Assembly: GCA_035285805.1 (NCBI GenBank)
Contig: JAYKJE010000021.1
Coordinates: 12,267-76,266, forward strand
DNA length: 64,000 nt
Direction of reading: 5' to 3'
Origin: a bacterium
Lineage (GTDB): Bacteria > Cyanobacteriota > Sericytochromatia > S15B-MN24 > UBA4093
Both the position numbers and the translations under genes were made by a program. Positions 1-64,000 of the stretch are shown here, piece after piece; position 1 is the stretch's first letter; the number at the start of each line of letters is the position of its first letter. Below the pieces are notes generated by a model. The model did no database searches, had not been told where the DNA came from, and saw only the letters and a program-made list of their open reading frames with translations.

Positions 1-82
1 CCTTCGAGGAGGTCGAGGCGATCGCCCCCACCGGGCGGTCGGCGGGATGGGGCTCGTCGGGACGCTGAACGGGGGACCCCGC

Positions 83-889
83 ATGACCAAGCACGACGCA
101 CCACTCCCCATCCGCGTGATCGTGGCCGGTGCCGCGGGCCGCATGGGGCAGGAGGTCGTCCGGGCCGTTCTGGCCCAGCCAGACCTGCAACTCGTGGCCT
201 GCTTCGACCGGGTCTACGGGCCGGAGGTCGTCCCCCCGTCGTCCGGCGCCCGGATGGCTTCCTCTCTGGCGGAGCTCGAGGGCGTCGAGGCGGACGTCTG
301 GGTCGATTTCACGGTGCCCGCCTTCGTGAAGACCGGGGTCTCCTGGGCGCTCGAGCACGGCATGGTCCCCCTCGTCGGGGCGACGGGGATGGGCCCCGAA
401 GACCGGGCCGAGCTGGCGGCCCTGGCCGAGCGGACGGGGCGGGGGTGTCTGATTGCCCCGAATTTCGCGCTCGGCGCGGTGCTGCTCATGAAGTTCGCTG
501 CCGAGGCTGCGCGTTACTTCCCGGCCGCCGAGATCATCGAGCTTCATCATGAGCGGAAGGTCGACGCCCCGAGCGGGACGGCCCGTCTCACGGCCGACCG
601 CATGTCGGCCGTGCGCCAGCAGGCCGGTTTGCCATCCGAGCCGCTGGAGGCGGGCGAAGAGGCGATCGCCGGGGTGAGGGGCGGAGCGTGCGGGAGCATT
701 CGCGTCCACAGCGTCCGTCTGCCGGGTCTACTCGCGCATCAGGAGGTGCTGCTCGGTGGGACGGGGGAGCTCCTCACCCTCCGGCACGACAGCCTGTCCC
801 GGGAAAGCTTCATGCCAGGCGTCGTCCTGGCCATCCGCAAGGCCTCCTCGATCCGGGGGCTGATCGTCGGTCTCGAAAATCTGCTCTGA
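83..889 (+). CDS. dapB: 4-hydroxy-tetrahydrodipicolinate reductase (DapB)
   Basis: N-terminal Rossmann motif IRVIVAGAAGRMG followed by DapB-like sequence. I chose the ATG at 83 rather than the ORF-track start at 47. Confidence 0.85.
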   Translation: MTKHDAPLPIRVIVAGAAGRMGQEVVRAVLAQPDLQLVACFDRVYGPEVVPPSSGARMASSLAELEGVEADVWVDFTVPAFVKTGVSWALEHGMVPLVGATGMGPEDRAELAALAERTGRGCLIAPNFALGAVLLMKFAAEAARYFPAAEIIELHHERKVDAPSGTARLTADRMSAVRQQAGLPSEPLEAGEEAIAGVRGGACGSIRVHSVRLPGLLAHQEVLLGGTGELLTLRHDSLSRESFMPGVVLAIRKASSIRGLIVGLENLL

Positions 890-1966
890 GTGCGCTTGCT
901 TGCAGGAGGTCTCGTGTCGCGCGTGAAGATTGCCATCCTCGGTGCCACCGGTATGGTCGGACGGGAAATGCTCGCCATCCTGATCGAACGTGGCTTCGTC
1001 CCGAGCGATATCCGGTTGCTCGCCAGTGCGCGCTCCGCGGGCCGTGAAGTCGCTCATGCGGGCCAAGTCTGGACGGTCGAGGCGACGACCCCCGAGGCCT
1101 TCGACGGGGTGGACCTCGTGCTGGCCTCGGCGGGGGGCGACGTCTCCCGGAAGTGGGCTCCGATCGCCGTATCGCGGGGGGCCACCGTCATCGACAACAC
1201 CTCGGCCTTCCGGCTCGACCCTTCGGTCCCCCTCGTGATACCCGAGATCAACGCCCATGCGCTCGAGGACCATCGCGGTATCATCGCGAATCCGAACTGC
1301 TCGACCGCCATCCTCCTGATGGTCCTCCACCCGCTGCGGCGGCTGGCCACCATCAAGCGGGTCGTCGTCTCGACCTACCAGTCCGTGTCGGGGGCCGGCC
1401 GTGAGGCCATCGAGGAACTGCGGGCCCAGAGCCGTCAGGTGCTCGACGGCGAGCGTCCGAGCGTTCAGGTCCTGAGTGCGCCCATCGCGTTCAACCTCAT
1501 CCCGACGATCGATGCCATGACGGATCAGGGTTACACGCGCGAGGAGCTCAAGTTCACCCATGAGACCCGCAAGATCTTCGAGGAACCCCTGTTCATGATC
1601 TCGGGCACCTGCATCCGGGTGCCCGTCGAGGTCGGTCACAGTGAATCGGTCAACATCGAATTCGACCGGGTGCTGGACCTGGAAGTCGTACGGGCGACGC
1701 TTGCCCAGGCGCCCGGGGTGCGGGTGGTCGACGATCGGAAGGCGTTGCAGTTCCCCCAGCCCCTCGAGGCCGCCGGCCTCGACGACGTGCTCGTCGGACG
1801 GCTGCGCGCGGACATCTCGCATCCGCACGCCATCCAGTGCTGGGTGGTCGGGGACAACCTGCGCCGTGGGGCGGCACTCAATGCCGTGCTGATCGCCGAG
1901 ATGCTGCGGGACAGGGGCTGGATCAAGGGGCAGCGTCAGGCGGCCACCTCCACGATGGACGCCTGA
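890..1966 (+). CDS. asd: aspartate-semialdehyde dehydrogenase
   Basis: KIAILGATGMVGREML N-terminus and an active-site Cys context (NPNCSTA). It starts immediately after the dapB stop. A GTG start at 914 is also possible. Confidence 0.85.
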   Translation: MRLLAGGLVSRVKIAILGATGMVGREMLAILIERGFVPSDIRLLASARSAGREVAHAGQVWTVEATTPEAFDGVDLVLASAGGDVSRKWAPIAVSRGATVIDNTSAFRLDPSVPLVIPEINAHALEDHRGIIANPNCSTAILLMVLHPLRRLATIKRVVVSTYQSVSGAGREAIEELRAQSRQVLDGERPSVQVLSAPIAFNLIPTIDAMTDQGYTREELKFTHETRKIFEEPLFMISGTCIRVPVEVGHSESVNIEFDRVLDLEVVRATLAQAPGVRVVDDRKALQFPQPLEAAGLDDVLVGRLRADISHPHAIQCWVVGDNLRRGAALNAVLIAEMLRDRGWIKGQRQAATSTMDA

Positions 1967-2042
1967 AGCGTGGACGCCCCTGATCGCCCGTGCCAGAATG
2001 AGGCCACATGACCCCACGACGAGGTGGGCAAGGAGGAACGAG

Positions 2043-2942
2043 ATGAAGATGATGGGTCGCCTGCTCACGGCGATGGTCACACCCTTCGACGGCGCCGGTC
2101 GCGTCGACCTGGCCCTGGCGCGGCGTCTGGCCCGGCATCTGGTGCTCTCCGGCTCCGATGGCCTGGTGGTCGCCGGTACGACGGGGGAGTCACCGACCCT
2201 TTCTCACGACGAGAAGCTTGCCCTCTTCGAGGCCGTCGTCGCCGAGGTCGGCGAGGAGGCGACGGTCATCGCGGGCACGGGGTCGAACGATACCGCCTCC
2301 ACCGTCGCGCTGTCCCGCGAGGCCCAGGCCCTCGGGGTGGACGGGCTGCTGCTCATCTCGCCCTATTACAACCGCCCCGATCAGGAAGGGCTGATGCGCC
2401 ACTTCCTGGCCGTGGCCGAGGCGGTCGAGGTGCCGATCATCCTCTACAACCATCCTCCCCGGACGGGCGTGGCGATCGCCGCGAGCACCCTGTCCGAACT
2501 CGCCTGCCACCCGCGCATCGTGGCGCTCAAGGATTCCTCGGCCTCCCTGGACGTGGCCAGCACTTATCTCCAGGTCGTCCCCGAAGACTTCTTGCTGTAT
2601 TCGGGCAACGACTCGCTGACGCTGCCCTATCTCGCCATCGGCGCACACGGGGTGATCAGCGTGGCGTCTCATCTGGTCGGAACCGAGTTGAAGCGCATGA
2701 TCGCGGCGGTCGATGCGGGCGACCTTGCGTCAGCCCGGGCGATCCACCACTCCCTGTGGGATCTTGGCGAGGCCCTCTTCGAGGTGCCTTCCCCGGCTCC
2801 CGTGAAGGCAGCCCTCCAGCTGCAGGGCTGGGCCGTGGGTGGGTGCCGATTGCCGCTCGTCCCCGCGGACGAACGGGTCCGCGCTCGCATGGCGGGAGTG
2901 CTCGAGAACCTCCAGCTGCCGATCGCCGGAGGCGTCGCTTGA
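2043..2942 (+). CDS. dapA: 4-hydroxy-tetrahydrodipicolinate synthase (DapA)
   Basis: MVTPF...VVAGTTGESPTLSHDEK motif. An AAGGAGG ribosome-binding site sits 6 nt upstream of the ATG at 2043. Confidence 0.9.
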   Translation: MKMMGRLLTAMVTPFDGAGRVDLALARRLARHLVLSGSDGLVVAGTTGESPTLSHDEKLALFEAVVAEVGEEATVIAGTGSNDTASTVALSREAQALGVDGLLLISPYYNRPDQEGLMRHFLAVAEAVEVPIILYNHPPRTGVAIAASTLSELACHPRIVALKDSSASLDVASTYLQVVPEDFLLYSGNDSLTLPYLAIGAHGVISVASHLVGTELKRMIAAVDAGDLASARAIHHSLWDLGEALFEVPSPAPVKAALQLQGWAVGGCRLPLVPADERVRARMAGVLENLQLPIAGGVA

Positions 2943-4633
2943 CCGGCGCGCGTGTCCGTATCCTGCCCCTGGGAGGGCTGGGAGAGATCGGCAAGAACAT
3001 GTGGGCCGTCGAGACGGATGACGACCTCGTCATCCTCGACTGTGGTTTCGCCTTCCCCACCGACGAGATGACGGGCGTCGATTACGTCCTGCCCGACTAC
3101 TCCTACGTGCTCGAGCATGCCGACCGTCTGCGCGGGGTGTTCATCACGCACGGTCACGAGGACCACATCGGGGGACTTCCCTTCCTGCTCCGCCAGCTCG
3201 ACCCGATCCCCACGGTCCATGCCACCCCGCTCACGGCGGGGCTCATCGAGGCCAAGCTCAAAGAGTATCCCCAGCTCCGGGGCCGCGTGCCCATCCAGGT
3301 CGTGAACCCACGGGACCGCTTGACCGCGGGCACCTGCACCATCGAGTACCTGCGGGTCACACACAGCATCCCGGATGCCTGCGCGATCGCCGTGCATGCA
3401 CCGGGTGGCACGGTGCTGTACACCGGCGACTTCAAGATGGACCAGACGCCCGTCGACGGGCAGTTCTTCGATTTCTACAAGTTCGCGGAACTGGGCGAGA
3501 AGGGTGTCCTGGCGCTCCTGTCCGATTCGACCAACGCCACCCGCGAGGGCTTCACCCAGTCGGAGCGCATGGTGGAACTGGGGCTGGACCCCTGCTTCGC
3601 CTCGGCCAGGAGCCGCATCATCGTGGCAACCTTTGCCTCGAGCGTCCACCGCGTGCAGTCCATCTGCGGCCTCGCAGAAAAGTACGGCCGCAAGGTCGCT
3701 CTCGTGGGGCGATCGCTCCAGAAGATGGCCGATCAGGCGCGTCGACACGGCTTCCTGACGGTTCCGGACGACCTCATCCTGCCCATCGACAAGATCATGG
3801 CCTTGCCCGACGAGCAGGTCTGCTTCATCTCGACCGGGAGTCAGGGTGAGCCCACGAGCGGGCTCACGCGCATCGCCCACCACGAGCACAAGCACGTCCG
3901 GGTCGTGGCCGGGGATACCGTGGTCCTCTCGGCCATTCCCATCCCGGGGAACGAACGAGCCGTCACGCGCGTCATCAACCGGCTCTACGAGCGCGGGGCG
4001 AAAGTCTTCTATGACACGAATCGCTCGAGCGCTCCGGGGGCAACTCGCCACGTCTCGGGACACGCGAGTCGCGAGGAGTTGCGGCTCATGCTCGTGCTCA
4101 CCCGACCGCGACATTTCATCCCCATCCATGGCGAGGCTCGCCAGCTGATCAAGCATGGTGAACTCGCCGTCGCCACCGGTGTGGCTCCGGAGCGGGTCCA
4201 CATCCTGGAGAATGGCCAGATTCTCGAGCTCGAACACGATGCCGCCGCGGTGGTCGGCTCCTTCCCGGCCGAGCCGGTGCTGGTCGAAAAGGGCCAGATG
4301 GTCTCCATCTCCGAGGCACGTCTCGATGAACGGTCGTCGCTCGGCACCCAGGGAGTCCTGTCCATCGCAGCCGTGATCGATCGCTCGGGACTGCTCGTGG
4401 CCCCCGTCAGCTATGCCCTGCAGGGCGTTCCTCAGGACCCCGTGCCCGAGAATTTCGTCGCCTTGCTCGAAGCCGCCATCGAGAGGGCCATCGGAGCGTG
4501 TCAGCACGAGGGGCTGGAAGAGCGGGCAGACTGGATCGCGAGCATCCGCGCTGAACTGGGTAAGACGATCCAGGAGGCGTTGCGGCGGCGACCGGTTCTC
4601 GTGCTTCACCTGCAGGAGATGTCTCCGGTCTGA
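2939..4633 (+). CDS. rnj: ribonuclease J (metallo-beta-lactamase / beta-CASP RNase)
   Basis: RILPLGGLGEIGKNM and HGHEDHIGGLPFLL motifs. The TTG start overlaps the dapA stop (TTGA). The remainder of the long 2024..4633 ORF is a frame-readthrough artefact. Confidence 0.85.
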   Translation: MTGARVRILPLGGLGEIGKNMWAVETDDDLVILDCGFAFPTDEMTGVDYVLPDYSYVLEHADRLRGVFITHGHEDHIGGLPFLLRQLDPIPTVHATPLTAGLIEAKLKEYPQLRGRVPIQVVNPRDRLTAGTCTIEYLRVTHSIPDACAIAVHAPGGTVLYTGDFKMDQTPVDGQFFDFYKFAELGEKGVLALLSDSTNATREGFTQSERMVELGLDPCFASARSRIIVATFASSVHRVQSICGLAEKYGRKVALVGRSLQKMADQARRHGFLTVPDDLILPIDKIMALPDEQVCFISTGSQGEPTSGLTRIAHHEHKHVRVVAGDTVVLSAIPIPGNERAVTRVINRLYERGAKVFYDTNRSSAPGATRHVSGHASREELRLMLVLTRPRHFIPIHGEARQLIKHGELAVATGVAPERVHILENGQILELEHDAAAVVGSFPAEPVLVEKGQMVSISEARLDERSSLGTQGVLSIAAVIDRSGLLVAPVSYALQGVPQDPVPENFVALLEAAIERAIGACQHEGLEERADWIASIRAELGKTIQEALRRRPVLVLHLQEMSPV

Positions 4634-4665
4634 GGCCGATTGCCGGGCGTCAAGGAGGCGAATCG

Positions 4666-6561
4666 TTGTCCAGAGAACTCTTGGTCGAGAAGTCCTGGGA
4701 CTTTCCTGCCGTGCCCGGTGCGGTCTGGCCGCTCGTCTCGGACACCAACCGCCTGACTCGACTGATGGATATCTCTCCCGTGACGTTCACGGTCGTCCAG
4801 AATCCCGATCCGGACCGGTTGCTGGGCATCACGGGTGAGGTCGGCGGCACGCACGTCGAGTATGACGAGAGTCCCTTCGAGTGGGTCGAGAACCGGTATC
4901 TGGCCTACCAGCGCACCTACCGGAAGGGCTGGGTGAACCGCTTGCGCGTGCACGTGGCGCTCGAGCCCGTCGAAGGCGTCACGCGTGTCACGCTTCGTGC
5001 CTGGATCACCCCGTGGCGCGGCTTGCGTCAGGTCTTCGGCAAGACGTTCGCGAAAGGGCTCCTCTCTGCTCATGATCGCGGCTATTCCCGGCTCATCGAG
5101 GGCCTGCGAAGGTCTCCCGCGGACCCCCATGCCGGTGCTCGTTCCGGTGAACCCGCTCCGGGGGCGAACCCGGTCGCGATATCGGCCATGAGGCTGGCTT
5201 TCGCGGAAGAACCGGCGGCGCGCGGCATCATCGACACCCTCGCGGATCGTATCTCCCATGGCTATGACTTCGAGGTGGCACGGCTGGCTCCCTTCGAACT
5301 CGCGGACCGGTGGGGTCTGGATCGTCGCGAGGTGCTCCGGGTCATGCTGAGGGCTGCCCACCGGGGCCATCTGCAGTTGCGATGGGAGCATCTGTGTGGC
5401 AGTTGCCGCGGTCCCGCCGATGAGGTCTCCAACCTGCAAGCGGTGAAGGTCTCGGCGTTCTGCCCCCGCTGTGCGATCGATACTCCTGCAGAATTTGCCC
5501 GGACGATCGCCCTGCATTTCGTCCCCGATATCCGGTTGCGCTCCGTGGACCCCGTTTATTACTGCGTGGGAGGTCCGGGTGGACGTCCCCATCTCGTGTC
5601 TCAGTTCCTCATGACGCCGGGACAGGCCCGGGAAGTCACCCTTTCCCTACCGCCGGGGGACTATCGCCTGCACGCGGGTCCGATCGCCGTCTCGGCTTTC
5701 GGTGGCCGGGCGGTGGATTTCAGGGTGCGGGATAGCCACACCTCGAACCGTGCCAGGATCGCCCTGTCCTCGGCCGACTCTGGCGGTCTCGTGCTGGAGC
5801 TTGCGGCAGGCACCCAGTCGCTCTCCCTCGAGAGCGATGCCGGCGGGCTCGTGCAGATCGAGCGACTGGCATGGGTCGACACGGACGTGACCGGTGCGAT
5901 GCTGGCCACCTTCCAGGAGTTTCGTAACCTCTTCCCGGACGAGGCTCTGGCAGAGGGGGTCGAACTCCGGATCGATCCGGTCACGATCCTCTTCACCGAC
6001 CTGAAGAGCTCGACGGCGCTCTACGAGCAACTGGGCGATGACGAGGCGTTTGCGCGCGTCCGCGACCACTTCCGGATCCTGGTGGAAGCGATCGACCTCA
6101 ACCGCGGGGCCGTCGTCAAGACCGTCGGGGATGCCGTGATGGCGGCTTTCGAGTCCTCCATCGATGCCGTCAGGGCAGCCCTCGACCTGCAGGCCGGCAT
6201 CGAAAGATACAACCGCTCGAGGCCAGGCAAGGAGCCCCTCGTGGTCAAACCGGGGGTGCACGCGGGACCTGCTCTCGCCGTCAGGCTCAACGGGCGACTC
6301 GATTATTTCGGAACCACCGTCAACCTGGCCGCCCGGGTCCAGAACGAGGCCCGGGGCCTGGACCTCGTCCTGTCGGAGGCCGTGGTTGCGGATCCCGCCG
6401 TCGGGGAGTTGCTCGCGTCGATGTCCGGGCATCGGCGAGAGGTCCGTGACGTCAGCCTGAAGGGCCTGAGCGGGACGCACGCGCTCACCTTCTGGTGCCT
6501 GGACCCGGAGGTGCTTCTCGGTTCTCAGGCCACGGTGGGCGCGGGCTCACATGGAGCCTGA
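4666..6561 (+). CDS. class III adenylate cyclase with an N-terminal SRPBCC-like domain and a central Cys4 zinc-ribbon region
   Basis: C-terminal cyclase homology-domain motifs FTDLKSST, VKTVGDAVMAAF and TVNLAARVQ (Lys and Asp specificity residues). The N-terminus resembles the polyketide-cyclase/SRPBCC fold. Middle motifs CGSC...CPRC are present. A TTG start with an AAGGAGG ribosome-binding site lies at 4652. Confidence 0.8.
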   Translation: MSRELLVEKSWDFPAVPGAVWPLVSDTNRLTRLMDISPVTFTVVQNPDPDRLLGITGEVGGTHVEYDESPFEWVENRYLAYQRTYRKGWVNRLRVHVALEPVEGVTRVTLRAWITPWRGLRQVFGKTFAKGLLSAHDRGYSRLIEGLRRSPADPHAGARSGEPAPGANPVAISAMRLAFAEEPAARGIIDTLADRISHGYDFEVARLAPFELADRWGLDRREVLRVMLRAAHRGHLQLRWEHLCGSCRGPADEVSNLQAVKVSAFCPRCAIDTPAEFARTIALHFVPDIRLRSVDPVYYCVGGPGGRPHLVSQFLMTPGQAREVTLSLPPGDYRLHAGPIAVSAFGGRAVDFRVRDSHTSNRARIALSSADSGGLVLELAAGTQSLSLESDAGGLVQIERLAWVDTDVTGAMLATFQEFRNLFPDEALAEGVELRIDPVTILFTDLKSSTALYEQLGDDEAFARVRDHFRILVEAIDLNRGAVVKTVGDAVMAAFESSIDAVRAALDLQAGIERYNRSRPGKEPLVVKPGVHAGPALAVRLNGRLDYFGTTVNLAARVQNEARGLDLVLSEAVVADPAVGELLASMSGHRREVRDVSLKGLSGTHALTFWCLDPEVLLGSQATVGAGSHGA

Positions 6562-6836
6562 ACGTTCCAGGTAGCGGCGCCCCCTGGACGTGATCGAGAG
6601 CGACCGGGGACCGGTGTCCGGGGTGCTCTGGCAGCCCACCTCGCAACCCTGACAGCCACCGGATGCGCAAGCACCGTCCATGGCGTGGGTTTCCAGATAG
6701 CCCATGCGGGTGAGGTGCGTCATCAGGTCGTCGTAGGTGTCTCGGGTGAGGCCGAGGCGTGACCGGAGCTCGAAGCCGCTCGGCCTCGGGGTGGTGTCGA
6801 GCAGGGCCAGGAGCCGGAGCAGAGGGTCGTTCATGC
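6547..6836 (-). CDS. feoC: FeoC-like winged-helix iron-transport regulator
   Basis: Small protein with a Cys-rich motif ([13 protein letters not shown]) immediately downstream of feoB. Its ATG overlaps the feoB stop (ATGA). Confidence 0.6.
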
Positions 6837-8834
6837 CCAGCCCAGAACGCGACCCAGCTGCCAGAGCCCGGCCCCGAGTCCCCAGGCGAGTCCGAGCCCG
6901 TAGACGCTCGCGAGCAGGGTCCATCGCCAGCTGAGTGTCTCACGGTGGATGGCGACGATGGTCGAGAAGCACGGGACGTATACGAGGCTCACGACCATGT
7001 ACACGAACGCGGACCAGCCGCCGACCGCCTGCTGGAGGGCTGCCGACAGGCCATCTTCCCCCACGCCATAGATGACGGCGAGAGACGCGAGCGCCCCTTC
7101 CTTGGCCAGGAAGCCACCGAACAGACTCACCATGAGACGCCAGTCCAGCCCCATCGTGCTCCCGAGGGGGGCCAGCAGCTGTCCGACCTGACCCGCGAGG
7201 GATCTCTCGATCCCGGGGCCGGGCCAGTGCGTGAAGACGAACAGGACGGCCGTCATCAGGGTGATCTGGGTGCCTGCTCGCTGAAGGAAGCCGCGTGCCG
7301 AGCGCCAGGCGTGGGTGAGGACGTTGCGCGGGATCGGCCGGTGATAGGGGGGCAACTCGAGGATGAATGACGAGGGTTCGCCCTGGAAGAGCAGCCGCTT
7401 GAAGAGCATGCTGACGGCGATGACGAGTCCCGCACTCAGGCCATAGAGGGACAGCAGAACGAGCGCCCCGCGACTTCCGGGGAAGAAGGTTCCGGCGAGG
7501 AACACGAACAGCACGAGACGCGCCTGGCAGAGCATCAGCGGGTTCACCAGGATCGTGAGCAGCCGGTCCCCCTGATTCTCGATGGTGCGCGTGGCCATGA
7601 TGGCGGGCACGTTGCAGCCGAAGCCCATCAGGAGTGGCAAGAAGCTGCGGCCGTGCAGCCCCATGGCGCCCATGACACGGTCCATCACGAAGGCGGCGCG
7701 CGCCAGGTAACCGGAGTCCTCGAGGATGGCGAAGAGGGTGAAGAAGATCAGGATGGTCGGGAAAAATCCCGCCACCGTCGAGAAACCGGCCCAGGGGCCC
7801 TCGAGCAGGAAGTCCGTGAGCGGTCCCGGTGGCAGGCCACGCGTGAGCCAGCCTCCGAGGGTCTCGAGCAGTCCGTTGAGCCGGTCTGTGAGGGGCCTGG
7901 CAAGCATGAACGTCGCCCAGAACATCCCTCCGAAGATCAGGCCCAGGAAGGGGATACCGGTCCAGCGACCCGTCACGAGGCGGTCCAGGCGGTCGGTCCA
8001 GTCGAGCGACCGGGAGGGACCACGCTCGACCACGCGGTTCATGATCTCCGTGAGCAGCGCATAGGCGGCCCCAACCCCTTCGGCCTCGAGGTCCTCGAGG
8101 CCCCGGGTCTGCCGCTCCTGGTCGGCGCGCATCAGCGCCGGTGCCCAGGCGGGCTCGCGGCGTGCCCGTGCGAGGGCTGCGGCGTCCTGTTCGAGCAGCT
8201 TCCGGGCCCACCAGGCCCGCGTCCGGGGCGCCCCTGCCTCGGCGGGGAGCAGGTCGGCGATCGCCTCGACGACCTCCACCACCCCGGGGGAGGCTTTCAC
8301 GCGCAGGGGATCGACGGGGCGCCTGTCCGAGGCGATCGCCTCGATGGCGGACACCAGGGCCTCGTGGCCTTCCCGTCGCTCGGCGATCATCGGGACGACG
8401 GGGACACCCAGCTCGGCTTCCAGGGCCGCCAGGTCGATCCGGATCCCGCGGCGTTCGGCCAGGTCGCGCATGTTGAGGGCCAGGACCAGGTGGTCCGTCA
8501 GCTCGGCGAGCTGGAGCGTGAGGTAGAGGTTGCGTTCGAGATTCGAGGCATCGACCACGTGGACGACCACGTCCGGCCGCGCATCGAGGATGTACTCCCG
8601 GGCGATGAGTTCCTCGGGGGAGAGCGCCGTGAGGCTGTAGGTTCCCGGCAGGTCAACGAGCCGGATCGTGAGGCCGGAGCGCCGGACCGTGCCTTCCGTG
8701 CGCTCGACGGTCTTGCCGGCCCAGTTTCCGACGTGCTGGTTGAGTCCCGTCAGGGTGTTGAAGACCGTGCTCTTCCCCACGTTGGGGTTGCCGGCCAGGG
8801 CGACCGTGAGCGTACGGGTCGACGGGGAGACCAT
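6831..8834 (-). CDS. feoB: ferrous iron transporter FeoB
   Basis: N-terminal G-domain [12 protein letters not shown] followed by a polytopic membrane domain. I chose the internal start MVSPSTRTL next to the feoA stop. Confidence 0.9.
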
Positions 8835-8839
8835 CGGCG

Positions 8840-9070
8840 TCAGAGGAGCTCGATGGCGACCGTGGCGGCGTCGCGGCGCCGGATGGCGAGGTTGTATCCC
8901 CGGACCTCGAACTCGACGGGATCGGCCAGAGGTGCCGTCCGGATCGCCGAGATGGCGGTGCCCGCGACCATACCGAGGTCCATCATCCGCCGACGCGTGG
9001 GACCGTTGCCCGAGATACCGATGATTCGCGCGCGCTGGCCAGGGGCCAGATCGCTGAGCTTCGCCGCCAT
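8840..9070 (-). CDS. feoA: ferrous iron transport protein FeoA
   Basis: 76-aa SH3-like FeoA sequence (GQRARIIGI...) directly upstream of feoB. Confidence 0.85.
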
Positions 9071-9086
9071 GGAGAAACCACCTATC

Positions 9087-9105
9087 GCAAATGAGAATCG
9101 TTATC
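9087..9105. promoter_or_regulatory. Fur-box-like operator upstream of feoA
   Basis: GCAAATGAGAATCGTTATC matches 15 of 19 positions of the GATAATGATAATCATTATC consensus. It lies 17 nt upstream of the feoA ATG in a feo/MFS divergent intergenic region. Confidence 0.5.
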
Positions 9106-9279
9106 AACTAGGCTATCCCCTGCCCCTGTTCATGTCAAGTGAACGGGAGGTGAACCTCGGGCGAATCCGGGTTCAAGGAAACCCTCGTCAAGCCGGTACG
9201 AGCCACCGGCCTTTCCGAATGTTCCTCCGATCTTTGTTAAGATCAGGAGGTTCTCACTTCCGAGCGAAAGGGTGCTCTC

Positions 9280-10536
9280 TTGAGCGAATCGCAGCCATCG
9301 GGCGGCCGTTCCGGCCTGATGTTCATCTTCGTGACCCTGCTGATCGACATCATCGGCATCGGCCTGATCATCCCGATCCTTCCGGAACTCGTCCTGGAGT
9401 TCACGAAACAGGATCCCGGCACCGCCGCGCGCATGTTCGGCATCATGGGAGCCCTGTTCACGGCCATGCAGTTTCTCTGCTCGCCGGTCCAGGGGGCCGT
9501 CTCCGACCAGGTGGGGCGCAAGCCCGTGCTGCTCGTCTCGTTGCTCGGTTCCGCGCTGAGTTACGGCATCCTGGCGCTTGCCGGGAGCCTGCCCCTGCTC
9601 TTTCTGGGCCGTGCCCTCGCTGGTGCCGCCGGGGGCAGCCTGACGGTCGCGACCACGTACATCGTGGATGTCAGTGCTCCCGAGGATCGGGGCAAGAACT
9701 TCGGCCTGGTGGGCGCGGCCTTCGGTCTCGGCTTCATCCTGGGCCCGGCTCTGGGCGGTCTCCTCGGTCACTTCGGCCCGCGCCTCCCGTTCTGGGTGGC
9801 CGGCGGACTGGCCCTCGCCAACGCGCTCTACGGCTGGCTGAGGGTGCCCGAATCGCATCCGCTCGAACGCCGACGGGCCTTCACATGGAAGCAGGCCAAC
9901 CCCATCCACGCCTTCGGCCTCCTGGTCCGCGATCGCCGCGTCACCTGGATCGCGCTCGCCCTGTTCTTCTCGTGGATGTCTCAGTCGAGCCTGCAGAACG
10001 TCTGGGTACTTTACACCAAGGCGCGTTTCGGCTGGGACATGGCCCACACGGGCACCTCGCTCGCCGTGGTCGGGCTGGGGTCCGCCATCGTCCAGGGAGG
10101 TCTCATCCGGGTGCTGCTTCCGCGCCTGGGAGATCGCCGGGCCGTCTTCTTCGGACTCGGCCTCACGCTGCTGGCCCAGATCGGCTACGGCCTGGCGACC
10201 CAGGGCTGGATGATGTACGCGATCATCGCCTTCGCCAGCCTGGGCGGCATCTCGGGGCCGGCCGTGCAGGCCATCCTCTCGCGGCAGGTCGATCCCCGCG
10301 AGCAGGGCGCCGTTCAGGGGGCCGTCACGAGCCTCACGAGCCTCACGGGCATCATCAGCCCGCTCATCGCTGCTCCCCTGTTTGCCCATTACTCGGCGAA
10401 GGAGGCCGTTCCGTACGTGCCGGGAGCGCCGTTCTTCCTGGCAGCCATGTACCTGGCGATCTCGATGGGCCTCATGGTCTTCGTGTTCCGGAAGGTCCTC
10501 CCGGCTACTCCTGAACCGGCAGCGGCCAGCGCGTGA
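9280..10536 (+). CDS. MFS transporter, TetA/TCR-like efflux family
   Basis: Strong similarity to tetracycline-efflux-type MFS proteins ([26 protein letters not shown]), with about 12 transmembrane segments. TTG start. Confidence 0.85.
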
Positions 10537-11140
10537 GTCGTCGCCGGACATCGTGCAGCACGGGGCCGAAGGGCGGAGCCCGGTCGTGTGCCGTCCCGGC
10601 GGCGATCGCGGCACAGGCCCTCGAGGCTTGCAGGGCTTCCTGACGAGATCGCCGCCAGGCCAGCACCCCCGGGGGGGCCTCGTCCAGGAGGGCCCCCCAG
10701 CTCACGATTCCGGTTTCCCAGGTTAGCAGATGTTCCTGGATGGCCCAGAACGTCCCGATCGGTCGGCTGAACTGCTGTCGGCACCGGGCGTGGGAGAGGG
10801 TCCATTCGAACAGGCGTCGGCACAGGGTCAGGAGTTGATGGCTCTCGCGAGTGAGCCAGGCATCCGTGAGCGCTTCGAGCGTCTCGGGGGGGCCGTTCCA
10901 GGGGCGACGGGCCCCTGTCGTCACCTGCCAGCGTCCCCAGGCGTCGGCTCCCTCGCCGAGCCAGAGGACGCCGGGCCCCGTCCGTGCTCGCCACCAGCCG
11001 CGGTCCGGGTCGCGGCCGGCCACCCGGAGCGTGTGCCTCCCCGGGGCCGGGCCCCACAGGCCGTGCGGGCTTCCCTCCCGGCTCCAGCAGGCCAGCGTGA
11101 GCCCCGGGCCCGGGGTCCAGGCTCGCTCGGCGAGGGTCAT
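10505..11140 (-). CDS. acyl-CoA dehydrogenase C-terminal-domain-like protein (likely degenerate)
   Basis: The last ~130 aa align to the ACAD C-terminal helical domain (RRLFEWTLSHARCRQQFSRPIGTFWAIQEHL, compared with the canonical RPIGEFQAIQHKL pattern). Its ATG overlaps the stop of the upstream ORF (ATGA). No catalytic Glu in an EGT context is present. Confidence 0.45.
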   Translation of the reverse strand: MTLAERAWTPGPGLTLACWSREGSPHGLWGPAPGRHTLRVAGRDPDRGWWRARTGPGVLWLGEGADAWGRWQVTTGARRPWNGPPETLEALTDAWLTRESHQLLTLCRRLFEWTLSHARCRQQFSRPIGTFWAIQEHLLTWETGIVSWGALLDEAPPGVLAWRRSRQEALQASRACAAIAAGTAHDRAPPFGPVLHDVRRRLTRWPLPVQE

Positions 11141-12243
11141 CCGCGGATCGGGTCCCACAGGTCGTACCGCCCCAGGCTCGCCAGGCGCTGGAATCCCTCG
11201 ACCGTCGTGCCGGCGTGCAAGGTGCCGGCATGCGCCCACAGCGCCCGGGCGCGCGCGGCCGCGCCCCGGGCCGCCGCGACGTCCCCCAGCCGCAGCCATC
11301 GCTCGGCCTCTTGATGGCGGTTCCACCAGCGTTCGAGGTCGGCGTCTTCCGGATGATGGACCGCGTGCCAGGCAAGGCGTCGCCATTCCAAGGCCTCTTG
11401 CCTCAGTTCGGCGATCGCTTCCTCCGATGCCCGGCGGTCTGGGAGTTCGCGGTCCCGGGCGACGTGCTCGACCGAATGGATGAACAGGGCCGCGCGTTCG
11501 ACGGGCGTGTCGCCGCTCCAGCGGGCCTCGTGCAGGACCTCGAAGCCCTGGCCGGGCTCTCCGATGCGCCAGGCATCCTCGAGACGGACCTCGCGGAAGC
11601 GGGCCCGGAACAGCGGATGTCCGCAACCTGCCGTGGGGCGTCGCTGCCACGTCAGGCCCCGGGCCCGGGCCGGCATCATGAAGGCCGTCAGGCCTGCGAC
11701 GCCGCGCACGAGGGTTTCGGTCCGGGCCAGCACCAGCAGATGGCTCACGCGATGGGCGAACGAGACCCGGGCCTTGTCGCCCCCGAGCCGGTAGCCCCCA
11801 GGGATACGATCCGCGCGGGTGGCGATCGCCCCCAGATCCGACCCGGCCTGCTCCTCGGTGACGGCCAGTGCACACGTCCAGTCGCCGAGGGCCACCGGGG
11901 GGCCCCACTCCGCCTTCTGGCGCGGGGTGCCGAAGGCGAGCACGGGCGCACCGATCCATCGCAGCCCCGAGACGATGGCATGGTTCAGGTGTAGCCCGGC
12001 CAGGGCCACGAGTTCACGCCAGCGCGCGACCTCCGGGAGGTCGGCCGCCCGCCCGCCGAGGCTCGCGGGCCAGTGCATCGCCAGCAGGCCCGTCTGTCCC
12101 AGGGCCCGGGCGACGCGGCGACGGGCTCTCCAGACCCCGTCCGTGTCCGGGCCCGACGTGTCAGGTCCCAGGCTACCGGCGGGGAGCTCGGAGAGCCGGT
12201 CCCGGACGGGCCGGGGAAGCAGCGTATCGGGGCGTTCTGGCAT
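11137..12243 (-). CDS. acyl-CoA dehydrogenase N-terminal and middle-domain-like protein (likely degenerate)
   Basis: N-terminal and beta-barrel ACAD motifs are present (GTPRQKAEW, LAVTEEQAGSD, GGYRLGGDKARVSFA). The C-terminal ~120 aa are not ACAD-like. Confidence 0.5.
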   Translation of the reverse strand: MPERPDTLLPRPVRDRLSELPAGSLGPDTSGPDTDGVWRARRRVARALGQTGLLAMHWPASLGGRAADLPEVARWRELVALAGLHLNHAIVSGLRWIGAPVLAFGTPRQKAEWGPPVALGDWTCALAVTEEQAGSDLGAIATRADRIPGGYRLGGDKARVSFAHRVSHLLVLARTETLVRGVAGLTAFMMPARARGLTWQRRPTAGCGHPLFRARFREVRLEDAWRIGEPGQGFEVLHEARWSGDTPVERAALFIHSVEHVARDRELPDRRASEEAIAELRQEALEWRRLAWHAVHHPEDADLERWWNRHQEAERWLRLGDVAAARGAAARARALWAHAGTLHAGTTVEGFQRLASLGRYDLWDPIRG

Positions 12244-12416
12244 CCGGGGCCCCCCTGGCGATCGCGTGCCCGGCCAGCGTCGCGTGCCCGGTCCCCCGGA
12301 GCAAGGTCCATCCTGGACCAGGTCGAGGGTCGAGCCGTCGCCCGTCCGGGGCTTCAGGGGCGCGTCGGGGCTGGTATCATGGCGGCACGTCTTCCCCGAG
12401 ATTCCGGAGGTGTCCC

Positions 12417-12551
12417 GTGGCTCATCATGATCATGCTCCCGCCGCTGCCGAGCTCGAGCCCAGGGTGCTCTCGCCCCAGGCGGGGGTCGCGATCGGGTCC
12501 GTGGTGATGGGGCTCGTGCTGGCCCTCGTCGCCTATGTCTTCATGAAATAA
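12417..12551 (+). CDS. small hypothetical membrane peptide (44 aa, HHDH motif plus C-terminal transmembrane helix)
   Basis: GTG start 7 nt after a GGAGGT ribosome-binding site. The sequence is VAHHDHAPAAAELEPRVLSPQAGVAIGSVVMGLVLALVAYVFMK, followed by a perfect 12-bp-stem hairpin. It is below the ORF-track size cutoff. Confidence 0.25.
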   Translation: MAHHDHAPAAAELEPRVLSPQAGVAIGSVVMGLVLALVAYVFMK

Positions 12552-12566
12552 AATCGGAAGTGTGAG

Positions 12567-12598
12567 CCCCGTCGTCGCCAGCGCGCGACGACGGGGCT
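12567..12598. terminator. bidirectional stem-loop between convergent genes
   Basis: GCCCCGTCGTCGC-cagc-GCGACGACGGGGC forms a perfect 12-bp stem between the small + ORF and the minus-strand SPFH gene. Confidence 0.4.
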
Positions 12599-12629
12599 TC
12601 CTGCCATCCCGTGACCGGGTTGCGCTTCC

Positions 12630-13490
12630 TCACTTCTGGGCGGGCGCACCCGTGAGTCCGGGGACCACGCCCCCGAAGTTGACGATGGCGTTGTTGGGCA
12701 CGACGAGCTGGATCTTGTCCGACAGCTTCTCGACGTACATCTTGCGGATGAGCTGGTCCGTGAGGCTCGCCGACACCATCCGGTTGGCGTCCGCTTCCGC
12801 CTTGGCACGGATCAGCTTGGCCTTGGCCTCTGCCTCGGCTTCCACGACCTGCTGCTGCGCCACGGTGCGGGAGCGGATCAGGTCATTTTCGGCCTGGGTC
12901 TTGGCCGCGATCGAGTTGGAGATCGCATCGGGCAGGAAGACGGCCCGGATGAGCACGTTCTCGATGGTCAGGCCGTCCGCCTTGAGCTCGTCCTTGAGTT
13001 CCGCGAGCGCGGCCGTCTCGACCTTCTTGCGTCCCGTCCCCGTGATGGCCTCGTTGAGGGGCAGCGATGCGAACGCATTGACGATCGCCGAGCGGAACTT
13101 CGAGCGGTAGTACCGTTCGACGATGTGCTCGAAGTCCATGCCGTAGTGCTGGTACAGCTCCGGGACGGCTTCCTTGCGGGCGATGGTGTATTCGATGCTG
13201 GCCTCGACGCTGAAGGCCTGTCCCTCCTGGGAGTTGACCTTGACGGAGTCGTCCTGGTTGGCAAATTGCCCTTCGTTGCCCTGGACCATGACGTACTGCT
13301 GGCGGATGACGGGAAACTCGATGATGTGCTGGCCGATGGGCACCGACAGGCGGTACCCGGGTTCCAGGACCTGGTCGATCTTGCCCGTGAGGTTGTTCAC
13401 CAGCAGGCCCACGTATCCCTGACGGACGTAGGTCGCGCCACAGCCCGCCAGCAGGATCCCCAGGGCGATCGCCCCCCAGACGCGCTTCAT
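12630..13490 (-). CDS. SPFH/band-7 (prohibitin/HflK-like) lipoprotein
   Basis: MKRVWGAIALGILLAGC lipobox followed by a band-7 domain and a coiled-coil tail. A GAGAGGAGAG ribosome-binding site is present. The upstream part of the 12630..13961 ORF is a frame artefact of the neighbouring repeat. Confidence 0.85.
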   Translation of the reverse strand: MKRVWGAIALGILLAGCGATYVRQGYVGLLVNNLTGKIDQVLEPGYRLSVPIGQHIIEFPVIRQQYVMVQGNEGQFANQDDSVKVNSQEGQAFSVEASIEYTIARKEAVPELYQHYGMDFEHIVERYYRSKFRSAIVNAFASLPLNEAITGTGRKKVETAALAELKDELKADGLTIENVLIRAVFLPDAISNSIAAKTQAENDLIRSRTVAQQQVVEAEAEAKAKLIRAKAEADANRMVSASLTDQLIRKMYVEKLSDKIQLVVPNNAIVNFGGVVPGLTGAPAQK

Positions 13491-13629
13491 CTCGCTCTCC
13501 TCTCGATGTGCCACGCGTGCGCTCCATACCCGGTCGATCGTCGCCTTATCACGACGCATCACGCAGGCGCCTGCCGGGTACACCATGAGGGGCCGGTGCG
13601 TGCCGGTCCTTGCCGCGTGAGGGTACCTC

Positions 13630-15336
13630 GTGAAACGCTTTTGGACACGTGCTGCAGGGGCGGCGATCGCCCTCTTCCTGGGGCTTCCGGTGATGGCCGC
13701 GCCCGCCCGGGCGTGCGGGGGCTTCTTCTGCAGCCGGCAGCCCATCGACCAGTCCGGCGAGAAGATCCTGTTCATCCGGGATGAGCAGTCCCTCACGGCC
13801 ATCGTCCAGATCCAGTACCAGGGGGCCGCCGAGAACTTCTCGTGGGTCGTGCCCGTCCCGGCTCGCCCCACGGTCACCACCAGCTCCGACGAGCTGTTCA
13901 CCCGTCTCGAACCGGCCACGCAGGTCCAGGTCCGGCTCACGGCCTCGCGCACCGAGGGCACGTGTCGGGTTCAGGGCGGCATGTTTGACAGCCGGGCCAC
14001 GGGCCTGGCTGCCCCTGCGATGGCCGAGCTGGCCCGGAACGGGGTGAACGTGGTCGAGCAGGGGCTCGTTGGCCCTTTCGAGAAGACCATCCTCACCGCG
14101 GAGTCGGCCGAGGCCTTGCGCGCCTGGCTGAACGAGAACCAGTACGTCCTGCCACCGCGGTTCGACGAGGTCGTGAAGGGCTACCTCAAGCCCGGCTATC
14201 ACTTCGTCGCCCTCAAGCTTCGCCAGGACCGCGGGGTGGGTGACCTGGTCCCGGTGGTCTTGCGCTATGACACGGGCTTGCCCTGCATTCCGCTCGTGCT
14301 CACGAGCATCGCGGCCCGAGACGACATGCCGATCACGGCCTACGTGCTGGGCAAGGGACGGGCGGTCCCGACGAACTACAGACATGTGCGCATCAACGAG
14401 GCGCGGCTCGACTGGTTCAACGGGGGCAGTAACTACAACCAGCTCGTCACCGAGGCCGTCAACGAAGCGGGGGGCAAGGCCTTCGTCACGGACTGCGCCA
14501 CCCGCAGTGCGGACCTCGCATCCGTGGTGCGCCCGACCTATGACCTGACGCAGTTCCGGGGACTCGCCACGCTGGGCGGCATCGCCCGCGAGCTGGATCG
14601 GCAGGGCTTCCCTGCGGGTTCCCTGAGGGCGGGAACCCTCGGGGCCGTGCTCACGCGGCGATCGGTCGTGTTCACGGGCAACCTCGAGACGATGCTGGCG
14701 AATTCGGCGGATCCGGCGCTCGATCGCATCCGGATCGATGATACGACTCTCCAGGAGATGATCGACGCCCTCGAGGAGGTCTACCTGCGCCCCCTGCGGG
14801 AGGCTCACCAGGCCTTCTCGAAGGATTACACGCTCACCCGGTTCTACACGACCATGAGCCCTGCCGAGATGACGGAGGACCCGGATCTCGACTTCAATGA
14901 CCAGCTCCCGTTCGTCTCCAACGTGCACTCCGCCGAGGCCGTCACCCTCTGCGATCCGTCCCTGACGTTCGAGCAGGCTCCCGTCGAGATCCGGACCGCC
15001 AGTGGTCTGCGCTTCGCGGTCCGGCGCGGGCAGGTGCTGAACGATCCGGCCTTGCCCGCCTCGTCCCTCATCGAGGAGCTCAACACCCTCGATCTGGGCA
15101 AGGTGCTGAGCGATCAGGCGCCGGCCATCCAGGCGTGGCTGGGCAAGCATGCGAATTCCGCGTCTGTCCTGTCGGCCATCCGTGCTGCCGCGGGTACCTC
15201 GGGCTGTTCGTGCTTCGGCACGCCGCGGGTTGCCCGCGACTTCCACGACGGCGCCGGAGAAGCGACCGTTGTGGGCCTGGTCGGTTTCGGAACCTGGGCC
15301 CGGACCCGTCGGCGCTCCCGTCGGCGCCGCCCCTGA
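13630..15336 (+). CDS. secreted hypothetical protein, tandem paralog 1 (possibly COG4402/DUF2330-like, unverified)
   Basis: Signal peptide ending ARA followed by CGGFFC. It aligns end-to-end with the next gene. The C-terminal tail is SGCSC...hydrophobic...WARTRRRSRRRRP. GTG start. Confidence 0.75.
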   Translation: MKRFWTRAAGAAIALFLGLPVMAAPARACGGFFCSRQPIDQSGEKILFIRDEQSLTAIVQIQYQGAAENFSWVVPVPARPTVTTSSDELFTRLEPATQVQVRLTASRTEGTCRVQGGMFDSRATGLAAPAMAELARNGVNVVEQGLVGPFEKTILTAESAEALRAWLNENQYVLPPRFDEVVKGYLKPGYHFVALKLRQDRGVGDLVPVVLRYDTGLPCIPLVLTSIAARDDMPITAYVLGKGRAVPTNYRHVRINEARLDWFNGGSNYNQLVTEAVNEAGGKAFVTDCATRSADLASVVRPTYDLTQFRGLATLGGIARELDRQGFPAGSLRAGTLGAVLTRRSVVFTGNLETMLANSADPALDRIRIDDTTLQEMIDALEEVYLRPLREAHQAFSKDYTLTRFYTTMSPAEMTEDPDLDFNDQLPFVSNVHSAEAVTLCDPSLTFEQAPVEIRTASGLRFAVRRGQVLNDPALPASSLIEELNTLDLGKVLSDQAPAIQAWLGKHANSASVLSAIRAAAGTSGCSCFGTPRVARDFHDGAGEATVVGLVGFGTWARTRRRSRRRRP

Positions 15337-15350
15337 GAGGAGATCCCACC

Positions 15351-17147
15351 GTGAAAGCTCTGTCCAGGCTCGCGCTCGCCGGTGCCGTGTTCCTTTCCGC
15401 CGTGGCCGCACCGGCGCTCGCCTGCGGCGGCTTCTTCTGCAACCGGAACCCCATCGACCAGTCCGGGGAAAAAATCCTGTTTGTTCGGGACGGCGACCTG
15501 CTGCGCGCCATCGTCCAGGTCCAGTATTTCGGGTCGGCCGAGAACTTCTCGTGGGTCGTCCCCGTCCAGGGGCGGCCGGCCGTGGGGGTGGCGACCAACG
15601 AGGTCTTCTCGCGGCTGGAACCCGTCACGCAGGCCCGCGTCCAGTTCGATCTGCGCGATGACCCGGCCTGTGCGCGTTTCCCCCGGCCGGTCTTCGCGGC
15701 CAATCCGACCGCGATGCTGGATAGCGCGCCCCGCTCCGGTGGCGTCCAGGTGGTGGAGTCGGGAACGGTCGGGCCCTATGACTACCGCATCCTCGAGGCC
15801 TCGGATGCTGCCGAACTTTCCCGCTGGCTCACCGAGAACGGCTATGTCCTGCCCGACCGTTTCTCCGAGGTCACGAAAACCTACGTGAAGCCCGGTTACA
15901 CCTTCGTGGCCATCAAGCTCACCCAGAAAGCCGGAACGGGGGACATCGCGCCCGTCGTCCTGAGCTATCCCACGACGATGCCCTGCGTCCCGCTCGTCCT
16001 CACGAGCATCGCCGCGCGTCCGAACATGCCCATCACGGCCTACCTGGCGGGCCCCGGTCGAGCCGTTCCCGTCAACTACCGGCATGTCCGCATCAACGAG
16101 GCGCGACTCGACTGGCTCGGGCAGGGTAGCAATTACAACTCGCTGGTCACGGAGGCCATCGACGAGGCCGGCGGACGCGCCTTCGTGACGGACTACGCCA
16201 CGAGCAGCTCCGAGGTGGTCGAGGTTCTGCAAGATCGGTACGACGTCGAGGCCATCCGGTCGAGCAAGACCGCGGAGGGGGCGATCGCCCTCATCCAGAG
16301 CCAGGGCTTCACCATCGACGACCAGCTCCGGGCGATCGCCTCCACTCACGGAGTCAGTCTGCCCGTCTTCCGGGGCGGGTTCTTCCCGCTTCCGGTACCC
16401 GATGATGGGCCCGGTGCGACGGTGCCCTTCGATGCCGGGGGCCTGGCCGACGACCTCCGGGACAAGATCGTGAAGCCCCTGCGGGACGTGCGGGGCTGGG
16501 TCGGGAAGGTACCCTACGTCACGCGCCTGTACACCACCATGTCCCCCGAGGAGATGACGACGGATCCCGAGATCGACTATCACCTCGGCTCGAAGGACTT
16601 TCCGGACGTCTCGAACGTCCACCGGGCGACGGGCGTGCGTCTGTGCGGCGAGACGGACGACTTCTTCTCGGCACCCGTCGAGATCACGCTGCCGGATGGC
16701 ACGACCTTCCGGGTGGATCCTCGCGCCTCGATCACGACGGTCTCGCCGGACTCGGGAAGCGTGTCGCCAGGTCAGGGTCCTCTGCCCGTGGTCGCGGGGA
16801 AGCCCGTCGCATTGCCGGCCGCGGCCGTCATCGAGCAGCTCAACATCCTCGATGCGGGCGAGATCCAGGTCGACAACCGGCAGCGCATCCAGGCGATCCT
16901 GGCCGCTCAGGCAGACCCCGGACCCGTCGCAGGCGATTCGTCCGGTGGATCTGGAACGGCGTCCGGCGCCGGCGCGGGAGGCTCGGCCGCCAGCTCCTCC
17001 GGATCGCGTGTCACCGGGATTCCGGGCTGCTCGTGCGCGAATCCCACCGTCCCCCGGTCGTCACCACTCGACGGAGCCGGAGAGGCGGGACTGGGCATGG
17101 CCATGGGCCTCGTCGGCTGGTGGCGGGCCAGGCGAAACGGGCGCTGA
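15351..17147 (+). CDS. secreted hypothetical protein, tandem paralog 2
   Basis: GTG start after a GAGAGGAG ribosome-binding site. Signal peptide ending ALA followed by CGGFFC. The C-terminal tail is GCSC...GLGMAMGLVGWWRARRNGR. It includes a Gly/Ser-rich linker. Confidence 0.75.
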   Translation: MKALSRLALAGAVFLSAVAAPALACGGFFCNRNPIDQSGEKILFVRDGDLLRAIVQVQYFGSAENFSWVVPVQGRPAVGVATNEVFSRLEPVTQARVQFDLRDDPACARFPRPVFAANPTAMLDSAPRSGGVQVVESGTVGPYDYRILEASDAAELSRWLTENGYVLPDRFSEVTKTYVKPGYTFVAIKLTQKAGTGDIAPVVLSYPTTMPCVPLVLTSIAARPNMPITAYLAGPGRAVPVNYRHVRINEARLDWLGQGSNYNSLVTEAIDEAGGRAFVTDYATSSSEVVEVLQDRYDVEAIRSSKTAEGAIALIQSQGFTIDDQLRAIASTHGVSLPVFRGGFFPLPVPDDGPGATVPFDAGGLADDLRDKIVKPLRDVRGWVGKVPYVTRLYTTMSPEEMTTDPEIDYHLGSKDFPDVSNVHRATGVRLCGETDDFFSAPVEITLPDGTTFRVDPRASITTVSPDSGSVSPGQGPLPVVAGKPVALPAAAVIEQLNILDAGEIQVDNRQRIQAILAAQADPGPVAGDSSGGSGTASGAGAGGSAASSSGSRVTGIPGCSCANPTVPRSSPLDGAGEAGLGMAMGLVGWWRARRNGR

Positions 17148-17872
17148 TGCGTGTCTTCGCGCCCTTCGTTCTCGTGGCGTGCCTCGGGGGGTGCCTCTCT
17201 CCTGGTGCAGCTCCTGGTACGGCCCCTCCCGGACCGGTGCCCACTCCGGCAGTCCCCGCACCTACGCCGTATTTCGTGCCATCCATCCCCGAGGCGGACC
17301 CCTTTCCCCTGATCGGTCCCATCCGGCAGGAAGAGGGATTCGAGCACGGGCAAGCCAGCTGGCGAGATGAGCTTGCCAGGCCTGATACGCCGTCTGACCG
17401 GGTCGTCTGGCGGCGACTCCAGGGCTCTTTCTGTGGCGGCCAGTACGTCATGCAGGTGGGCGTCGAGGGCTTCAAGCCGTTCGATCCGATGCCAGCCGAA
17501 TGCGTGCTCACCGAACAGGCCACGATGTCGCTGGCGGGGATGCAGCGCCCCCATCTGCGATTCTCGGTCTTCGGCGTCGCGTATCCACCCGAGAGCCTCC
17601 GCCTGCAGGTCGAGGCGCGCGACCCGGCAGGCGGCGGATGGCAGCCCGTGGGTCCTGCCATCCGGGCGAGACATTACCGGACGGCCGTGTATTCGGCAGA
17701 CCTCACGCCCTGGGTCGGCGCGGACGTGCAGGTCCGTTTCCGGGCTCTCCTCGCCCCCGGCGAAAGGCCCACGCGCGGGATGCTCCTGGACGACATCGCG
17801 CTCATCGAGCCGCGCAACCTGCATCTCGTGCCGAGCGCGGCACCAGGCCTGGCCTGGCGTCTTCCGGGGTGA
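17147..17872 (+). CDS. hypothetical lipoprotein
   Basis: MRVFAPFVLVACLGGC lipobox. Its ATG overlaps the stop of paralog 2 (TGATG). A Pro-rich linker is followed by a beta-rich domain. Confidence 0.65.
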   Translation: MRVFAPFVLVACLGGCLSPGAAPGTAPPGPVPTPAVPAPTPYFVPSIPEADPFPLIGPIRQEEGFEHGQASWRDELARPDTPSDRVVWRRLQGSFCGGQYVMQVGVEGFKPFDPMPAECVLTEQATMSLAGMQRPHLRFSVFGVAYPPESLRLQVEARDPAGGGWQPVGPAIRARHYRTAVYSADLTPWVGADVQVRFRALLAPGERPTRGMLLDDIALIEPRNLHLVPSAAPGLAWRLPG

Positions 17873-17907
17873 CGCATCGGGGGCCGATACCGAGTGGCCT
17901 GGAAGGA

Positions 17908-18294
17908 TCAGGCCCCGAGATGGGGCTCGATCCACTTCCAGAGCGGGGGCCCCATCAGCAGCAGGCCCACCAGGACGGCGTTCAGGGCGGCCGCGAGGAC
18001 CGCGGCAGCGGCCACGTCTTTCGCGGCCTTGGCCAGGGGATGGCGACGGTGCGTCGCCAGGTCCACGGCGTTCTCGACGGCCGTGTTGAACATCTCGCAG
18101 ATCACGACGAGCGAGCAGACCACGGCCAGCACGGCGAGCTGAAGACGGGGAAGCCCGAGAGCGACCGCCAGACCGAAGGCGGAGAAGCCGGCCACCACGT
18201 GCAGGCGCATGTTGCGCTGCGTCCGGAGCATGAAGTACAGCCCGGCGAACGCATACTTCAGGCTTTCGAGAAAGGAGTGGGCCTTGAATCTCAT
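17908..18294 (-). CDS. dgkA: diacylglycerol kinase / undecaprenol kinase family protein
   Basis: DgkA-type three-transmembrane topology (FSAFGLAVALGLP...EMFNTAVENAVD). It is the last gene of the phoH-pgpH-ybeY-dgkA block. Confidence 0.8.
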   Translation of the reverse strand: MRFKAHSFLESLKYAFAGLYFMLRTQRNMRLHVVAGFSAFGLAVALGLPRLQLAVLAVVCSLVVICEMFNTAVENAVDLATHRRHPLAKAAKDVAAAAVLAAALNAVLVGLLLMGPPLWKWIEPHLGA

Positions 18295-18740
18295 CGGGAC
18301 AGTCCCACGGCCTCGAGCAGACGGCGCTGGCGTTCGCGCATGACGGATTCTTCTTCGGGAGTCTCGTGGTCGAGTCCCAGCAGGTGAAGAAGGCCGTGAG
18401 CCAGCAGGAAGCCGATCTCGCGCTCGAGGGAGTGTCCGTATTCGCTGGCCTGACGCTCGGCCGTCTCGACCGAGATCACGATGTCCCCGAGCGGGATGGG
18501 GAGCGGAGCCGGAGGGAGTTCATCCTCGGGATCCCATTGCGGGAAGCTCAGGACGTCGGTCGGCCGGTCCTTGCCGCGATGCTCGCGATTCAGTTCCTGG
18601 ATGGAGGCGTCATCCACGAAGGTCACCGAGATCTCGGTGCGCGCGTCCTGTTCCTCGTGCCGGAGCATGCGCTCCATCACCGAGCGCCAGTGGCCCGCAT
18701 CCAGGGGCCTGTCCTGCTCATCCTCGAGCCAGATGTCCAA
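18291..18740 (-). CDS. ybeY: rRNA maturation endoribonuclease YbeY
   Basis: HGLLHLLGLDHE zinc-binding motif. Its position after phoH and pgpH is conserved. Confidence 0.85.
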   Translation of the reverse strand: MDIWLEDEQDRPLDAGHWRSVMERMLRHEEQDARTEISVTFVDDASIQELNREHRGKDRPTDVLSFPQWDPEDELPPAPLPIPLGDIVISVETAERQASEYGHSLEREIGFLLAHGLLHLLGLDHETPEEESVMRERQRRLLEAVGLSR

Positions 18741-20256
18741 CCTTCTTGCCCTCTTGCTTGCGCTGGCCGAGTTCCTTGAGCCACTGGTCCGGGTACTCGA
18801 TGCGCTGGTGGTACAGTCCCTGGGTGATGCGGATGAACGTCTGCGCGACGATCTCGAGTTCGGCCAGGGTGATCGGCGCCTCCGAGAGTTCCCCCTCGGT
18901 CAGGCGCTTCTGGATGATCCGGCGAACCGTGGCCTCGATCTGCTCGATCGTCGGGTTCTTGAGCGTCCGCATGGTGGCCTCGGTGGCATCGGCCAGCATC
19001 ACGATGGCCTGCTCCCGGGTCCAGGGCCGGGGGCCCGGATAGCGGAAGCCTTCCTCGCTCACGGCATCCGGACCCTCGGCCTGCTCGGCCTGGTGCAGGA
19101 AGTAACTGACCAGGCTCTTGCCGTGATGCGTCGCGATGAAGTCGGAAATGTCCCTGGGCAGGCGGTGCTGGCGGGCCAGCTCGAGGCCTTCTTCGACGTG
19201 CGCGATGATGACCCGCGCCGACAGCCGAGGATTCAGCTTGTCGTGCATGTTCTCGATGCCGAGCTGGTTCTCGACGAAGAAGATGGGCCGCTTCGTCTTG
19301 CCGATGTCGTGGTAGTAGGCCCCCACGCGAACCAGCAGACCGTCGGCCCCGATGGCGTCGGCCGCGGCCTCGGCGAGGTTACCGACCATGATGGAGTGGT
19401 GGTACGTACCCGGCGCTTTCGTCAGGACGAGGCGCAGCAGCGGTTGCGCCGGATTGGCCAGCTCGAGCAGCTTGAACGGGGTGACGATCTCGAACAGGCC
19501 CTCCAGATAGGGCAACAGGCCCATGGCCACGATGGCCGAGAGCACCCCCGAGCTTCCGGCCGCGATCGCCGCGTGGCCCACCTCTCGCAAGGGCAACCCC
19601 GCGAGCCCCGCGAGGCTGGCGGCGATCGCTCCCTGGACCAGCGCGATGTAGATCCCCGCCCGGGCCAGGTCGGCCCGGGCCCGGACCCGGTGAACCGCCA
19701 GGATGGCCGCGATGGCCCCTGCCGCGTGAAGGAGACCCATCCCGCCTGCCCAAGGTGGCGTGCCCGGATGGACCCCGACGGCGAGGCTGATCAGGACCGA
19801 CAGCAGGGCAGACGTGACGAAGGCCGGTCGCGTACCCAGGAACAGGGCCAGGAGGATGGCGCAGGCCCCGAGGGGAGAGGCGAAGGGGCTGACGTCCAGG
19901 ACCTGCATGATCCCGCTCGCGGCGACGGTCGAGAGGATCACCAGAGCCAGGAAGTAAAAGCGACGCGATTCATGAAGGATGCGACGCTCGAACTGACGCA
20001 GGTACACCACGAAGAGCTGTCCCAGCGTCCCGAGCACCAGGGCCAGAGCCAGCAGATCGGCGAGGAGCGGGAGTCCCCAGGTGGCCTGGGGCCACCATGA
20101 CGGCTGCATGCGGTAGAGCACGCCTCCCGTGCCCAGGAGGGTTCCGAGCGTCGCGAGGCGACGATGAACCTCCAGCCGGGTGGCGAATTGCCGCCAGGTC
20201 CCGGCGAGACGGTCGCGCCGTTCAGCGAACCAGGGCGTTCGGGTCAGGATGGCCAT
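18718..20256 (-). CDS. 7TM-receptor-linked HD phosphohydrolase (PgpH/YqfF-like)
   Basis: N-terminal 7TM domain and a C-terminal HD domain (HHSIMVGNLAEAAA...YYHDIGK). I chose the internal start MAILTRTPWF. An overlap with phoH remains. Confidence 0.8.
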   Translation of the reverse strand: MAILTRTPWFAERRDRLAGTWRQFATRLEVHRRLATLGTLLGTGGVLYRMQPSWWPQATWGLPLLADLLALALVLGTLGQLFVVYLRQFERRILHESRRFYFLALVILSTVAASGIMQVLDVSPFASPLGACAILLALFLGTRPAFVTSALLSVLISLAVGVHPGTPPWAGGMGLLHAAGAIAAILAVHRVRARADLARAGIYIALVQGAIAASLAGLAGLPLREVGHAAIAAGSSGVLSAIVAMGLLPYLEGLFEIVTPFKLLELANPAQPLLRLVLTKAPGTYHHSIMVGNLAEAAADAIGADGLLVRVGAYYHDIGKTKRPIFFVENQLGIENMHDKLNPRLSARVIIAHVEEGLELARQHRLPRDISDFIATHHGKSLVSYFLHQAEQAEGPDAVSEEGFRYPGPRPWTREQAIVMLADATEATMRTLKNPTIEQIEATVRRIIQKRLTEGELSEAPITLAELEIVAQTFIRITQGLYHQRIEYPDQWLKELGQRKQEGKKVGHLARG

Positions 20257-21208
20257 GGGAAGCCTCGCGGTTCTCGTACGCCTGGACGATCCGGCGCACC
20301 AGGTCGTGCCGGACCACGTCGGACTGTCCCAGTCGGACGAAGGCGATGTCCGGGATGTCGCCCAGGATGCGTTCGATGCCCTGCAGGCCGGACGTCTTGC
20401 CGCGGGGCAGGTCGGTCTGGCTGGCATCGCCCGTGACCACGACCTTCGAGCCGAACCCGATGCGAGTGAGGAACATCTTCATCTGCTCGGGCGTCGTGTT
20501 CTGCGCCTCGTCCAGGATGATGAAGGCCTCGTTGAGTGTGCGCCCGCGCATGTAGGCCAGGGGGGCGATCTCCACGACGCCCCGTTCCTGGAGCTTGGCG
20601 AAGCGCTCGGCCTCCAGCAACTCGTTCATGGCGTCATAGAGGGGACGGAAGTACGGATCGACCTTGGCCATGAAGTCGCCCGGCAGGTAACCGAGGCTCT
20701 CGCCGGCCTCCACGATGGGTCGCGTCAGGATGATCCGCGTGACCAGCTTGTCGCGCAGGGCCTTGACGGCCATGGCGACAGCCAGGAAGCTTTTTCCCGT
20801 CCCGGCGGGTCCCAGGCCGAACGTGAGCGTGTGCGTCTCGATGGCCTGGACGTAACGACGCTGGTTGAAGGTGCGGGCCCGCACGGGCTTGCCCCGGTGG
20901 GTCGTGATCAGCGTGCGCGCATAGAGGTCGTGGAGGCTGACCCCCGGGTCCTGGCGGATGGCCTCGAGTGCGATCTGCAGATCGGTCGTGCCGAGCACGC
21001 CTGCATCCTGCCACGCCTCGAGTTCCTCGAACAGGCGGCGTCCCACCTCGATGGCCGGATCATCGCCCGATAGGACGAGGCGATCGCCACGAACCACGGC
21101 CTGGATCCCGAGCGCCGTCTCGACGGTTCGCAAATTCTGCTCGTTCTGGCCCACCCAGCGAAGCGCCAGGTGAGGGTCTTTCAGCGGGATCGCGATCTCC
21201 GAGGGCAT
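20222..21208 (-). CDS. phoH: PhoH-like ATPase
   Basis: Walker A motif GPAGTGKSFLAVAMA and PhoH-family conservation. I chose the internal start MPSEIAI. Confidence 0.85.
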   Translation of the reverse strand: MPSEIAIPLKDPHLALRWVGQNEQNLRTVETALGIQAVVRGDRLVLSGDDPAIEVGRRLFEELEAWQDAGVLGTTDLQIALEAIRQDPGVSLHDLYARTLITTHRGKPVRARTFNQRRYVQAIETHTLTFGLGPAGTGKSFLAVAMAVKALRDKLVTRIILTRPIVEAGESLGYLPGDFMAKVDPYFRPLYDAMNELLEAERFAKLQERGVVEIAPLAYMRGRTLNEAFIILDEAQNTTPEQMKMFLTRIGFGSKVVVTGDASQTDLPRGKTSGLQGIERILGDIPDIAFVRLGQSDVVRHDLVRRIVQAYENREASHGHPDPNALVR

Positions 21209-21261
21209 GAACCAGCGCCTTCCCGGTCGAGGGTTTCGGGATCGTCTTGCCTGACCATCCC

Positions 21262-21302
21262 ATCTCGTCATGATAACAGAAAGCGGGGGGTGGAATGCCT
21301 TC
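21262..21302 (-). terminator. rho-independent terminator after rpsU
   Basis: GCGGGGGGTGGAA-ggca-TTCCACCCCCCGC hairpin followed by a T-rich tract on the minus strand. Confidence 0.5.
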
Positions 21303-21332
21303 CACCCCCCGCCCGGTCGATCGGTCACCTGA

Positions 21333-21515
21333 TCAAGAGCGACGCTTGCGAGCGGCCTCCGACTTGCGCTTGCGACGCACGCTGGGCTTCTCGTAACGTT
21401 CCCGCCGCTTGATCTCGGAGAGGATGCCAGCCTTCTGGATCTTCTTCTTGAAACGCTTGAGGGCGCTTTCGATCGACTCGCTTTCGCCGAGACGAACTTC
21501 TGCCAATGCACTCAC
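21333..21515 (-). CDS. rpsU: 30S ribosomal protein S21
   Basis: 60-aa basic protein with a typical S21 sequence ([30 protein letters not shown]). Confidence 0.85.
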
Positions 21516-21623
21516 CCCCTCACCCTGATAAATTCCTGGCGTCTGCCTGGACTCGCCATGTTAAACCAGGCCAACGGAGCTGGCAAGGATCGAGAGGATG
21601 CGTGATCGGTCGGGAGCCCGAGG

Positions 21624-21959
21624 TCATCCCGGCGGCCAGGTCAGCGCGCGGCCCCCGAGCACATGCCAGTGCAGGTGAAAGACCGACTGACCGCCATCGC
21701 GCCCGATGTTCGACACGACCCGGAAGCCGTCCTCGCCGAGCCCGGCTTGCGTGGCGACGCTCTGGACGGCGGCCATCAGGGGGCCAGCCTGGCCCGGATC
21801 GAGCTCGAGCAGCGAGACGACGTGGGCTTTCGGGATGACCAGCGCGTGGAACGGGGCCTGGGGCTGGATGTCCCGGAAGGCCAGGGTGTGCTCATCCTCG
21901 TGGATCCGGTCGGCCGGGATGGTGCCGGCGACGATGCGACAGAACAGACAATCTTGCAT
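21624..21959 (-). CDS. HIT family (histidine triad) protein
   Basis: CLFCRI N-terminus and HLHWHVLGG histidine triad. A CAGGAGG ribosome-binding site precedes the internal ATG. Confidence 0.8.
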   Translation of the reverse strand: MQDCLFCRIVAGTIPADRIHEDEHTLAFRDIQPQAPFHALVIPKAHVVSLLELDPGQAGPLMAAVQSVATQAGLGEDGFRVVSNIGRDGGQSVFHLHWHVLGGRALTWPPG

Positions 21960-22094
21960 GCGGAACCTCCTGGAATGGTGGTACCCACCGGCGTGCGGGG
22001 TCTCACGCACCCGCGGTCAGCCCCCGGTCACGCGTGCTAGCATGGGCGCATCGTCATGAGGGCCCCGGGTGGGCCCAGGAAAGGATGGTGCGCG

Positions 22095-22436
22095 ATGCGT
22101 GGACCCGGCGGTTTCGGGGGCATGGACTTCCAGAAGATGATGAAGCAGGCCCAGAAGATGCAGGAAGACCTCCTCAAGGCCCAGGAAGACCTGTCGCGGC
22201 AGCATGTCGAGGGTTCAGCGGGGGGCGGGGCCGTCACGGTGGTCGTCAACGGGCACAAGGACATCGTGTCCATCAAGATCCAGCCGGCCGCGGTGGATCC
22301 CGAAGACGTCGAGACGCTCGAGGACCTCGTCCTCACGGCGGTGCGGGATGCCCAGAATCGCGCGGCGGATCGCGTCCAGCAGCAGATGTCCAGCCTGACG
22401 GGCGGGCTCAATATCCCGGGCCTGGGTGGCCTCTAG
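22095..22436 (+). CDS. ybaB: nucleoid-associated protein YbaB/EbfC
   Basis: GGFGGMDFQKMMKQAQKMQEDL signature. It lies immediately upstream of recR. Confidence 0.85.
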   Translation: MRGPGGFGGMDFQKMMKQAQKMQEDLLKAQEDLSRQHVEGSAGGGAVTVVVNGHKDIVSIKIQPAAVDPEDVETLEDLVLTAVRDAQNRAADRVQQQMSSLTGGLNIPGLGGL

Positions 22437-23033
22437 GTGCTCTACACGCGTCCGCTCGCCCAGCTGATCGAGGCGCTGCAGTCGCTCCCGGGCATCGGTC
22501 CCAAGAGCGCTCAGCGTCTCGCCTTTCACTTGCTGAAGCAACCCGAGGATCAGGTCAGACGGCTGGCCCAGGCCCTGCTGGATGCGCGGACCCAGGTCAA
22601 GCACTGCTCGGTCTGCAGCAACCTCAGCGCGGTCGATCCCTGTGAACTGTGTCAGCGCACGGACCGTGACGAGCGGCTGCTGTGCGTCGTGGCCGAACCC
22701 CGGGATGTCGTTGCGCTCGAGAAGACTCGCGAGTTCCGCGGCCGGTATCATGTGCTTCAGGGGCTGCTCTCGCCGATGGACGGTATCGGTCCGGACGAGT
22801 TGAAGGTCAAGGAACTGGTCGCGCGCTTCGCACCCGGGCTGGTCGAGGAGGTCATCCTCGCCATCAACCCCACGGTGGAGGGAGAGGTGACCACGCTGTA
22901 CCTCTCCCGGTTGCTCAGGCCTCTCGTTCCGCGCCTGACGCGCATCGCGTTCGGCATTCCCGTGGGATCGGACCTCGAGTTTGCAGACGAGATGACTCTC
23001 GCGCGCGCCCTCGAGGGACGCCGCGAGGTCTGA
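22437..23033 (+). CDS. recR: recombination protein RecR
   Basis: HhH, C4 zinc finger (CSVCSNL...CELC) and Toprim domains. GTG start abutting the ybaB stop. Confidence 0.9.
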
Positions 23034-23048
23034 ACCTGCCCTGTTCGC

Positions 23049-23932
23049 TCAGCGGAACATGGGAGTTCGCGCGTACAGGTGGCAGGCTTCTCGCAACGTC
23101 CAGAGCACCAGGACCGCGTCGGCGAGGTTGATCCCGACGCAAAGGAGGGCCCCGACGACGGCCCATCCATGTGCCAGCGGGCCGGGCAGGGCGCCCGCAA
23201 GGGGCGATCCTACAGCCAGGAGCGGCAAGCTCATCGCGATCGCCTCGCGCACCGCGCACCATCCGAACCACGTGATGACCACGCTCGCGAGCACCTTGCC
23301 ACCACGGCCGTGCTTGAAAAGCCTGCGGGCGTGCGCGAGGGCAGGTGGCCCCCCCGGGGCTGCCACCCGGTGAATCGCGGCCAGGGTGGCGACCGCGAGG
23401 CAGACGAGCGCCAGCCAGACGATCGCGAGGGTGAGGACACTGCCAGCACCCCAGAGGGCACCCGATGCCCAGTCCTCCGACGGGAAGCGTCCGTCCTGCT
23501 GCGCCCGGAAGAGCGACAGGGGCACCAGGGCAGCGCCGAAGAGCAGGAGTCCGCTGGCCATCAGACCCGTCAACCAGGTCAAGATGGCCACGGGGGATCG
23601 CTGCAAGCCCTCGCGCCAGGAGGATTCCGATCGCTCATCGCCGCTGGCGTCATCCACCATCACCCGGATCCATCCGCCCGTGCCGACCAGCAGCAGCGCC
23701 GCCCAGAGGGTGTTGACCAGCCAGACCGTCCAGGGCGGATCCGGTATCGCCGTGCAGGCCGCGAGGAAGGGCTCCCAGCCCCGGGTCACCAGGGACCAGA
23801 GTGCCTCGCCCTCGGCGAAGGTCTGCTGGGCCTGGACGCTGGCCTGGATACCGGCGAGGCCAAGCAAACCCCCGACCAGGGACGAGGATCCCGGTGGCAC
23901 GAGGGTGGCCCAGAACGAGGGGCGCGGACCGG

Positions 23933-23936
<4 letters not shown>
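23049..23936 (-). CDS. hypothetical polytopic membrane protein
   Basis: Multiple hydrophobic segments. Its stop overlaps the lysS start region. I recognise no family. Confidence 0.5.
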
Positions 23937-25444
<1,508 letters not shown>

Positions 25445-25533
25445 GGAGGGTCTCCGGGGCGAAGGGCGAGCCAGACGTCGGACGGCTCGCGTGGCCGCGA
25501 CGGTAGCTTCATTCTAGCACGCACCATGTGCCG

Positions 25534-26742
25534 CTAGTTCCAGCGGATGGCGACGCCATCGGCCACGTCCGGCGTGCCCACGCGGCTTTCCGGCGATCCT
25601 TCCGGAAACCAGTCTCCTTCCACGACGAGACTGCCCTGCGGGTCCCGGATGGTGATCCGGACCCCCGGTGACGAAGCTGCCCGTTCCTGCATGCTCTCGC
25701 GGTGGATGATCGTGACCAGGCTGTCCGGGTTCCAGACGGGGACGCGCAAGCGCAGGTCGATCAAGACGGTGGGGCCGACGCGGCGGGTCCGGACGAAGTC
25801 CGTCGAGACCAGGGGGCGGCCCGCAAACCAATCGGCACTGAACACGCCCGCCCACGGCGCAGGCGTGGCCGTGGGCGATGCGAGCAGGCGGGTTTCGAGC
25901 TGGCGGGTCAGGAGTTCGGTGGGCTTCCCCGTCAGCAACGAGGCCAGTCCTCGGGTATCGAAGCTCAGGACCATCTGACGCTCGCGATCCAGGACCCACA
26001 GGCGCTTGCCCCCATCCTCGACGAGGATGCGGGCAGCCGGTCGGGAGAGGGCCATGTCCTCGAGTGCCTGACGCGCCGGCCCTGCCAAGGCCGTGGCCGG
26101 GAGGGTGAGGATTCCCAGAGAGGCAAGTTTTTCCAGGGCCCGGGTGCTCGTCTTTCCGGCGGGGCGCTCCCATTTCAATGAGGCCAGCGTCCGGGACGGT
26201 CCATTCCCTGCCGTCTCGAGGCTCAGCCCCAGCCGGCTATAGCGAAACCGGTGGTCGGTGGCCGGACGGTCGGCCGGGCCGAGCTGGCGCTCCAGATCCC
26301 GGCGCGTGATCTGGAAGGCCGTCCCGTCAGCCCCGGTGGCAGAGCCCTCGATGCGCTTGGGCCAGTCGGTCGTGGGAGAGGGCCCGGGTGAGACGGTGAC
26401 CGTGGCACCGCTCTGTGCTGATGTGGATGGTGAGGCGATCGCTCCGAAGGGATCGGGCATCCGCCGCGCGGGTGAGGCCGTCGGAGGCGAGAAGGCGGAA
26501 GCGGTGGTCTCGATGGCAGGCTCGGGCTGGAGCCAGCGGCGCACGGGAGACCCGTTCCACAGCCACAGGCCGCCCGCTTCCAGACCGGCCAGCGTCAGAA
26601 ACAGCCCGAAGAGGCGCAGATGTCTCCGCAGGCGAGCCCGGCGGCGGGCAAGCTGCCTCAGTTTTCGCTGTTCACGCGACTTGCGCGAACGCCGCCGCCC
26701 TGCCGAACGCCTGGTGGGTTCGGCAGGGCGGCGCGAGGACAC
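25534..26742 (-). CDS. hypothetical membrane-anchored protein (basic N-terminus, single transmembrane helix)
   Basis: Arg/Lys-rich N-terminus followed by one transmembrane helix (LFGLFLTLAGLEAGGLWLW) and a large extracytoplasmic domain. Confidence 0.5.
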   Translation of the reverse strand: MSSRRPAEPTRRSAGRRRSRKSREQRKLRQLARRRARLRRHLRLFGLFLTLAGLEAGGLWLWNGSPVRRWLQPEPAIETTASAFSPPTASPARRMPDPFGAIASPSTSAQSGATVTVSPGPSPTTDWPKRIEGSATGADGTAFQITRRDLERQLGPADRPATDHRFRYSRLGLSLETAGNGPSRTLASLKWERPAGKTSTRALEKLASLGILTLPATALAGPARQALEDMALSRPAARILVEDGGKRLWVLDRERQMVLSFDTRGLASLLTGKPTELLTRQLETRLLASPTATPAPWAGVFSADWFAGRPLVSTDFVRTRRVGPTVLIDLRLRVPVWNPDSLVTIIHRESMQERAASSPGVRITIRDPQGSLVVEGDWFPEGSPESRVGTPDVADGVAIRWN

Positions 26743-26751
26743 GTGTCAGGC

Positions 26752-27522
26752 TCAGGCGAGGCGCAGCGCGGGACCGGCGTGCTCGTAGCGGGTCAGCGAT
26801 TCGACCACGGCCCGGGCGCTGCGCGTCATGGCTTCGAGGTCGCCAGCGCCCGAGATGGAGCGGCCGACACCCACCCCGCATGCACCCGTCGCATGGGCGA
26901 AGGCGACGTTCTCGGCATTCAATCCGCCCGCCAGGATGACGGGAATCTCGACCACGCGGGCGATCTCGGCCGCGTTCGCCAGGGCGCTGGTGATGGCGGT
27001 GAGGGACGCATGGATGCCGCTGCCTTCGGCCAGGCCGAGGACGCCTTCGGCCTGGATCAGGTCGGCCCCGGCGGCCTGCAGGTCCCGGGCGAGGTCAAGC
27101 TGGACGGCGAGCGGGAGGCGCCCCGAGATGGTCACGCACAGGGTGGCGCGGTCTCCGATGAGGTCGCGGGTCTCGCGCGTCCAGGCCAGGATCTGGCTGG
27201 CCGTGGGGAACTGGCCGCGGCGGTAAAGCCCGTCGAAGTTCCCCAGTTCCACGACATGGGCGCCGGCATCGACGGCGCGGGCGAGGTCGGTGGGTTCGAT
27301 GGCCGAGGCGAAGACGACCAGGTCCGAGGCCTCGAGGACGGCCGACACGATGGTCGGATCGGCTGCGACGTCGACGGCCTGGGCTCCGGCCGCGCCCGCC
27401 GCGCGGACGACCGCGAGCACGTGGTCGAGGTCATGGTTCTCGATTCCGGCGATCACCTTGACGAGGCGGCGGTTGACGAGAGCCTGGTTCAAGCGCGCGA
27501 GCGCGAGCGAGTTCGATGCCAT
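26752..27522 (-). CDS. Ycf23/DUF561-like protein
   Basis: KVIAGIENHDL...AVDVAADPTIV resembles the cyanobacterial/plastid Ycf23 family. The internal ATG has an AAGGAGA ribosome-binding site. Confidence 0.65.
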   Translation of the reverse strand: MASNSLALARLNQALVNRRLVKVIAGIENHDLDHVLAVVRAAGAAGAQAVDVAADPTIVSAVLEASDLVVFASAIEPTDLARAVDAGAHVVELGNFDGLYRRGQFPTASQILAWTRETRDLIGDRATLCVTISGRLPLAVQLDLARDLQAAGADLIQAEGVLGLAEGSGIHASLTAITSALANAAEIARVVEIPVILAGGLNAENVAFAHATGACGVGVGRSISGAGDLEAMTRSARAVVESLTRYEHAGPALRLA

Positions 27523-27592
27523 GGAAGGTTCTCCTTGCGAGAGGGGGGCGAAGCGATGATAGGACGAGGGACGACCCATGTCCACGGGGGGC

Positions 27593-28147
27593 TCACGGTT
27601 GACTCTGGAAGAAATGGGTTCCACCGGTCCCGGACTTCTGGATGCCCGTGACCCGCTTGATCAGGATGAACAGGCGGGTCAGTTCGTCCCGATGACGTTG
27701 CGCCTGACGCTCGACCTCGCTGAAAACCGTCTGGGCTTCCCCTTCCGGATCCGGTCCGTGGATCGAGAGGAGTTCCTTGCGCCGCTGGAGGACCAGGTTG
27801 AGCTGTTCCTGGACGAATTCTCGTTCGTTGGAGATCAGCTTGTACATGTATTGCGGATTCTGGAACTCGGGAATCAGGTTGGGGGTGGTCAGGAAGGCCG
27901 CGATCAGGTACTGACGCTCTTCGGACTGCTGGGCTTTTTCTTCCTGGGACAGGGGTTGCGTGGCCCGTCGTTCGAGTCCCGGAGAGGTCTGCGACCGGCT
28001 CGGCTCATGCGGCCTGGTCGGAGCAGGCGGGATGGGCGGACGAACGGGTAGGGGCGGAGGGCTGGCCGGTTCAGACCGCTTCAGCCCCACCGACTCCAGC
28101 AGCATGTTGAGCAGGCCACCCTGCTTGCGTGCCGACGTGTCTTCCAT
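27593..28147 (-). CDS. hypothetical protein (Pro-rich N-terminal half, conserved-looking C-terminal half)
   Basis: The ORF has visibly lower local GC than its neighbours. I recognise no family. Confidence 0.45.
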   Translation of the reverse strand: MEDTSARKQGGLLNMLLESVGLKRSEPASPPPLPVRPPIPPAPTRPHEPSRSQTSPGLERRATQPLSQEEKAQQSEERQYLIAAFLTTPNLIPEFQNPQYMYKLISNEREFVQEQLNLVLQRRKELLSIHGPDPEGEAQTVFSEVERQAQRHRDELTRLFILIKRVTGIQKSGTGGTHFFQSQP

Positions 28148-28230
28148 GCATCATCCCGGTCGTGCAGATCCGTGCCTTGTATACCCTGCAAGGCCGCAAA
28201 TGCATCCTGGGATGATGGTCAAGCGGAGTG

Positions 28231-30453
28231 TCAGGTGAAGAGATGCGTCAGCTTGTCATAGATCGCGGAGTTCTTGAAGAAGCGGTCGAAGAGGAGAAAT
28301 CCCCCGATTCCGATGGCGCCAGCCGCCAGCGTCAGGGGCAATCCGGCGAGCCCGAGAGCGCCCAGGCCGGCGATCGCGGCTCCGCTGGCCAGCGCCGAGC
28401 CTACGCCGCCCACGACGCCCGAGGCCGTATCTCCGATGACGCCCCCGATGGCCCGGGGCGTCGTCCGTTCACCGCGGAACACCTGCACGAGATTCTCGAC
28501 CGCGGAGAAGGCCGCCGAGAAGATCGCGCTCGAGCGCGCGGCCTTGCCCAGACCGGGCAGCATCTGGGCGAAGCCCTGGCGGATGGTCTGCCAGCCCCCG
28601 GGATTCCCGTTCTTGCCCAGGCCACCGAACAGGCTCTTCAGGCGCTCCCCGGCCTGACCCAGAGCCTGACGGGCCCGACCGAACAGTCCGACGTTGCCCG
28701 AGGCCTTCCCGGCCCCGGTCACGGCTGCCTCGGCAGACCGGGCAACGGCCCCGGCACCCGAAGTCGCGGCCTCGACGGACGCCACTGCAGCCTCGCTGCC
28801 CTTCACCGCCGCACCGGCGCCTCGTCCGACCTGGGCACCCGACTCGACGACTTCGGACCCCAGCAGGGCCGCTTGGCGGACTGCCGACCCACCCGCCTCG
28901 ACCCGCTGCGCCGCATCGGCGATGGTGGCCGCCTGCTCGACGATCTCGCTTCCGCCGCGTGCCACGACCTCCGCGACCCGCGCCCCGGCGCCAGCCGTCC
29001 GGACACCGCCATCGAGGATCTTCGCACCGGCCTCGACTGCCGGTGAGGCCGCTCGCGCGGCGGAGCCCGGGCCGAAGGCCTCCAGGACGGCGCCGGCGCG
29101 GTTGCTCGTCCGGAGGGCCTCCTGGACCTGCGGGGTCATGGAGCGTCGGAACATCGAGAGGGCAGCTTGACCGTCCCCGTTAGCGGCGATCTCGCCGGCC
29201 TTGACGAGGCGGTTCGCGAACCGCGTCATGGTCGCGGCCTGCTCGGCCTTGCCCGTCTGACGGAGCCATTCAGCCCGGGCCAGCATCTTCTCGGCCGTCT
29301 GACCGAATGGGCCCTGGAAAGCAGCCGGTGCGAGCGACCCGTCGGCCGCACGACGCCCGAAGGCCAGGAGTGCGTCTTCGGCCTTGCCACTCAGACGCAG
29401 CGCCCCCTGGACATTTTCTCCGAACGACTTGCGGAAGAGCGCGAGCGCTTCCGTGCGATTTCCCTGGGCGGCCTGGCGAGCTGCCCCGTCGAGTCGCCGT
29501 GCAAAGGTTTCGAGCGTCCTGGCCGGGCCGGAATGTCCCGTTTGCCGCAACATCTGCGCGCGTTCCCGCATGCGCCCCGCCGCCTCGAGGAAAGAGGACT
29601 GACCCCCTCGGGGTAATCCGAATGCCGAGGTCAGATCCTCGGCACGGCTGCTCAGGCGAAGGGCTTCCTGGACCTGACCGTTCGCCAGTCCTGGCTTGAC
29701 CCGCGCATGCAGCATCCGGTAAGCGCTGGCTCTCTGCCCATCCTGGTACAGCTGGCCAGCCCGGTTCATGCGGTCGGCGAACCCCTCGAGCGTCGCCGAG
29801 GGCCCGGAATGGCCCATTTCCCGGAGCAGGGAAGCGCGCTGACGTAGGCCCTGCTCGACCGCAGGAAAAGGTTCGACGGTGACCGGGAGGCGCCCGGCCG
29901 GTGGCAGGGTTCTTGGCGTGGCCGCTGCAACCTCACCTGGCGGACGGATCGGCGCCTGGGGCACGGGCGCGGCGGCTGTCGCGATGGCCGGCTTCACCGG
30001 CCCGGGGGCCAGGGTCGGGGCGGCGGGGGCTGAGGCCGGTGCGGGGTTCGAGAGGGCATCGACCAGCGCGGCCGGGGATCTCGGCGGGATCGCGGCCTCG
30101 ACGGGAGTGATCCGGGGGGGATTGGGAGGCACGGCCACGGGGGCGGCAGCCCCGGTGGAGACGGGCGGGACGGCTGGCGGGCGGGCACCGGGGCTGAGAC
30201 TCACGGCGTCGGCGACGGGCTTGCCCGCCACTTCCTGAACACCACGGGCCACGGTACGGAAACCCTCGGCCACCTCCTCGTTCGCAAGGAGGGCCTTGGC
30301 TCCGTCCTGAACGGTCCCTGGAAGGTCCTGCATGGCTGCACGAACCTGCTCGGGGACGTGCCCCAAGGTCTGCGGCAACTGCGCGGCCTTGCCGGGAAGT
30401 TGCCGGATCCGGGACCAGAACGATTCACCCATGCCACGCAGGTCCATGGTCAC
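28231..30453 (-). CDS. helical-repeat protein with a C-terminal glycine-zipper membrane anchor
   Basis: A GAGGAG ribosome-binding site is present. A Pro-rich linker is followed by three ~75-aa repeats (LR.TGHSGP..TLE.FA.R...QEALRLS.RAED.L.AFG), a Gly/Ala-rich 11-mer-like region, and a terminal GxxxG-rich hydrophobic hairpin. Confidence 0.6.
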   Translation of the reverse strand: MTMDLRGMGESFWSRIRQLPGKAAQLPQTLGHVPEQVRAAMQDLPGTVQDGAKALLANEEVAEGFRTVARGVQEVAGKPVADAVSLSPGARPPAVPPVSTGAAAPVAVPPNPPRITPVEAAIPPRSPAALVDALSNPAPASAPAAPTLAPGPVKPAIATAAAPVPQAPIRPPGEVAAATPRTLPPAGRLPVTVEPFPAVEQGLRQRASLLREMGHSGPSATLEGFADRMNRAGQLYQDGQRASAYRMLHARVKPGLANGQVQEALRLSSRAEDLTSAFGLPRGGQSSFLEAAGRMRERAQMLRQTGHSGPARTLETFARRLDGAARQAAQGNRTEALALFRKSFGENVQGALRLSGKAEDALLAFGRRAADGSLAPAAFQGPFGQTAEKMLARAEWLRQTGKAEQAATMTRFANRLVKAGEIAANGDGQAALSMFRRSMTPQVQEALRTSNRAGAVLEAFGPGSAARAASPAVEAGAKILDGGVRTAGAGARVAEVVARGGSEIVEQAATIADAAQRVEAGGSAVRQAALLGSEVVESGAQVGRGAGAAVKGSEAAVASVEAATSGAGAVARSAEAAVTGAGKASGNVGLFGRARQALGQAGERLKSLFGGLGKNGNPGGWQTIRQGFAQMLPGLGKAARSSAIFSAAFSAVENLVQVFRGERTTPRAIGGVIGDTASGVVGGVGSALASGAAIAGLGALGLAGLPLTLAAGAIGIGGFLLFDRFFKNSAIYDKLTHLFT

Positions 30454-30534
30454 GCTCCTCGAGAAACGACAGAGATCTTATCCCCCGTTTCAGGGGCTTT
30501 CATTCTTTCGGGACGGTTAAGCTTTCGAGGAAAT

Positions 30535-30558
30535 GGCCCCCTCCCGATGGAGGGGGCC
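30535..30558. terminator. perfect 10-bp stem hairpin between the LysM gene and the repeat-protein gene
   Basis: GGCCCCCTCC-cgat-GGAGGGGGCC. Confidence 0.45.
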
Positions 30559-30577
30559 AGCACGAATGAGGCAGAGG

Positions 30578-31558
30578 TCAGTCGATCGCCTGGCGCGCCC
30601 AGCGCGAGAAGCGCGAGATCCCCTCGCCGATGGACTCGAGACCACTGAGCGTGCCGCGAGCCGCGCTCCGCGGCAGTTCGACGGCCTGCCGACCGGCCCA
30701 CGTCGCGCCATCCACGACGGCGTGGCCCACGGCCGAGACTCCGTCACCGACGGCGCGAGCTCCGGTGGCCAGGGTGCGGCCGGTCCAGGCGATGCCATCG
30801 CCGACGGCATCTGTGGCGGCATCGAGGGCCCTGACGGCGGGAAGGGCGCGGATCTGGGCATCCGCCCGTGCGGCTTCCTCGTCACTGATGCGAGAGGCTT
30901 CGTGCTTCCACTCTCCCTTCGGATCCATCGGGAGGTCCCATATCCGGGAAATGGCGCGCTCTTTTGCTGCTGCCTTGATCGCGAGGATCTGTCCGACCAG
31001 CAGCGGAGGGAAGGCGATTCCTGCCGCCGCCTCGAGCCCGTCCACGCTCCGCTCGACCGTCCGCTCGACACGATCCTTCACGTACTCGCCCACGGTCGGA
31101 TAAGCGGGACGGGGGACGGGTACCGGGAGAGGACGGACCACGGGAGCCGGGAGAGGACCGACCACGGGAGCCGGCGGGCGATTGACAGGAGCGGGGGGGC
31201 TGGCGGGCTGCTCGGGTCTGACGGGAGCCGGGGCAGGTTTCACGGGCTTCGCCGGAGAGGTCGGGGTGGTCGACTGTCGAGCAGGCATCCGGAGGACAGT
31301 CCCCGGGAAGATGAGGTCGGGATCCTGGAACTTGTCGGGATTCAGGCGGGCGATCTCGCGCCAGCGGAGGGGGTCGCCGAGCGTCCGCTCGCTGATGTTC
31401 CAGAGGCTGTCCGTGCGGCGCACGACGTAGTAGCCGCCCAGTCGGGTCTGATCACCGGGAAGAGCCGCGGCAGGGGCGCCGGGAATCGACTTGCCGGGGG
31501 TCAGGTCCTGACGGGGGAAGCAGTTGATGAGTTTGGGCTCAAGGCGCTGGATCTGCAT
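30578..31558 (-). CDS. LysM domain-containing protein
   Basis: LysM motif YYVVRRTDSLWNISERTLGDPLRWREIARLNPDKFQDPDLIFPGTVL, a Pro-rich linker, and a C-terminal Gly/Ala repeat region. A GGGAGGAG ribosome-binding site precedes the internal ATG. Confidence 0.75.
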   Translation of the reverse strand: MQIQRLEPKLINCFPRQDLTPGKSIPGAPAAALPGDQTRLGGYYVVRRTDSLWNISERTLGDPLRWREIARLNPDKFQDPDLIFPGTVLRMPARQSTTPTSPAKPVKPAPAPVRPEQPASPPAPVNRPPAPVVGPLPAPVVRPLPVPVPRPAYPTVGEYVKDRVERTVERSVDGLEAAAGIAFPPLLVGQILAIKAAAKERAISRIWDLPMDPKGEWKHEASRISDEEAARADAQIRALPAVRALDAATDAVGDGIAWTGRTLATGARAVGDGVSAVGHAVVDGATWAGRQAVELPRSAARGTLSGLESIGEGISRFSRWARQAID

Positions 31559-31732
31559 GGCGGTCTCCTCCCGATGGGGTTTTGCTGGAGGGGTTATCGG
31601 GAGTCCGGGCCCGGAGTTGGTAAATCTCAACTTAAGATTGCGGTAATTGGAGGGATCCACGGGGCCGTGGTGGCTCGTAAGACAGCCCCCCGGGCGACTG
31701 CCCGGGGGGCTGGAAGGAAGGAGAACCGAGAC

Positions 31733-32911
31733 TCAGAGGCCGATCTGGCGCCCGATCACGAGACGCTGGATCTGGGACGTCCCCTCGCCGATCTCGCAGA
31801 GCTTGGAATCCCGCAGCATGCGCTCGACCGGGAACTCGCGCGTGTACCCGTAGCCGCCGAGGATCTGGACGGCATCGTTGGTGACGCGGCAGGAGACCTC
31901 GCTGGCATACAGCTTGGCCTGGGCGCCGAACAGGGTGTGCGGCAGACCGGCATCCTTCATCCGGGCGGCGTGGTAGACCATCAGGCGGGCCCCGTGGATC
32001 TCGGTGGCCGCATTGGCCAGCATGTGCCCGACGGCCTGGAACTTGCCGATCGTCTGCCCGAAGGCCTCGCGTTCCTTCGCATACGCCAGTGCCGCTTCGT
32101 AAGCGCCCGTCGCGATGCCCAGAGCGAGCGACGCGATCGAGATACGCCCTCCGTCGAGGGTCTTCATGGCCTGCTTGAAGCCCGTACCTTCCTCACCGAT
32201 GAGGCACGAGGCCGGAATACGACAGTTTCGGAACGAGAGAGCGGTCGTGGGCGAACCCCGCATGCCCATCTTGCGCTCGTGCTTGTCGACCGAGAAACCG
32301 GGCGTGTCGGTCGGGACGATGAAGCTGGAGATGCCCTTGTTGCCGAGCGCCTTGTCGGTCATGGCCATGACGATGACGAACTTCGCATGCGAGGCATTGG
32401 TGATGAAGTTCTTGGCGCCGTTGAGCACGTAATGGTCACCGTCCCGGACGGCCACCGTCTCCTGACGGGCCGAATCGGAACCAGCCTGCGGCTCGGTCAG
32501 GGCCCAGGCTCCCATGTACTCACCGCGAGCGACGAAGGGGAGCCACTGCTGCTTCTGCTCCTCGGTTCCGAAGTAGACCAGGGGCATCGAACCGAGCGAC
32601 ATGTGTGCGGCGAACGAGAGCGCGGTGGATCCGCACGCACGGGCCAGTTCCTCGACGATGATCGCGTAGCTCTGGGTGTCTCCCCCCGCTCCACCGTAGG
32701 CTTCCGGTACGGTGATGCCCATCAGTCCAAGTTCGGCGAGTTTCTTGAAGGTCTCGGCCGGAAAGCGCTCCTGCTCGTCCACCTCGGCGGCGATGGGCGC
32801 GACCTCGCGGGCGACGAACTCCCGCATCGTGGCCTGGAGAGCCAGATGCTCCTCGCTGAGACCGTAGGGATTGCTGGCGCTCAAACCGGACTGGACAAGG
32901 GTGGTGGCCAT
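31733..32911 (-). CDS. acyl-CoA dehydrogenase
   Basis: Full-length canonical ACAD (WALTEPQAGSD, GYGYTREFPVERMLRDSKLCEIGEGTSQIQ with the catalytic Glu). A GAGAGGA ribosome-binding site is present. Confidence 0.9.
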   Translation of the reverse strand: MATTLVQSGLSASNPYGLSEEHLALQATMREFVAREVAPIAAEVDEQERFPAETFKKLAELGLMGITVPEAYGGAGGDTQSYAIIVEELARACGSTALSFAAHMSLGSMPLVYFGTEEQKQQWLPFVARGEYMGAWALTEPQAGSDSARQETVAVRDGDHYVLNGAKNFITNASHAKFVIVMAMTDKALGNKGISSFIVPTDTPGFSVDKHERKMGMRGSPTTALSFRNCRIPASCLIGEEGTGFKQAMKTLDGGRISIASLALGIATGAYEAALAYAKEREAFGQTIGKFQAVGHMLANAATEIHGARLMVYHAARMKDAGLPHTLFGAQAKLYASEVSCRVTNDAVQILGGYGYTREFPVERMLRDSKLCEIGEGTSQIQRLVIGRQIGL

Positions 32912-33014
32912 GGTGTTCCTCTCTGAACCTAGCCTGACCGCGGGCGTCGCGATTCTGGGTGACCGTTCATTATAAGGAACCGGTGGGAACGGAAGCAAGA
33001 AAACGTGGGGCCCG

Positions 33015-33833
33015 TCAGAGGTGGAGCTGGAGCCGGACCTGTTCTCCCGTGCGGTGGAATCCGAACTGCTCGTAGAGCCGGATGGCGGCCTCGTTGTCCG
33101 TCAGGACGAACAGGTCGATCCGACGGATGTTCCGGCGATGGGCCTCGTTCAGTGCATCCCGGACGAGCACGGTGGCCAGGCCACGACGTTGGTAGGTCGG
33201 ATCGATGGCCAGTCCATCGAACAGGCCACTGGGCTGCTGCAGGCGCAGATGGGTGAAGCCTGCGATCGCCCCGTCGATCTCCAGGACCCGGGTCTCGACG
33301 CGGGCCAGCCAGTCCCGGTAGGCCGTCTCGCTGAGCCACCAGTTCTCGGCAGACGTCAGGCGGTGGATCCGGAAGATGGACTCGAAATCCCCTGGCGCGT
33401 AAGGCCGGATCCGCGAGTCCTCCGGATGTGCTTCGAGATGTTCCAGGCAGTACGTGGCCATCGTTTCGTGGATCACGAAGCCCAGGCTCTCCCAGAGCCT
33501 TGCGTCGGCCAGTCCTCCGGCCCAGATCTCGAGGTGGTCAAGCCCCGATGCCACGAGTGAAGGGCGAAAGGTCTTCCACGCCTCGGGTAGTTCACGTGAG
33601 AGCGTGGCGGGGTCGGCAGCAGCGTAGTGGAGAAATCCCTTGGGCTCGACCCGCGTGTGCTCGGCGTGGAGCAGCAGCGCTTCGGAGAGTCGCGTCAGTT
33701 CGGGCAGGTCACGCACCTGCCCGTAGACGTGTCTCGAGAAGTTGTCGAAGGACCGCCGTGCGGAGTGCACGGGCCAGTCGGCCACAACTGCGAGCCAGGT
33801 CGGGGATTCAGGTTGCGCGGGCGCCGGTTGCAT
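33015..33833 (-). CDS. GNAT family N-acetyltransferase (C-terminal GNAT domain; N-terminal domain unknown)
   Basis: Acetyl-CoA-binding motif QRRGLATVLVRDALNEA and LYEQFGFHRTG. The start is uncertain; candidates are GTG 33884, ATG 33866 and ATG 33833. Confidence 0.6.
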   Translation of the reverse strand: MQPAPAQPESPTWLAVVADWPVHSARRSFDNFSRHVYGQVRDLPELTRLSEALLLHAEHTRVEPKGFLHYAAADPATLSRELPEAWKTFRPSLVASGLDHLEIWAGGLADARLWESLGFVIHETMATYCLEHLEAHPEDSRIRPYAPGDFESIFRIHRLTSAENWWLSETAYRDWLARVETRVLEIDGAIAGFTHLRLQQPSGLFDGLAIDPTYQRRGLATVLVRDALNEAHRRNIRRIDLFVLTDNEAAIRLYEQFGFHRTGEQVRLQLHL

Positions 33834-33922
33834 GGGAACTCCACACGGCTGACGTTCCGACGTCATCTTACCCCGTGTATCCACACCTTTTCACGAGGTG
33901 GGCGCGGAAAGTCTGCGGCAGT

Positions 33923-34612
33923 CTAGAAATCGCGTGCCAGCGACTCGAGGCCAGGGTCCACCTGGGCCAGAGCATACCAGAACCCGGAAAGGGCCAGAGG
34001 TGAGCCGGGGTCTTCGGTCGGCACGTAGGACGGCGCGAGTGCCTTGCGCACCGAGGGTGGTGTGTCCGCGCCCAGCACGCCGCGGAGTGCGAGCACGCTG
34101 CGTTCGAGCCTTCCTGCGCGTTCGAGCGAGGCCAGGTAGCCCAGGTAAAATTGCGGCTCGAATCTCATCGCCGGGATGGCGATCCGGAAGGATTCGGCAG
34201 CTTCGGGGAATCGATGGAGGCCGAAGTAGCACACGCCCCGGTGATAGTAGATCTCGGCCATCAGGGGCCCGATGTCCTCCACCTCGAGAACCTTGCCGGC
34301 CATCCCGCAATGGACCGCCGCATCGTAATCTCGGACGGCTTCCTCGAACAGCCGCGACTCGAAGCTCATATGCCCGTCCTTGACGAGCTGGAGAAACTGC
34401 CGACCACCATCCGTCACGGGGGAGAACTTCGGTACGACGATGCGCGATGGCGGGACCGAACGGGCATTGGTGAGCGGGAACTTGCACTTCCCGCAACCCG
34501 GACGAGGCTTGCCGTGACGCAACCTGTTCTTGGTCTTGCAGTTGTCGCAGGCCACGATCTCCTGGAGCCACTTGAATTCCCAGGGACCGGCCAGCGGATT
34601 TCCCGTCGTCAT
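33923..34612 (-). CDS. zinc-ribbon plus TPR repeat protein
   Basis: N-terminal CDNCKTKNRL...CGKCKF resembles the Trx2-type zinc finger. It is followed by TPR-like helices. Its ATG overlaps the comEC stop. Confidence 0.6.
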   Translation of the reverse strand: MTTGNPLAGPWEFKWLQEIVACDNCKTKNRLRHGKPRPGCGKCKFPLTNARSVPPSRIVVPKFSPVTDGGRQFLQLVKDGHMSFESRLFEEAVRDYDAAVHCGMAGKVLEVEDIGPLMAEIYYHRGVCYFGLHRFPEAAESFRIAIPAMRFEPQFYLGYLASLERAGRLERSVLALRGVLGADTPPSVRKALAPSYVPTEDPGSPLALSGFWYALAQVDPGLESLARDF

Positions 34613-36636
34613 CCGGACCGCCTCTCGAGCCTTTCATTCGCCAATCTAGCACGAGACCTGGCCAGGCGGACCGTGATGGACTCCACGTTCGTGTCATCCG
34701 GGATTCTCACGACCCGCTCCATCTCACCGTCCAGTCGTAGCACCAGGCGCCACCTGTCGGTGGAAGTCGTGACCAGTCGCGCCTCCCCCCCGGGCAGAGC
34801 AGGCAGCAACCGAGGGTCTCGCTCCACGGGAACCTCGCGAAGGAGGGCGAGCGCCAGCCATCGCGCATGAGACGGGCATTGCGAGGTCCACCCTCCTTCG
34901 AACGCCCGACCCACGGGGAAGGCCTCGAGCACGCTCGCGAGACCGCCCCCCTCTCCCCCGAGTCGGACGACGGCCACGATCTCCCGGACGTCCAGGCGAC
35001 GGAGCAGGCGAACCATCCGTGTTCCTGCCCGGCTGTCCCGGGTTCCGTCGACCACCCAGGCACGGTGCCCTGGCAGGACGATCGCCATGGCTGGCCCGCG
35101 CTGACCATCCAGGATGTGGAGCCGGGGATGGCGGTGGAAGTCGGGCCAGGGAAGGCCACATGCCAGGATGGTCAGCAGACCGCCCAGCGCCGCCATCGGA
35201 CGCCTCGCGGCAACGCTTCGCCAGACCAGGGCGAGGGTCAGCGTCTCCAGGCAGGTGAGCCAGAAGGGCGGCACGTGGAACGGCACGCTCGCGCCGGGCC
35301 ATTCCTGTATCCGGGTGACGCCTTCAAGTAGCACGTGAGCAGCGCCCTCGAGGGGCGCGGCCAGCCACGGCAGGAACGTGGCGCCTGAGCCCGTGGCCTG
35401 CCAGACCATCGCGCCCACCAGCCAGCTTGCGGTGAGGAGGGTCAGGACCTCCACGACGAGAGCCACCGGGATCCCGATCAGGGGGCCGAGAGGGCTCCAG
35501 GTGCCCGAAAGGAACACCTGCAGGGGGAAAACGGCCGAGACCGGGGCCAGGGACGTGATCAGGAAAGCGGCAGGGCCACCAGGTGCCCACCTCAGCCCCT
35601 CGATCGCGCGTGGAGCCCAGTGGCAAAGTGACCATGTGGCGAGCGCGCTGAACTGGAAGCCCAGGTCCTGGACCCAAGCAGGCTCGAAGACGAGCATCCC
35701 GATCAAGGTCCACGTGAGCGCAAAGCCCCGTCCGTGGTGACGCTCGAGGGCCCAGGCCAGCAACTGGGCCTCGCCCATCACCGTGGCCCGGATCACGGCG
35801 GGGCTGGCACCCGTCATCAGTGCATAGAGTCCCAGGACGAGGCCGATGGCCCCTGCGGCCGGCCCACGCGGCAGGCGCAAGAGCCGCGCCAGAGCCTGCA
35901 GGCATCCGGTGATCAGGGTGACCTGCGTGCCAGAGACCGCGAGCACGTGTGACAGCCCCAGCACACGGAAGGCCTCGACCGTGCCGGTGTCGAGCCGGGT
36001 GCCGGCCGTGCCCAGGAGCAGGCTCGCCAGGAATTCCCCTCCGGTCCCCGGCATGGCCGCGGCGATCGCCCGCCGGCAGCCGCGTGCGAGCCCCTCGGCC
36101 CACCTTCCCGGTCCCGCGGGGGCTCGCGACAGGACGGCGACGTGAGCAACCCGGAACCGCAGAGTGATCCCGGCCCGTTGCCAGCCGGGTCGCCGGTCAT
36201 GATCGGCCTCGTCTCGCGGGGGCGGCAGCCGTTCGAGGGTCCCGGTGAGGCGAACCCGCGAGCCTTGACCCGGCAGCGGGCGAGAACTCGCCAGCAAGAG
36301 CTTGCCAATCCGGAGCGGTCGGCCCGCGTGCTCGAGTCGCACCCGGGTCAGGTGGCGCTCCCAGGGACCCGGTCCCGCCGTCACCTGGCCGACCACCTCG
36401 ACCACGCCACGGGGCCAATCCCCGGGGGTGGGCCAGACCAGGTGTCGCGTCGCCAGCCAGGCGGACATCCCTATCAGCGCCAGGCCGGCCTGACGGAGGC
36501 CTGGACGGAACGCCCGCCGGCGCTGGAGACCCCACCCTGTCAGGGTTGCCACGGCCAGGATCCAGCCGGATGCCAGCCCCAGGCTCTCGAGGACCAGGGC
36601 GGCGAGCAGGCCGACCAGGAGGGCCCCGGGGTTCAA
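34609..36636 (-). CDS. comEC: DNA internalization competence protein ComEC/Rec2
   Basis: Polytopic competence domain (LGLSHVLAVSGTQVTLI). It lies downstream of comEA. Confidence 0.8.
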   Translation of the reverse strand: MNPGALLVGLLAALVLESLGLASGWILAVATLTGWGLQRRRAFRPGLRQAGLALIGMSAWLATRHLVWPTPGDWPRGVVEVVGQVTAGPGPWERHLTRVRLEHAGRPLRIGKLLLASSRPLPGQGSRVRLTGTLERLPPPRDEADHDRRPGWQRAGITLRFRVAHVAVLSRAPAGPGRWAEGLARGCRRAIAAAMPGTGGEFLASLLLGTAGTRLDTGTVEAFRVLGLSHVLAVSGTQVTLITGCLQALARLLRLPRGPAAGAIGLVLGLYALMTGASPAVIRATVMGEAQLLAWALERHHGRGFALTWTLIGMLVFEPAWVQDLGFQFSALATWSLCHWAPRAIEGLRWAPGGPAAFLITSLAPVSAVFPLQVFLSGTWSPLGPLIGIPVALVVEVLTLLTASWLVGAMVWQATGSGATFLPWLAAPLEGAAHVLLEGVTRIQEWPGASVPFHVPPFWLTCLETLTLALVWRSVAARRPMAALGGLLTILACGLPWPDFHRHPRLHILDGQRGPAMAIVLPGHRAWVVDGTRDSRAGTRMVRLLRRLDVREIVAVVRLGGEGGGLASVLEAFPVGRAFEGGWTSQCPSHARWLALALLREVPVERDPRLLPALPGGEARLVTTSTDRWRLVLRLDGEMERVVRIPDDTNVESITVRLARSRARLANERLERRSG

Positions 36637-37217
36637 GGGTCTAGCAGGGGACGAAGCCGCTCGATCCGCCTGGGCCCCAGGCCACGGATGTCGTCCAGGT
36701 CATCGATGGAGCGGAGACCGTGGCGGCTCTCCCGCAGGGCCACGATCTGGGCGGCGATGCGCGGTCCGATCCCCGGCAGGGTATCGAGCTGGGCGGCCGT
36801 TGCCGAGTTGAGGGACAGCCGGATCCTCCCCTTCCCCCGGGCCGTCCCGGCTTTCGACGGGCCACGCCGCTTGTGCTGGCGCCGAGGCTCGGGTGTCCGG
36901 GGCCTCGTCTCGAGTCTGGATACGTGCAGCGTCTCACCATCCACGAGGAGGCGGGCGAGTTGCACGGTGGCGAGGTCGGCATCCGCAAGCGGCCCCCCTG
37001 CCCTGCGCAGGGCCTCGAACCCCCGGCTACCCGATTCCAGGGTGTAGATGCCCGGTCGCCTGACCTGCCCGCGCACCTCGACGACCATCCGGGATTCGAG
37101 CTGGACCGGGCTCCCCCGCGCGATGGAGGGCCACAGTGCGAGCAGCAGGCTCACCAGGAGCACCCGCCTCCGGGCAGACCGGAATGCCTCCCGGTATGGA
37201 CGCGGCGCGAAGGACAT
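36633..37217 (-). CDS. comEA: competence protein ComEA (SLBB plus helix-hairpin-helix)
   Basis: C-terminal HhH LNSATAAQLDTLPGIGPRIAAQIVALR. The alternative upstream start at 37262 lies inside an AT-rich tract. Confidence 0.75.
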   Translation of the reverse strand: MSFAPRPYREAFRSARRRVLLVSLLLALWPSIARGSPVQLESRMVVEVRGQVRRPGIYTLESGSRGFEALRRAGGPLADADLATVQLARLLVDGETLHVSRLETRPRTPEPRRQHKRRGPSKAGTARGKGRIRLSLNSATAAQLDTLPGIGPRIAAQIVALRESRHGLRSIDDLDDIRGLGPRRIERLRPLLDP

Positions 37218-37459
37218 GGGGAGGTGCCGTCGGCGGAAGATGGATGTTTTGATCATGATCATATTATATCATAAAAATAGAAAAGGATGTCGACGCATCA
37301 GGGGTGTGGTACCATGCGTCCGGTCACGCACGCGGTGCGCCGAGCCCCTTCGGGCTCACACGCACTGCGCGAGTGTTCCAGACGCTCATCCACGGTGTGG
37401 ACTCAGGCAGTCCGCATCCGTCCGTCCGGTCCCGTTCCGGCCCACCAGGAGGCTCGTTC

Positions 37460-37912
37460 ATGTCCGAAACGCTCACGCTGCGTCGCCAGGTCGTCATCAA
37501 GACGATCGTGACGGAGGCCTTCAAGCAGCAGAACACGGCTCAGATCCAGGCCACGCTGCAGAACCTCGATCTCCAGCTCCAGCAACTCGAGTTCCAGGGC
37601 AAGCGTGCCATCGCCGACCTCGAGAAGCGGACCATCGCGACGCCGTCAGGCCCGTCCCAGCAGGTGCTCGAGCTCCGGGCCCAGATCGATCAGGACCGTA
37701 GCCAGCTCGTCAACGCCAAGAACGAGATGCTCCAGCGTCTCCAGATGCTCTCCCAGATCGAGGTCGGCAACGAGGTGATCGAGGCCCAGACCGAGACGCT
37801 GGTCGATGTCGCCATCGGTGACCACATCGTGAAGCTGCTCCCGATCGAGCTCGTCACCAAGGACGGGGTCGTCGTCGAGATCCGCAAGCCTCAGCTGGTC
37901 GCGCAGGCATGA
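37460..37912 (+). CDS. YlqD-like protein
   Basis: Similarity to Bacillus YlqD (coiled N-terminal half, VDVAIGD...IVKLLP motif). Conserved position upstream of rimM-trmD. A CAGGAGG ribosome-binding site is present. Confidence 0.6.
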   Translation: MSETLTLRRQVVIKTIVTEAFKQQNTAQIQATLQNLDLQLQQLEFQGKRAIADLEKRTIATPSGPSQQVLELRAQIDQDRSQLVNAKNEMLQRLQMLSQIEVGNEVIEAQTETLVDVAIGDHIVKLLPIELVTKDGVVVEIRKPQLVAQA

Positions 37913-38442
37913 CCGAGGACCTTGAACGCCTCGTGGAAGTGGGGCGCATCCTCAAGCCCCACGGCGTGCGCGGCGAACTCAAGGTCCTGATGCACGGTGC
38001 CGACGTCGAGCGCTTCCGTCACTACCGGCAACTCACCTGCCGGCTGGCGACGGGTCAAGAGATGCTGCTCGACGTCGCGTCCGTGCGGCCCGTCGGGGAC
38101 GACCAGGCCCTGGTCCGGTTCACGCAGTTCGTTGCCCCGGAGCCCGCTCAGGTCCTGCGGGAGGCCGCACTATTCGTTCCCCGCTCCCAGTGCCCTCCGC
38201 TCGAGGACGACGAGGTCTACTTCGCCGACGTCGTCGGGATGGGGGTTCTCCTCGAGAGCACCGGCTTGCGCATCGGGAGCGTCGTCTCGATCGTCACGGG
38301 GCCTGGCCAGGACTGGCTCGAGGTGGCCCTTGACGGGGATCGCACCGTGCTGGTGCCGTGGGTCGAGGAGATCGTCGTCGACATCGACGAAGATGAACAC
38401 GTGGTCCGGATCGACCCGCCCGAGGGATTGCTGGAACTTTAG
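37909..38442 (+). CDS. rimM: ribosome maturation factor RimM
   Basis: RimM N-terminus [15 protein letters not shown] and PRC barrel. Confidence 0.85.
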
Positions 38443-38443
38443 G

Positions 38444-39184
38444 ATGCGGATCGACGTCATCACCCTCTTCCCCCCGATGGTCGAGGGCGTCCTCGGCGCC
38501 AGCATGATGAAACGCGCGGACGAGCGGGAACTTGTCCGGTTTCACGTGCATGACCTGCGAGATCAGGCGTCGGATCGGCATCGCACGGCAGACGATCGGC
38601 CTTTCGGGGGCGGCGCCGGCATGGTCATCAAGCCCGAGATCGTGTTCTCGGCAGTCGAGGCGCTGCCGCTAGACCCAGGGGCGCGCATCATCATGACCTG
38701 TCCCCAGGGAACGGTCTTCCGGCAACGCCATGCCGAGGAACTCGCCGCTGCGTCGCATCTGGTTTTCCTGTGCGGTCATTACGAGGGTTTCGACGAGCGC
38801 GTCCGTGAGCACCTGGTCACCGATGTTTACAGCATCGGCGATTACGTGCTCACGAACGGGGAACTGCCCGCCCTCGTGATGATCGATGCGATCGTCCGAC
38901 TGCTCCCCGGTGTCGTGGGCAAGGAACAGTCCACGCGCGAGGACTCGTTCTCGACAGGCCTGCTTGATCATCCTCACTACACCCGTCCCGTCTCGTTCCG
39001 GGGCTGGGAGGTGCCCGATATCCTGCGCTCCGGGGACCATGCCCGCATCCAGGCCTGGCGCCGCGAGCAGGCGCTGCGGCGGACCCTGGCGCTCCGTCCG
39101 GACCTGCTCGAGCACGCGCCGCTCGATCGACGCGATCGCCAGTTTCTGGCCTCGCTTGGCTGGATGCCGCCTCCCATCGCTTGA
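38444..39184 (+). CDS. trmD: tRNA (guanine37-N1)-methyltransferase TrmD
   Basis: [10 protein letters not shown]...[17 protein letters not shown] motifs. The ATG follows the rimM stop. Confidence 0.9.
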
Positions 39185-39261
39185 GGCCCGGCCGGCCGTT
39201 ACCCTGACCGTCGCCGGGGTAAGGGTAGTGTGGTATGTCTTCCCATCCCCGGAGGTAGCCC

Positions 39262-39687
39262 GTGTCCCGGTTGAACCAGATTCTCACGCGCTTCGTCGTC
39301 ACCGAGGAAGGCATCGGTCGCATCCAGCAGCTGCTGCATGAACTCGTGAAGGACGTGGATGCCTCCGCTGCCCTCCTCGTTGAGAAGAGCGGTCAGATGG
39401 TCACCTCTCAGGGTGACGTCACGGCCCTCGACACCCAGGCGATCGCGAGCCTCGTCGGGGGAGCCTTCGCCTCCACCCGGGCCATGGCGCGGCTGATCGG
39501 CGAGCAGGAATTCCAGTCGATGTTCCAGCAGGGTGACAGTGCGTCCATCTTCATGTCCGCGCTCGAATCCAATGACATCCTGGTCGTCATCTTCTCTGAC
39601 GAGAGCAAGACCGGCCTGGTGAAGGTCCAGGCGCAGCAGACGGCGATGGCACTTTCCGCCGAGATCGCCCAGATGCAGGCTCCCTGA
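39262..39687 (+). CDS. Roadblock/LC7 (MglB-like) domain protein
   Basis: ~140 aa with a Roadblock-type sequence (ALLVEKSGQMVTSQGDV...ILVVIFSDES). GTG start after a GGAGGT ribosome-binding site. Confidence 0.7.
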   Translation: MSRLNQILTRFVVTEEGIGRIQQLLHELVKDVDASAALLVEKSGQMVTSQGDVTALDTQAIASLVGGAFASTRAMARLIGEQEFQSMFQQGDSASIFMSALESNDILVVIFSDESKTGLVKVQAQQTAMALSAEIAQMQAP

Positions 39688-39692
39688 CGATC

Positions 39693-40559
39693 TTGGTCGT
39701 CGAGCACTCGGAACCGGGGTCCTGCTGGCAACTCGGATCCCGGGAGTTTCGCTGGGGAAGTCGCACCCACGTCATGGCCATCCTGAACGTGACGCCGGAT
39801 TCCTTCTCGGACGGTGGGCACTGGTCGCTCCCGGAGGCGGCCATCCGTCGCGCAAGGGCCTGCCTCGAGGAAGGGGCCGACCTGATCGATGTCGGGGGTG
39901 AGTCGACTCGCCCCGGAGCCGTTGCCGTCTCGCTCGAGGAAGAACTCGCCCGCATCCTTCCCGTCGTCCGGGCCCTCGTGACCGAACCCGGGATGGTCGT
40001 CTCGGTCGATACGAGCAAGTTCGAGGTGGCCGAGGCGGCGCTGGCAGCCGGGGCCCATCTGATCAATGACGTGACGGGCCTGCGAGAGCCCCGGATGCGG
40101 GAGGTGGTCGCTCGCCACGGGGCGGCGGCGATCGCGATGCACATGCAGGGCTCGCCCGGCACCATGCAGTCAGATCCGCGCTACTCGGAGGTCGTGACCG
40201 AGGTGCATGCCTTCCTGTTCGACCAGGCCAGACTCGCGCGAGAGTCGGGTATCGAGCGCGTCATGCTGGATCCCGGTATCGGCTTCGGCAAGTCGCTCGA
40301 GCATAACCTCGCGTTGCTCCGGGCACTCGGCTCGCTCCGCGACGCGGGGTACCCCGTGCTGCTCGGAGCTTCGCGCAAGCGGTTCATCGGGGACCTGCTG
40401 GACCTGCCCGTCTCCGAACGCCTCGAGGGAAGCCTCGCGGCGGTGGCCCACGGGGTGCAGCAAGGGGTGGATGTCGTGCGCGTGCACGATGTCCGGGAGA
40501 CCGTCCGGCTCGTGCGCGTCCTGGACGCCCTCGTCCGCGGCGGCGCGGCGGAGGCTTGA
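39693..40559 (+). CDS. folP: dihydropteroate synthase
   Basis: ILNVTPDSFSDGG and DVGGESTRPGA motifs. TTG start; an internal ATG at 39774 is also possible. Confidence 0.85.
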   Translation: MVVEHSEPGSCWQLGSREFRWGSRTHVMAILNVTPDSFSDGGHWSLPEAAIRRARACLEEGADLIDVGGESTRPGAVAVSLEEELARILPVVRALVTEPGMVVSVDTSKFEVAEAALAAGAHLINDVTGLREPRMREVVARHGAAAIAMHMQGSPGTMQSDPRYSEVVTEVHAFLFDQARLARESGIERVMLDPGIGFGKSLEHNLALLRALGSLRDAGYPVLLGASRKRFIGDLLDLPVSERLEGSLAAVAHGVQQGVDVVRVHDVRETVRLVRVLDALVRGGAAEA

Positions 40560-40927
40560 ACGTGGATCGCATCGAGGTGACCGGTATCGAGGCGTACGGC
40601 TATCACGGGGTTTTTCCGGAAGAGCGTCGGCTCGGCCAGACCCTGGTGGTGGATCTCGAACTGGAGCTCGATCTGGGGCCTGCGGGCCGCAGCGACCGGG
40701 TGGAAGACACCGTCGATTACGGCGCTCTGGTCCGGTTGACGCGTGATTGCGTGGCAACCACGGATCATCGGCTCCTGGAGGCACTTGCAGAGAACCTGGC
40801 AAGGCTTATTCTGGAGATGGAACGCGTCCAGCGGGTCCATGTGCGGATCGCGAAACCGCGTGCCCCGATCCCCGACTTCCCGGGGACCGTCGCCATCCGC
40901 CTCTCGCGGAGCAAGGAGGGACCGTGA
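40556..40927 (+). CDS. folB: dihydroneopterin aldolase
   Basis: IEVTGIEAYGYHGVFPEE signature. The start is TTG 40556 or GTG 40562, overlapping the folP stop. Confidence 0.8.
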   Translation: MNVDRIEVTGIEAYGYHGVFPEERRLGQTLVVDLELELDLGPAGRSDRVEDTVDYGALVRLTRDCVATTDHRLLEALAENLARLILEMERVQRVHVRIAKPRAPIPDFPGTVAIRLSRSKEGP

Positions 40928-41436
40928 TCAGCGTCTTCCTCGGTCTCGGGTCGAACATCGGCGATCGCCTGGAGTACCTGCGTCGGGCCCTCGAACGCCT
41001 CGAGAAGCACCCCCGCATCCGGCTGGTGGCGGTTTCCCGATGTTACGAGACGGCGCCGCTCGAGTATCCCGACCAGCCCTGGTTCCTGAATGCCGTCGCC
41101 CGCATCGAGACGGAGCTCGCCCCCATGGAGCTCCTCGATACGCTTCAGGGGATCGAACATGACCTCCAGCGCCAGCGCACGATTCGCTGGGGACCGCGGA
41201 CCATCGATCTCGACATCCTGCTCTACGGGGATGAACTGGTGGCGGAGACCCGGTTGCAAGTGCCCCACATCCGGATGCATGATCGTGCGTTCGTGCTGGT
41301 TCCCCTCGCCGAGATCGCTCCGGACCTCGTGCATCCCATCCTGGGGACCACGATGGCCGAATTGCGGGACGAGGTCGGGAAACCCACCGCGGTGAAGGTC
41401 CATGCCGGGGGCGAACTGAGCGGCTCGACTCGCTGA
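40924..41436 (+). CDS. folK: 6-hydroxymethyl-7,8-dihydropterin pyrophosphokinase (HPPK)
   Basis: VFLGLGSNIGDR...RWGPRTIDLDILLYG. The GTG start overlaps the folB stop (GTGA). Confidence 0.85.
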   Translation: MISVFLGLGSNIGDRLEYLRRALERLEKHPRIRLVAVSRCYETAPLEYPDQPWFLNAVARIETELAPMELLDTLQGIEHDLQRQRTIRWGPRTIDLDILLYGDELVAETRLQVPHIRMHDRAFVLVPLAEIAPDLVHPILGTTMAELRDEVGKPTAVKVHAGGELSGSTR

Positions 41437-41440
41437 TCGG

Positions 41441-42391
41441 TCAGCCCAGGACTGCCCCGGGGACCAGCTTCCGGAGGCCCCGCGCCGCCTCGCTCGCACT
41501 CTGGACTTTCTTGCCGGGTATCTGGACCTGCTCCACGCGCACCACGTGACCATCACCGGTCGCGATGATCCAGCCTCCGGGGGAGATGTCGACCACGGTG
41601 CCCGGCGCCAGGTCCGTGGTCCCCGGGACCGTGTGGGTCCGGACGACCTTGAGAAGCTGACCCTCGAAGGTACAGGTGGCTCCAGGCCAGGGCTGGAACG
41701 CCCTCACGCGATCGTGAACGTTCCGTGCCGGGCGGGACCAGTCGATGACGGCGTCTTCCCGGCGCAGGATGGGCGCCAGGGTCGCCCGAGAATCGTCCTG
41801 GGGGCGAGCCTCCAGCTCCCCTGCGGTCCAGGCAGGTAACCGGTCCACGAGCAGCTGGCTGCCCAGGTCCGCGAGGCGTTCGGCCAGGTCCTGGCCGGTC
41901 TCGTCGGGATCGATGGGCGTGCGCGCTATCGCGAGCGCCGGGCCCGTATCGAGGCCCTCGTCCATCTTCATGAGGGTGACGCCGGTCTCGGTCTCGCCGC
42001 AGGCGATCGCCCACTGGATGGGGGCCGCTCCCCGGTAAGCCGGCAAGATCGAGGCATGCACGTTGAGGCAGCCGAGCGGCGGAATCTCGAGGATTTCCCG
42101 GGGCAAGATCTGACCGAAGGCGACGACCACGACCAGGTCGGGTTTCCAGCTGACGAGGATGTCCCGGGCCTCGGGTTCACGCCGCAGCCGGCCGGGCTGG
42201 TGAACCGGAATCCCGTGGGCCTGCGCGAGGGCCTTCACGGGCGGCGGGGTCAGGGTCTGGGCCCGACCCACCGGACGGTCCGGCTGCGACATGACACCGA
42301 CGACCGGATATCCGGCTTCCAGGAGCGCGCGGAGGGGACCCACGGCGAAGGCCGGGGTCCCCATGTAGACGACGCGAGGAAGGGAGCTCAC
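41441..42391 (-). CDS. fmt: methionyl-tRNA formyltransferase
   Basis: VYMGTPAFAV, HASILPAYRGAAPIQWAI and SLW-family motifs. Confidence 0.9.
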   Translation of the reverse strand: MSSLPRVVYMGTPAFAVGPLRALLEAGYPVVGVMSQPDRPVGRAQTLTPPPVKALAQAHGIPVHQPGRLRREPEARDILVSWKPDLVVVVAFGQILPREILEIPPLGCLNVHASILPAYRGAAPIQWAIACGETETGVTLMKMDEGLDTGPALAIARTPIDPDETGQDLAERLADLGSQLLVDRLPAWTAGELEARPQDDSRATLAPILRREDAVIDWSRPARNVHDRVRAFQPWPGATCTFEGQLLKVVRTHTVPGTTDLAPGTVVDISPGGWIIATGDGHVVRVEQVQIPGKKVQSASEAARGLRKLVPGAVLG

Positions 42392-42588
42392 GCCCTCGGT
42401 TCGGATGAAGGCGCCTGGAAGGCCTTCATGAGATTCTTGAGGATGCTCGCCTTCTCTTCGGGAGCGATCGTCGAAACCCGCACGCGGGGACGATCGAGCA
42501 CGGCATCCACGTGGGCGGAGAGGTCCGTCGTGGCCGTGCGGGCCAGCAACTCACGGTAGAGGGCGGGACGTTCAGGAGCGATGTTCAT
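42388..42588 (-). CDS. small hypothetical protein (66 aa)
   Basis: Its ATG overlaps the stop of the upstream 52-aa ORF (ATGA), and its stop overlaps the fmt start (ATGA). I recognise no family. Confidence 0.4.
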   Translation of the reverse strand: MNIAPERPALYRELLARTATTDLSAHVDAVLDRPRVRVSTIAPEEKASILKNLMKAFQAPSSEPRA

Positions 42589-42743
42589 GCGGATACCGTC
42601 CGTTCGAGGAAAGCGGGTGTGACTTCTTCGCGAATCACACGCTCGACGTGAGCTCGGTAGGCCTGGAGCCGATCCAGCAGATCGGGGCGAGCCTCCCGGG
42701 CTATCAGGGAATCGATGGCTTGCAGGTAATGGGTGAGGGTCAT
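42585..42743 (-). CDS. small hypothetical protein (52 aa)
   Basis: An AGGAAGGA ribosome-binding site lies 5 nt upstream of the ATG. It is below the ORF-track cutoff. It is translationally coupled to the following 66-aa ORF. Confidence 0.4.
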   Translation of the reverse strand: MTLTHYLQAIDSLIAREARPDLLDRLQAYRAHVERVIREEVTPAFLERTVSA

Positions 42744-42830
42744 GGGCTTGGTCCTTCCTGGAAGTCGTCGACCGTTCCTGCAGCAGTTGTCGCCCGACTT
42801 TCCGGGATCTTGCCGGCTGTTAATTGAACT

Positions 42831-43391
42831 TTAACTCTGAAACGGATACACCTGTCCGTCGTCCTCGAAGGCCTTGTAACCCCGGGCATAGCCGGCATAT
42901 CCCTCGGCCGTCGCGGCGATCCCGGTGCGCAACCGGTCGTCCACCGGTTTGATCACCTTCGCGGGGACGCCCAGGACCAGCGACCCGGGGGGGACGATCA
43001 TCCCCTCCGGGACGACGGCACCTGCGCCGACCACGGATCCTCGACCGATCACGGCACCGTTGAGCACGGTGGCGCGCATCGCGATGAGACAGTCGTCCTC
43101 GACGGTGGCTCCATGCACGATGGCCCCGTGTCCGAGGCTCACCCGATCCCCGAGCGTGCACGGGTGCCTGGCTCCGACGTGGAGGATGCAGCCGTCCTGG
43201 ACATTCGTGTGCTTGCCGATGGTCACGGGGGCGATGTCGCCCCGGACGACGCAGCCGAACCAGATGCTGGAGCCTTCACCGACGATGACCGACCCGACGA
43301 CCACGGCCCCCGGAGCGATCCAGGCCCCGGGATCGATCTCGAGACGGTTGATCAGCTTGAAATTCCGGGCAAGTTCGAGATCTTCGGTCAC
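42831..43391 (-). CDS. gamma-class carbonic anhydrase-like hexapeptide-repeat protein
   Basis: Left-handed beta-helix repeats with a His pattern typical of the gamma-CA/YrdA family. Confidence 0.85.
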   Translation of the reverse strand: MTEDLELARNFKLINRLEIDPGAWIAPGAVVVGSVIVGEGSSIWFGCVVRGDIAPVTIGKHTNVQDGCILHVGARHPCTLGDRVSLGHGAIVHGATVEDDCLIAMRATVLNGAVIGRGSVVGAGAVVPEGMIVPPGSLVLGVPAKVIKPVDDRLRTGIAATAEGYAGYARGYKAFEDDGQVYPFQS

Positions 43392-43419
43392 GGGACACCT
43401 TCACGTGTGACGGATGACG

Positions 43420-44289
43420 TCATGATACCGGATCGGGATCTCCGCCGGTAGAGGGAGGCGCGGGCGGGGCATCCGACGCGGGACGGAGGCGGGTTCCCAC
43501 TTGCGTGGTGACGAGCCGGCGGAGTCCCCGCGTCACCATGACGAGCGGTGGACGGAAACAGACGAGCAGAAAAACGAACCGAGCCGCGTGTTCGAGGGCA
43601 CGCCGCAGCGGGTCGTCCCGGAATCCGAGCCCGGATAGGACACGCCGTTTCTCCTGGTGTCCGCGTGTCACCTGCCGGTAGCTGAGGGCCTGCGCGTGCA
43701 ACCGGAATCTCACCAGGATGCGGCCGAGATGTCGGACCTCGAGCCCCTTGAAGCGCGAGAAGAACTCGAAATCGGCCCCCATCCGGTAGGACGTGTCGAA
43801 GAATCCCAGGCGCTCATGCAGGGACCGGCGCCAGAAGACGGCCGGCGTGACGAGGCTCGACGCTCCCATCGAGACGTACCGCCGCCAGCTGTAGGGCAAA
43901 CCGCGATAGGTGTAGGCGGGGATGTCGTGTTCGTCGACGAACACGGCATCCCCGAAAACGACATCGGCTCCGGGATGTTTCGCGAAGAGCTCCACCACTG
44001 CGGCGATCGCCCCGGGTTCATAGGCATCGTCGGTGTTGAGGGTCGCGACGATCGCGCCACGCGCGCGCTCCAGGCCACGATTCAAGGCATCGTACATCCC
44101 CTCGTCCGGGGCGCTGTGAAACACGACGTGGGGATACCGGGCCACCAGCGCCGCGGTGTCGTCCGTTGAAGCCCCGTCCATGATGATGTGCTCGATGGGA
44201 GCATAGGTCTGTGCCTGGACGGACCGGATACAAGCTTCGAGATAGCGGGCGCCGTTGAAGCTCGGGGTCACGATGGTGACGAGCGGCAT
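43420..44289 (-). CDS. glycosyltransferase family 2
   Basis: VTIVTPSFNGARYLEACIRSV...MDGASTDDT GT-A fold motifs. I chose the internal ATG. Confidence 0.75.
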   Translation of the reverse strand: MPLVTIVTPSFNGARYLEACIRSVQAQTYAPIEHIIMDGASTDDTAALVARYPHVVFHSAPDEGMYDALNRGLERARGAIVATLNTDDAYEPGAIAAVVELFAKHPGADVVFGDAVFVDEHDIPAYTYRGLPYSWRRYVSMGASSLVTPAVFWRRSLHERLGFFDTSYRMGADFEFFSRFKGLEVRHLGRILVRFRLHAQALSYRQVTRGHQEKRRVLSGLGFRDDPLRRALEHAARFVFLLVCFRPPLVMVTRGLRRLVTTQVGTRLRPASDAPPAPPSTGGDPDPVS

Positions 44290-44339
44290 GTCCTTGGACG
44301 AGGGTCCGGGGGGCCCCCCGCCGGGGGCATGTCGCGTGG

Positions 44340-44948
44340 TCACGACAGCTGGCGCACGACCCCGACCACCTTGCCCTGGATCGTCACGCGGTCCACGACG
44401 ATGGGGGCCATCGTCGCATTGGCAGGCTGGAGGCGAAATCGGCCATTTTCGCGGAACAGGCGCTTCAGGGTGGCCTCTCCGTCATCGAGCAGGGCTACCA
44501 CGATTTCTCCGTCGCGGGCATGGTCCTGACGCCGGACGATCACGAGATCTCCCGGCAGGATGGCGTCGTCGATCATGCTGGTGCCCCGGACCATCAGGAC
44601 GTAATGATCCTGCTGCGACCACATGTCGTCGAGGATCACGCTCTCCTGGTCGTCGGCGACCGCCTGGATGGGCAGCCCTGCCGCGATCCGACCGGCGAGG
44701 GGAAGGCCCCGGGCAGGCGGTTCGGATTCGCGCTGGACGATCTGGATCGCACGATTCTTCCCGCGATCCCAGCGGATGTGACCGTGATCGGCCAGGGCTT
44801 TCAGATGATAGTGAATGGTCGAGGTCGAGTGAACGCCCAGCGCCTCCCCGAGCTCTCGGATGCTCGGCACGAGACCGGTTCGCTGGACGTGCGACCGGAG
44901 CGTGTCGAGGAGTTGCTGCTGGCGTTCGGAGAGTCCCTTCTCGGACAT
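44340..44948 (-). CDS. lexA: LexA repressor
   Basis: N-terminal winged HTH, an AG cleavage site, and S24 peptidase Ser/Lys (GTSM...KRL). Confidence 0.9.
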   Translation of the reverse strand: MSEKGLSERQQQLLDTLRSHVQRTGLVPSIRELGEALGVHSTSTIHYHLKALADHGHIRWDRGKNRAIQIVQRESEPPARGLPLAGRIAAGLPIQAVADDQESVILDDMWSQQDHYVLMVRGTSMIDDAILPGDLVIVRRQDHARDGEIVVALLDDGEATLKRLFRENGRFRLQPANATMAPIVVDRVTIQGKVVGVVRQLS

Positions 44949-44967
44949 GCTGACCTCGTCGAGAATG

Positions 44968-44981
44968 AGAACGGATGTTCG
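44968..44981. promoter_or_regulatory. putative LexA (SOS) box
   Basis: AGAACGGATGTTCG is a GAAC-N4-GTTC palindrome 20 nt upstream of the lexA ATG. Confidence 0.55.
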
Positions 44982-45066
44982 ATAAAGTGTATCACTGGCG
45001 ACTCCTCCGGGTCAAGGTCCGTTCCTGGCTTGCTTCCCGCGAAAGGGAGGAGTAAACTTGCATTTG

Positions 45067-45093
45067 TTAGCACTCGCGTGCTGTGAGTGCTAA
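45067..45093. promoter_or_regulatory. CIRCE element (HrcA operator) upstream of groES
   Basis: TTAGCACTC-N9-GAGTGCTAA is a perfect match to the consensus. Confidence 0.85.
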
Positions 45094-45142
45094 AGGTGTG
45101 TCACCTACCGCCTCACCGGCGGACGCATCAGGGAGAACCCGC

Positions 45143-45445
45143 ATGTCTACCACCACCGCTCAGCAGATCCGCCCCCTGGGCGATCGGGTCGTCGTCAAGG
45201 TCGTCAAGGAAGAAAAGACGGCTGGCGGCATCCTGCTGCCGGATTCGGCCCAGGAGAAGCCCCAGTTCGGCGAAGTCATCGCCGTGGGTCCCGGCCGCAT
45301 CCTCGACAGCGGCGAGCGCACGAAGCTCGACGTCGCCAAGGGTGACAAGGTCCTCTTCGCCAAGTACGGCGGCACCGAGATCAAGCTCGATGGCGAGGCC
45401 CTCCTCGTCATTTCCGAGAAGGATATCCTCGGCGTCATCGCCTAG
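45143..45445 (+). CDS. groES: co-chaperonin GroES
   Basis: [11 protein letters not shown]...[16 protein letters not shown] signature. Confidence 0.9.
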
Positions 45446-47116
<1,671 letters not shown>

Positions 47117-47145
47117 GCACGCGGCCTCCCCTCCGGGGACCGTGC

Positions 47146-47186
47146 AGCCCCCCCGACCCGCCGTGGTCGGGGGGGCTCCTTTTTCG
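47146..47186 (+). terminator. rho-independent terminator after groEL
   Basis: CCCCCCCGACC...GGTCGGGGGGG stem followed by CTCCTTTTT. Confidence 0.7.
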
Positions 47187-47449
47187 ACGTGGGATGGGCC
47201 GTGGCGACACGTTCGCGGCGTGGTTCCGCTTCACCGGCGGGGCGAGCATGCCCGAGACCAGGCCCGTCCGCTGTCTTGTGTTTTGTTCTTGTTAAGTTTT
47301 TTACACGCTTTCCCGTGCGAAGCGCCTCTCCGGGTTGTGCACGTTAAACGTTCATCAAGCAGCCACATGGCTGTGATGATCGACACCGTTACCGTGCTAA
47401 CATGAGTCAGTCACCCGTTGGCTCACCCATCGACAGGAGGGAGAACGGC

Positions 47450-47569
47450 ATGTTCAACGACGAACGGACGGTCCAGGGGACCGTGATGACCGCTTACATG
47501 ATGGATCCGTTCGAGGATGATGACTTCGGCCCAGAGCAGGTCTTCGATTTCGACGATCCGCTGTACTAG
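47450..47569 (+). CDS. small acidic hypothetical peptide (39 aa)
   Basis: MFNDERTVQGTVMTAYMMDPFEDDDFGPEQVFDFDDPLY. An AGGAGGGAG ribosome-binding site lies 7 nt upstream. It has its own AT-rich upstream region and a downstream terminator. It is below the ORF-track cutoff. Confidence 0.35.
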   Translation: MFNDERTVQGTVMTAYMMDPFEDDDFGPEQVFDFDDPLY

Positions 47570-47637
47570 AGCATTCTCGGTTTCCAAGACCCACCCTGAC
47601 GCCTCCAGGTATCGGGCTGGTCTCGCAAGCCGAACGG

Positions 47638-47672
47638 AAGGCCGCCCTCCCAGGAGGGCGGCCTGATTTTCT
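47638..47672 (+). terminator. rho-independent terminator
   Basis: AAGGCCGCCCTCC-cagg-AGGGCGGCCT followed by GATTTTCT. Confidence 0.6.
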
Positions 47673-47719
47673 GGACGGTTTTCTCGTGTCAGGGTCCAGG
47701 TGTCCGGATCACCGGGCGG

Positions 47720-48937
47720 TCAGACCGTCAGCACGCGCGCGATCCGCTCGATCGCCCAGTCGAGATCCTCGCGCGAGATCACGAGCGGTGGAGCCAGCCG
47801 GATCACCGTGTCGTGGGTCTCTTTGCAGAGCAGTCCCTCTGCCTTGAGCGCCTCACACGTGGCCCGCGCCGGTTTCACCAGTTCGATACCGACGAGCAGT
47901 CCGCGCCCGCGGACCTCCCGGACCAGTGGACTCCGGATCTGTCTCAAGCTGTCAATGAGGTGCTCACCGAGTTCGGCGGCCCTTTCGACCAGTCCCTCGT
48001 CACGCAGCACTCCGAGGGCCGCCCGGGCCACGGCTGCCCCCAGCGGATTGCCCCCGAACGTGCTGCCATGCTGTCCGGGGTGGAAGACCGCCATCACCTC
48101 ATCATCGGCCAGCATCGCCGAGACCGGATAGAACCCCCCGGACAGCGCCTTGCCGAGCACGACGACGTCCGGTCGGATGCCCTCGTGCTGGTGGGCGAAC
48201 CAGCGCCCCGTCCGCCCGAGGCCCGTCTGGATCTCGTCGGCCATGAACAGGACGCGGTTTCGCTTGCAGAGTTCCGCCGCACCGGCCAGGTACCCGTCAG
48301 GCGGAAGCAAGATCCCCGCCTCGGCCTGGATGGGTTCTACCAGGAAGGCACACGTGTCGGCTGTGATGGCCGCCTCGAGGGCAGCCAGATCCCCGAAGGG
48401 GACGATCCGGAAACCGGGGGTGAAGGGGCCGAATCCCTCACGGTAGCCGGGCTCCGTGGAGAAACTCACGATCGTCGTCGTGCGGCCGTGGAAGTTGTTC
48501 GCGCACACGATGATCTCGGCGCGGTCGGTGGGGATTCCCTTGACCGTGTATCCCCACTTCCGGGCGGCCTTGAGGGCCGTCTCGATGGCCTCGGCACCCG
48601 AGTTCATCGGCAACACGCGGGCGTAACCCGTCAGCTCCGACAGTTCGCGGTACAGCCAGGGTAACTGCTCGTTCCGGAAGGCTCTCGAGGTGATCGTCAC
48701 GCGGTGGGCCTGTTCCACCAGAGCCTGGAGGATCTTCGGATGAGCGTGCCCCTGATTGACCGAGGAGTAGGCACTCAGGCAATCCAGATAGCGCTTGCCC
48801 TCGACGTCCGTGACCCAGGCACCCTCACCGCGGTCGATCACGACATCCAGAGGGTGATAGTTGTGCGCTCCGAACCGCTCCTCGAGGTCGATGAGTTCGG
48901 CGGTTCGGGTTCCCGTGAGCGGCGCCCCATCGCGCAT
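47720..48937 (-). CDS. rocD: ornithine--oxo-acid aminotransferase
   Basis: Class III PLP aminotransferase with an OAT-like N-terminus ([16 protein letters not shown]) and a PLP lysine region ([10 protein letters not shown]). Confidence 0.85.
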
Positions 48938-49020
48938 CGCCAGGTCCTTTCTGCGTGGCCCGGACCGTGGTCCCGGGCGTTTCGGTCATCCGTCCAGCTT
49001 ACCCGGAGGGCGGATGCGGC

Positions 49021-49524
49021 TCAAGGTGCCGGGTAACGCCGCACGGGCAGCTTGCGCGCGAGCCGCGAGCCGTCCGAGAACTGAAACACGACATCCACCT
49101 GGTCGCCCGCGATCAGCGGTCGGCGCGGTTCGTACAGCATCCAGTGCCATTCACCCGGTTCCAGCTTCACCTGGCCCCGGGCAGGCACCTCGAGCCGCGG
49201 CACGGCCTTCATGCGCATCATCGATCCCTCTCGGCTCATCGCGTGCGTCTCGATCCGGCCGAAGGCGGGTGATTCGAGCTTGATCAGGGCTCCGGGACGA
49301 TCCGGGAGGCCGTGAATCGTGCCGTAGGCTGCCAGCACCCTGGATCCGGGCGGGGCCTCGCGGACCCAGGGATCGTCGATTCTCCAGCGGGCCGCACCCG
49401 ACGCGGGGGGCTTCGCCTCGGCGGGCCAGGTCCCGGCCATGGCCCATGCCACGCTCGTGACCATCAGTCCCGTGAGCACGGGGTTCGACCGGGGGCACCC
49501 CCCTCGCGGTCCGGAGGTTTTCAT
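49021..49524 (-). CDS. periplasmic copper chaperone PCu(A)C (DUF461)
   Basis: H..M..MM.M copper motif (ETHAMSREGSMMRMK). Signal peptide present. Its ATG overlaps the sco1 stop (ATGA). Confidence 0.75.
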   Translation of the reverse strand: MKTSGPRGGCPRSNPVLTGLMVTSVAWAMAGTWPAEAKPPASGAARWRIDDPWVREAPPGSRVLAAYGTIHGLPDRPGALIKLESPAFGRIETHAMSREGSMMRMKAVPRLEVPARGQVKLEPGEWHWMLYEPRRPLIAGDQVDVVFQFSDGSRLARKLPVRRYPAP

Positions 49525-50081
49525 CGGGACGGCAGCTCCAGGTATCGGCGCAGGACGCCCGGGGGCAAAGGCAACAGGAAGCGGGTCTTCAAGACGCCAC
49601 GGGGGTTCACCAGGAAGAAATCGAGCGTGTGGTCGATCCGCCGAGAACCCTTCTCGATCACCTCGCGGTGCGTCGCACCGAAGTGTCGCTCGAGGCGGCC
49701 GAGGGCATCCACGCCCGGTACCAGGGCCGTGAACGTGGGATCGAAGTAACGCACGTAGCTCCCGAGATCGTCGGGTCGGTCATGGTCCGGATCGAGCGTC
49801 ACGAGGGCGACCTGCACCCGGTCGCGAGCCGGGCCCAGACGCTTCAGCTCGGCAGAGAGGTCGGCCAGGCCCGTCGGACAGGCATCCGGACATCCGGTGT
49901 AGCCGAAGTAGACCACGAGCCACTTCCCGCGGAAGGACGAGAGCTTGACGGTCCGTCCGCCGGGCGCTGCGAGCAAGACCTCTGGCACGACCCGCGGTTG
50001 TCGTAACCAGATCCCGAGCCCGAGGGTGGAGGTGAAGAGCAGGGCCACGCCGGCAGCGGCCAGGGCCCAGGTCCGAGTCAT
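49521..50081 (-). CDS. SCO1/SenC family copper chaperone
   Basis: Thioredoxin-like CPDACP motif and an N-terminal membrane anchor. Confidence 0.85.
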   Translation of the reverse strand: MTRTWALAAAGVALLFTSTLGLGIWLRQPRVVPEVLLAAPGGRTVKLSSFRGKWLVVYFGYTGCPDACPTGLADLSAELKRLGPARDRVQVALVTLDPDHDRPDDLGSYVRYFDPTFTALVPGVDALGRLERHFGATHREVIEKGSRRIDHTLDFFLVNPRGVLKTRFLLPLPPGVLRRYLELPSR

Positions 50082-50148
50082 CGTCGTGTGGTCTCCTTGA
50101 CCCGCATGGTAGGCCTTTCGACCTCATTTCGCCAGTCGCGGTGGCCGG

Positions 50149-51225
50149 ATGGGTTTGCTCCCGGCGGGGTATGATGCCCCCACCTGGAAGGAGGCCCACG
50201 TGCCCAATCGTTCCATCCGGCCGGGGATTGCCCTGAGCCTCGCCGTCGCGGCCTGCCTGGCGTGCTGGCCCTCGCCCGCGCTCGCAGGCGACGAGGGGGC
50301 GCCTGCCGCCCTCGCCCGGGCGGCATGGAAATCGCGCTGGGCCGAGGACCACGCCCGGATCCAGGACCACATCGACCACGATCGCGGTGACGCGGCACTT
50401 GCCGCCGCCGATGCCCTGCTCCGGGAGGTCCGGGCTTCCGGAGATCTCAAGGAGCTCGCAGAGGTCCTGCTGCTGCGAGGTGAGGCCCTGCTCGGACTCG
50501 ATCGCGCCGCGGAAGCGGGGAGCATGGCGCGCACCGCGCTCGGCCTCGGTAGCTTGCTCGGCGATCCGCACGTGCTGGCCTGTGCCTTCAACGACCTGGG
50601 CATCCTGGCGGAAGATGCCGGCCGCGTTCGGGGTGCCGCCACGTTTTATCGTCAGGCGTATCGCCATCTGCCGGCATTCGAGGATAAGGCCCTCAAGGAG
50701 GCCATCCTGTTCGATCTGGGGTCGGCGGAGTGCCGGACGGGGCGCGAAGAAGAGGGGTTCGTCCACCTCGAGGAGGGACGGACGGCTGCGCTCGCGCGAG
50801 GCGACCGTCTCGCCGAAACGCGTTTTCTCGTCCGTATCGCCGAGTTCAGGCAGGAATTCTCGAAACCCGAGGCCGAGAAACTGGCCCTGCAGGCGCTGGA
50901 GCAGGCACGGCAGCTCCGACATGCACCCAGCGAACAGGGTGCCGAGCGGACACTCGCTCGCTGCCGCCTGGTCGCCAAGGACCTGCCTGGAGCCGAGAAG
51001 CATTTTCGCGCGGCACTGGACGTCGCGAAGCGCAGCAGATCGGCCTGGGGGGAGGCGCAGGCGGCTTTCGAACTCGGACTCTTCCAGGTCCAGACCGGGA
51101 AGCGAAGCGAGGCGATCGCGCCCCTCGAACGGGCCGCCAGCTTGTTTCGCAAGCTCGGGCGCAAGGACCTCGCGGACGAGGTCAAGGAGCTCCTGCAGCG
51201 CCTGGCGCCGGCCAGGGCCTCCTGA
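50149..51225 (+). CDS. secreted TPR-like repeat protein
   Basis: Signal peptide (ALSLAVAACLACWPSPALAG) and repeated helical TPR-like units. The start may be GTG 50197. Confidence 0.6.
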   Translation: MGLLPAGYDAPTWKEAHVPNRSIRPGIALSLAVAACLACWPSPALAGDEGAPAALARAAWKSRWAEDHARIQDHIDHDRGDAALAAADALLREVRASGDLKELAEVLLLRGEALLGLDRAAEAGSMARTALGLGSLLGDPHVLACAFNDLGILAEDAGRVRGAATFYRQAYRHLPAFEDKALKEAILFDLGSAECRTGREEEGFVHLEEGRTAALARGDRLAETRFLVRIAEFRQEFSKPEAEKLALQALEQARQLRHAPSEQGAERTLARCRLVAKDLPGAEKHFRAALDVAKRSRSAWGEAQAAFELGLFQVQTGKRSEAIAPLERAASLFRKLGRKDLADEVKELLQRLAPARAS

Positions 51226-51226
51226 T

Positions 51227-54200
51227 TCAGGGGAGCGGCCCGAGTTCGAACACGTCGACGGACCGGCTCTTGCCCTTGACCTGGAGCGGTCCCACCGCGG
51301 TGAGCGTGAACCCCTCGTTCAGGAGCCGAGCCGTCGAGGAGCTGATCAGGACGCTGCCTCGCCGAGCGTTCGACTCGAGGCGAGCAGCCAGGTTCACCTC
51401 GTCACCGACGACCGTGTAATCCATCCGGTCGCGCGAGCCGATGTTCCCGGCGACCATCAGGCCTGTATTCAGCCCGATCCCGATCTCGAGACGCGCGTCT
51501 CCGGGCAGTTCTCCGCTGCCGTTGAGGTCGCGGACCGCCTGCTGCATCGCCAGGGCCGCAGTTGCTGCCCGGAAAGCATCCGTGCGCGCGTCGCCCTCCC
51601 CTGGCACGAACACGGCCATGATCCCGTCACCGATGAACTTGTCGAGAATGCCGCCATTCTCCGTGATCAGCCGTTCCATGCGGGTCATGTAGACGTTCAG
51701 GATCTGGACCACCTCGTGCGGAGCCATCTGCTCGGCCATCGTCGTGAACCCACGGATGTCCGCGAACATGACCGTGGCCTGGATCAGCGAACCCGACGAG
51801 GTCCTGGGGTCGGAACCCGCAGACACCTCGCGCAGCGCCGCCGAGGACAGGTACCGGGCCATCCGCTCCTTCTCGCGTGACATGGTCTTCTCGCGATGCA
51901 GGCTGTCACGCAGGTCCCGGAAGAGGACCGCCTGGTGGATGCTCAGGGCAGCCTGTCCGGCGATCGCCTCCAGGATGTCCATCTGACCGGGCCGGATGCT
52001 CCCCTGCTGGTGCTGGCTGGCGAGGTACAGGACCCCTTGATTGACCTCGTGGGCCACGAGCGGGATCGCGACGATGGTCTGGATCTGCAGGTCGATGACG
52101 GTCCGCGTGGCTCCGACGTGCTCGGCCGCATCCAGCATCATCAGGGACTGTCCGCGGGTCAGGACGCGCCGGGCGATCTGCTCGCTGTAAGGGGCTTCCT
52201 GGGGGGCGCCCACGCGCCGGTCGACCGTGCAGAGGGGCGTGAGGGTCGAACCGAGCAGCAGGCACCCGAACTCGGCCCCCGTCAGGTCCAGCGAGGTCTC
52301 CAGCAGATGCCGGGCCATGGTTTCGAGTTCGAGACTCTGCGTGACGGCGCGGTTGACCCGGACCAGAGCCTCGGCCCGCTCGAGGGCTGCTTCCCGCTCG
52401 GCGATCAGCGACGCGTGCCGGAGCCCGACCCCGACATGGCTGGCCAGGAGTCGCAACCACGGTGCGGGGTCCTCCCGGGGGTCGAGACCGGTGATCAGGA
52501 CGCCCCCCAGCAGTTCCCCCCCGTTGACGAACGGCAGGACGAGTTCATCCGGTGCCACCCGGAGGATGTCGCGCGTGCGGCGCGCATCATCCATCATGGG
52601 CTCGAGACGTTCCGGCGCCGCCTCGGACTGTCGTTCGCCCCCGCTCCCGATCCCCAGGATCCAGGCCTCGTCCTCACCGGTCAGCTCCTGCCAGAGCCAT
52701 ACCTCCGCTCCGCGGGTCCGGCGCAGGATCCAGCGTCCCACCCGATCGAGGAGCCGGCTGGCCGACGTCTGGCCCGCCAGCAGGTCTTCCATCTCCTTGA
52801 GGAAGTGCCGATCCGGCAGGAAGAGCGGAGCTGCGATGCCCAGCCCCTCCAGCAACTGGCCGAGCGGTGTCGCGAGGGCCTCGCTCAGCGAGCCGTTCGG
52901 CTGTCCGGCGGATCCGCCCAGCGACAGCCGATGCAGGTGATCGTGGATCCGCTGGCGCTCGCCGACCGACAGGAAGGCGCGGGCCTGCGAGGCGTCTGCC
53001 CGCTCCAGCGCTCCGGCGACGAACTCGTGCGCCTGGCTGACGAACTGGGCGCGGGCTCCGGGCGTCCGCTCGACCTGCGAGAGGGCCCAGGCCGCCTCTG
53101 CGGCGATGGAGCGCTGTCCGACCTGTCTGGCGAGGTTCAGGGCCTCGCGGCAAGCCTCGTGTCCCCCCTCGGCCTGATCACGGGCCGCCCGTGCACGCAG
53201 CAGCAGCGACTCCGCCCGATCCGAGCTACGCCCCAGGAGTTCGTACAGGCGACTTGCCTCCTCCAGCCAGGTGATGGCATTATGCGGTCGCTCGGCCTGC
53301 CATTCGAGATATCCGTGATGGGAGTCATGACCCGCTTCGAGCGCCGGGACCTCCCAGGCGTCGGCGAACTTGCGGCAGGCGCGCGCATGCAGTTCCGCGC
53401 GGGGTGATTCGCCGATCCGTTCCTGGGCGCGGGCAGCGGCCAGGTGCAGCCATCCCTGCCAGACGGGGTGCACGACCTCACCGAGGTCGAGGCCTCGCAG
53501 GGCCCACTCGAGGGCCCGGAGGTCACGGCCCAGCCAGCGCCACGCCTCGGCACCGACGTATCGGACCGCAGCCACCCACGGATCCTCTTCCCGGCCCTGC
53601 AGCATCACGGTCGCATCCGCGAGGGCCTCCTCGGCTGCACGGAGGTCACCGAGCTGCGCCCACCCGAGTCCCGAGCACGCCCGGGCCAGGGCGCCCCAGG
53701 TCCGGTCGGATTCCTCGACCAGCTGGATGCTGAGCAGGTCGAACTGGCTGAGGGCATCGGTGACGGGCCCGCACCAGAGGCGGTGAATGGCCTCGTGAAG
53801 CGCCACGCGAGGCTGATAGGCGTCCGGGCTTTTCTCGCGGCGCGCGAGAATCTGCCCGTGCAGCCGGGCATCTCCCCAGGTGAAGGCCGCATCGAGCAAC
53901 TCCAGGCGGGCGCTTCCCTCGCCCCCCCGATGTCCATCGAGCTCCACGGCCTCGGCCAGGTACCGGAATCCCTCGGCGGCTCCCCCGGGTGCCTCGGTCA
54001 GCAGGCGCCGACCCAGCAGGGTCCGGGCCCTGGCCCGCAGGTACGGGGTTCCCGTCTCGTCCATGCGGGGGATCCAGAGCTGGAGGGCCGGCACGGTCAG
54101 GCCCGGATCGATCTCCTGCAAGAAGCTGAGCCCGGTCTGCCAGTCCGTGGGCGTGGTCGCGAGGCTTCCCCAGCTCTCGAGGCGAGCCAGGACCAGGTCC

Positions 54201-56023
54201 GGCTGGTTCGCCTGTATCGCCGTGCGCAGGGCGAGTCGAGCCCAGCCGGCATCACGGGACTCACCCGGAACCGTCTCGAGCAAGGCCTCGGCATCTTCCC
54301 AGGCTCCCGTAGCCAGGGCACGCTCGACGGGACGTGCCTGCCAGTCGGGCAAGCCCAGCCGTCTCTCCCAGGAGGCGATGGCGCTCGCCGGGGCACCGGG
54401 ATGGCCCTCGAGCAGGCGCTTGAAGCTCTGTTCCTGGAGGGGCCTACCGACGGCGCGGTGCAGGGCATCGGACTCAAGGCTCGCCCGCCAGACCAGGCAG
54501 TCTTCCTCCAGGCTCCAGAGACCGAGTCGAAGGCCCTTCACGACCGTTTCGGGGCCGTGATCCGCCACGGCGTCGATGAATCGGGGCAGCGGGGTCCGGG
54601 CCGTCCAGACCAGGGCCGCCAGGTCGCGCACGTCCGCGGGGAGGGCGTGCCAGACCCACTCGGACCAGTCTTCCCAGCCGCGATCGTCTCCACCGAGGAA
54701 GCGATGCGTCTGCCAGGCGCCGAACACGGCGGCTTCCGCGCCCCCGGACCTCCAGATGCCCTGGCGGATCGCCTCGGGAAGTCCGGGAGCCGACGGGGGA
54801 AGGACATCGTTGTGCGGGACGGTACGGCAGCCGCCCGGCGGAGGGGAACCGGCCTGAACCAGCACGATCCAGCGTCCTCCGGCTTCGATGAGGCGGGTCA
54901 CCATGGCCCGCGCCGTAGGACCGAGCGTGCTCCACCCCGCGAGGCCCACGCAGATACCGTCGCCGAGCCAGCGCAGGGCCATCTCGAGTTCCCGGCTCCA
55001 GGTGAGCACGTCTGTCCTGCCCGAGCCCTGGTGAAGCGCCAGCAGACGCCCCAGTCCACTCGCCCGGGCGGGGTCCCGGGCGACCAGTCCTGGCAAGATG
55101 GCCTGCGCCAGGCGGCTCGCCACGTCGGCTGCATCGGCACCCGGTTCCAGGCGGCAGATGCCGATTTGCGGCACCTCTTCCAGCGTGGCGGCCAGGATGC
55201 GCGCCTCGACCCGTCCCGGTGCCTCGACGGCGAGGGGGCGTTGTTCCTCGGGGTCGCTCAGCCAGTCTCGCAGGGTCTTCCGGTAGGCGCGGTCCTTCGG
55301 GAGGAAGGCACTGGTCGGAGGGGGGGAGACCGTGTGGACGCCCGGGCAGAGGCGGCTCCAAAAGCTCCACCTGTCGCCCGGTTCCGGATGCGTCAGGCCA
55401 TCCCGATCGGCTTTCCAGTCGGCGGAGGCCTCCACGTGCTCGAACATGCGGGCCAGGAACCACCAGTCGGTCCGGGAATCCACGGGGAGCCCCAGTCGCA
55501 GTTCCGGGGCCAGAGTCTCGTCCGGTATCGGAGTGAAGCGCTGTCCGGCCACGGCCCAGAGGCCACCGTCCAGCAGCACGGGGTGTCCGTCCGGGGTCCG
55601 CCACCAGGCGTCGCGCCGCCACGTGCCTACCACCCAGCCGCGCGCATGCCACAGCTGGAGGTGGTCGAGCATCTTCCCGAGGTCGTCGGGTGAAAGGGAG
55701 GTCCCGATCGGCGAGAGCGATCCTCTGTGCAGCACGAATCCGACGAGCTGCCCGTTCTCGTGAAGCGCAGGGCCCACCCGGAGGCCCAGTTCGGGACCTT
55801 CTGAGGTCCAGAAAGCGTGTTCCCAGGCGATCAGACGAGCATCCAGACTGATCGATGCGGCGCCTCTCCGCTTGCCCACGAACAGAACGACCGGGTCCCC
55901 GTTCTGTCGGTCGATGGCGCATATCAGGGGCGATGCGTCATCCGGCCTGCCGGGAGCCATCTCGAAGGCATCCAGGGTCCATTCCAACGGACTGCTCCCC
56001 GCGTTCAAACGTGGTTCCATCAC
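51227..56023 (-). CDS. multidomain signalling protein: N-terminal protein-kinase-like (probable pseudokinase), long TPR/helical region, GAF domain, and C-terminal class III adenylate cyclase
   Basis: C-terminal motifs FADIRGFTT, DKFIGDGIMAVF and VVGDEVNLAARLE (Lys/Asp suggests ATP specificity). The N-terminus has a degenerate kinase core (VLFVGKR ... WRRD ... DGG). It is 1598 aa. Confidence 0.75.
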   Translation of the reverse strand: MMEPRLNAGSSPLEWTLDAFEMAPGRPDDASPLICAIDRQNGDPVVLFVGKRRGAASISLDARLIAWEHAFWTSEGPELGLRVGPALHENGQLVGFVLHRGSLSPIGTSLSPDDLGKMLDHLQLWHARGWVVGTWRRDAWWRTPDGHPVLLDGGLWAVAGQRFTPIPDETLAPELRLGLPVDSRTDWWFLARMFEHVEASADWKADRDGLTHPEPGDRWSFWSRLCPGVHTVSPPPTSAFLPKDRAYRKTLRDWLSDPEEQRPLAVEAPGRVEARILAATLEEVPQIGICRLEPGADAADVASRLAQAILPGLVARDPARASGLGRLLALHQGSGRTDVLTWSRELEMALRWLGDGICVGLAGWSTLGPTARAMVTRLIEAGGRWIVLVQAGSPPPGGCRTVPHNDVLPPSAPGLPEAIRQGIWRSGGAEAAVFGAWQTHRFLGGDDRGWEDWSEWVWHALPADVRDLAALVWTARTPLPRFIDAVADHGPETVVKGLRLGLWSLEEDCLVWRASLESDALHRAVGRPLQEQSFKRLLEGHPGAPASAIASWERRLGLPDWQARPVERALATGAWEDAEALLETVPGESRDAGWARLALRTAIQANQPDLVLARLESWGSLATTPTDWQTGLSFLQEIDPGLTVPALQLWIPRMDETGTPYLRARARTLLGRRLLTEAPGGAAEGFRYLAEAVELDGHRGGEGSARLELLDAAFTWGDARLHGQILARREKSPDAYQPRVALHEAIHRLWCGPVTDALSQFDLLSIQLVEESDRTWGALARACSGLGWAQLGDLRAAEEALADATVMLQGREEDPWVAAVRYVGAEAWRWLGRDLRALEWALRGLDLGEVVHPVWQGWLHLAAARAQERIGESPRAELHARACRKFADAWEVPALEAGHDSHHGYLEWQAERPHNAITWLEEASRLYELLGRSSDRAESLLLRARAARDQAEGGHEACREALNLARQVGQRSIAAEAAWALSQVERTPGARAQFVSQAHEFVAGALERADASQARAFLSVGERQRIHDHLHRLSLGGSAGQPNGSLSEALATPLGQLLEGLGIAAPLFLPDRHFLKEMEDLLAGQTSASRLLDRVGRWILRRTRGAEVWLWQELTGEDEAWILGIGSGGERQSEAAPERLEPMMDDARRTRDILRVAPDELVLPFVNGGELLGGVLITGLDPREDPAPWLRLLASHVGVGLRHASLIAEREAALERAEALVRVNRAVTQSLELETMARHLLETSLDLTGAEFGCLLLGSTLTPLCTVDRRVGAPQEAPYSEQIARRVLTRGQSLMMLDAAEHVGATRTVIDLQIQTIVAIPLVAHEVNQGVLYLASQHQQGSIRPGQMDILEAIAGQAALSIHQAVLFRDLRDSLHREKTMSREKERMARYLSSAALREVSAGSDPRTSSGSLIQATVMFADIRGFTTMAEQMAPHEVVQILNVYMTRMERLITENGGILDKFIGDGIMAVFVPGEGDARTDAFRAATAALAMQQAVRDLNGSGELPGDARLEIGIGLNTGLMVAGNIGSRDRMDYTVVGDEVNLAARLESNARRGSVLISSSTARLLNEGFTLTAVGPLQVKGKSRSVDVFELGPLP

Positions 56024-56112
56024 GTGCCATCTTTCCCCGGTCGTCCGTTTCTTAACGCCCGACCCGCGGGAGCCACGATGGAGCCTTGCCCCGGGAGTGG
56101 TACGGCACTACC

Positions 56113-57828
56113 ATGGACGGGATGCCGGTTCCTTTCGTTCATGCCTCGACCTCCCGCACGCCTCGCGACGTTCTCGCGCGCGTCTTCGGCCATGCCGATT
56201 TCCGGGAACATCAGGAGGGCGTGGTGTCCGCCATCCTGGCCGGCCGGGACACGCTCGTCGTCCTGCCGACCGGGGGTGGGAAGTCGCTTTGCTACCAGCT
56301 CCCCGCCGTCCTGCTGGATGGACTGACCGTCGTGGTCACCCCGCTCATCGCCCTGATGCGTGACCAGGTCGAGGGTCTGGAGCGTCGTGGCATCCGGGCC
56401 ACGATGCTGCATCACCATCTGGAGCCCTCGGAGGTGACGGACCGGCTCGAGGCGATCGCCGCGGGCCAGGTCCGGCTGGTGTACGTGTCACCCGAGCGTT
56501 TCCGACACCCGGCCTCGCTCGAGGCGATGGCCCGGGCGGGGGTCGCCCTGCTGGCCATCGACGAGGCCCACTGTCTCTCGACCTGGGGGCACGACTTCCG
56601 TCCGGACTACCAGCGCCTGGGCGAGGTTCGCGAGCGACTGGGGCGCCCTCCTGTCGTCGCCGTCACGGCGACGGCGACGCCGGCCGTGCGCGAGGACATC
56701 CGCTCGGTTCTCGACCTCCGGGACCCCCTCGAGGTGGTGGCCGGTTTCGACCGTCCCGAACTCCGCTGGGTGGTCCGCTCGACTCCTACCCGCGAGGCCA
56801 AGCGCGAGAAGTTGCAGGAGATCGTCACGAAGATCCGTGGGGCCGGGATCGTCTACGTGGCGACCCGGAAGCAGGCCGAGCGCGTCCTGCAGGACCTCTC
56901 CGCCACCGGGGAGCGGGTGGCCTGTTACCACGCCGGGATGCCCCCGGCCGACCGAGAGGCCAGCCAGGCGAGCTGGATGCGGGGGGAGAGCCGGATCATC
57001 GTGGCCACGAACGCCTTCGGGATGGGGGTCGACCGCGCCGGGGTCCGGTTCGTGATTCACCACGACCTCCCCGCGTCGCTCGAGGGCTACTACCAGGAAG
57101 CCGGTCGGGCCGGGCGAGACCGGGGCGCCTCGTATGCCGTCTTGCTCTACACGCCGGCCGATAGGCATCTCCAGGCGTTCATGCTGTCCGGTTCCACGCC
57201 GGACCTCACGCTCCTCTGGGACCTCCATGCGTGGCTCGCCGGGCAGGGAGAGGTTCCCCGGGACCCGGCCTGGATGGCCTCCAGTCTCGGTCGGAAGGTC
57301 TCGGTCGGGGCCGTCGAGGGGGCTCTCCAGGTCCTCGAGAGGGCCGGGGCGATCGCCTCGGGACCGACGGTCCGCGTGACCCGTCAGGGACGGTCCCTCG
57401 CCGAACTCGGGATCGAGACCTCCATGTGGGTCCAGCGGAGACAGCGGGACCTCGAGCGCCTCGACCGGATGGTGGCCTTCGCCGAAGCCACGACGTGCCG
57501 CAAGGCCCTGATCCTGGGATATTTCGGCGAGATGCACGCGGGAGACTGCGGGGCCTGTGACGTCTGCCTCGAGGGCCGGACCATCACGGGGGGCGCCTCC
57601 GGGTCCGAGCCCGCCCTCGGTCGCCTCGCGCGTATCCGGGACCGGATCGCAGCCGACCTCGAGTTGCCCGCCTACTGTGTCGCCCATGACCGCCTGCTGG
57701 TGTCGCTGGCCGCGCGTCCGCCGAGAAGCTTCGAGGATCTGCTCAAGGTGCGCGGCATGAGCCCCGAGCGCGCGCGCTGGTGGGCTCCTCACCTGGTCGA
57801 GGGCCCGGTTCCCGCCCTGGAGGCCTGA
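56113..57828 (+). CDS. recQ: ATP-dependent DNA helicase RecQ
   Basis: Helicase motifs LVVLPTGGGKSLCYQLPA and DEAHCLSTWGHDFRPDY, zinc-binding Cys cluster, and a C-terminal HRDC-like region. I chose the internal ATG. Confidence 0.85.
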   Translation: MDGMPVPFVHASTSRTPRDVLARVFGHADFREHQEGVVSAILAGRDTLVVLPTGGGKSLCYQLPAVLLDGLTVVVTPLIALMRDQVEGLERRGIRATMLHHHLEPSEVTDRLEAIAAGQVRLVYVSPERFRHPASLEAMARAGVALLAIDEAHCLSTWGHDFRPDYQRLGEVRERLGRPPVVAVTATATPAVREDIRSVLDLRDPLEVVAGFDRPELRWVVRSTPTREAKREKLQEIVTKIRGAGIVYVATRKQAERVLQDLSATGERVACYHAGMPPADREASQASWMRGESRIIVATNAFGMGVDRAGVRFVIHHDLPASLEGYYQEAGRAGRDRGASYAVLLYTPADRHLQAFMLSGSTPDLTLLWDLHAWLAGQGEVPRDPAWMASSLGRKVSVGAVEGALQVLERAGAIASGPTVRVTRQGRSLAELGIETSMWVQRRQRDLERLDRMVAFAEATTCRKALILGYFGEMHAGDCGACDVCLEGRTITGGASGSEPALGRLARIRDRIAADLELPAYCVAHDRLLVSLAARPPRSFEDLLKVRGMSPERARWWAPHLVEGPVPALEA

Positions 57829-57833
57829 GGGGG

Positions 57834-59060
57834 ATGACTCCAGATCGCCAGCTCGAGGCCCTCGCGAGGGCCCATGGCATCCGTCCCGGGCTCGAGCGGA
57901 TGACGGCTCTGCTCGCACGGCTCGGAAACCCGGAGCGAGGGCTCCGGGTCGTCCACGTGGCCGGAACCAACGGGAAAGGGTCCGTCTGCGCGCTCGTGGC
58001 CGAGGTGCTGCGTGCAGCCGGCCACCGGGTGCTGCGTTACACGAGTCCTCACCTGGTGTTTTACCGGGAGCGGTACTGGGTCGACGGCCGGTGGATCGCC
58101 CCCGCGCGCTTCGAGGCAGCGCTCGCGCACATCGACCGTGCGGTCCGGGAAATCGAAGATCGGCTCGGGGTCGTCACCGAGTTCGAGCGCCTCACGGCGA
58201 TCGCCTTCTGGCTGGCCCGCGAGGAGGCCGTCGACTGGCTCGTCCTGGAGGTGGGGCTGGGAGGGAGGCTCGATGCCACCAACGTCGTGGCGAGCCCCGA
58301 GGTCTCGGTCATCACGCGGATCGCGCGGGATCACGTCGAGTGGCTGGGGGAGGCCCTGACGGACATCGCGCGCGAGAAGGCCGGCATCCTGCGTCGGGCT
58401 GTACCGCTCGTCACGGGGGCCACGGGCGAGGCACTCGACGCCATCCGGGACGTTGCCGGGCGCACGGGCACCCCCTGCAGGGTCGTCGAGGCCGACGGGG
58501 CGATCGCCCTCTCCTGGCAGGGCGAACCGGTCGAGGTGGCTCTCCCCGGTACTTACCAGCGGGTCAATGCGGCGATCGCCATGCAGGTCCTGGACGTGCT
58601 TCACGAGCGCGGGCACGCCCTTTCCGGGGAGGCCGTCCGGACGGGCTTCGCTCGGGTGCGCTGGCCCGGGCGGCTGGAGTCGATCCAGGTTCCCGACGGT
58701 CCGCTTTACTGGCTCGATGGCGCCCACAACGAGGATGGTGCCGTGGCCCTGGCCGCGTCGTTGCCCCGGCGCCCGGGGGTGCTCGTCTTCGGGGCGCTCG
58801 CCGACAAGGAACCCGAGCGTCTGGCCCGGATACTGGCTCCCCTGGCGCCTCATCACGTGCTGGTGCCCGTGGCCAGCCCGCGCACCTGGACCCCGGTCGC
58901 CGAGGGCGTCTGGGCCGGGGCCCGGGTGGTGGCCGACTTGGCTGAAGCCATGCGAGTCGCGGAAGCGGCGGCAGCCGGTGCCCCGCTCCTCGTCGCGGGG
59001 TCCCTGTACCTGGTGGGGGCCGTGCGGCACCTGCTCGGAGTCCAGGATCCCGAGGCCTGA
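57834..59060 (+). CDS. folC: bifunctional folylpolyglutamate synthase/dihydrofolate synthase
   Basis: Mur-ligase P-loop VAGTNGKGSV and the FolC family pattern. Confidence 0.85.
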   Translation: MTPDRQLEALARAHGIRPGLERMTALLARLGNPERGLRVVHVAGTNGKGSVCALVAEVLRAAGHRVLRYTSPHLVFYRERYWVDGRWIAPARFEAALAHIDRAVREIEDRLGVVTEFERLTAIAFWLAREEAVDWLVLEVGLGGRLDATNVVASPEVSVITRIARDHVEWLGEALTDIAREKAGILRRAVPLVTGATGEALDAIRDVAGRTGTPCRVVEADGAIALSWQGEPVEVALPGTYQRVNAAIAMQVLDVLHERGHALSGEAVRTGFARVRWPGRLESIQVPDGPLYWLDGAHNEDGAVALAASLPRRPGVLVFGALADKEPERLARILAPLAPHHVLVPVASPRTWTPVAEGVWAGARVVADLAEAMRVAEAAAAGAPLLVAGSLYLVGAVRHLLGVQDPEA

Positions 59061-59062
59061 CC

Positions 59063-61633
59063 TCAGCTCCAGCCCGTGCCCAGGTCGAAGAGCGGAAGCT
59101 GGGCCGTGTTGCCCTCGGAGAGCTCGTCGCGCAACGTCTGCCGGAGGGACAGCGAGAGGCGGTTCCGTCGCTCGATCTCGGCCAGCACCTGCCGCGACCG
59201 GGCGACGACCTCGGCGGGGAGTCCGGCCAGGCGTGCAACCTCGATTCCGTAGGAACGGTCCGCCCCGCCGGGGACCACCCGGTGCAGGAAGACCACGCCA
59301 TCCGGGGTTTCTTCGACCGTGACCCGGCAGTTCCGGACGCCGTCGAGGCTCAGGGCCAGGGCCGTCAGCTCGTGGTAGTGCGTCGCGAAGAGCGACCGGG
59401 CCCGGACCTGCTCGACCAGATGCTCGCTCACGGACCAGGCGATCGAGATGCCGTCGAAGGTCGAGGTGCCGCGGCCGATCTCGTCGAGGACCACCAGGGA
59501 CCGTTCGGTCGCGTGACGGAGGATGTGGGCCGTCTCGCTCATCTCGACCATGAAGGTGGATTGCCCCGTGGCCAGGTCGTCCACGGCCCCCACCCGCGTG
59601 AAGATCCGGTCGACCAGGCCGATCCGCGCTGAACGCGCAGGAACGAAGGACCCCATCTGGGCGAGCAGGACCGCGAGCGCGACCTGGCGCATGTAGGTGC
59701 TCTTCCCGGCCATGTTGGGCCCCGTGATCACGACCAGCCGGACATCGCCGCTCGCATCGAGCGTGGCGTCGTTGGGGACGAACCGGCCCGGGGGAAGGCG
59801 GGTCTCCAGCACCGGATGCCGGGACGCCTGCAAGTCCAGAGCCCGCGATTCATCGAGATCCGGGCGCACCCAGTCGCCCCGTACCGCGACCTCGGCGAGA
59901 GCTGCGAGCGCGTCCACGCGGGCGACGTGGGTCGCCAGGTCCTGGAGGTGCTCGCCCCAGGTGGCCAGTTCGTCGCGCAGTGCCGTGAAGAGCGCATATT
60001 CGATCTGTCCCATGCGTTCCTGCGCCGTGGTGATGGCCATCTCGCGTTCCCGCAGGACCGGCGTGACGTAGCGCTCGGCATTCACGAGGGTCTGCTTGCG
60101 CTGGTAATCTTCGGGGACGGCCTCGCGGTTGGCGTGCGTCACCTCGATGAAATACCCGAAGGTGCGCGAGTGGCCGATCTTCAGGCTCTTGATCCCGGTG
60201 CGGGCCTTCTCGGCCGCCTCGAAGGTGGCGAGCCAGTCCTTGCCGTCGGCGAGCAGGGCCCGGGTCTCGTCGAGGTGGGCATCGACCCCCGGTCGGATCA
60301 GCCCCCCGTCGGTGAGCGCGATCGGGGGGACGTCCACGAGCGAGGCCTCGAGGCGGCGGGCCAGTTCCAGCAGATCTGGTGGGATGGGCCCCGAGGCCTG
60401 CAGCAGGGCGCTCTCGCAAGACAGGAGGCGGTCCACGACGGGATCGAGGTTCAGTAACCCGTCCTTGAGGGCCACCAGGTCGCGCGCACTGGCCGAACCC
60501 GTCGCGAGGCGACGGGACAGGCGCTCGAGATCGCGGAGGGACTCGAGCCGGCCCTGCAGCAGGGCCCGGAGGCCCGGGTCGCCGACGAGTTCTGCCACGG
60601 CATCATGCCGCCGGGCGATGGGCTCGAGCCTGGCCAGCGGATGCAGTAACCACTGCCGCAGGCACCGCGCCCCCATGGCCGTCCGTGTCCGGTCGAGCAC
60701 GGACAGCAGCGAGCCTTCGAGTTGCCCGTCGCGCGAGGTCTGGACCAGTTCGAGGTTTCTCCGCGTCTGAGCATCCAGGTGAAGGTGGTCATCGAGCACG
60801 ACGGTCCGGACGCCCGTGAAGGCGATCGCCTGGTCGCGACGGGTCTCGCGGGCGTAGACGAGGACCTGGTGGACGGCCTCACGGGCGAGGGGGCGATCCT
60901 GGAGGCCGAATCCCTCGAGGCTCCGCACCCCGAAGGCCTCGCACAGGCGACGTTCGAGCATGTCCGGTGCGAGCCACTCCGAGGCGACGGGCGTGGCCGG
61001 CGCGTCCGGGGGCAGGACCTCATCCCAGCCGTCTCCGAGGAGCGCCCCCCCCCGGCGACCAGGGGAACGACCCCAGGCGGCCGCTTCGAAGGCCTTGCGC
61101 GAGAGTGGCACGAGCAGCTCGCTGGGCTGGATCCGGGCCAGCTCGGCCCGAAGCTGGGGCTCCCCCTGACACTCCGTGGCGACCAGCTCGCCCGTCGAGA
61201 GATCGCCGTAGGCCAGTCCGAACCGGTCCTGCCGGCGCGACACGGCAGCGAGGAAGTTGTTGCGGCGATCGGCGAGCAGTCCGCCCTCGACGACCGTCCC
61301 CGGGGTCACGACCCGGACGACTTCCCGCCGGACGAGGCCCTTGGCCTGGCGGGGATCTTCCATCTGCTCGCAGATGGCCACACGGAATCCCCGCTCGATG
61401 AGCCGTGTCAGATAGGTCTCGACGGCGTGATGCGGCACCCCGGCCATCGGGATGCGGCCATGGTCCCCGGCATCGCGTCCCGTGAGCGTCAGCTCGAGTT
61501 CGCGCGCCGCGAGGACGGCATCCTCGAAGAACATCTCGTAGAAGTCGCCCATCCGGTAAAAGAGCAACCACTCGGGGTGCTCGTCCTTCAGGGAGCGATA
61601 GTGGGCCAGCATGGGGGGATAGGGCGCGCTCAT
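59063..61633 (-). CDS. mutS: DNA mismatch repair protein MutS
   Basis: N-terminal mismatch-binding MGDFYEMFFEDA, Walker A GPNMAGKSTYMRQ, and a full-length 856 aa. Confidence 0.9.
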   Translation of the reverse strand: MSAPYPPMLAHYRSLKDEHPEWLLFYRMGDFYEMFFEDAVLAARELELTLTGRDAGDHGRIPMAGVPHHAVETYLTRLIERGFRVAICEQMEDPRQAKGLVRREVVRVVTPGTVVEGGLLADRRNNFLAAVSRRQDRFGLAYGDLSTGELVATECQGEPQLRAELARIQPSELLVPLSRKAFEAAAWGRSPGRRGGALLGDGWDEVLPPDAPATPVASEWLAPDMLERRLCEAFGVRSLEGFGLQDRPLAREAVHQVLVYARETRRDQAIAFTGVRTVVLDDHLHLDAQTRRNLELVQTSRDGQLEGSLLSVLDRTRTAMGARCLRQWLLHPLARLEPIARRHDAVAELVGDPGLRALLQGRLESLRDLERLSRRLATGSASARDLVALKDGLLNLDPVVDRLLSCESALLQASGPIPPDLLELARRLEASLVDVPPIALTDGGLIRPGVDAHLDETRALLADGKDWLATFEAAEKARTGIKSLKIGHSRTFGYFIEVTHANREAVPEDYQRKQTLVNAERYVTPVLREREMAITTAQERMGQIEYALFTALRDELATWGEHLQDLATHVARVDALAALAEVAVRGDWVRPDLDESRALDLQASRHPVLETRLPPGRFVPNDATLDASGDVRLVVITGPNMAGKSTYMRQVALAVLLAQMGSFVPARSARIGLVDRIFTRVGAVDDLATGQSTFMVEMSETAHILRHATERSLVVLDEIGRGTSTFDGISIAWSVSEHLVEQVRARSLFATHYHELTALALSLDGVRNCRVTVEETPDGVVFLHRVVPGGADRSYGIEVARLAGLPAEVVARSRQVLAEIERRNRLSLSLRQTLRDELSEGNTAQLPLFDLGTGWS

Positions 61634-61663
61634 GGTTCCATTGTAATGCCCGGGGGGCGGCTT

Positions 61664-62779
61664 CTAACCGTTGGCGCGCTTCTGCACCGCGAGGGCTTCC
61701 TGGACCTGGCTCGGACGGCAGTAGTTGAGCTCGACCAGGAGTTCACCCAGCCACATGTAGCGACCGCGACGCGCCAGTTCCTGCTGACGCCGCAGGGCCG
61801 TCTCGAGCTGGACCTGCGAGATGATGCCCTTGGCCACCATGTACTCGCCGAACCGGAACTTGCTCTTGGTCTCGCGCAGGTTATCCACTCCCGTCTCCTG
61901 AGACTGGAAGCGGATGAGGCCCTGCTGCTGCAATTCGGTGACGGCACTGCTGAACCGGTCACCCAGGATGTTCACGAAGCCACTGATCTCGAAGAGCGAG
62001 TGCTGGCCATTGACGCGGGCGAGCACCTTCCAGGTGTCGGCCTCGGCACTGACGCCGCGCAGGGCCGTGTTGGCCTGGATCGAGCGCAGCGTCATCTTGC
62101 CCTTGTCCGTGAGCTCGGGAACCCGGCCCATCGGACCGCTTGCACCCGCACCGCGGGGCCGGGCCGCAGCGTTGCCTCCCATGGAAGTCTGGAGCGTGGT
62201 GCGGTTTTGCTGGAAGGGGTTGGCCGGGCCGAGCGGCTGGGTCGTGGAGGCCACCGGAGGTGCAGGCGCCGGCGCAACAGGGGAAGGCAGAGGTGCCGCA
62301 GGAGCCGGCACCGGTGCGTGCGGAGCGGGGTACGCAGGTCCCTGATGCGCGGGTCCGGGTTCCTGCGCCATCGGGGCGGCGATCGCCGGACCCTGCAGCG
62401 GTGTGGCTCCCGTGGTGGGTGCCATCGGGGCCGTGCCCGGGCGGGGGGGCAAGGGGCCAGAGTGCGTCGCAACGGAGTGTCGCAGCAGGGCCATGTTGTC
62501 CGCGAAGGCCTCGAAGTCGGCCTGACGGTGCAGGTCCTGGGGGTCCTTGATCCGGACCACGAAGTGGCCCGAGCGCCGCTGCAGCATCTCGGCGAAGGCG
62601 CTGATGCCTTGACCATGACCGCTGGCGGCCGCCACGATCCTGCCCCCGAAGAAATGAATGGCGAACCGTTCGGGGCCATCGAGCATCAACTCGGCATGCA
62701 CCTTGGCCGCTTCCAGGAAGCGGATGACCATTTCGAGGCGAAACACCGTGAGATCGCCTGCGAGTGTCGGATATGCCAT
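61664..62779 (-). CDS. DUF4388 domain protein with a Pro-rich linker and a C-terminal GspE-N-like motif
   Basis: N-terminal DUF4388-type sequence (LEMVIRFLEAAKVHAELML...FFGGRIVAA). The C-terminus YMVAKGIISQVQLETAL...LGELLVELNYCRPSQVQEAL resembles the T2SS-E N-terminal repeat. Confidence 0.6.
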   Translation of the reverse strand: MAYPTLAGDLTVFRLEMVIRFLEAAKVHAELMLDGPERFAIHFFGGRIVAAASGHGQGISAFAEMLQRRSGHFVVRIKDPQDLHRQADFEAFADNMALLRHSVATHSGPLPPRPGTAPMAPTTGATPLQGPAIAAPMAQEPGPAHQGPAYPAPHAPVPAPAAPLPSPVAPAPAPPVASTTQPLGPANPFQQNRTTLQTSMGGNAAARPRGAGASGPMGRVPELTDKGKMTLRSIQANTALRGVSAEADTWKVLARVNGQHSLFEISGFVNILGDRFSSAVTELQQQGLIRFQSQETGVDNLRETKSKFRFGEYMVAKGIISQVQLETALRRQQELARRGRYMWLGELLVELNYCRPSQVQEALAVQKRANG

Positions 62780-63017
62780 CGGGGTGCCCAGCCTCCGGGT
62801 GAACGCACGGTGCCGACGTCTCGCGACGGATCGGCTCTGGCAGATTATACACGGCCGTCACACGTCTCAATCCTCCTGGAAACCTGGCAGATGCGTAAGC
62901 TTCGACACAGACCCCGTTATGTCAGGCTGACATCATGAGGGATGCATGAGGCACTCCAGGCGGCCTCGCGAGGCGGGGTCTCGCGGTCCGGAGTGACCGG
63001 AGTCGAGCAAAGGAACC

Positions 63018-63887
63018 ATGGCCTCCCGCTACGAGAAGCAGATCGAGAAGCTGCTGCAGCACGTGAAGCGTCTTCACGGGCTGATCGAGGAGCGGGGACA
63101 GCAACTCAAGTACTGGCAGAGCTATGCCGGCCAGCTGCGCGAGGAACGGCAGCGCCTCGTCTCGGCCATGATCGCGGGGATCCGGCCCGTGCTCTCCGAC
63201 GTGGCCCGGAGGCACCGCGCCGTCCGGGACGAGAACCTCCGGCTCGCGCAATACATCAAGAATCAGGAAGCGCTCCACGAGAAGCAGAATCTGCAACTCA
63301 AGGCCCAGCTCCAGTATGCGCTGGGTCGGATCGACGATCTGTCCCTCGAGCGCCGCCAGTGGCGTGTGGGGATCCAGCAGCGGCAGCAACAGATCTGGTC
63401 GGGGCAGGAGCGTCTCGAGCAGGTCGAACGAGAGCTGTCCACCCGGACGGCCCGTCTCACGGAAGGCTTCGAGGCCGAGCGCAAGCGGGCCCGCGAACTC
63501 GAGGAGCGCCTGGCGATCGCCGAGCAGCAGATCGAGATCCAGCATCTCCAGTGGCAGGATCTCGTCAAGGAACGCGACGATCTGGGCAAGCGGCTCGAAA
63601 GTTCCGAGCGAGCCCTCGAGATCGCCCAGCGCACGCTCAGCGACATGCTGGCTTCCCAGCAGACCTCCATGGGCCGCGAGGTCGACCATCTGCGCGCCCT
63701 CGTGGTCTCGCTCCAGGAACAGACCGAATCCCTCCGGACCGAGGTGGTCCGCAGCCACGAGACGATCGAGACCCAGGAACGCTTCATCGCCGTGTTGCGA
63801 GGCGAGGGAAAACCGGGTATCCGATCCTTGACCGAGCGACGGCGCCCGGTCGAACCGGGCCCGGAGGACCAGCAGCACAGTGGCTAA
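63018..63887 (+). CDS. coiled-coil hypothetical protein
   Basis: Heptad-rich, Q/E/R/L-dominated, 289 aa. Confidence 0.5.
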   Translation: MASRYEKQIEKLLQHVKRLHGLIEERGQQLKYWQSYAGQLREERQRLVSAMIAGIRPVLSDVARRHRAVRDENLRLAQYIKNQEALHEKQNLQLKAQLQYALGRIDDLSLERRQWRVGIQQRQQQIWSGQERLEQVERELSTRTARLTEGFEAERKRARELEERLAIAEQQIEIQHLQWQDLVKERDDLGKRLESSERALEIAQRTLSDMLASQQTSMGREVDHLRALVVSLQEQTESLRTEVVRSHETIETQERFIAVLRGEGKPGIRSLTERRRPVEPGPEDQQHSG

Positions 63888-64000
63888 CACCCCTCATATC
63901 CTCGATCTCATCCGGGACAAGCGCGATGGTCGCGCCCATGCGCCCGAACAGCTCCGCTGGCTGGTCTCCAGCCTGGGAGATATTCCCGACTACCAGCTCG
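63880..64000 (+). CDS. pyrimidine-nucleoside/thymidine phosphorylase (5' fragment, truncated by the window end)
   Basis: ILDLIRDKRDG...DIPDYQL matches the conserved N-terminus of the family. GTG start overlaps the preceding stop. Confidence 0.5.
   Translation, partial: MANTPHILDLIRDKRDGRAHAPEQLRWLVSSLGDIPDYQL

Follow-up and report, generated by a model that had tools for sequence, protein, structure and literature searches.

Two tandem genes of the DUF2330 family lie in a 64-kb stretch of DNA (the window) from a non-photosynthetic relative of cyanobacteria, and their products end in the same arrangement of a cysteine motif, a short hydrophobic stretch and an arginine cluster. The first-pass annotation of the window described this tail as a candidate sorting signal, and the tail strings it quoted for both paralogs are all reproduced by translating its coordinates. 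The locus raises the question of whether the tail is a modular tag read by a dedicated processing enzyme, or an end-piece of one protein family that primarily holds the protein in the membrane.

The DUF2330 paralogs and their gene neighborhood

The genes and N-terminal features considered here are as follows; the signal peptide and the mature N-terminus were read from the sequence.

12630..13490, reverse strand: SPFH/Band_7 lipoprotein, divergent (Pfam PF01145, E 6.4e-27)
13630..15336, forward strand: DUF2330 paralog A, 568 aa, MEB3186765.1 (Pfam PF10092, E 2e-34)
13630..13713, forward strand: predicted signal peptide of paralog A, residues 1-28, with an A-R-A site at its end
13714-13731, forward strand: predicted mature N-terminus of paralog A, CGGFFC
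15351..17147, forward strand: DUF2330 paralog B, 598 aa, MEB3186766.1, GTG start (Pfam PF10092, E 4.6e-31)
17147..17872, forward strand: 241-aa lipoprotein with an LVAC lipobox, of no known family; its ATG overlaps the stop codon of paralog B (TGATG)

Paralogs A and B score 119.5 and 108.5 bits, respectively, against PF10092 and both pass its gathering threshold of 24.7 bits, a match that describes the passenger and not the tail. The two genes are arranged in tandem and their products are 45% identical over the full length (E 3e-149), so that the tail common to both in the window reflects common ancestry and not independent coincidence. Paralog A is identical to homologue P0001. Paralog B starts at the GTG at 15351, 8 nucleotides after a GAGGAG ribosome-binding site; the start at 15135 in the list of open reading frames is wrong, and the same 598-aa product was called by NCBI. 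The AlphaFold2 (AF2) model of paralog A has a pLDDT of 85.5 and is folded and confident over residues 40-521. DUF2330 is a widespread exported family whose structure is predicted confidently and which has no solved relative. The signal peptide of paralog A is predicted to be cleaved after A-R-A. The ACGG(F/L)FC motif at this junction is invariant or almost so in an alignment of 86 homologues.

The gene for the 241-aa lipoprotein belongs to the operon. It is conserved after DUF2330-B in two orthologous loci (L007 and L009), and its product has no match in Pfam, NCBIfam or the PDB. The SPFH/Band_7 gene occupies an equal position in three loci (L007, L009 and L092) and is a conserved neighbor in the sub-lineage. 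Metal-related genes (FeoAB, CutA1, DHOR and ZIP/CobW) are found near DUF2330 in several lineages.

Architecture of the C-terminal tail

The tails of both paralogs comprise, in order, GCSC, an 11-residue linker, DGAGEA, a Gly/aromatic hydrophobic stretch of 12-13 residues and an Arg cluster.

15202..15213, forward strand: tail A, GCSC Cys motif; Gly and both Cys invariant in a 14-tail alignment
15214..15246, forward strand: tail A, linker FGTPRVARDFH, 11 residues; sequence variable, length kept
15247..15264, forward strand: tail A, DGAGEA, the G-x-x-E-[AG] motif adjoining the helix; G and E invariant in 21 of 21 clade tails
15265..15300, forward strand: tail A, short Gly/aromatic hydrophobic segment TVVGLVGFGTWA; one Gly and an aromatic-then-Arg pair conserved
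15301..15333, forward strand: tail A, Arg cluster RTRRRSRRRRP, followed by the stop codon at 15334-15336
17025-17036, forward strand: tail B, GCSC
17037-17069, forward strand: tail B, linker ANPTVPRSSPL
17070-17087, forward strand: tail B, DGAGEA
17088-17123, forward strand: tail B, hydrophobic segment GLGMAMGLVGWW
17124-17144, forward strand: tail B, Arg cluster RARRNGR, followed by the stop codon at 17145-17147

Just 13 uncharged residues separate the Glu of tail A from its first Arg, and the uncharged, hydrophobic span is short (12-16 residues) in the clade defined below. In the AF2 model of paralog A, residues 526-546, which start inside GCSC and cover the linker, have pLDDT values below 50 and lie outside the folded domain; a helix is modeled with low confidence at residues 545-559.

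Conservation and probable single origin of the spaced tail

About 20 orthologues, all in a single clade whose named members are Sericytochromatia or "Cyanobacteria" metagenome-assembled genomes (MAGs), keep the spaced tail, and because it is conserved well beyond the two window genes it exceeds what chance would produce. The genome records nearest to the window are Candidatus Sericytochromatia MAGs with 86-92% identity, and a metagenome scan for clade loci returned mostly Myxococcota-like relatives and one clade locus only. A tree of the passenger domain, with the tail left out, places the 17 spaced-tail proteins of the alignment in one clade, in which the A and B types are sisters.

The invariant positions of the clade tail are G, C, C, G, E, G and R. 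All 21 clade tails compared, which come from independent metagenomes and MAGs, retain G-x-x-E-[AG], the Gly of the helix and the first Arg of the cluster, and 20 of them retain GC(x)xC; the exception, homologue P0013, has lost the Cys motif and retained G-x-x-E, the helix and the Arg cluster. Within the clade, GCSC and DGAGEA are more conserved (mean pairwise identity 65% and 55%) than the folded passenger (43%) and the linker (15%), the last of which is kept in length but not in sequence. In both window proteins the Cys precedes the helix by 16 residues, which is also the commonest spacing in the clade (range 14-18); in 89 other homologues the median spacing is 6 residues. Nearly all of about 90 additional DUF2330 loci likewise encode proteins that end in Cys, helix and RRR.

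Relation to MYXO-CTERM

The first-pass annotation had noted a resemblance to tripartite C-terminal sorting signals. This likeness is one of common descent, as seen from the alignment of 86 full-length homologues and from the scores of orthologous tails. At least 90% of the aligned homologues have a Cys at the position of Cys528, the second Cys of GCSC. The Arg cluster aligns as well, and its first Arg column and Arg560 are invariant. Myxococcota homologues terminate in ...GCGCSSTEAGSAALLSLL..RRRR, and at the aligned position Myxococcota orthologues carry a MYXO-CTERM domain, with TIGR03901.2 scores of 26.8, 25.4 and 21.8 bits (cutoff 20 bits), a cutoff passed both by isolated tails and by a full-length protein.

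The same annotation found no signal that it could name exactly, and the profile searches agree with it. More than 20 clade tails were compared, as full proteins and as isolated tails, with the sorting-signal HMMs of NCBIfam and Pfam, and none reached a cutoff, the best MYXO-CTERM score being 13.3 bits. The window tails have no TIGR03901.2 match and score 8 bits with TIGR03382, under its cutoff of 15.85 bits, and other clade tails give sub-threshold TIGR03901.2 matches of 8.1-13.3 bits, some of them spanning the full model. Alignment of the clade and Myxococcota tail profiles with hhalign paired the GCxC region alone (85% probability) and did not bridge the insertion. A clade-type fragment, P0127, is named "MYXO-CTERM domain-containing protein" by JGI.

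Search for other client proteins and for a processing enzyme

In the window organism the tail is a feature of one protein family, whether it is processed or kept as an anchor. A tail-profile search of 1.84 billion representative proteins, the parent collection of which includes the proteins of the window's own MAG, returned only DUF2330 proteins or fragments as full-length C-terminal matches, with a reporting floor of about 35 bits, below which a client tail would have gone unlisted. When only the half of the tail next to the helix was searched, the one return was a DUF2330 fragment, which is uninformative on other families. Neither the 64-kb window nor the other loci scanned, mostly clade loci, contain a further open reading frame whose product ends in a hydrophobic segment plus basic residues, a weak observation since only about one would be expected there. 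A literature search gave no mention of DUF2330, nor of Sericytochromatia together with a CTERM signal, and DUF2330 is absent from the supplement of PMC11980579.

Candidate processing enzymes were sought with Pfam and NCBIfam among the multi-pass open reading frames of the window and by Pfam annotation of seven gene contexts. No CPBP, rhomboid or exosortase gene was found in the window or beside clade members (four gene contexts). The multi-pass window products scanned were FeoB, an MFS transporter, ComEC and one 294-aa product that matches no family and lacks EExxxR, FxxxH and HxxxN motifs; DgkA and a 7TM-HD protein were recognized via the orthologous locus L009. The window covers 64 kb of a roughly 390-kb contig, and an enzyme or clients with a more divergent tail could exist elsewhere in the MAG. 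Two candidates from other loci were rejected. A crude scan for CPBP motifs, which covered 932 kb of DUF2330 loci, gave a single match (L047, 5304-6356), a His-box fatty-acid desaturase, and an LCM/TIGR00027 methyltransferase that overlaps the DUF2330 gene in L005, considered as an analogue of CaaX carboxyl-methylation, was dropped as it is missing from all other contexts. The proposal of a candidate sorting signal thus holds in so far as the tail is related to MYXO-CTERM. The check that the first-pass annotation itself set, for further clients and a dedicated enzyme, speaks against a general system, with the full tail found on DUF2330 proteins only and no sortase in the window or flanks.

Discussion

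On balance we favor the view that the tail is a lineage-specific, expanded MYXO-CTERM-type end-piece of the DUF2330 family, which acts first as a stop-transfer anchor and is not a modular tag. An end-piece consisting of Cys motif, hydrophobic helix and Arg cluster appears to be common to nearly all members of the long DUF2330 subfamily, and a linker of about 12 residues would have been inserted once, in the window's clade, between GCxC and the G-x-x-E-[A/G] that adjoins the helix. Export would proceed through the predicted N-terminal Sec-type signal peptide with its AxA site, which precedes the invariant mature CGGFFC. The short Gly/aromatic helix and the Arg cluster would then halt translocation in keeping with the positive-inside rule, and the folded DUF2330 domain would stay at the periplasmic face of the cytoplasmic membrane on a disordered stalk of about 20 residues. 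The tail almost certainly acts as a stop-transfer anchor. What would follow anchoring is put more cautiously. Quite possibly the helix remains as a permanent anchor. It is also possible, although we suggest it only tentatively, that the tail is Cys-modified and/or cleaved after anchoring; GCxC, G-x-x-E and the helix residues would then serve these steps, carried out, as in the MYXO-CTERM/myxosortase system, by an enzyme whose gene lies elsewhere. Against a plain anchor, the invariant Gly and Glu, the conserved helix residues and the span of 12-16 residues hint at recognition by a membrane enzyme.

The same features can be read, rather less probably in our judgment, as a new dedicated sorting signal, in which an intramembrane enzyme (CPBP/Mrt-like or other, encoded elsewhere) would read G-x-x-E and the helix and cut the tail, possibly after lipidation of Cys, and DUF2330 would be released to the outer membrane or the surface. 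A linker of fixed length between two conserved motifs, the invariant G, E, G and R, and a hydrophobic span that is weak at merely 12-16 residues are what such a signal would show. Conserved residues inside the helix were taken by Haft, in an argument made for JDVT-CTERM, as the mark of recognition by an intramembrane protease, and the orthologous Myxococcota tails are MYXO-CTERM, which in TraA has been shown to be cleaved by MrtX (PMC11980579). However, the tail is limited to one protein family, and the single-client JDVT-CTERM/MrtJ system has an adjacent protease gene in 16 of 17 cases, whereas none is present in the four contexts here. The multi-pass window products scanned likewise include no CPBP-like protease. 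Furthermore, according to Haft (bioRxiv 10.1101/2023.06.07.544157), every signal that is cleaved by an intramembrane enzyme has its signature directly against the helix. No such signal is known with a Cys 16 residues from the helix.

It is improbable that the layout is incidental, that is, that a plain anchor helix happens to follow a GCxC which, perhaps with CGGFFC, forms a passenger metal site or disulfides, while the Gly-rich helix self-associates or pairs A with B. The four conserved Cys near both termini and the metal-related genes nearby would fit such a site, and the small-residue repeats of GxxxG type present in the tail helices would fit helix pairing. Cys-helix-Arg tails also occur on DUF2330 homologues labeled Planctomycetota, Phycisphaerae and Parvularcula, while myxosortase core-domain proteins are known, among 14,000 representative proteomes, from Myxococcota and Bradymonadales only. 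On the other hand, the Myxococcota orthologues carry in their GCGC-type motif the generic signature of MYXO-CTERM, also found on unrelated proteins, the AF2 model places both Cys motifs outside the folded core, where its confidence is low, and P0013 keeps G-x-x-E, helix and Arg cluster in the absence of GCxC. Lineages with a single DUF2330 copy (L005 and L008) retain the helix motifs, and A-B pairing is therefore not their general reason.

The limited range of the myxosortases also weighs on a reading that we regard as quite improbable, namely that the tail is an ordinary but divergent MYXO-CTERM served by a genuine myxosortase, with many other MYXO-CTERM clients in the organism. The GCxC, helix and Arg cluster and the homology to MYXO-CTERM-bearing orthologues speak for it, and lineage-specific forms of the signal require lineage-specific HMMs (Haft, bioRxiv 10.1101/2023.06.07.544157). 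However, all clade tails fall under the TIGR03901.2 and TIGR03382 cutoffs, the organism belongs to neither of the two lineages with myxosortases, and sporadic matches outside Myxococcota are regarded by Haft as false positives; that no other tail-bearing open reading frame was seen in the window and the other loci scanned counts weakly in the same direction. A PEP-CTERM-like signal processed by an exosortase, with G-x-x-E in place of P-E-P, is hardly credible: the invariant Glu right before a short helix and basic cluster and the occurrence of PEP-CTERM/exosortase systems in Cyanobacteriota (Haft, bioRxiv 10.1101/2023.06.07.544157) would suit it, but the motif has no Pro, the TIGR02595 PEP_CTERM model matches no clade tail at E<=10, the many clients per genome that are typical of PEP-CTERM were not found here, and neither the window nor the fetched contexts contain an exosortase.

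Cys-containing C-terminal sorting signals and the CPBP "myxosortases" were defined just in 2023-2025, and Cys-type signals have been thought to be limited to Myxococcota, Bradymonadales and few other lineages, with the signature always flush with the helix. The long DUF2330 proteins present one family with a Cys-helix-Arg tail in several phyla, in one clade of which a linker of fixed length stretched the tail while both flanking motifs stayed under selection, and this stretched variant is missed by current HMMs. The analysis also marks DUF2330 as a widespread exported family. Processing of the tail would widen the sorting pathway in taxonomic range and in substrate geometry; without processing, the clade would provide a clean case of a sorting signal that persists as a plain anchor and would help curators to sort true MYXO-CTERM from look-alikes. 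A bolder proposal, which we think unlikely, is that the tail of GCxC, 12-residue linker, G-x-x-E, short helix and Arg cluster is an undescribed Cys sorting signal of Sericytochromatia and related lineages, cut by an unrecognized intramembrane enzyme, most plausibly of a new Mrt-like CPBP subfamily. Were it true, myxosortase-type surface sorting would extend to the cyanobacterial sister lineages and such enzymes could act on a Cys 16 residues outside the membrane.

Comparison with known sorting signals

The clade tail differs from the LPXTG signal of sortase A in that it has no LPXTG motif, and the tails give no match to TIGR01167. With PEP-CTERM and the orphan helix-plus-Arg models (IPTL-CTERM, PFE-CTERM and WGxxGxxG-CTERM) it shares a Glu that abuts a short helix and, past the helix, an Arg/Lys cluster, and some clade tails almost reach IPTL-CTERM through the helix and basic part (20.3 versus a cutoff of 20.5 bits). 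However, these near-matches span only the helix and basic part and not the signature motifs, clade tails have no PEP, IPTL or WGxxGxxG motif, and the PEP-CTERM, IPTL-CTERM, PFE-CTERM and WGxxGxxG-CTERM signals lack the Cys that clade tails possess.

JDVT-CTERM resembles the clade tail in its tripartite layout with a Cys, in having another conserved motif after the Cys (DP in JDVT-CTERM, G-x-x-E in the clade) and in its very few clients per genome. Nonetheless, its DP motif, which clade tails lack, lies 9 residues past the Cys and within the helix, its Cys is invariably the only one whereas the window tails have two, and the MrtJ gene is nearly always adjacent, whereas the clade neighbors encode the Band_7 protein and the 241-aa lipoprotein. 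No JDVT-CTERM model appears among the NCBIfam matches of clade tails at E<=10.

The differences from MYXO-CTERM concern geometry, composition and setting. In the clade 16 residues separate the Cys motif from the helix, against about 4-10 in MYXO-CTERM, and the hydrophobic span is shorter and rich in Gly and aromatic residues rather than Leu and Ala. MYXO-CTERM has several to dozens of unrelated clients per genome, whereas the clade tail is carried by DUF2330, its one known client family, in an organism outside Myxococcota and Bradymonadales. MYXO-CTERM is served by the myxosortases MrtX, MrtC and MrtP, which are CPBP glutamic intramembrane proteases with the core domain NF040914, and no such enzyme is among the window open reading frames scanned. 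Even so, the order of parts is the same in both, with a GCxC-type signature that includes the conserved Cys, a helix and, at the very end of the protein, an Arg cluster, and Myxococcaceae (..TEAGS..) similarly have an acidic and then a small residue (Ala or Gly) right before the helix. The clade tail also occupies the position at which true MYXO-CTERM domains align in orthologous DUF2330 proteins.

Genomic setting of the tandem DUF2330 genes

The window has a GC content of 64–72%. Among public genome records the nearest come from Candidatus Sericytochromatia MAGs, where protein identity is 86% at locus L001 and 92% at locus L002. Sericytochromatia are a class within the Cyanobacteriota/Melainabacteria group. 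The window encodes two tandem DUF2330 (PF10092) paralogs, A and B (NCBI MEB3186765.1 and MEB3186766.1), which share 45% identity over their entire length and are followed by a lipoprotein gene:

13630–15336, + strand, paralog A, 568 aa (Pfam DUF2330, E 2e-34)
15351–17147, + strand, paralog B, 598 aa (Pfam DUF2330, E 4.6e-31)
17147–17872, + strand, third gene, LVAC-lipobox lipoprotein, 241 aa, its ATG overlapping the B stop codon (TGATG)

The start of paralog B, placed at 15135 by a mechanical ORF list, was assigned to GTG 15351 because a GAGGAG site lies upstream, the signal peptide begins there and the product matches MEB3186766.1. The lipoprotein, for which Pfam, NCBIfam and the PDB gave no match, is coupled to paralog B in translation and is kept in the related loci L007 and L009; it shares no homology with the gene that follows DUF2330 in L010, a Myxococcaceae locus. 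The gene order Band_7 / A / B / lipoprotein / dgkA-ybeY-7TM-HD-phoH is kept in relatives with A identity down to 73%.

Same-strand DUF2330 pairs, ~1.7–2 kb apart, occur at L026, L028, L033, L050, L083 and L085, as well as in the window, L002, L007, L009 and L012; tandem pairs recur across many unrelated loci, beyond the window's lineage. Metal-related genes near DUF2330 include FeoA/FeoB in the window (6831–9107, − strand), CutA1 in L005 (16761–17078) and L008, a DHOR di-haem protein gene directly upstream of DUF2330 in L008 (metal-related genes of this locus at 1539–2678 and 4335–4670), and ZIP plus CobW in L007 (27–2758). Such neighbours in different lineages could hint at the function of the folded DUF2330 domain (the passenger) or be coincidental. 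The window also contains a very large ORF of coding-like composition (51227–56023, − strand, 1598 aa).

Predicted structure and conservation of the tail

Both paralogs begin with a signal peptide whose last residues are AxA; the CGGFFC that comes next is invariant in the family. Both end in the tail described in the first-pass annotation, whose quoted strings were all recovered at their positions. The N-terminal and tail segments below were read from the sequence:

13714–13731, + strand, predicted mature N-terminus CGG(F/L)FC of A, directly after the AxA signal-peptidase site
15423–15440, + strand, the same in B
15202–15213, + strand, tail A, GCSC
15214–15246, + strand, tail A, linker
15247–15264, + strand, tail A, DGAGEA
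15265–15300, + strand, tail A, hydrophobic segment
15301–15333, + strand, tail A, Arg cluster
17025–17036, + strand, tail B, GCSC
17037–17069, + strand, tail B, linker
17070–17087, + strand, tail B, DGAGEA
17088–17123, + strand, tail B, hydrophobic segment
17124–17144, + strand, tail B, Arg cluster

The CGG(F/L)FC motif occurs in essentially all 86 aligned homologues and is the most conserved short segment, with 89% pairwise identity within the clade of orthologues that carry the spaced tail. Together with the C-terminal GCxC it provides four conserved Cys near both termini, possibly a metal site or disulfides.

AlphaFold2, run with the 86-sequence alignment, yielded a confident model of residues 40–521 (mean pLDDT 85.5, pTM 0.79). 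The pLDDT falls below 50 in the N-terminal CGGFFC region and in tail residues 526–546, from inside GCSC through the linker, and a helix at 545–559 is predicted with low confidence. From the low values at 526–546, neither the Cys motif nor the linker belongs to the passenger fold, which fits a stalk or sorting region. A Foldseek search of the PDB with the passenger model identified no solved relative (best E 0.02, TM 0.18).

Because A and B are paralogs, the likeness of their tails is not independent evidence. What carries weight is conservation outside the window: the layout is common to 21 clade tails from different metagenomes and MAGs, all of which keep the G-x-x-E, a single Gly of the helix and the first Arg. 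G-C...C is present in all except the homologue P0013, which has lost the Cys motif and retains the G-x-x-E, helix and Arg cluster. Within the clade, pairwise identity averages 65% in GCSC and 55% in DGAGEA, compared with 39% in the helix, 40% in the basic cluster and 43% in the folded passenger. The linker reaches only 15%, but its length is conserved despite the variable sequence. The hydrophobic stretch between the invariant Glu and Arg is 12–13 residues long and of Gly/aromatic character.

Relationship to MYXO-CTERM

The protein search returned 182 homologues. Those with a name that lie outside the clade belong for the most part to Myxococcota, joined by some Planctomycetota and Phycisphaerae and a single Parvularcula MAG; many of them bear the JGI label 'MYXO-CTERM domain-containing protein', and they end in ...GCGCSSTEAGSAALLSLLAVLWSARRRR or variants of it. 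The positive controls, two of these C-termini and a Myxococcaceae orthologue at full length, passed the NCBIfam model TIGR03901.2 (26.8, 25.4 and 21.8 bits; cutoff 20). In the alignment of 86 full-length sequences, at least 90% of the residues in the column of the window's second GCSC Cys are Cys, and the Arg cluster is aligned too. Combined with the orthologue matches to TIGR03901.2, this means that the window tail sits where orthologues carry a genuine MYXO-CTERM domain.

In A and B, 16 residues separate the last Cys from the uncharged run (14–18 across the clade); for 89 other homologues the median distance is 6. Myxococcaceae tails carry an acidic residue then Ala-Gly directly ahead of the helix (TEAGS, TDAGS). 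Since they too possess a pre-helix motif, the simplest reading of the sequences is a ~12-residue insertion between it and the Cys motif. In a passenger-only neighbour-joining tree the 17 aligned spaced-tail proteins all fall into one clade with A-type and B-type as sisters. The stretched tail accordingly has a single origin and was kept through divergence to ~35% identity.

None of the sorting-signal HMMs reached its cutoff on A, B or ~20 other clade tails, in agreement with the earlier statement that the tail matches no named signal. TIGR03901.2 gave at best 13.3 bits on clade tails, in full-span alignments with the insertion, and TIGR03382 scored 8 bits. The IPTL-CTERM and PFE-CTERM matches cover the helix and basic part only, and the PEP-CTERM, GlyGly-CTERM and LPXTG models had no match on A, B or clade tails. 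Alignment of clade and Myxococcota tails with hhalign paired the GCxC region alone (85% probability).

Distribution of the tail

A tail profile (45 positions, 14 clade tails) was searched with HMMER against 1.84 billion representative proteins. At E ≤ 0.001 it returned 18 proteins, of which four were false positives caused by internal repeats, and the 14 full-span C-terminal matches comprised three DUF2330 homologues from the earlier search and 11 DUF2330 proteins or C-terminal fragments, the latter recognised by the YLT..YTTMSP.EMT.DP block. The notion of a general sorting tag was therefore not borne out, the tail-bearing proteins among these representatives being of the DUF2330 family only. 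The parent collection includes proteins of the window's own MAG, so a third client in this genome would be expected to surface if its tail resembled those of A and B as closely as these resemble each other, the search missing clients that score below ~35 bits. A search with only the helix-proximal half of the tail returned one DUF2330 fragment, too little to bear on other families. In a pattern scan of the window and eight further loci (six from the clade), no additional ORF ended in a hydrophobic-plus-basic segment; this is weak evidence, as only ~1 is expected even in a MYXO-CTERM-rich genome. Nearly all of ~90 further metagenomic DUF2330 loci, often tandem pairs, end in Cys, helix and RRR; the tail is thus near-universal in the family and not a trait of the source organism's secretome. 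It behaves as a family-intrinsic end-piece, not a modular tag.

Two homologues, P0045 and P0059, have a FlgD_ig-like domain (PF13860) at the C-terminus in place of the Cys-helix-Arg tail, which suggests that the family swaps its end-piece between lineages, possibly with a different secretion or sorting route.

Search for a processing enzyme

No sortase or rhombosortase-like enzyme of the kind sought as a partner for the tail was found among the window ORFs scanned or in the fetched gene contexts. The multi-pass ORFs scanned in the window were FeoB, an MFS transporter, ComEC and the following:

23049–23936, − strand, multi-pass membrane ORF, 294 aa, coding-like GC3

Neither Pfam nor NCBIfam matches this ORF, and the motifs EExxxR, FxxxH and HxxxN are missing from it; lacking CPBP or rhomboid motifs, it does not qualify as a candidate sortase. 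For DgkA and the 7TM-HD protein the identification came via the orthologous locus L009. CPBP, rhomboid and exosortase genes are absent from four clade contexts (window type, L005, L008 and L009) and likewise from the surroundings of the gene in two MYXO-type and Planctomycetota relatives. When 932 kb of loci were scanned with crude CPBP motifs, the one match was false, a desaturase. A TIGR00027/LCM-type SAM methyltransferase gene overlapping the DUF2330 3' end in L005 (11622–12554), considered as an analogue of CaaX carboxyl-methylation, is absent from all other contexts and is therefore probably coincidental. Genes of housekeeping myxosortases are not adjacent to those of their clients. The lack of a nearby enzyme matters because in single-client systems such as JDVT-CTERM the protease gene is usually adjacent (bioRxiv 10.1101/2023.06.07.544157).

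Proposed fate and comparison with known signals

The proteins would be exported by Sec, and the helix with its positive-inside Arg cluster would act as a stop-transfer signal, leaving the DUF2330 domain on the periplasmic side of the cytoplasmic membrane on a disordered C-terminal stalk. That the tail is a permanent membrane anchor has, in our estimate, just under an even chance. Cleavage of MYXO-CTERM by MrtX in M. xanthus depends on the Cys, and the protein is subsequently delivered to the surface via the type II secretion system, prior Cys lipidation being a hypothesis only (PMC11980579). By analogy, Cys modification and/or cleavage of the tail may occur, a tentative reading that we place somewhat below even. 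Processing is favoured by the invariance of the Cys pair and of G-x-x-E, by conserved residues in the helix and by how short the hydrophobic span is, but the 16-residue gap, the single client family and the missing enzyme in the ORFs and contexts covered argue against it. A further point against it is that Cys-helix-Arg tails are also retained by DUF2330 homologues whose labels place them in phyla outside both myxosortase lineages, myxosortase core-domain proteins being found in two lineages only (bioRxiv 10.1101/2023.06.07.544157). The rest of the probability is assigned to other readings.

Compared with MYXO-CTERM by the membership criteria of Haft (bioRxiv 10.1101/2023.06.07.544157), the window tail shares the invariant Cys and the helix plus Arg, and differs in HMM score, the no-spacer rule, taxonomic range and multiple clients. 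The tail layout stands as observed and its interpretation as a sorting signal is partly supported, in kinship and not in signal-family membership. The tail is truly related to a known sorting signal but does not pass the tests for belonging to that signal's family.
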